Below, one piece after another: positions 1-20,000 of a stretch of DNA of 20,000 nucleotides. The DNA is from an uncultured virus (IMG/VR IMGVR_UViG_3300042691_048340) (lineage: Duplodnaviria > Heunggongvirae > Uroviricota > Caudoviricetes): the IMG/VR virus record IMGVR_UViG_3300042691_048340. The stretch is one strand, 5' to 3'. The notes under the pieces were generated by a model. The model ran no database searches, was not told the origin of the DNA, and was given only the letters and a program-made list of their open reading frames with translations. Within the stretch, counting starts at the first letter, position 1. The number at the start of each line of letters is the position of its first letter. Made by a program: the position numbers and the translations under genes.

Positions 1-116
1 AACTTGGCTATCTCTGGCGGCAAGGTTTTTTTGATGGGGCTGAATAGCAGCTTACTTAGATATTGAAAATACACGTTCCCGTAGTTTTGAGCACTTTCAA
101 AGGTTGAACCTCCGCC

Positions 117-1382
117 TCAAACACACAAAGGTCTCGATAGACTAAGTGAGGCTAGATCGGGGCAACGGCTTATAGCAACATAAGCAAGTCTGAAGTCAAA
201 AAGTCGCTCAGTTACGAACTTAACACGTCCTAAAGTAAGCCCTTGGGAACTATGTATCGTCATAGCATAGCCTAGTTGTATGGGGAGCTGACTAAAAGTT
301 CCAACTGAACGGACACATACATGAGACCTCTCCTCATCCCAGTCGTACTGCCAGTTATCCCACCGGCTTTGACTAACTTTTACGCTTCTTCCGCTCTCCA
401 GTTCCAACCAAACCCCTAGCTTCTCTAGTTCCAGAACCCTACCAAGGTCTCCATTAAAAAACTTCTTGTGTGGGTCGTTAGCAACACAGAGAACTTGCGC
501 ACCTTCTTTTAGTATGAGCTCACGAGGTGCCCTGCTAAGTTCATCTCTCCACTCACCGGTGATACTGGCGGTGTAGCTACGTTCCCTTCCCTTTAGCTTT
601 CCTAGCTCAAGTACGTTGGTATCCCCGACTTGCTGGTTTGTAGGTGCAAGCGTTGTATAGTTTAGAAGTATGTTGTTTTGGGTATGCTCGTTGATATCAG
701 AAACTGTCTTTTTTATAGAGCTAACTCCCTGCTTTAGAAGGAAGTTACGCATATCAGAAAGAAGGCTAAAAAAGTAGTTATCTGTATCTTGTCGCCAACT
801 TCCTTGTAGTTCTACTATATAGCCGAGCTTATCCCATACTTTCGAGCAACTAATAAACGAAGATGAGTAGCCTAGCTTACTTAGAGCTTCTTTTTGACTC
901 AAGCCCGTACCTGTCTTTTTGTCATGTACAACAGGGGCTAGTTGTGCCATGTCGCCACAAAAGAGAACCGCGCACCCGCCGAATGGTAAGGCACAGTCTC
1001 TTATACGCCGCATTAGACTATCGATACAGTCTAACATTAGTGCGTTGACCATGCTTACCTCGTCGATAACTAACAACTCTAGTTTCTTGATAAGATAGGA
1101 ATTTTTTATGCTAGTGCTCACTTCACTAGGTTTTTGCAAGTGTGGTGGGAACCTAAAAAAACTATGGATAGTTTGTCCAGCGACGTTAAATGCTGCTATG
1201 CCTGTAGGAGCCAGGATAGCCACATCACGAAACAGTTTGACTACCCGTTTAAGCAAGTAAGTTTTACCACTCCCAGCCCCTCCCGTTAAAAATACTAGTT
1301 GAGAACTTTTTAAAAGTTGAACTAGTAGCTCTTCAGTAAGAGCACTATCTTCTTTTTTTACTTGTATGAACTTAGTCATCAC
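117..1382 (-). CDS. PIF1/RecD-like superfamily 1B DNA helicase
   Basis: 421-aa ORF with the SF1B motifs in order: Walker A LTGGAGSGKT, Ia LAPTGIAAFNVAGQTIHSFF, Walker B LLVIDEVSMV, PFGG..VLFCGDMAQLAPV, LQGSWRQ, LKEGAQVLCVAN..FFNGDLG, QLPIQLGYAMTIHSSQGLTL and YVAISR. Confidence 0.93.
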   Translation of the reverse strand: MMTKFIQVKKEDSALTEELLVQLLKSSQLVFLTGGAGSGKTYLLKRVVKLFRDVAILAPTGIAAFNVAGQTIHSFFRFPPHLQKPSEVSTSIKNSYLIKKLELLVIDEVSMVNALMLDCIDSLMRRIRDCALPFGGCAVLFCGDMAQLAPVVHDKKTGTGLSQKEALSKLGYSSSFISCSKVWDKLGYIVELQGSWRQDTDNYFFSLLSDMRNFLLKQGVSSIKKTVSDINEHTQNNILLNYTTLAPTNQQVGDTNVLELGKLKGRERSYTASITGEWRDELSRAPRELILKEGAQVLCVANDPHKKFFNGDLGRVLELEKLGVWLELESGRSVKVSQSRWDNWQYDWDEERSHVCVRSVGTFSQLPIQLGYAMTIHSSQGLTLGRVKFVTERLFDFRLAYVAISRCPDLASLSLSRPLCV

Positions 1383-1737
1383 TGTATTGTCCCACTATGT
1401 AGTACTTTAGCGGGTATGAGCACACCAGCCCCTTTATATTTCTGTATGCCGTGACATTATGATACTTGTTGGTCTGACCGCCGGCAGCACACATCCTTAG
1501 CTCCAGTCTTTCGATAAACTCAAACTCAGGTACGCTCTCCTTACTTCCTTTGAAGTAGCGGGTTATGAGCCCTAGTATAGTGGTTAGTTTTTTGTCGCGA
1601 AACAAGTCAGAGTCTTGCAACTCTTTGGCTATTTTTTCTGCATACACTAGTTCCCCTGTCTGCAAGGATGAGAAGTGCTTGAGCAAGCACTTATGGATGC
1701 TTTTGTAAAGATGATTTACATGGATTCTTCTTTTCAT
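1372..1737 (-). CDS. Small basic hypothetical protein, possibly DNA-binding, coupled to the helicase
   Basis: 121-aa Lys/Arg-rich ORF. It has a GAGGGG RBS just upstream (complement of cccctc, ~1743-1748), and its 3' end overlaps the helicase start by 11 nt. No family recognised. Confidence 0.65.
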   Translation of the reverse strand: MKRRIHVNHLYKSIHKCLLKHFSSLQTGELVYAEKIAKELQDSDLFRDKKLTTILGLITRYFKGSKESVPEFEFIERLELRMCAAGGQTNKYHNVTAYRNIKGLVCSYPLKYYIVGQYSDD

Positions 1738-1773
1738 ATATGCCCCTCATATGTTTTCAGTAAAAACTAGAAC

Positions 1774-1782
1774 ATTATATCA
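1774..1782 (-). promoter_or_regulatory. Extended -10 promoter (TGaTATAAT) for the leftward hypothetical/helicase operon
   Basis: The + strand attatatca reads TG-A-TATAAT on the minus strand, about 40 nt upstream of the 1737 start codon. Confidence 0.55.
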
Positions 1783-1840
1783 TTTTTTTCTAAAAATAAT
1801 AGAATGCCAGTCCTGGAAACATCTATTCTCACCTTAAGTA

Positions 1841-1873
1841 TTGATATCACTTGAGGACGTGCGTAATATACGC
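1841..1873 (+). promoter_or_regulatory. Sigma70-like promoter for the giant TMP gene, with an overlapping palindrome
   Basis: TTGATA (1841-1846), a 17-nt spacer, then TAATAT (1864-1869). The inverted repeat GCGTA-ata-TACGC (1861-1873) overlaps the -10. An AGGTGG RBS lies at 1900-1905 before ATG 1912. Confidence 0.45.
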
Positions 1874-1911
1874 TAATACAGTGAAAATAGGCTCTTAGCA
1901 GGTGGAAAAAT

Positions 1912-4900
1912 ATGAGTACAGATAGCACGATGGTTGTCAGTATCAAGTTTATAGCTGATACGGGTGATGCAACAAAAGCGAACAATGAGTTAATCGAGTC
2001 TCTAAAAAGTATAGCCGAGTCTATCAGAGGTACAGCAAACCGTGCCGCAAGTGCATCTACTGCAGCCGTTAGCGGTGCTAAAGAAGCAACAAGCGCATAT
2101 AAGCAAACTGCCGAAGAAGTTAAAAAACAAGGCGGCTTACTGAGTGGTATAAGAGAAAAAATCGCGGAAGTAAATAAGAGTTTAAAAGAGTTTGGTGAAA
2201 GTATTGCAAACAAAATCAAATCTTTAAAGGATTTAGCGTTGGGCTTTAATGCTCTCAAAGAGGCTGCATCTACGTTCCTAGATCCGCTTGCAGAAGCACT
2301 TGAAAAAGTTATCGATCAAGGCATCGAGTTTAGTGCTCAGATGCAAAAAATCATGACGATATCTTTCAGGGGCTTAGACACGTTAAAGGCTGGCCCCGGC
2401 ATGGAAGCGACGAAAGATATGAAGATAGACTTGGACTCGTTTAAGCTACAAATGAGTGACTTCTACCGTGAGTTAGCAGTTAGTCGCGGTCGTAACGCTG
2501 ATATAGTAGCCGAGGCTGGGGAAAATCTGGCCCGCGCGGGCTTTAATGCGGTTGAAAATATGAAGATTCTTCCGTCGTTGATGGACTTGACAACGGCTAG
2601 TGGAGCACAGTTGGGCCAAGTTAGCGAAGTTGTAGCAAATAACATGCGAGCACTTGGGTATGCTGCATCAGAGGCTGGGAAGCTTACTGATATGTTTGCG
2701 AAAACCACCTTCATTTCTAACACAAAAATACACGACTTGGAGGACTCTCTTAAGTACATTGCGCCCGTGTGGCGCTCTGCAGGACATTCTACGCACGAAC
2801 TTCTGGGCTCACTAGCCCTACTAGCTGACTTGGGGACGAAAGGTAGTCAAGCTGGTACTTCACTTCGCCAAGCACTGCTCCGCCTTGCTATCGAACCCAA
2901 GAGAACTGAACAGGGTATGAAAGCACTAGGGGTATCGATAGAAGAGTTGGGCGCTAAGGACATGGAACACTTAAAACACCAACTGTCTGATGCCGCCGCC
3001 GCCATGAAAGAAATAGGAGTTGAGACCGAAACTTTAGGTAAGGATGGGAAGCGGCAAGTCAAACCCTTTATCGATCTCATGGAAGAGATGGAAGAGAAGC
3101 TCTCAAAAATGGGGACGGGCTACGACAAGATTGGACTCATTGGACGTATCTTTGGTACTGAGCCGTCCTCAGCCATGCTTGACCTCATCGTTAACGCTAA
3201 AAAAGTTACAACAACGGATAAGCAAACAGGCAAAAGTACGACGTCATCTACGCTACGAAGTATGATAGAACAGATAGACGTAGCACAAAAGGAACATACT
3301 TCCAAAAACACTGCACTGATGATGTCAGATACGTTGGAAGGCGACTTAAGGCGCTTTAAAGCGGCATCCATGGATATGGGACTTACGTTCTACTATGCCG
3401 TTGAAAAAATGTTTCGGCAAATAACACAAACTGCCACAAGCACTGTTAAGGGCATACTTGTTTTTCTAAAGACCGCTGGCAGCGGCATAGCCGACGCCTT
3501 TTACCCACTTATTGTCGCCGTACAAGAAGCATTCGGCCCACTCATGGATAGCTTAGGGGACTTTTTCCATAAAACGCCGGGTAAGGCAACTATGGCATTT
3601 GGCAGCGCGACAGAAGCTGCTAAGTTTTTTGGCCAAGTTGTTGGCCAACTTGCTACCCTTGTTCTCACCCCCCTTATAGAGGGGTTTAAACTAGTATCCG
3701 TAGTATTAACTCCCACTGTAACTGCATTTGTAGGTGTTGGCAAAGCGATAGGGGAGACTGTGGGTGAGGTGAGTATGCGCTTTGGTCAACTCACCGAAGC
3801 CGGGTCTAAACTGTCAGGTTTCAGTGCGTTTTTGCAAGCTACTCGAGATAGTGTCGGCGGGTTTCGTGATGCATTAAATCAGTCATGGGCAGGACTAGGA
3901 GATGTACTTGCCGCTCCTTTTGAATTTTTCACAAGTGGCTTTGAGGCTGGAATTATCAGTGGATTGAGTAACTTAGGGGGTGCTATATCAGATATTGTTT
4001 TTGGTATCATCACTATGGCACTGAGCCCCCTCAAACTCGCTATCCCCGCTGACTGGGTCGACGGTGCAATCAGCGGTTTAAATACTCTCAAGTCCTCCCT
4101 TGAACCCATCACCCCGTTGCTAGGGGGATTGGCCGTTGCCGCTGGACTCGCATTCCTACCCCTGCTAAACCCTCTCCCTGTTATATTGGCAGGAATGCAG
4201 GGTTTAAAGGCATGGATAACGTCCATTAATGCAAGCTTAACAGCAACTAGTGTTTCGGCAGGCTTGGCATCGGGTGCTTTAACAAAGTTACAAGTAGCTG
4301 CCAATTTGGCAGGTGCAGCTTTCGCCGGTTGGTCTGTAGGAACTTACTTATGGAACCAGTTTGAACTGGTTAGAGTTGCCGGCTATGAAGCAGTTAGTGT
4401 GTTTTTGGAAGGCTTTGAAAACTTAAAATATGCTACGCAAGTCTTTACTGTTAGCGCAGCTATCTACTTTAGCGAGCTAAGAGACAGTTATAGCGGTGTC
4501 ATGACCGATATCTTTTCGGTCAGTACAGTACTACTTGGAAACTTAAACAAGGGCTGGCTATATATGAGTAGCTCGTTTGCTAGTGTTATGCAAACTATGC
4601 AAGGAGTATGGCAGTCGTTTGTGGCGTACTTATATGAGAAGTTGGCTAGTATAGTTGATAAGCTGGCAGGTCTGACGGGAAGCGTGGACTTTCTCCCGGG
4701 TATGGGCGATATGTCTTCCAAGTTGCAAGGTTTCTCGATGAGTTTAGGTATAGCTGCAACACAAGCTAAAGCAGCAACACTTGCAACGGTTGACTACAAC
4801 GAAGAGTATAAGAAGCAAGTACAAAGCATCGATAGTGCAGTTGAGTCTCAACTGGAAAGTATCGCCGCCAGTACTAAAGCTGGGGCGGCCAATGAGCAGT

Positions 4901-7900
4901 TGGCTAAAAGCTTAGCCACTGCCGCTGATGAGCGAGAACGCAACATAAAGCTTATAAAAGAAAGTCGTGCTGAGTTAGTTAAAGAAGCGGCATCACCAGT
5001 TACTCCTCAACGTCCTAAAGCTATAACGTATGGCTCGGAACTAGATGTCTACCAACACCTTCCCCATCATACCGAAAGCGAAGGGGATATAAATGCAAAG
5101 CAGCTTATAGCCGACCAAAAAGCCAAGGACATGGCTGCTAAAAAAGCAGTAGCAGATGCAAGAAAAGAGGCACTGCGAGAAGAAAAAAACGAGTACCGGG
5201 ACCATGCGAAAGAACTGACTGATATTGCACAAAAACAAGCTGAGTCCATAAAAGACGCTGCCAAAAGTCAGAGTGACTTTATAAAACAAAGTGCAGAGTC
5301 GCAAGTGGAGTCGCTAAAGTCCTTATCTGAACGTATGAAACAGGCAGCTAAAGAAGCCAAAGAAGTTGCCGATAAGCTAAAAAAGGACTATGACGAACTC
5401 ACTAAGCTACGTAGTGAACTCGGTGCGTCCGGTTTAAGTGAGCGTGAGAAAACGGTATATGCTGCCCACACATCGGAACAAGGTACTAACTACGGAGCTG
5501 TCATAGCGCAAAGTAAAATGCTTACTTCTGCTAACCAAGAGCTAACCAAAGCAAAAGAAGAGCTAACAAAGGCAACGCTATCGGAAACAGACGCCAAGTT
5601 GTTTGACCTCCAGTTAAAGTACCCAGATGCCATAGCGGCCGAAATCTTTCAGATGCAGGAGTTAGCTAAACAAAAGAAAGCGTCTGTCGACTTAAACAAG
5701 CAACTTGAGGGGGCTAGTCTTAGCTCAAAGCAAAACGAGTACGTAGAACTTATGCGTAAAGTTGGTGTGGAAGAAGCGTCTCGTTATGTCCGTCAAAAGC
5801 AGCTCATAGATCAACAAACTGAGTTAAAGTCTAAGGCGGAGTCTTACTGGAGCATGGCCAGCGACAAAGCCGCTGAGTACTTTGAAAAGTTTCGCAGTGG
5901 GCAACTCTCCGCAAAAGAGAGTCTAAAAGGTTTCTTTAGCGATATGGCTAAGGAACAGCAAAAGGCTGCTATGGACACTGCTAAAAAGCAGTTTTTAGGT
6001 TTATTTGGCTTAGATAGTGGGGCTAACAAAGAAGCTCAAGTACAAAAAGACTTGAACAAGGCGGCTTCTTTTTTGGCGGACTCAAATAAGTCAGTTGTTA
6101 ATGCCTCTAAGGATGCATCCGGGACTATAGCCAAGGCTATAGTTGATGCCGGTGAAAGACTAAGTGGTGTAGTAAGTCGTTTGGGAACTGATGTTAGCAA
6201 GGCTTTTTCTGACACTAAGTCGCTAGAAGTTGGGGCTGACATGATAAGCAAACACGCCGAAAGCTTAAAGAGTGCAGCCGATAAACAGGCCGAGGCTATA
6301 CGCGAGTCGGCTGACAAACAAGCCGAAGCAATACGTGATGCTGCAAGGGAACAGGCTGATGCACTAAAACAAGAAGCCCGCGACGTGGGTCATAAGGGTG
6401 CGCCAGAAACAACTCACACTTCTGGTGCGACGTCCGAAGTAGCAAAGTCTAGTAAAGAGCTAGTGTCCGCTAACCAGAAGTACGTCAAGGTCACGGATGA
6501 GGTAGCCTCTGCACTAGAGGGGGCTGCCAAAAAGTTTAACTATAGCCTTCTTGAGTTAAGCCGCATGGCATCTTTGGAGTCTGCATTTGATGCCAATATA
6601 AAGAATTTTTCTGGATACATGGGCTTGTTTCAGTTTAAAGGCGCAGCCTCAAAAGAGGTTGGAATAAGTGGTAAGGAGTATGACCCCAAGGCGGCGGCTG
6701 AAGGAGCTATCAAATACTGGGAAATAAATAAAAAAATACTGGATAAATTTAGCAAAGACTGGCGTGAAACTGCCGAAAAAATGAACATCAACGAGGGGTT
6801 GATGGCGTGGATGGCTCATAACCAGGGGGCTGGCGGCCTGAGTCAAGTTCTTAAAACGCTAACAACCGGCGTAAACCAACTTAGTAGTGACGTTACGCGA
6901 AATATCAAAAACAACTTAGTTGGAGGGGCTGGAAAGGAACTTAGTGGGGTTGCACTAGCTGAAAGGTACATGGAGGGTTGGATAGCTAAATGGAATAATT
7001 TACCTCTCCCTTCCCAGTTCAAAGACGACTTTCAGAGTGAGGTCGGCAAAGGTGTCATAGAACTTACGGCAAAAGCGAGCGAGGAGTCTAGCAAAGTTGT
7101 TGCTAAAACAATGAGTTCTAGTCCAGTTGATAAAGGCACTATATTGGAAGATAGTACACTTGACGTACTGTCCGAAACAACTAATAAGTACATCCAAAAA
7201 GGTGTGTCTTACGAGTTGGGTGCAAAAAACATCGAACTAGGGAAGATAGACTGCAGCGGTTGGGTCAACTTACTCACGAAAACGGCTTTTGAAAATATCA
7301 ACAAACAGACTGGACAAGTGGTGTTTGATAACTCTGACATGAAGCTACTTCAAAACTCCAGCCATAACATCATCCAAAGTATAGTAGATAAGACCGGCGT
7401 GTTGCTCGATAGTCGTAAAACGAGTAACTTTAAAGGACAGCTAAAAGAAGGCATGATGATAGGACTTGACAAGGGAGATCACGGTTGGGACAGTGGGCGG
7501 GTGCGAGCGGGAAGTGACGTCGATAGAAACATCGACCACATCGTGCAGGTAACAGTGGATAAGCTTAGCGGAAAACTAGGCATCTCAGAGTCTCGTAGTG
7601 TCCGGCAAAATGGTGAACAAAGAGGGGGTGTTACATGGACTGAACTGGATAAGTGGTTGAGCCAAAATAAGAAAGCAACCATGTTTGCTACCGAGCCTTT
7701 CAAGCTTGCCGCTAAAGATATCCAAAAAGCCTTCTCTGAAGTATCGGTGGCTGCCAAAAGTCAAGTCGGTGCGATAGCATCCCAAAAACAGGCTACCGCT
7801 GCCTCAACAGAAGCGGCTAAGGCGCAAGTCACAGCTCAACAAGAGTTGGCTGAAGTCGAGGCAACTCTAAGTGCAACAAAGCTATCTACGGCGGCTTCTC

Positions 7901-10900
7901 ATGAACAGGCTATGGCTGCAGTAGAGGCAGCACGAAGGACTAGCATGACACAAGACGCTACTGCTATAGCAGAGCACGCTTCCAGTACTCAAGTAGCAGG
8001 AAAGGGTATCGTTTTAGTGGCTGAGCAGGCTACAAACGAAGTAGCTAGTGTGGCACAACAAGCCAAGGAAGGTGTGGCACAAGCTACCACTCGGTGCATA
8101 AGCGAAAGTACTACTAGTGAGGGGGGAGGGGTAAGCAAAAACACGTTTGGTGGCATACTCAACTTTTTTAAAGGAGGCGACGATAAGGGTGGTGGTGGAT
8201 TTTTATCGTCTATAACAAAGGGACTCAGTAGCTTTTTTAAAGGAGGAAAGGAGGGAGGTGATAAGCCTAGTGGCGTACTTTCATCCATCGGCACTTTTTT
8301 AAGTGGCGAAGGCAACTTGACGGGTAAGCTACAAAAAAGTTTAGGGGGGTTGTTGGGAGGGAAAGGCATGAGTGAACTTACGTCTAGCCTAAGTAGCCTT
8401 ACTGGCTCTATGGGTTCTTTTGGGAAAGGTATAAGTACGTTGTTGGGAGGTGGTTCCACGCCCGGCATGAGTGCCCTCTCGTCCGTGACTTCACTTTTGG
8501 CTGGCGATATGGCCGGGGCTGCCAGCGGAGCTGCCCAGTTACTAGGCTCCATGACTCCTTTAGGGCCACTCGGAGGAATGATAGCTGGCCAGCTAACGTC
8601 TATGCTTGGTATAGGGGCTAAGTGGGTACGTGAGGCCGAGTGGGTAGAAGTTTCCATGAAAGGTATGTCGGCTTCTTTTGGTAAAGGCTATAAGGAAGTC
8701 AAAAAAGGACTGCTTGGCGGCTCCAAAATGGGTCATGAGTCACTGGATGATGCCAGCGTTAAGAAGCTAAGTGACATGTTGGGAGAGACTAAAAAGTCCA
8801 TAGAAGCCGTAAGTGCCTCGCTAGGTATGGACAAAAACGGTCTCTTAGGGAAGATGGAGAACTTTCGTTACCATATCGCTGCTATGGAAAACAAAGGCTC
8901 CGAGTGGTTTGATAAAGCTTTTGAGAAGATGCGTGTCATGATGGTTAAGTCGGCGGTTGATAACATCATGATTGCGGGCGAAGACATCAAAACAAACCTT
9001 GGTGGGGGCTTTAAAAACACGTTTAAACAAGTTTTAGATGGTACGTTTAACGAAGTTGCAAGAGCGGAAACTTGGGACGGAGTCCTAACCAAGTTTGTTG
9101 CGAGCGCGGACAGCGCAGTTAAAGGTGGGTTACAAGATGACGTATCTGGCAAGCTAGGAGAGCGTCTAACTGACTTTGTAAACGCTTCCGCTGAACAGAT
9201 AAAGACTATGCCAGTGGATGAGTTGCAAAACGTCCTCACGGGCGAAATAGGCAAGATATTTACCGACATAACCGGCGTTGCCATACCCGAGTCGATAACC
9301 GGTGAGTTAGCAAGCGTGTTTGCAACCCGAGTCCAGGATGCTGTTAAACTTGCCGCTGGAGAAGATGTGGCGGGTAAAACGGTTATAAAAGATACTGGGG
9401 AGGTAAACTTTTATAAGACGTTGAAGTCAATGGTGGCTAGCTTTGAGGGAACGGAACAGGAACTTAGCGCGTTTGTTGGGAAGATGATGGAAACGAAAGA
9501 TATTTTTAAACAAACCGGCCTTAGTATGGGCGTATTTTCCGAGTCTATGGTTACCAGTTTTGGTGATATGGATAGATTTAGCGCGTCTTTAGGCTTCTTT
9601 AAAGAAAATTTTGCAACAGTGTCAACCACTAATATCGAATTTGCCAATAGCCTAGCCACTCTAAATGCTTCTTTAAAACAGGTACAGTTGCAAGCCTTGC
9701 CAGGCGTTAACACCGCGTTTCCTAAAACACGTGAGGAGTTCTTTAAGCTTGCCCAGTCTGTTTCTGAGCTTGGAAAAGATGGTGAAGCAACGTTTAGCAC
9801 GCTCCTTAAAGGAGGTCCTCAGTTTGCCAGCTACTACAAGGCTATCGAGGAGTTTAATCAAAAGTTTGGTAGTGCGACTGGCAACTCTCTTAAAGTGCAG
9901 GCCAAGAACACATCTGAACTTACCCAACTGCTAAACGACTCCTTTAAAAACCTAGGCTTAGAGGTGCCTAAGACCCGTAAGGAGTTGTTTGAACTGGTTC
10001 AGGGCTTTGACTTAACAAACAACTCACAACGCAAGTTACATGACTCTATACTTGAGCTAGCTCCCGCGCTTGATGGCTTGTACATCAACTCGGAACAAGT
10101 AGACAAGTTTAGAGAGTCTATGCAAAGTATCTACGATACTTCTGGAACTACTGAAAAGACTCTAGTAAACCTGAGTAAAGAGTTTCCCAACCTAAGCTTA
10201 GGGGCTGGTGTGCTCACGCTAAATGCTAAAGAAGCGGCGCGGCAACTTGCAAGCATGTCAACTAGCGAACTCATGACATGGGCTGAAAATATGGGCATGG
10301 TTGGACTTTCTATAGAAACCATAACACAAAAGACTTCAGAGTACCTGGGTGCAGTGGCTGAACTACAGGACAAGATGTTTAGCAACATCAACGCTGACTC
10401 GTTGGGCGGAGATCTGATGAAGGTGCTTACGGACGCTAACGTTGGTTCCGCTGCAGAAGCGGGGAGAATGTTTGCAGCCAACTTCACCAACCAGTTTTAC
10501 AACCAACTGGTTGGCACCGTCCTGAATGGTGTCATGCAAACAGTGTACGAGGGAATCGTAAGTCCGTTCTTGTCTTCTTCAGCACAAGCAGCTCTAAATA
10601 TGACTGAAGGAGGTGCTATGGCGGGGGCTAATCTTGCGCAAGGTGGCAACATATCTGCTAGTAGTACAGCCGCTGGTGGGAGTATGGCTGGAACGGCTAT
10701 GGCAAGTGGCGGAATGCTTGCTGGTGACGCCCTGGCTAAAATAGTAAGTGAGGCCGTTGATAAAGTGAAGATGATGGGTCAAATAATGAACGACCCGGCA
10801 ATGAAAGAAGCTTTAAATACTTTGACGGGTGGACTACAAACAGTTGGTGAAGCCGCCTTCAATGCCACTCCTCAACTTAGAAGCGAAGTCAGGACTGATG

Positions 10901-13900
10901 TTAGCCAAAGTAGTAGTCCCACTAGCCAAACCGGCTATGAGGACTCAAGTCGTCGCACAATAGAACCGGATGTAAGTAGAGATGAAAGTAGGGAAATTCT
11001 TAAGGAAGTAAATGAGGATGTGAAAAATAGTAGAGAAGAGCTAGTCAAGTTGATGTCAGACTTTACAAAAAGCTTAAGTGAACTTAGTAGCGGCTTAGAA
11101 GGGAACGCTAAAGTACTTGCTGAACTACGAACTACTTACCGTGACACGACGTCTACGCAACTACTGGCCAGTAGCTCTTCCGCTGATATGATACAACAGC
11201 TAAAAGCTCTTTCACAAAACCAACTTGAAGATATGGCTGCTGCCGCCGGCGTCGAAGTATCCAAACTAACGAGTGACTTACTTGGGCTTGTTGATATGAC
11301 AAAACAGTCTGAAAAGACCATGAGTGAGTTTAGGGAAAAGATGGGGGAAATAGCGGGAACAGAACCAAAATCAAAGAAACTCTCTGAGTTACATGACAAA
11401 ACTATTGGGGCGCTTAGTGAGTCTAGTATCAGTAAGTTACGTGAAAAACTGAGTGCTCAACAAACGGAAGTTTCTTCCTTAGCCTCTAAGCAGAAAAGCG
11501 TAAAGTCTGATGCCGAAAAGAGTATCGTGGAGCTAGTAGAAAGCAGTAGAGAGTCCAGCTTTCTTTACCTTAAGAGTCTCAAGAAACAACAAGGAGGTAA
11601 GCTGTCTAGTAAGTCGCAACGCGAACTTGAAGAGTATAACCACGAAGCTTATGCTACTCGTGTTGCTCAACTCGATAGTTTAAATAAAGCCACTCAAGCC
11701 TCTATTACAACACTAACCGCCGAAATTGCGGTTAAAGAGGCTGGTATCGCTGCTACTAAAGTTAGTATCTCAACACTTGAAAGTGTGGCAGCCACTTTCG
11801 CTGACACATCTGCAACTTCAGCAGAGTTGGCAACTTCACTTGCTAGTATGGATGACTCAACACTTAAGACGCTAGCGGATAGCTTAGGCGTAACTGTTGA
11901 GCAGTTTACCAGCAATACCGAAGAGTATATCAACCTTCTTAAGGCGCGAGAAGAGAGTGTTAAGTCAGTTCGCGACTCCTTACAAGAGTTTGCTAGCCCT
12001 GAAAAAACAGGAAAACAGCAAGTGCTAAATGAGTTAGGCTCAGTGTTTGCAGACTTAGGCCTGGCAGCTAAAGCAATGACGCTAGATACGAAAGAGGCTG
12101 CTAAAGCAATGCTATCAATGCCAGATGAGAAGCTCATTGCTTTCGCAGAACAGTACTCCTTAACTACCGACCAACTAAAAGAAAAAACAACAGCTTACTT
12201 CGGAGCTGTAAATGAGCTACAACAAGGCATGGATACATGGCGTGGCAAGATGGAGCAACTTGTTACAAGCGAGTCTGATGCTAGCTTAAGTACTAAGAAT
12301 TTGGCACAAAAAAGCCCATACTTAAGCGAGCTTACGCAAGGCATGGACTCTAAAGCTATGGCAAAAATGTTTAGTGGCTTGGATAGTGCCAAACTCGAAC
12401 AACTAGCCGCAAAGTATGGTGTCAGCCTCGAAAAATTTGAGGCTGACACGGAGCTGTGGGTAAGTAGTACAAAGGCTATAGAAGAAGATACCAAGGCTGC
12501 GGCGCAAAGCTTTATAGGCTTTAGGGACAGCCTGCTACTAACGAGTGGCTCACTGACTGAAAATGAGATAACTTTAAGGAACTTGGCTACCAAGTATCCA
12601 ATGTTGTCCTCTACCATCAACGACTTTTCCCTTACTGCCAAGGAAGCCGCTGAACGCTTCAATGCCTTATCGGATGACGAGCTAAAAGCACTTGCCTCGT
12701 CACTGAAAGTAGACTTAGACACGCTCAAAACCGATGCTGGAACATGGTTGGGAGTGGTGAAGAGTCAAGACGAAATGTTAAAGGAAAACACCAAGTCTAT
12801 TAAAGACTTTCAAGCTAGTATGCGTAAAACGGCTGAGGTTGCTAGTGAGTCTAGCATAACACTGGAGGAGTTGACTGCTAAGTACCCAGAACTGTCCTTA
12901 ACTATCAACAACTCATCACAGACAGCCAAGGAAGCCGCAAGCCGCTTTGCAAGCATGGATATAGACTCTCTTATGAGTCAGTTAAGTGTTTCCCCAGAAA
13001 AACGCTCTGAGTTTTTAGCCGATGCCCAAGCCTGGGTCGGAGCTTTAGCCGCCAACGACGAGGCAATCAAAACCAATAAGGAGGCAATGTCAAGTTATAC
13101 GGATACCATGTTAAAGGCAACGGGAACGTATGGGGAGAATGATATTGCGCTTAAAAATCTGACCGCCGCTTACCCGCTTATGGCAAGCACGATAAACGAC
13201 TCGTCCATAACTGCTAAAAATGCAGCTACTTACTTTGCTAGTTTGAGTGACACAGAATTTGACTTGCTAGCCAAGTCGCTGAACAAGAGCACAGAAGAAC
13301 TGCGCACAAATAGCACCGAGTGGGTGACTGCTATGGCTGCCAACGAAGAGTTATTTAACACGTTTCATGGGAAGATGCTAAAGCTCAAAGAAGGCATGAG
13401 TGACAACGCCGCCGTACTAGAGGAACTTAAAGCAAAGTATCCTGCTTTAGCTGTCTCCTTGTCAAAAACGGGAGTAACCGCCCAAGAAGTTAGTAACTAC
13501 TTTGAAAGTATGAATATGCAGCAAGTTTCTGACTTGGCCAAGTCTCTACATGTTAGTACGGAGACACTAGTAGCCGATGTAGATAGTTACATAGGCGTGT
13601 TGAGTGCCCAAACCGAGGAGTTAAAGGCTCAAACTGAAAAACTCTCCTCTTTCAAAGAAGAAATGTCTAAGTTTGGTATCACAGCCTCAGAAGCGGAGTT
13701 GGCTACGAGTAAGCTTTCTGAGCAGTTCCCAGAGTTGCTTGTAAGTATGCAGTCGCTTGGTGGTAACTCTAAGGAGGTAGCTGCTAAACTAGCCAAACTA
13801 GACGACAAACAACTACTTAGTATGGCAACAGCTAGCAAAGTAAGTACGGATAAGTTTTTAGAGAGCGCTACTAGCTATGTTACTAGTCTCGCGGCGCAAG

Positions 13901-16900
13901 AAGAGGAAACGAAAGCCGCTATAAGTAGTGTGCAGGGGATGCAAGCTGAGTTTAAAAAACTTGCTAGTGGGGTAAGCGATGCTCAATATACTGTAGACAA
14001 CTTAACAGCCAAGTACCCACACTTACTCCAAAGTATGGGACTTACTGGAAAGTCGGCGGATGATGTAGCCAAAAAGCTAGCAGGCATGAGTCCTGAAAAG
14101 CTCGTAAACATCGCTAAAGGTCTGGGGGTTTCTACTGATACTTTTGTGGGGGAAATAACTGGCTATGTAAGCGCTCTGAAGACGTTAGGTGATGAGGCTA
14201 AAGCTATGACTGACTCTTTAAACTCCTTTAAAGGGGAGATGGATAAGCTGGGCTCGTCGCTTACTGACAACGAGTACACACTCAACAGTGTTACAAAGAG
14301 CTTTCCACAGCTTACGGCAAACCTGAGTAGCCTTGGTTCTACATCTCAAAGTATAGCAAAGTCTTTGGCTGGTATGAGTACTGGACAACTGAGTGCAATG
14401 GCTAAACAAGCGGGAGTGTCAGTTGACGAGTTTACTAGTAACAGTAAGGCTTACATCGATGCTATGAAAGTAAGGGAGGAAAGCATCAAACAAAGTCAGG
14501 AACAGGCGCTACAGGACGCTAAGGAAAACCAGGATAAGTTGATGCAAACAATCGATAACTACTTCACTACTTTCACTCAACTAAGCGATAAGCTTGCTGG
14601 TGTTTCAAACAACTTAGCTAAGGACATATCCGCTTATGATACTGAAGAACAAAAGCTAGAAAAGCGTCGTAACCGCATGTCAGAACTAGAGTCTAGTATC
14701 AACTCGCTTAACTCCTTTGGACTCGATAACGAGAAGGCAGTATCTAAGACTATCGAGGACTTAGATGAATATCGTGGCCTAATACTTGAGGAAACCGAGC
14801 AAAAGATAGAGTTAGTTAAAAAGGAGCAAGAAGCTGCCCAGAAGGCGCATGATGATACCATAGCCGCCTTGAAAGAAAGTCTCTCTAAAGTACAAGGAGT
14901 CATATCTTCTGTATCGAGTGACATTGAGCGGCTAAATGAGGAGTTAAAACAAGGTCAGTCTAAAACTACTGCTCGTGATACTTTGAAAACAACGTTCACG
15001 AAGTCGCTAACAGACTCAACTAAGACAACGAATGAAAGGATTGACTTAGCCTCTCAGTACCGGGAGGCTATAGGGAACGCACTTCAAGAACAGCTAACGG
15101 CTCTCGATAAGAGTAGAGATGAGGCAATTGCCAACCTCGAAAAAGAGCGTGACGCTAAGATCAAACACTTTGAGGAAGTGCAGGATGCCGCGAAAAAGCT
15201 CCAAGAGTCGGTGACTAAACTTAGAGAGTCGATAAGTTCGATGAGGCAGTCCATACAAGCTGATATGGAAAACTTGGCAAAGGATATGGGCTTACCAGGG
15301 ACAACAGCGACTGAAAAACTTATGGCACTGCAAAACCAAGTTAGTGCCAATATGCCAGCCAGTGAAGATAGTATTAAGAAACTAGAGACTTACAAAGCCC
15401 TCGTCATGGAGTCTCTTGCTGAACAAATTGATAAGGAAAACAAACGTTTTGAGGAAGTTAAAAAGACTCAAGACGCTCAACGTGAGCACTACAAAAAGCT
15501 TATTGACTTTTCCAAAGAGTTAAAAGGTTTTGTCGATAACTTAAAGCTCGGGGATATGAGCTACTATAACCCACAACGCCGCTTAGAAGAGGCGAAACGT
15601 CAATATACTCAAGTACTTGCGTTAGCTAAAAGTGGTGATGAACAAGCTATGAGCGAGGTTACGGGAAAAGCTCAGGCCTATTTAAAAGAAGCCCAAACTT
15701 TCTATGCATCATCGGATGACTACACGAAGATATTTGACGACATAAACGCAAGTATGGAGGGCATGAAGCTTACCGCCGAAAGTGAAGCAAAAAAGATTGC
15801 TCAAAACTTGCCTTTGGATGAAACAGAGACCGCAAAAAATATCGCCAGTATTGTTCCCTTACAGCAAGCGGCTATGGAAAAGCTAAAGTCTGTAGACGCT
15901 CTCTTGGCATCAATGGATACTACCCTACAGAACCCGAGTGCCTCACCCATGCCGGACGAGCAGTTTAACAGCATGTTAGACTCCGAAAAGCAAAACTTTG
16001 ATAAGCTCATCGAGGCTCAAAAACAGAGTAGTGTTGATACTGGAAACAAGCTTAGAGAAGCCGCCAAGTCCGAGCTACAAACGCTAAATAGCTCCCTACT
16101 AAACCTCCAAACCGGCTTAGAGGAAAGTAGTAGTGCCAAGTTCGATGATACCGTTTTTGCAAATCAAATCACCGGTTTGCAACAAGCGTCTGTACAACAA
16201 CTCATGGAGCTAGGCCAATATATCATCGCAATGGATGCGGGCGTGAAAGATAGTTTGAGTCAAAACGTAGGTGCGTTGATGAGCCAACTTTCTCCAGAAA
16301 ATCAAGAAAAAGTGGCAGTTCAACTCGATGAGGCTATGCAAAGAAATATCACGGGCCCACTCAGGGAACTTATAGCTGCCGTTAAGGGAGAAAAAGTCAA
16401 CTCGGAAATCAAGTCTAAAGAGAAAGGTTTTAGCAACAACCAGACCGCTATTGACAATGCCTTAACCGCCTTTGCATCTTTTCGCGAGTTTGCCACAAAA
16501 AACAGTCTCAACGCCTCCTTTGAAGAGGTAGTTGATAAGCTTATTCCCTACATCAACAACACGTCAACTAACATGGAGGGTATAGCTAACGTTATGCGGG
16601 AACAGTTTAAGGTTACCTCAACTGAAGGACTTGGTAGCGTGATAAATCAAGTACTAAAAGACCGCAAAGACACTGCTTGGGAAAGCTTTTGGCCTAACTT
16701 CAGGGATGGTTACTTACAAACAAACAAAGAGTTACTTACTGCTTTTCAGGCTAAGCAAGATGACAAAAAGGCCATAGACCTCGCCACGTATCGTGAGTTA
16801 AATCTAGCTATCACTGGGCTTACGACTGGACTATCACAGCTTGGTTCCGCTACAGTCAATAAAGGTCGTACGGAGGCGGAACTATACGGTGCTATAGATA

Positions 16901-18081
16901 AACGTCCGACACAAGAGTGGATGACTGCAAAAGGAGTAGGCGTTAACATAGAGACTTACGAAGGTTTTCTAAAAGCCAAGGAAACACTAGATGCCTTAAA
17001 GAAAAGCCTTCTTGGTATCACCAGTTTAAAGGGTGAACTAGATGGTTTTAATGTCAAGTTAGCTGACACGAAAACTAGTTTCCAAGCCATTCCCAAGCTA
17101 GATATAGCCACTAACATAGCCGCTACAGTGCCAGTAAAAACGGCCAGTATTCATGACTATGTTGCGCAACTATCTCCACTGTCAGCAAGTACTACCAACC
17201 CCACTGCTAAGCCTGCTAGTACCGGTATCACTATCGGGGGGAATGTATCGACTAGTGGTGCTAAAGACATCGTTGTTAAGCTAGATGACTTGTTTGTTCA
17301 GTGGAAAGACCTAGCCAAAACATACCGAGACGAAGATATAAAAAACAGTGAAAAGTTAGATAAAGAGGCTATGGAACGGACGCTTAAGTGGCGGGACGAG
17401 GAGGCTAAGGCCAACTTAGCTGCAACTGAGCTAAAAACTCAACGCTGGTTAGCGTGGAGGACTGAGGAGGCTCTTTGGCGAAAAGAGGATGTAGCCACGC
17501 TAGCTTCACGTGACACTACTGCGCTTGCATGGCGAGAAGAGGATAAAAGTACCCTTCTTGCATGGCGGGTTGAAGATATTGCTTTTCAACAACTAAAGGA
17601 GGAGTCAGAGAAGCTTTGGTTTGAAAACATGCTCACTGCTATAAAGTCGATCCAAGTAACTGTCACGTTACCGACAAGCGCGTTACCGACAAGCGAAGAC
17701 AGGAGTGACTCTGTTGCTGGACTGGAGAAAAACAAGCCTAGTTTTGACGTTGGCAGTTCCTATGTTGAAAAGGACATGGCAGCTAAAGTCCATAAGGGGG
17801 AGATCATAATTGACTCGCAGTCCGCCGGCATACTTAGAAACTACGGTATACGACTGCAAACTAGGAGCGAGCAAGAGGAAAAAGCTACTACTACTGCTAG
17901 TAGTAAGCGTGTCGAAGAACTCTTAGCCGCACTGTTAGTAGAGTTAAAGATAAGTAACAGAAATAGTGATACGAGGGAGGCGCGTATCGTAGAAGCGGTG
18001 AATAACATGGAAAACACCATTGCTGCGCCTGTTGTTTCGGCTATAAAAAAAGGACAACAACCGACCATCATGCGCAAGTAG
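1912..18081 (+). CDS. Giant phage tail tape measure protein (TP901-type core) with internal lytic transglycosylase-like and NlpC/P60-like domains
   Basis: 5389-aa Ala/Ser/Lys/Glu-rich helical protein. N-terminal TP901/PhageMin_Tail core: AEAGENLARAGF...DLEDSLKYIAPV...LADLGTKGSQAGTSLRQALLRL...IFGTE...DTLEGDL (~2430-3380). Hydrophobic segments at ~3500-4450. PKTRxE repeats at 9721 and 9967. Motif LKLGDMSYYNPQRRLEEAKRQY..AKSGD at ~15540. C-terminal PSFDVGSSYVEKDMAAKVHKGEIII at 17737. Confidence 0.92.
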   Translation: MSTDSTMVVSIKFIADTGDATKANNELIESLKSIAESIRGTANRAASASTAAVSGAKEATSAYKQTAEEVKKQGGLLSGIREKIAEVNKSLKEFGESIANKIKSLKDLALGFNALKEAASTFLDPLAEALEKVIDQGIEFSAQMQKIMTISFRGLDTLKAGPGMEATKDMKIDLDSFKLQMSDFYRELAVSRGRNADIVAEAGENLARAGFNAVENMKILPSLMDLTTASGAQLGQVSEVVANNMRALGYAASEAGKLTDMFAKTTFISNTKIHDLEDSLKYIAPVWRSAGHSTHELLGSLALLADLGTKGSQAGTSLRQALLRLAIEPKRTEQGMKALGVSIEELGAKDMEHLKHQLSDAAAAMKEIGVETETLGKDGKRQVKPFIDLMEEMEEKLSKMGTGYDKIGLIGRIFGTEPSSAMLDLIVNAKKVTTTDKQTGKSTTSSTLRSMIEQIDVAQKEHTSKNTALMMSDTLEGDLRRFKAASMDMGLTFYYAVEKMFRQITQTATSTVKGILVFLKTAGSGIADAFYPLIVAVQEAFGPLMDSLGDFFHKTPGKATMAFGSATEAAKFFGQVVGQLATLVLTPLIEGFKLVSVVLTPTVTAFVGVGKAIGETVGEVSMRFGQLTEAGSKLSGFSAFLQATRDSVGGFRDALNQSWAGLGDVLAAPFEFFTSGFEAGIISGLSNLGGAISDIVFGIITMALSPLKLAIPADWVDGAISGLNTLKSSLEPITPLLGGLAVAAGLAFLPLLNPLPVILAGMQGLKAWITSINASLTATSVSAGLASGALTKLQVAANLAGAAFAGWSVGTYLWNQFELVRVAGYEAVSVFLEGFENLKYATQVFTVSAAIYFSELRDSYSGVMTDIFSVSTVLLGNLNKGWLYMSSSFASVMQTMQGVWQSFVAYLYEKLASIVDKLAGLTGSVDFLPGMGDMSSKLQGFSMSLGIAATQAKAATLATVDYNEEYKKQVQSIDSAVESQLESIAASTKAGAANEQLAKSLATAADERERNIKLIKESRAELVKEAASPVTPQRPKAITYGSELDVYQHLPHHTESEGDINAKQLIADQKAKDMAAKKAVADARKEALREEKNEYRDHAKELTDIAQKQAESIKDAAKSQSDFIKQSAESQVESLKSLSERMKQAAKEAKEVADKLKKDYDELTKLRSELGASGLSEREKTVYAAHTSEQGTNYGAVIAQSKMLTSANQELTKAKEELTKATLSETDAKLFDLQLKYPDAIAAEIFQMQELAKQKKASVDLNKQLEGASLSSKQNEYVELMRKVGVEEASRYVRQKQLIDQQTELKSKAESYWSMASDKAAEYFEKFRSGQLSAKESLKGFFSDMAKEQQKAAMDTAKKQFLGLFGLDSGANKEAQVQKDLNKAASFLADSNKSVVNASKDASGTIAKAIVDAGERLSGVVSRLGTDVSKAFSDTKSLEVGADMISKHAESLKSAADKQAEAIRESADKQAEAIRDAAREQADALKQEARDVGHKGAPETTHTSGATSEVAKSSKELVSANQKYVKVTDEVASALEGAAKKFNYSLLELSRMASLESAFDANIKNFSGYMGLFQFKGAASKEVGISGKEYDPKAAAEGAIKYWEINKKILDKFSKDWRETAEKMNINEGLMAWMAHNQGAGGLSQVLKTLTTGVNQLSSDVTRNIKNNLVGGAGKELSGVALAERYMEGWIAKWNNLPLPSQFKDDFQSEVGKGVIELTAKASEESSKVVAKTMSSSPVDKGTILEDSTLDVLSETTNKYIQKGVSYELGAKNIELGKIDCSGWVNLLTKTAFENINKQTGQVVFDNSDMKLLQNSSHNIIQSIVDKTGVLLDSRKTSNFKGQLKEGMMIGLDKGDHGWDSGRVRAGSDVDRNIDHIVQVTVDKLSGKLGISESRSVRQNGEQRGGVTWTELDKWLSQNKKATMFATEPFKLAAKDIQKAFSEVSVAAKSQVGAIASQKQATAASTEAAKAQVTAQQELAEVEATLSATKLSTAASHEQAMAAVEAARRTSMTQDATAIAEHASSTQVAGKGIVLVAEQATNEVASVAQQAKEGVAQATTRCISESTTSEGGGVSKNTFGGILNFFKGGDDKGGGGFLSSITKGLSSFFKGGKEGGDKPSGVLSSIGTFLSGEGNLTGKLQKSLGGLLGGKGMSELTSSLSSLTGSMGSFGKGISTLLGGGSTPGMSALSSVTSLLAGDMAGAASGAAQLLGSMTPLGPLGGMIAGQLTSMLGIGAKWVREAEWVEVSMKGMSASFGKGYKEVKKGLLGGSKMGHESLDDASVKKLSDMLGETKKSIEAVSASLGMDKNGLLGKMENFRYHIAAMENKGSEWFDKAFEKMRVMMVKSAVDNIMIAGEDIKTNLGGGFKNTFKQVLDGTFNEVARAETWDGVLTKFVASADSAVKGGLQDDVSGKLGERLTDFVNASAEQIKTMPVDELQNVLTGEIGKIFTDITGVAIPESITGELASVFATRVQDAVKLAAGEDVAGKTVIKDTGEVNFYKTLKSMVASFEGTEQELSAFVGKMMETKDIFKQTGLSMGVFSESMVTSFGDMDRFSASLGFFKENFATVSTTNIEFANSLATLNASLKQVQLQALPGVNTAFPKTREEFFKLAQSVSELGKDGEATFSTLLKGGPQFASYYKAIEEFNQKFGSATGNSLKVQAKNTSELTQLLNDSFKNLGLEVPKTRKELFELVQGFDLTNNSQRKLHDSILELAPALDGLYINSEQVDKFRESMQSIYDTSGTTEKTLVNLSKEFPNLSLGAGVLTLNAKEAARQLASMSTSELMTWAENMGMVGLSIETITQKTSEYLGAVAELQDKMFSNINADSLGGDLMKVLTDANVGSAAEAGRMFAANFTNQFYNQLVGTVLNGVMQTVYEGIVSPFLSSSAQAALNMTEGGAMAGANLAQGGNISASSTAAGGSMAGTAMASGGMLAGDALAKIVSEAVDKVKMMGQIMNDPAMKEALNTLTGGLQTVGEAAFNATPQLRSEVRTDVSQSSSPTSQTGYEDSSRRTIEPDVSRDESREILKEVNEDVKNSREELVKLMSDFTKSLSELSSGLEGNAKVLAELRTTYRDTTSTQLLASSSSADMIQQLKALSQNQLEDMAAAAGVEVSKLTSDLLGLVDMTKQSEKTMSEFREKMGEIAGTEPKSKKLSELHDKTIGALSESSISKLREKLSAQQTEVSSLASKQKSVKSDAEKSIVELVESSRESSFLYLKSLKKQQGGKLSSKSQRELEEYNHEAYATRVAQLDSLNKATQASITTLTAEIAVKEAGIAATKVSISTLESVAATFADTSATSAELATSLASMDDSTLKTLADSLGVTVEQFTSNTEEYINLLKAREESVKSVRDSLQEFASPEKTGKQQVLNELGSVFADLGLAAKAMTLDTKEAAKAMLSMPDEKLIAFAEQYSLTTDQLKEKTTAYFGAVNELQQGMDTWRGKMEQLVTSESDASLSTKNLAQKSPYLSELTQGMDSKAMAKMFSGLDSAKLEQLAAKYGVSLEKFEADTELWVSSTKAIEEDTKAAAQSFIGFRDSLLLTSGSLTENEITLRNLATKYPMLSSTINDFSLTAKEAAERFNALSDDELKALASSLKVDLDTLKTDAGTWLGVVKSQDEMLKENTKSIKDFQASMRKTAEVASESSITLEELTAKYPELSLTINNSSQTAKEAASRFASMDIDSLMSQLSVSPEKRSEFLADAQAWVGALAANDEAIKTNKEAMSSYTDTMLKATGTYGENDIALKNLTAAYPLMASTINDSSITAKNAATYFASLSDTEFDLLAKSLNKSTEELRTNSTEWVTAMAANEELFNTFHGKMLKLKEGMSDNAAVLEELKAKYPALAVSLSKTGVTAQEVSNYFESMNMQQVSDLAKSLHVSTETLVADVDSYIGVLSAQTEELKAQTEKLSSFKEEMSKFGITASEAELATSKLSEQFPELLVSMQSLGGNSKEVAAKLAKLDDKQLLSMATASKVSTDKFLESATSYVTSLAAQEEETKAAISSVQGMQAEFKKLASGVSDAQYTVDNLTAKYPHLLQSMGLTGKSADDVAKKLAGMSPEKLVNIAKGLGVSTDTFVGEITGYVSALKTLGDEAKAMTDSLNSFKGEMDKLGSSLTDNEYTLNSVTKSFPQLTANLSSLGSTSQSIAKSLAGMSTGQLSAMAKQAGVSVDEFTSNSKAYIDAMKVREESIKQSQEQALQDAKENQDKLMQTIDNYFTTFTQLSDKLAGVSNNLAKDISAYDTEEQKLEKRRNRMSELESSINSLNSFGLDNEKAVSKTIEDLDEYRGLILEETEQKIELVKKEQEAAQKAHDDTIAALKESLSKVQGVISSVSSDIERLNEELKQGQSKTTARDTLKTTFTKSLTDSTKTTNERIDLASQYREAIGNALQEQLTALDKSRDEAIANLEKERDAKIKHFEEVQDAAKKLQESVTKLRESISSMRQSIQADMENLAKDMGLPGTTATEKLMALQNQVSANMPASEDSIKKLETYKALVMESLAEQIDKENKRFEEVKKTQDAQREHYKKLIDFSKELKGFVDNLKLGDMSYYNPQRRLEEAKRQYTQVLALAKSGDEQAMSEVTGKAQAYLKEAQTFYASSDDYTKIFDDINASMEGMKLTAESEAKKIAQNLPLDETETAKNIASIVPLQQAAMEKLKSVDALLASMDTTLQNPSASPMPDEQFNSMLDSEKQNFDKLIEAQKQSSVDTGNKLREAAKSELQTLNSSLLNLQTGLEESSSAKFDDTVFANQITGLQQASVQQLMELGQYIIAMDAGVKDSLSQNVGALMSQLSPENQEKVAVQLDEAMQRNITGPLRELIAAVKGEKVNSEIKSKEKGFSNNQTAIDNALTAFASFREFATKNSLNASFEEVVDKLIPYINNTSTNMEGIANVMREQFKVTSTEGLGSVINQVLKDRKDTAWESFWPNFRDGYLQTNKELLTAFQAKQDDKKAIDLATYRELNLAITGLTTGLSQLGSATVNKGRTEAELYGAIDKRPTQEWMTAKGVGVNIETYEGFLKAKETLDALKKSLLGITSLKGELDGFNVKLADTKTSFQAIPKLDIATNIAATVPVKTASIHDYVAQLSPLSASTTNPTAKPASTGITIGGNVSTSGAKDIVVKLDDLFVQWKDLAKTYRDEDIKNSEKLDKEAMERTLKWRDEEAKANLAATELKTQRWLAWRTEEALWRKEDVATLASRDTTALAWREEDKSTLLAWRVEDIAFQQLKEESEKLWFENMLTAIKSIQVTVTLPTSALPTSEDRSDSVAGLEKNKPSFDVGSSYVEKDMAAKVHKGEIIIDSQSAGILRNYGIRLQTRSEQEEKATTTASSKRVEELLAALLVELKISNRNSDTREARIVEAVNNMENTIAAPVVSAIKKGQQPTIMRK
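6256..6380 (+). repeat. 11-aa (33-nt) tandem repeat in the TMP
   Basis: AESLKSAADKQ AEAIRESADKQ AEAIRDAAREQ ADALKQEA. A related copy, AESIKDAAKSQ SDFIKQSAESQ, lies at ~5239-5310. Confidence 0.8.
6481..7000 (+). other. SLT/lysozyme-like lytic transglycosylase domain within the TMP
   Basis: ALEGAAKKFNYS..LSRMASLES (putative catalytic Glu, codon 6577, residue 1556), GYMGLFQF, YDPKAAAEGAIKY and AWMAHNQGAGG match the ES / GLxQ / A(Y/H)NxG motifs of the SLT family. Confidence 0.85.
7186..7660 (+). other. NlpC/P60-like (papain-fold) cysteine peptidase domain within the TMP
   Basis: YELGAK...IDCSGWV (Cys, codon 7252, residue 1781), LKEGMMI, IDHIVQV (His, codon 7537, residue 1876) and GISES (Glu, codon 7588) follow the NlpC/P60 YxxG..DCSG..H..E arrangement. 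Confidence 0.72.
11790..14480 (+). repeat. Tandem protein repeats of about 96 aa in the TMP
   Basis: Recurring unit L-x2-K-(Y/F)-P-x-L...AKEAA..(F/L)A.(M/L)...L..LA...(G)VS...F......(W/Y). Anchor codons lie at 12043, 12310, 12592, 12880, 13168, 13435, 13723, 14011 and 14299, with spacings of 267, 282, 288, 288, 267, 288, 288 and 288 nt. Confidence 0.85.
17666..17695 (+). repeat. Perfect 15-bp tandem duplication (in frame)
   Basis: cgttaccgacaagcg occurs twice in tandem and encodes LPTSA-LPTSE. Confidence 0.9.
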
Positions 18082-18172
18082 CACATGTCTAAGTTCCAAA
18101 GCACCAACTAGTAAAAACAAAAGGTTAGGAAAGGGGGTAAGGTACCAGGGGCTAGGATGCCTATGTCTATCG

Positions 18173-18384
18173 CCCCACATCCTATATATCCTCTACGCAC
18201 CGGGAAAGCTTCGTATCTAAAGGTTAGAGTAGGGTGTGTAGGGTGTGTATATACTATACTAGTATATATACTATATATGATATGATATATATAGCGAGTA
18301 AACTACCAAGACTACCTACCACACCCTCCACAACCTAGATATGGGGCGGGTTTCCCAGTGTAGTTGGGGGGTGGGGATGTAGGG
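18173..18384. repeat. Long imperfect inverted repeat with an AT-rich palindromic core (candidate replication origin)
   Basis: Arm pairs: ccccacatcc (18173) / ggatgtaggg (18375); gggaaa (18202) / tttccc (18351); tatcta (18214) / tagata (18336); agggtgtg (18231) / cacaccct (18320). All are centred at ~18278-18279. The core 18247-18294 is mostly TA with overlapping palindromes. Confidence 0.7.
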
Positions 18385-18447
18385 TAGGCAAAACATCAAC
18401 AAGTTTTAGTCCAAGAACGCTAAGCAACTTGACTAAGTGTGCCACTG

Positions 18448-18473
18448 AACTACTGTCAAAGTTGTCAGTAGTT
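18448..18473. promoter_or_regulatory. Near-perfect 26-bp palindrome (protein-binding site or terminator hairpin)
   Basis: aactactg-t-caa-ag-ttg-t-cagtagtt, lying between the convergent TMP and ruvA 3' ends. Confidence 0.4.
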
Positions 18474-18586
18474 TTAGAGATAAACTTGCCAGTGCCAACC
18501 CAGTCCTTAGTTAAGATATTGACTTTGAAGCCATGTCAGTGCCGCCACTTCAGTGGCCTTCCTTAAGTAAGACCGAGTCAGTTGCC

Positions 18587-18994
18587 TTAAGTGCCTAGTT
18601 CCTTACTTAGTTCCGTTAAGATTCGCTCTGCTATTTTTTTACCTATACCCGGGATGGCAGTGAGGCGACTAACATCCTTCGTCTGAGTCGCTTGCGTGAA
18701 AGTCGTCAATTCCATCGCTGAGAGGATACTCAGGGCTAACTTAGGCCCCACCCCACTGACGCGAATAAGGCTGCGAAATAGTTGACGTTCCGCTTCACAA
18801 GTAAAGCCATATAGAAATAGTGAGTCGTCTCTTGTACTAACATGCACATAAAGATGAACTACTTCGTTTAAAGGAGGTAGTTGTTTGAAAGTTGATAGGG
18901 GTGCTTGGATATAGTAACCAACTCCTCCATTGACTTCGATGACTAAAAACGGTGGTTGCTTGTTGGTAAGTAAGCCGCGCAAGTGGTTAAACAT
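18587..18994 (-). CDS. ruvA: Holliday junction DNA-binding protein RuvA, C-terminally truncated (domains I and II only)
   Basis: OB-fold domain I: MFNHLRG...LVIEVNGGVGY...LYVHVSTRDDSLFLYGF. HhH domain II: ERQLFRSLIRVSGVGPKLALSILS and LTAIPGIGKKIAERILTEL. It stops at 135 aa, whereas RuvA is typically about 200 aa. Confidence 0.92.
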   Translation of the reverse strand: MFNHLRGLLTNKQPPFLVIEVNGGVGYYIQAPLSTFKQLPPLNEVVHLYVHVSTRDDSLFLYGFTCEAERQLFRSLIRVSGVGPKLALSILSAMELTTFTQATQTKDVSRLTAIPGIGKKIAERILTELSKELGT

Positions 18995-19079
18995 AGGAAA
19001 GTCCGTAGTAGTAAGGCTATTGAGTTTTTGGTATACTAGTGAGGTTCTGGAGGTAGTTTGGTTGTGTGGTTTAGCCTTT

Positions 19080-19112
19080 AGCTTATAGTACTAACATGCT
19101 ATAAGCTTTTTT
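19080..19112 (+). terminator. Hairpin followed by a T-tract (intrinsic terminator-like, + strand)
   Basis: agcttatagta-ctaaca-tgctataagct followed by ttttt. Confidence 0.35.
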
Positions 19113-19216
19113 ATATAGCGGCCGCTGTTTATCCCCCTTAAATGGCTCTATTTTGCCATACACTGGGTTTTCTCTTAGAGGGTGCGATTCTACCCATTGG
19201 TTAAGTCTTTTCCATT

Positions 19217-19225
19217 ATTATAGCA
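19217..19225 (-). promoter_or_regulatory. Extended -10 promoter (TGcTATAAT), probably for ruvA
   Basis: The + strand attatagca reads TG-C-TATAAT on the minus strand, just past the Type ISP stop codon and about 220 nt upstream of the ruvA start. Confidence 0.45.
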
Positions 19226-19233
19226 GCGGCATT

Positions 19234-19998
19234 TTAGACTACTAAGGAAGTAGTACTAGCATGTATCTCACCTACAATCCTCACCGTCTCCAAACTCACG
19301 GTAATGATCTGCCCAATCAAACGCAAAATGTACTGCTCATCGTCCTGGCGATTGGGGTCGTTGACGATGCCGCTTTTTTTGTCGGTTTTCACTTGGTACT
19401 GGTCTATCACCCACTCCAGTGCCGAACGATTGCCTAAACGATATTGAAAAATTTCTGGAGGAATGCCTTTTAAAGTAAGCGTCTCATTATAGACCATCGC
19501 GTCTTTCTCTTTAGTCAAGCGCATCTTTTCGACCAGATAAGACGGGCGCGCATCAGGCTTAAAGATTTTTTGGAGTGGATATTCAGGCTGTTTTTCATAG
19601 TGGATATGAAGTTCAGCCAGCCGTTCGCCAGCTTTGGAGAAAGCCCAAAAATCAGGAGCCAAGGGAATTCTGGGCAATTCTCGCTTGAGGTTAGCGGCGT
19701 ATTTCTCGCGGTAGTGGGGATGGTGAAGCAGAGCATAAACGTAGTAAAAAATCGCCCATTTGGTAATCGTGTTATCTTGGTAATGACGCTGGAAATGTTT
19801 GAGTGTCCAATTCGTGAGGTTCTCGTGGCGGTGGGTGCCGTCTTCGGAGTAGGTGTAGAAGGGGAAGCATTGTACTGGTGCAACAACTAAGCTTGAATTA
19901 GGTATGCAATTAGATACCATCACCATAAAAGGAATTCTTGAACCGATGCCCTCAACACAAATCACCCGATTCTCGTTTTCAGTGGCGGGGGTGGGGAA
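19234..19998 (-). CDS. Type ISP restriction-modification enzyme (LlaGI/LlaBIII-like), C-terminal target-recognition region; 5'-partial
   Basis: The frame stays open to the window edge (FPTPATENENRVICV...). Motifs QCFPFYTY, ENLTNWTL..FQ..Y, ITKWAIFYYVYALLHHP.YR.KYAANLKRELPRIP, GERLAELHI.YE, IPPE...YRLGNRSALEWVIDQY, KTDK.SGIVNDPN and VSLETVRIV are characteristic of the Type ISP C-terminus. Confidence 0.9.
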   Translation of the reverse strand, partial: FPTPATENENRVICVEGIGSRIPFMVMVSNCIPNSSLVVAPVQCFPFYTYSEDGTHRHENLTNWTLKHFQRHYQDNTITKWAIFYYVYALLHHPHYREKYAANLKRELPRIPLAPDFWAFSKAGERLAELHIHYEKQPEYPLQKIFKPDARPSYLVEKMRLTKEKDAMVYNETLTLKGIPPEIFQYRLGNRSALEWVIDQYQVKTDKKSGIVNDPNRQDDEQYILRLIGQIITVSLETVRIVGEIHASTTSLVV

Positions 19999-20000
19999 GA

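Follow-up and report, generated by a model that had tools for sequence, protein, structure and literature searches.

The stretch of DNA analysed here (20,000 nt from an uncultured virus; the window) is dominated by a single, uninterrupted 16-kb open frame (1912–18081, plus strand) that encodes a tape measure protein (TMP) of 5,389 amino acids and corresponds to approximately 20% of an 82.5-kb genome. Upstream, a 174-nt spacer (1738–1911) separates the gene from a divergent helicase unit, as described in an earlier note on this DNA, which comprises a 121-amino-acid ORF (1372–1737, minus strand; no family found in Pfam-, TIGRFAM- and PHROG-type profile searches) followed by a PIF1-like SF1B helicase of 421 amino acids (117–1382, minus strand; PF05970, E = 1e-31). 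Both genes are conserved in two related phages, G002 and G003: the ORF has orthologues in the matching position (28–31% identity), and the helicase orthologues (55% identity in G002 and 61% in G003) are likewise divergent from TMP. The spacer contains putative promoters, a 15-nt hairpin (1773–1806) and the ribosome-binding site noted previously, that is, an SD-like AGGTGG (1900–1905) 6 nt before the ATG, the counterpart of which in G003 is AGGTG 7 nt before the ATG. The sequence-predicted TMP promoter of the same note did not hold up, as the spacer has 2 sigma-70-like sites against 1.5 ± 1.3 in shuffled sequences (that is, not above chance); it is the orientation of the genes that points to a promoter here.

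Amino acids 193–415 of the protein (2488–3156; plus strand, as for all TMP features) form a PhageMin_Tail/TP901-type TMP domain (PF10145, 115 bits against a cut-off of 33.2; TIGR01760 and the PHROG TMP family phrog_1533 also match), and an N-terminal domain of this type on a long, mostly helical protein is what identifies a siphovirus TMP. Further along lies an SLT lytic transglycosylase domain (6520–6852; amino acids 1537–1647; PF01464, 26.6 bits against a curated cut-off of 21.3), in which Glu1556, presumably the catalytic residue, belongs to an ES motif that is invariant in the TMPs of all three phages. It is followed by a domain (7141–7740; amino acids 1744–1943) with no Pfam match in that region, whose structure model (pLDDT 89) has the papain-like fold of NlpC/P60 peptidoglycan peptidases (against 7cfl, VIA Z 13.7, rmsd 2.2, 127 aligned residues) and whose Cys1781 and His1876 do not vary across all 25 sequences aligned; Foldseek returned nothing at E ≤ 0.001 (the best match was MepS, 1.5e-3), and the Atlas score of 0.81 is a lead only. 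The hydrolase region had no match among 50,697 phage records, and protein P0073 was left out of the Pfam profile search owing to its length. On the basis of profile and model, the TMP contains SLT and NlpC/P60 cell-wall hydrolase domains that would be expected to cut peptidoglycan; only approximately 430 amino acids are recognizably enzymatic. Amino acids 2364–5389 contain no Pfam domain above cut-off and weakly match SMC-like coiled coils; degenerate helical repeats with a period of approximately 89/96 amino acids and KYPxL-type motifs occupy 12592–14013, and the motif count rises with TMP length (5 here, 8 in G003 and 9 in G002). A variant, P0006, differs by an in-frame 19-amino-acid duplication. 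Another protein, P0004 (E = 1e-7, 3% coverage), has the TMP domain alone in common and was set aside for this reason.

Downstream, a non-coding spacer of 505 nt (18082–18586) marks a lost junction between TMP and the tail-tip hub gene (see below). The earlier note described approximately 500 bp of non-coding inverted repeats; the spacer is indeed present and carries one arm of a dispersed element, but the repeats are short and imperfect (five pairs of up to 20 nt, with 70% for the longest pair, from about nine tenths of the spacer and with no shuffle control). The arm (18187–18223; 37 nt) matches contig L033 (11115–11151; 86%, E = 1e-6), in which a second copy of the element occupies the RNR/clamp spacer of the same phage, and aligns with arms in G002 and G003. 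In a motif scan, for which the motif was derived from the very sequences counted, the element recurs at module borders. A recombinase that would act on the element was not found, Rfam gave no match on L033, L001 and L016, and most repeat families across the whole window are due to chance or to coding sequence. Between the TMP stop and the next gene there is no terminator-like site (a scan of 17900–19300 gave one site, beyond ruvA, with 1.2 expected). That gene, the convergent ruvA reported earlier (18587–18994, minus strand), has phage-like codon use and encodes RuvA domains I–II only; as its 135 amino acids cover positions 1–134 of the 202-position TIGR00084, the product lacks the C-terminal domain. 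The same form is found on 15 contigs; tblastn gave no match in G002 or G003, and a pattern search found no viral contig. That ruvA marks a prophage edge or a site of integration is unlikely given its codons, the recurrence of this form and the lack of an integrase in the relatives. The window ends within a Type ISP restriction-modification gene, of which it includes the C-terminal part (19234–20000, minus strand; PF18135); this gene varies between assemblies (all 70 differences between the window and contig L023 lie beyond 19600) and has foreign codon use (CTA/Leu 0 against 0.12–0.35 in core genes).

Contigs that extend the window show that TMP is an orphan only locally: no tail gene adjoins it in the window, as the earlier note stated, but 6.7 kb upstream there is a second tail-tube copy, in deleted form, and the end of the tube/chaperone operon is 14.0 kb upstream. 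Contig L003 is identical to window positions 1–4954 and overlaps L026 at 99.98% over 4,019 nt; together they encode protease, decoration protein, capsid, gp36, neck, terminator, tube, two chaperones, portal and MuF, with capsid, neck, tube, G/GT chaperones and portal 11–22 kb upstream of TMP (a portal search of genome contigs gave no locus). The tube is Phage_tube_2-like by Atlas (feature score 0.95, TM 0.70/0.90), with no match in Pfam, PHROG and PDB sequence searches, and in all three phages the chaperone ORFs are joined at a −1 slippery site, where the −1 frame is open and conserved. Contig L033 carries the terminase, the tail-tip hub and the first part of a Dit-like gene; the best matches of the hub model (pLDDT 53) are the tail-tip proteins of DT57C, T5 and lambda (E = 7e-8). 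Approximately 54 of the 82.5 kb are tiled in this way and some 28 kb are unseen, for which scans returned relatives only, and L033 and L026 do not overlap. For each of capsid, tube, ruvA, TMP and hub (P0042), the longest contig measures 82,480 nt, as it does for the contig of L023. This shared length indirectly places the hub on the same phage; its distance from TMP is estimated at approximately 34 kb, on the opposite strand. Capsid, terminase, tube and chaperones are all encoded beyond the window, and all structural genes seen are full-length compared with those of the relatives. The sheath family PF04984 was absent from five records, three of them fragments and two more than 90% complete (control, 3 of 14), and the VirB4 family was absent from the same number, again including three fragments.

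The two relatives (G002, 83.4 kb; G003, 81.4 kb with a 145-nt terminal repeat at 99%) are full phages with TMPs of 7,676 and 7,052 amino acids, the latter 51% identical to the window TMP over 3,403 amino acids; G460 is a fourth phage, near G002, and G005 matches G002 at 99.996% identity. In both near-complete relatives, the tube/chaperone operon is 27–31 kb from TMP and the divergent PIF1 unit adjoins it, whereas TMP, hub and Dit (and a fibre gene in some cases) are in tandem, with the hub starting 140 and 309 nt past the TMP stop. The PIF1 unit and tube separation are shared, so that a TMP apart from the tube operon characterizes the family as a whole, and only the split between TMP and hub, absent from the other two of the three genomes, is specific to the window lineage. 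The usual head and tail genes lie elsewhere on the genome, and both relatives also have TMP far from the tube operon; these findings largely undo the case for an undescribed system; what is still unusual is the size of the TMP and the loss of TMP–hub adjacency in one of three genomes.

In the lambda-type tail module, the order is tube, G/GT chaperones with a −1 frameshift, TMP and tip proteins. The window phage shares its E/D-type head, Phage_tube_2-like tube, frameshifted chaperones, terminator, TMP and T5 pb3/lambda J-like hub (indirectly placed), but portal and MuF occupy the usual place of TMP after the chaperones, and both neighbours are distant (14 kb to the chaperones, against 27–31 kb in the relatives, and ~34 kb to the hub). 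This order is, we infer, usual rather than required for function. A hub of the same family (phrog_8917, 25% identity) is found in Azospirillum phage Cd (gp47–gp48; CU468217.1), in which it overlaps the end of a 1,462-amino-acid TMP, an adjacency that is absent from the window phage.

Taken together, we suggest that the window very probably contains the ordinary, functional TMP of a complete, long-tailed, presumably non-contractile phage of approximately 82 kb with shuffled, separately transcribed modules. TMP would be transcribed alone from the divergent spacer and would act in trans with the tube, chaperone pair, neck/terminator and hub encoded elsewhere. Chaperone coating, docking on the tip and tube growth along TMP are established for lambda-like tails, and here too the chaperones may coat TMP, the end of which would dock on the tip before the tube polymerizes along it. 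At infection, TMP may be released into the envelope, where SLT would cut glycan strands and NlpC/P60 would cut peptide stems. The lost TMP–hub adjacency would then represent a rearrangement in the window lineage, possibly through recombination at the dispersed inverted-repeat elements.

The earlier note also proposed a satellite that lends its own TMP to the tail of a helper phage. Such a precedent is described in the PLE satellites of Vibrio cholerae, in which TMP works away from the main tail operon; PLE11 contributes TMP, TAC and hub of its own to chimeric tails, and tube, sheath and baseplate parts come from ICP1 (PMC12987554). The window alone, with no tail gene beside TMP, could be read in this way. 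The window phage, however, supplies its own tail parts as well as capsid, portal, terminase and neck on a genome of ~82 kb, and both near-complete relatives are complete phages; this explanation therefore fails and is exceedingly unlikely. A TMP that has been converted into a separate protein for envelope penetration or DNA transfer, in a contractile injection system or in conjugation, would accord with the two hydrolase domains, with the secreted peptidoglycan-binding proteins among the kin of the NlpC domain and with an FtsK-like membrane ATPase in the relatives, but is just as improbable in view of the full tail set, the conserved chaperone frameshift, the orthologues directly 5′ of hub in the relatives and the lack of sheath and VirB4 in the five records mentioned above. 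Decay of the phage, with its tail module broken by rearrangement, might be suspected from the truncated ruvA, the deleted tube copy and the fragmented neighbourhood; we consider it highly improbable given the intact 16-kb frame, a TMP variant that itself remains in frame, the full-length structural genes and the presence of the sequence in runs from 2019 and from 2024–2025. A chimeric assembly at one junction is similarly improbable. The window is a metagenomic contig whose junctions are known from assemblies rather than reads, and the contig of L023 runs for 451 nt past the window before it stops inside the variable Type ISP gene; yet L003 has the same sequence at the left junction, which is conserved in both relatives, the right one shows no difference over 8970–19600 in the separate assembly L023, and ruvA has the codon use of the phage. 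Moreover, at least 83% of the words of 1200–9000 occur in 20 of 24 listed runs (a word share, not contiguity), and 10 of these 20, from seven studies, carry no flag as a possible source. No RNA run is among those listed, which speaks neither for nor against transcription.

Accepting an ordinary TMP, its size suggests an unusually long tail, and ruler scaling would give 0.75–0.86 µm for this phage and as much as 1.2 µm for the relatives. The Thermus siphoviruses P23-45 and P74-26 have TMPs of 5,002 amino acids with a fused enzyme and tails of more than 800 nm, the longest described (PMC10770324, PMC10034513 and PMC9022992); the present TMPs are longer (5,389–7,676 amino acids) and carry SLT and NlpC/P60 rather than RNA polymerase, and a literature search for larger TMPs returned no paper. 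It is quite conceivable, although we lean against it, that the TMP is a normal virion protein consisting largely of folded cargo or a membrane channel, so that the tail falls far below the ruler prediction, a view compatible with the explanation preferred above that contests tail length only. In its favour are the two globular hydrolase domains, the folded RNA polymerase within the P23-45 TMP (PMC10770324) and the extra 1,700–2,300 amino acids of the relatives, most of which fall in a hydrophobic N-terminal part with 12–15 TM-like segments against 3 here. Against it are the short enzymatic portion, the remainder with its weak match to coiled coils and repeats that climb in number with length.

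The phage is from freshwater and its host probably belongs to the Beggiatoales. The capsid was found in none of 55 genomes of this candidate order, the same genomes yielded no CRISPR-spacer-like match among the five candidates scored per genome, and the Type ISP gene is a weak host marker (Ca. Parabeggiatoa, 64%; Poribacteria, 62%). Jumbo phages have genomes of more than 200 kb, and the longest contigs of this family measure 82,480, 82,144, 81,363, 81,245 and 83,384 nt; of the earlier suggestion of a jumbo phage or phage-plasmid with dispersed structural genes, the dispersed phage stands, possibly as a phage-plasmid, and the jumbo phage does not. Phage-plasmids of the P1, SSU5 and N15 type offer a comparison: in G002, an actin-like protein is encoded next to a small basic ORF, FtsK and a D5 primase are present as well, and G003 and G460 carry orthologues; integrase PF00589 was detected in neither relative (nor recombinase PF00239 in five records), and G003 has its terminal repeat. 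This likeness is known from genes of the relatives, and the ParM identity of the actin-like protein is weak (PF21522 scores below its cut-off, E = 0.0014, and PDB gave nothing at E < 0.1).

A bolder composite scenario, which we put forward as doubtful, is that these phages constitute an undescribed temperate family of ~82 kb, probably phage-plasmids, whose hosts would be filamentous sulfur bacteria of fresh water (Beggiatoales) and which might devote 20–28% of the genome to one TMP and make tails of 0.75–1.2 µm, beyond any described tail found, perhaps to reach cells through sheath or slime. In the same scenario, the TMP gene might be a free module, moved by recombination between dispersed, origin-like inverted-repeat elements. 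If the host assignment is true, these would be candidate viruses of giant sulfur bacteria, for which a literature search at listing level showed none described.

In summary, a lone TMP gene, apart from chaperone and tip genes, can occur in an apparently intact phage, and one window with such a gene is unsafe ground for calling a satellite. The TMPs of 5,389, 7,052 and 7,676 amino acids in three related phages would provide a natural series for the ruler rule past 1 µm.

The giant gene of the window is a single open frame at 1912-18081 that encodes 5,389 aa and is assigned as a tape measure protein (TMP) by PF10145, TIGR01760 and PHROG families. Its setting is as the earlier note described: a divergent unit, made up of a 121-aa ORF and a gene for a PIF1-like helicase, lies 174 nt upstream, and on the 3′ side come a 505-nt spacer, ruvA (135 aa, convergent) and then a fragment of a Type ISP gene. 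The left junction (PIF1–TMP side) recurs in the overlapping contig L003 and in two related genomes, G002 (83,384 nt; TMP of 7,676 aa) and G003 (81,363 nt with a 145-nt terminal repeat; TMP of 7,052 aa), and at the right junction window 8970-19600 is identical in a different assembly. Of the promoter and ribosome-binding site attributed to the TMP, the latter is plausible from sequence, but the promoter scan returned 2 sites upstream against 1.5 ± 1.3 by chance, that is, chance level. As the terminator scan also found no terminator-like site directly 3′ of the gene, the proposed stand-alone transcription unit follows from gene orientation only. The ruvA (window 18587-18994) encodes a phage-borne RuvA limited to domains I–II, with an identical protein on 15 contigs and no match found in G002 or G003; we speculate that the truncated protein could bind Holliday junctions on its own, with no RuvB, or hinder the RuvAB of the host. 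The specificity region of the Type ISP gene (window 19234-20000; L023:10265-11479) shows 70 differences between two assemblies, the 10.6 kb before it being identical, and its target-recognition segment has possibly been swapped. The window phage contains CTAG at 4.4-5.2 per kb, roughly double the 1.9-3.0 per kb of G002 and G003.

That no tail genes adjoin the TMP is true locally, but overlapping contigs carry the tube and chaperone genes upstream, with 14.0 kb between the end of the chaperone ORFs and the TMP start. Window 1-4954 is 100% identical in L003, which reaches 14.4 kb further upstream, and L026 overlaps L003 at 99.98% and adds 5.3 kb; in all, the tiling covered ~54 of 82.5 kb. These two contigs encode a protease, decoration protein, capsid, Mu gp36-like adaptor, neck and terminator, then a 499-aa tube, two chaperone ORFs, portal and MuF. 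The tube protein has no Pfam match and is Phage_tube_2-like (Atlas), and in all three phages a conserved slippery sequence, with the −1 frame open, links the chaperone ORFs, which is the lambda G/GT arrangement. Portal and MuF come after the chaperones, in the place normally taken by the TMP. A second tail-tube gene (L003:8666-9622; 318 aa), 6.7 kb upstream of the TMP start, is internally deleted and without the inserted domain of the main tube gene, to which it corresponds in blocks of 155 and 164 nt at 99-100% and, in the 3′ half, at 78%; G002 and G003 have one tube gene each. All three phages carry a sigma-54 activator-like gene (L003:5162-7581; G002 31958-33226; G003 46943-48301), whose neighbour in the window phage is a radical SAM gene, KamA-like and foreign in its codon use.

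The tail-tip hub was reached with a relative’s post-TMP protein as query, which gave 5 protein matches among 8,000 candidates. The hub protein P0042 is encoded on L031/L033, 3′ of terminase and a small lipoprotein gene and 5′ of a Dit-like gene, and its model (pLDDT 53) best matches the tail-tip proteins of DT57C, T5 and lambda. For P0042 (as cluster member), TMP, capsid, tube and ruvA alike, the longest contig measures 82,480 nt, and L023, which matches the right half of the window, sits on a contig of that length. L033 and L026 do not overlap; the estimated position of a Cas-like operon on L033 implies a gap of ~0.7 kb, and the estimated L033 position would put the hub on the strand opposite to the TMP, ~34 kb upstream of its start; should the genome be circular at 82.5 kb, the distance the other way would be ~30 kb. 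In Azospirillum phage Cd, by contrast, a P0042-family protein sits directly 3′ of the TMP. The L033 ORFs at 6214-10353 match a putative type IV-B-like Cas operon with QueC and a TGT-like gene, and have no orthologues in G002 or G003. A B12-dependent ribonucleotide reductase (RNR) and a cobalamin adenosyltransferase occur in all three phages (L033:11338-13886; G002 33778-36403; G003 62744-65348).

The TMP itself contains an SLT domain (aa 1537-1647) adjoined by an NlpC/P60-fold domain (aa 1744-1943; pLDDT 89, Z 13.7), whose Cys and His are shared by all 25 aligned sequences (24 of 63 search hits went into the alignment). In the relatives this cassette retains 78-81% identity, against 29-51% for long whole-protein alignments, and a different muramidase (PF21277) is found in more distant family members (two of seven long relatives scanned). 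For the middle region, 61 relatives were found among 50% clusters; 12 have E ≤ 1e-30, and several are 3,500-5,300 aa long. The P23-45 TMP has 5,002 aa (PMC10770324) and its tail exceeds 800 nm (PMC9022992), and the tail of P74-26, at nearly 1 µm, is called the longest known (PMC10034513). Scaling from P23-45 predicts tails of 862, 1,128 and 1,228 nm for the window phage, G003 and G002. With 430 aa subtracted and a rise of 0.15 nm taken per remaining residue, the predictions become 744, 993 and 1,087 nm; the extra TMP length in the relatives is largely hydrophobic, which counts against long-tail scaling.

G002 carries three copies (75-82% identity) of a ~260-nt non-coding inverted-repeat element: one follows the D5 primase, one lies in the RNR/clamp spacer and one is close upstream of the TMP (6785-7047, 36827-37081, 79357-79619). 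Of the related copies in G003, one likewise follows the primase, another occupies the RNR/clamp spacer and the third separates portal from MuF (30178-30373, 67169-67448, 49747-49862). In the window phage, the RNR/clamp spacer (L033 10955-11155) holds an AT-rich core between two 22-nt arms, and 37 nt of it match the post-TMP spacer at 86% (E 1e-6). The arms are alignable across the three phages, and a motif derived from them, which makes the counts circular by construction, matched three places in G002, three in G003, two in L033 and one in the window (shuffles ≤0.2), and none in L026, L003, L134 or the window’s right end. The elements (~200-260 nt, with an AT-rich core) lie at module borders, one copy being beside the D5 primase in both relatives; they may be origin-like, given the copy abutting the primase, and may mediate module shuffling. 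Near the G002 primase, four ~88-nt tandem non-coding repeats (6100-6434) form an iteron-like array.

With regard to the host, the two best matches of the phage RuvA, G032 and G007 (the latter the chosen centre of the genome sampling), belong to the order of Ca. Parabeggiatoa (Beggiatoales), within which the best match reaches 164 bits at 61-62% identity; 300 genomes of the class were sampled, 252 were scored at E ≤ 1e-30, and G151, G306 and G049 (flagged unpublished) served as background only. G247, also of this order, ranks low (48%). A recently acquired AAA ATPase of the phage is 82% identical (78% in DNA) to that of an order member, and reaches 67% at best across the class (400 genomes, four candidates scored per genome); none of 55 genomes of the order yielded the capsid. 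We consider Beggiatoales the probable host. Scans of five phage records for sheath, VirB4 and serine resolvase families, and of the two relatives for tyrosine integrase, gave no hit, and the actin-like protein, FtsK and D5 primase encoded by the relatives suggest, for these relatives alone, a plasmid-like prophage. An FtsK-like membrane ATPase gene diverges from the actin-like gene and a small ORF (G002 12071-16553; G003 37952-42429; L140), with LprI-domain and lysozyme genes 3′ of them, a candidate segregation and lysis block.

The hydrolase-region scan yielded two loci, those of G002 and G003, both full phages. In each, the same small ORF and PIF1 are likewise divergent from the TMP, across spacers of 1,608 and 3,817 nt. 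The separation from the tube/chaperone operon is shared as well, at 27-31 kb. Other blocks are reordered: RNR–cobA is upstream of the head operon in two of the three phages (not G002), and the lipoprotein gene is 3′ of PIF1 in G003 and 5′ of the hub in the window phage. The hub follows the TMP in both relatives, 140 nt on in G003 and 309 nt on in G002 with a 92-aa ORF between. Our literature search, which took in little of the subscription journals, returned no description of this phage family or of such a TMP split. The undescribed system suspected in the earlier note gives way to a complete siphovirus, with head, neck, tube, chaperones, terminase and hub elsewhere, in which a giant, doubly hydrolytic TMP gene stands alone as a real, rather unusual variant. 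As the TMP is away from the tube operon in both relatives and other blocks are reordered, dispersal is a trait of the family and, judged by gene order, only the TMP–hub split is particular to the window-phage lineage (one of three phages).

What the first reader, a model, noticed from the sequence alone, without database searches (positions are those of the whole stretch)
1912..18081. Extremely long (5389 aa) tape measure protein implying a tail of up to ~0.8 um
Seen: an uninterrupted 16,170-nt ORF with TMP hallmarks at both ends. Known: tail length scales at roughly 0.15 nm per TMP residue, most TMPs are about 600-2000 aa, and the ~5000-aa TMPs of Thermus phages P23-45/P74-26 give tails of about 0.8 um. 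Inference: this protein is in or above that record class, even after subtracting about 350 aa of globular enzyme domains. It may belong to a very long-tailed phage or tail-like machine adapted to a thick sheath or envelope.
Basis: partly seen in the sequence, partly recalled or inferred. Interest (0 to 1): 0.8.

Follow-up and report, generated by a model that had tools for sequence, protein, structure and literature searches.

The report
Giant tail ruler, sulphur-bacterium phage
This 16-kb gene is the tail-length "ruler" of a small uncultured freshwater phage, probably one of filamentous sulphur bacteria; it and two longer relatives predict flexible tails of about 0.75 to 1.2 micrometres, at or beyond the longest measured, though nobody has seen the particles.

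Summary
The 5,389-aa ORF is real: it is identical in another assembly and on 7 contigs. It is a TP901-family tape measure protein (PF10145, TIGR01760) with a lytic transglycosylase, an NlpC/P60-like domain and 11 tandem ~90-96-aa repeats. It belongs to an ~82-kb phage. Two near-complete relatives carry colinear rulers of 7,052 and 7,676 aa (26-28% of the genome), a full siphophage tail set and no sheath. All three keep a -1 frameshift chaperone pair. All six regions sampled show purifying selection. Predicted tails: 0.70-0.86 µm here, 0.94-1.23 µm in relatives, against about 0.8 µm for P23-45. It is not a record: it is the shortest of its clade, unrelated 6,155-6,198-aa rulers exist, and this scan found 6,290-7,494-aa rulers before on other DNA. 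New points: the mid-protein has relatives in 4 of 55 genomes of the order holding Beggiatoa, against 0 of 250 sampled Gammaproteobacteria at E<1e-10. A cultured Beggiatoa prophage has the same tail module with a 2,811-aa ruler, which allows calibration. Tail length, host and the sheath idea are unproven.

The parts
1912..18081 (+). Tape measure protein gene, 5,389 aa (19.6% of an 82,480-bp contig)
1900..1905 (+). Ribosome-binding-like site AGGTGG, 6 nt before the ATG
   Evidence: read; function inferred
2293..3465 (+). TP901-family tape-measure core (TIGR01760 aa 128-518; PF10145 aa 193-415)
3649..4197 (+). Hydrophobic, membrane-like segments (aa 580-762): 4 stretches here against 12 in each longer relative
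   Evidence: channel role inferred from TP901-1 (PMC5099701, passages)
6520..6852 (+). Lytic transglycosylase (SLT) domain, aa 1537-1647; Glu1556 and the G-L-x-Q motif are kept in all three orthologues
   Evidence: (26.5 bits, cut-off 21.3); motif roles recalled
7120..7760 (+). NlpC/P60-like peptidase domain, aa about 1737-1949; Cys1781 and His1876 invariant in three orthologues
   Evidence: Atlas features 0.93-0.95 to NlpC/P60 and CHAP clusters, with a DUF1989 cluster scoring as high; no Pfam hit
8629..10071 (+). Conserved middle block of no known family (83% and 65% identical in the relatives); has relatives in Beggiatoa-order prophages
11638..14619 (+). Tandem array of 11 diverged ~85-96-aa repeats (aa 3243-4236); 14 units in each relative
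17740..17880 (+). C-terminal conserved motif shared with other tape measure proteins
   Evidence: (53% to P0085)
117..1382 (-). PIF1/Dda-like helicase, divergent from the ruler gene; same arrangement in G002 and G003
1372..1737 (-). 121-aa ORF of no family, conserved upstream of the helicase in G002 and G003 (28-31%)
18587..18994 (-). Short RuvA (135 aa, covers 134 of 202 model positions), lying where the relatives have the hub gene
19234..20000 (-). Type ISP restriction-modification specificity domain; differs between assemblies

Best explanation
It is the working tape measure protein of an ~82-kb non-contractile-tailed phage, probably temperate and plasmid-like, and probably infecting filamentous sulphur bacteria of the order that holds Beggiatoa. 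Shown: family, intact frame, selection, companion genes. Inferred from lambda, TP901-1 and P23-45: G/GT-type chaperones coat the extended, mostly helical chain; its C-terminus sits on the hub/Dit tip; PF18906-type tube rings polymerise along it to about 0.75 µm (range 0.70-0.86). On infection the chain is ejected, the transglycosylase and NlpC/P60-like domains cut peptidoglycan, and the hydrophobic N-terminal segments form the DNA channel. Length in the clade is tuned by gain and loss of an N-terminal hydrophobic block and of ~90-aa repeats.
For: Family hits above cut-off. Tube gene: PF18906-like by Atlas, feature score 0.95 and TM 0.70/0.90. Chaperone pair: in 3 of 3 phages the -1 frame from an A-run at the end of gene 1 is open for 150 aa and stops exactly at the end of gene 2. 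An intact 585-aa hub (P0058) is on 12 contigs, the longest 82,480 bp; portal and head genes are on the same contig. In G002 and G003 the hub and Dit-like genes follow the ruler. No sheath family PF04984 and no tyrosine integrase PF00589 in 4 of 4 records, 2 of them over 90% complete; a ParM-like actin is present. pN 0.10-0.34 against pS 0.75-0.95 in 6 of 6 regions, 12 of 12 comparisons. Ruler rule 0.145 nm per residue (PMC5099701, passages). P23-45: 5,002 aa with a fused polymerase still gives 800 nm (bioRxiv 10.1101/2022.12.01.518664, passages). Host: alignment A6 hits 4 of 55 genomes of the order at E<1e-10 against 0 of 250 in the class sample (Fisher p 0.001); A4 hits 3 of 55 against 0 of 250 at E<1e-9. 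Named relatives are from Beggiatoa leptomitoformis, Beggiatoa sp. IS2 and Thiotrichaceae bacterium IS1. RuvA scores best in that order (E 8e-48, against 6e-42 for the best other genome).
Against: No particle has been seen. In the window the ruler is cut off from the other tail genes: 14,038 bases from the chaperones, and followed by RuvA and type ISP, not the hub. A second, internally deleted tube gene lies between, which could mean decay in this lineage. I saw only about 40 of the 82 kb of this phage. Both structure predictions failed (pLDDT 34 and 36), so an extended helix was not shown. The capsid alignment found nothing in GTDB genomes or in the 55 genomes of the order. None of 10 short DNA hits lies in a CRISPR-like array. 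KamA's best hit was 57%, outside the order. The control covered one class only, and filamentous bacteria of distant phyla swap genes (PMC6390638, passages). The E-value thresholds for the host tally were chosen after seeing the results; at E<=0.001 the counts are 4 of 55 against 1 of 250 (A6) and 4 of 55 against 4 of 250 (A4).
Confidence: 0.62

Rival explanations
1. It is a true tape measure protein, but only part of it measures. The ~90-aa repeats and coiled stretches fold back on themselves or are cleaved off, or the C-terminal half is ejected cargo, so the tail is much shorter (about 0.3-0.5 µm).
For: The repeats have a regular helix-turn pattern with a conserved K-Y-P-like turn. SMC-like coiled-coil hits lie at aa about 3790-4490. 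Similar 11-residue-period stretches occur at aa about 1080-1136 and 1434-1489. An earlier scan note (e1-5778051, unchecked) proposes fold-back hairpins in tape measure proteins. No cultured phage matches aa 2240-4170, so there is no calibration.
Against: TP901-1 is described as straight and fully extended. P23-45 keeps 0.16 nm per residue with a large enzyme in the full-size protein. The tube lumen is about 4.5 nm in P74-26, which leaves little room for bundles (inference).
Confidence: 0.25
2. The window's element is a decaying or domesticated plasmid-prophage whose ruler gene no longer builds virions.
For: Scrambled tail gene order, a broken second tube gene, a short RuvA and captured host-type genes.
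Against: The 16-kb frame is intact on 7 contigs. Hub, tube, chaperones with frameshift, capsid and portal are intact.
Confidence: 0.08
3. The ORF is an assembly chimera of two genes.
For: No read-level check was obtained. One cluster member (P0004) carries a 19-residue in-frame insertion. Some assemblies may come from one sampling campaign.
Against: Zero mismatches with a second assembly, no long DNA repeats inside the gene, and end-to-end colinearity with two orthologues whose synonymous sites are saturated.
Confidence: 0.02

Closest known systems
Thermus phage P23-45 gp96 (5,002 aa, 800-nm tail) and P74-26 gp95 (tail nearly 1 µm, called the longest known)
   Same: Giant single-chain ruler with enzyme and membrane domains in a non-contractile tail (bioRxiv 10.1101/2022.12.01.518664, passages; PMC10034513, abstract start and passages; PMC9022992, passages).
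   Different: No D-x-D-G-D polymerase motif in 3 of 3 proteins. It has SLT and NlpC/P60-like domains in place of polymerase and metallopeptidase. It is 8% longer, and its relatives are 41-53% longer. Freshwater, probably a Gram-negative filamentous host.
TP901-family tape measure proteins (PF10145 / TIGR01760)
   Same: N-terminal core, hydrophobic segments, repeats, muralytic domains.
   Different: About 3 to 8 times the usual length (medians 650-1,868 aa by repeat class in PMC13585406, parts 1-2 of 5 read; its supplement could not be read). Best cultured-phage matches are only 25-28% over the N-terminal core.
Prophage of Beggiatoa leptomitoformis with tape measure protein WP_062152176.1 (2,811 aa)
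   Same: Same module: Mu-like portal (38-40%), gpF, protease, gp36, terminator, tube (31%), chaperone, hub (26-28%), Dit-like gene; the ruler is similar in blocks at 23-27%.
   Different: Integrated, compact and in normal gene order; half the ruler length; TMP_3 (PF20155) core in place of PF10145. I found no paper describing it.
Lambda G/GT tail assembly chaperones
   Same: Two overlapping chaperone frames joined by a conserved -1 slippery A-run (lambda mechanism recalled, chaperone role in PMC10034513 passages).
   Different: They lie 14 kb or more from the ruler gene in all three phages, not directly upstream.

Membership tests
Siphophage tape measure protein (TP901 family) | PF10145 / TIGR01760 core above curated cut-off | tested here: met
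   114.9 against 33.2 bits; 101.6 against 28.8 bits
Siphophage tape measure protein (TP901 family) | Long, low-proline chain with hydrophobic segments and internal repeats | tested here: met
   Pro 1.6%, 4 hydrophobic stretches, 11 repeats
Siphophage tape measure protein (TP901 family) | Extended alpha-helical conformation | tested here: inconclusive
   Only aa 1500-1960 was folded, pLDDT 36
Siphophage tape measure protein (TP901 family) | Gene lies between the chaperone genes and the Dit/hub genes | tested here: not met
   Window: flanked by helicase and RuvA; chaperones 14 kb away. In G002 and G003 the hub follows within 140-309 bases, chaperones still distant. Gene order is typical of the family, not what defines the protein.
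Siphophage tape measure protein (TP901 family) | Tube, G/GT chaperones, hub and head genes in the same genome | tested here: met
   a Dit-like gene and terminase were seen only in G002 and G003
Siphophage tape measure protein (TP901 family) | No contractile sheath | tested here: inconclusive
   PF04984 absent in 4 of 4 records, 2 near complete; one family only, and half of the window's own phage was not seen
Siphophage tape measure protein (TP901 family) | Tail length proportional to protein length | not testable with these tools
   needs electron microscopy
P23-45/P74-26 ruler-polymerase fusions | N-terminal two-barrel RNA polymerase with a DFDGD motif | tested here: not met
   no D-x-D-G-D in 3 of 3 proteins; no polymerase family hit
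Phage-plasmid (non-integrating temperate phage) | Partition system present, integrase absent, circular genome | tested here: inconclusive
   ParM-like actin in G002 and G003; PF00589 absent; G002 ends overlap by 145 bases, G003 ends do not; serine integrases and repressor not searched

The most novel reading that the evidence does not exclude
A clade of small (~82-kb) plasmid-like phages of giant filamentous sulphur bacteria spends a fifth to over a quarter of its genome on the ruler and builds flexible tails of 0.75-1.2 µm, the longer ones exceeding any measured tail, in order to reach cells through sheath or slime. This would parallel the giant rulers that this scan noted in phages of filamentous cyanobacteria and would point to host envelope depth as the driver of extreme tail length.
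Probability: 0.27. Interest if true: 0.82.

Novelty: new variant of a known kind. Interest (0 to 1): 0.56.

Why it matters
What limits phage tail length, and why a few tails are extreme, is open; the measured upper end rests on Thermus phages. This clade offers a natural series in one protein family (2,811, 5,389, 7,052 and 7,676 aa), with length changed in identifiable blocks and with one member in a cultured bacterium. The ruler rule can therefore be tested at its extreme and linked to host envelope. My searches found no paper on tailed phages of Beggiatoa or Thioploca (9 papers listed, none on this subject by title or abstract start) and none reporting such ruler lengths. The library lacks most subscription journals. 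PMC7162821 mentions phage proteins up to 7,694 aa, some tentatively structural (passage); its supplements were not seen.

Tried and rejected
No whole genome is held for the window, and the 82,480-bp contig could be read only over its last 18,655 bases. No read-level assembly check was obtained; contiguity rests on assemblies. No RNA holder was listed, which says nothing about expression. AlphaFold models of the tube (pLDDT 34) and the enzyme block (pLDDT 36) were too poor for a fold search, so none was run. A PDB sequence search gave only a weak match to another tape measure protein (9b45, E 0.17). Length ranking is a floor. One search gave 7 hits among 3,764 candidates of 3,874-12,327 aa and missed both P0001 and the 7,676-aa protein. 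One search scored 1,081 candidates and gave 2 hits. The repeat profile gave 50 hits in 1.84 billion proteins; of the 14 scanned, 7 carry a tape-measure domain, 3 have no family and 4 are unrelated (ankyrin, TPR, coiled coil). Host searches that led nowhere: capsid alignment in GTDB, KamA, beta clamp against plasmids (36.7-40.2% in the 15 of 591 records listed), RuvA in viral contigs, short DNA hits as spacers (0 of 10 in arrays). Promoter scan before the gene: 2 sites against 1.5 expected, not informative. The Nostoc plasmid ruler cited in earlier notes did not appear among the 40 of 222 rows listed, so it is unchecked. Rejected: a tailocin or gene-transfer-type machine as the main reading (replication, head and tail genes sit together on ~82-kb contigs); hidden antisense genes (115-443 stops); 'SMC protein' (far below cut-off). 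G147 and G045 are unpublished genomes; they count only in the 250-genome denominators.

Full report
Observation. The ORF at 1912-18081 (+) encodes 5,389 aa without a stop. It carries PF10145 and TIGR01760 well above cut-off. JGI contig Ga0315902_10000317 (82,480 bp; L004) is identical over window 1794-18081 but differs in the type ISP gene downstream, so it is a separate assembly or strain. The exact protein is on 7 contigs from three sources; one cluster member has a 19-residue in-frame insertion after aa 2052 and is otherwise identical. No read-level check was obtained.

Anatomy. Tape-measure core at aa 128-518. Hydrophobic segments at aa 580-762. SLT domain at aa 1537-1647 with Glu1556. An NlpC/P60-like domain at aa about 1737-1949 with invariant Cys1781 and His1876, supported by Atlas features but not by Pfam. 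A conserved middle block of no family at aa 2240-2720. Eleven tandem ~85-96-aa repeats at aa 3243-4236. Coiled-coil-like C-terminal part with a conserved end motif.

Genome. The neighbours in the window are not tail genes: a PIF1 helicase upstream, a short RuvA and a type ISP domain downstream. Overlapping IMG/VR records G001 and G005 (99.98% over 4,019 bases) extend 19.7 kb upstream. They hold protease, decoration, capsid, adaptor, tube, chaperone pair, portal and gpF genes, then KamA, a sigma-54 activator, a second deleted tube gene and two ATPases. The tube has no Pfam or PHROG hit but is PF18906-like by Atlas features and structure. An intact hub homologue is recorded on a contig of 82,480 bp. 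About 40 of 82 kb were seen.

Relatives. The portal search gave two near-complete genomes, G002 (81,363 bp, ends overlap by 145 bases) and G003 (83,384 bp). Their rulers are 7,052 and 7,676 aa, 26% and 28% of the genome, and are colinear with the window protein. The extra length lies in a hydrophobic N-terminal block and in three more repeats (14 against 11). Both genomes have terminase, Mu-like portal and head genes, terminator, tube, chaperones, ruler, hub (phrog_8917) and Dit-like gene (phrog_8610); a collar fibre gene was identified in G003. They also have a ParM-like actin, primase, beta clamp and sigma-54 activator. Neither has PF04984 sheath or PF00589 integrase. All three phages keep the -1 frameshift joining the two chaperone frames. 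Synonymous sites are saturated while amino-acid change is low in 6 of 6 regions sampled. A 2,757-aa fragment (P0083, 44%) and a fourth hub cluster (P0033) suggest more members.

Length. With 0.145 nm per residue and 127 non-measuring residues (PMC5099701, passages) the tails come to 763, 1,004 and 1,095 nm. Removing 450 enzyme residues gives 698, 939 and 1,029 nm. The P23-45 ratio of 0.16 gives 862, 1,128 and 1,228 nm. P23-45 has 5,002 aa and 800 nm; P74-26 is given as nearly 1 µm or over 800 nm. The window protein is therefore in that class but no record. One search found unrelated PF10145 proteins of 6,155, 6,192 and 6,198 aa among 7 hits, and earlier notes of this scan list 6,290-7,494-aa rulers on other DNA (unchecked).

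Host. RuvA scored best in one order of 55 genomes: 46-62% identity, best E 8e-48, against 6e-42 for the best other genome in a 250-genome class sample. That order was chosen from the RuvA result and then tested with ruler profiles. A6 matched 4 of 55 at E<1e-10 against 0 of 250; A4 matched 3 of 55 at E<1e-9 against 0 of 250. At E<=0.001 the class sample gave 1 and 4 weak hits in short frames. Two of the 10 relatives looked up carry organism names: Beggiatoa leptomitoformis, and Beggiatoa sp. IS2 / Thiotrichaceae bacterium IS1. The first is identical to an ORF in G266, where it sits in a compact prophage with homologous tube, chaperone, hub, Dit-like, portal and head genes. Against this: no capsid relative in those genomes, no spacer match, KamA uninformative, one class of controls only, and known gene flow among filamentous bacteria of different phyla (PMC6390638, passages). 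I put the host at about 65%. That Thioploca lives in sheaths appears in a reference title in that paper; that Beggiatoa lacks a common sheath is recalled.

Mechanism and rivals. Most likely the protein is a full-length ruler that is later ejected to cut the wall and form the DNA channel (0.62). The main rival is partial fold-back or processing that gives a shorter tail (0.25). Decay (0.08) and chimera (0.02) are poorly supported. Everything about conformation, tail length and purpose is inference; both structure predictions failed.

Verdict. It is a new variant of a known kind: an undescribed clade of small phages with 5,400-7,700-aa rulers, a probable host group for which I found no described tailed phage, and a cultured relative that makes the length rule testable. 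Interest 0.56, held down by the several similar giants already found and by the absence of any particle.

Noticed in passing
L001:2353-3309 (G001:8666-9622): Second tail tube gene with internal deletions. It shares a 155-base 100% identical stretch with the full tube gene and 75-85% elsewhere, which suggests recent duplication or gene conversion.
   Followed up: partly
window 18587-18994: RuvA lacking its C-terminal third, on 15 contigs and absent from G002 and G003; could act as a Holliday-junction binder or decoy.
   Followed up: partly
window 19234-20000 and L004:17441-18655: The type ISP specificity region differs between the window and L004 (60 mismatches and 4 gaps in the last 1,919 bases) while the ruler gene is identical; possible specificity switching.
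   Followed up: no
L003:5162-7581: KamA-like lysine 2,3-aminomutase (window's phage only) next to a sigma-54 activator that is conserved in all three phages; possible late-gene control through host sigma-54.
   Followed up: no
L012:771-2426 and L011:17955-19991 (G002): ParM-like actin with a small downstream gene, and an FtsK-like ATPase with an N-terminal hydrophobic stretch; plasmid-like segregation, perhaps relevant in filamentous hosts.
   Followed up: partly
P0089, P0090: Relatives of 3,176 and 4,119 aa carry a VgrG3-like C-terminal domain (PF21277) at about the place of the SLT domain: enzyme cassette swapping inside the ruler.
   Followed up: no
L013:2747-7126 (G002): Cobalamin adenosyltransferase, a 668-aa protein of no family that looks like a ribonucleotide reductase (recalled, untested) and a thymidylate-synthase-like fusion, clustered together.
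   Followed up: no
L011:12503-13468 (G002): WD40 repeat protein in a phage.
   Followed up: no
L022:4997-6496, aa about 130-243: The tube protein has an inserted ~110-aa domain that is missing from the second copy and probably from the 382-aa Beggiatoa tube; possibly a surface domain.
   Followed up: no
window 18082-18586: A 505-base gap without a convincing gene follows the ruler gene; not examined.
   Followed up: no
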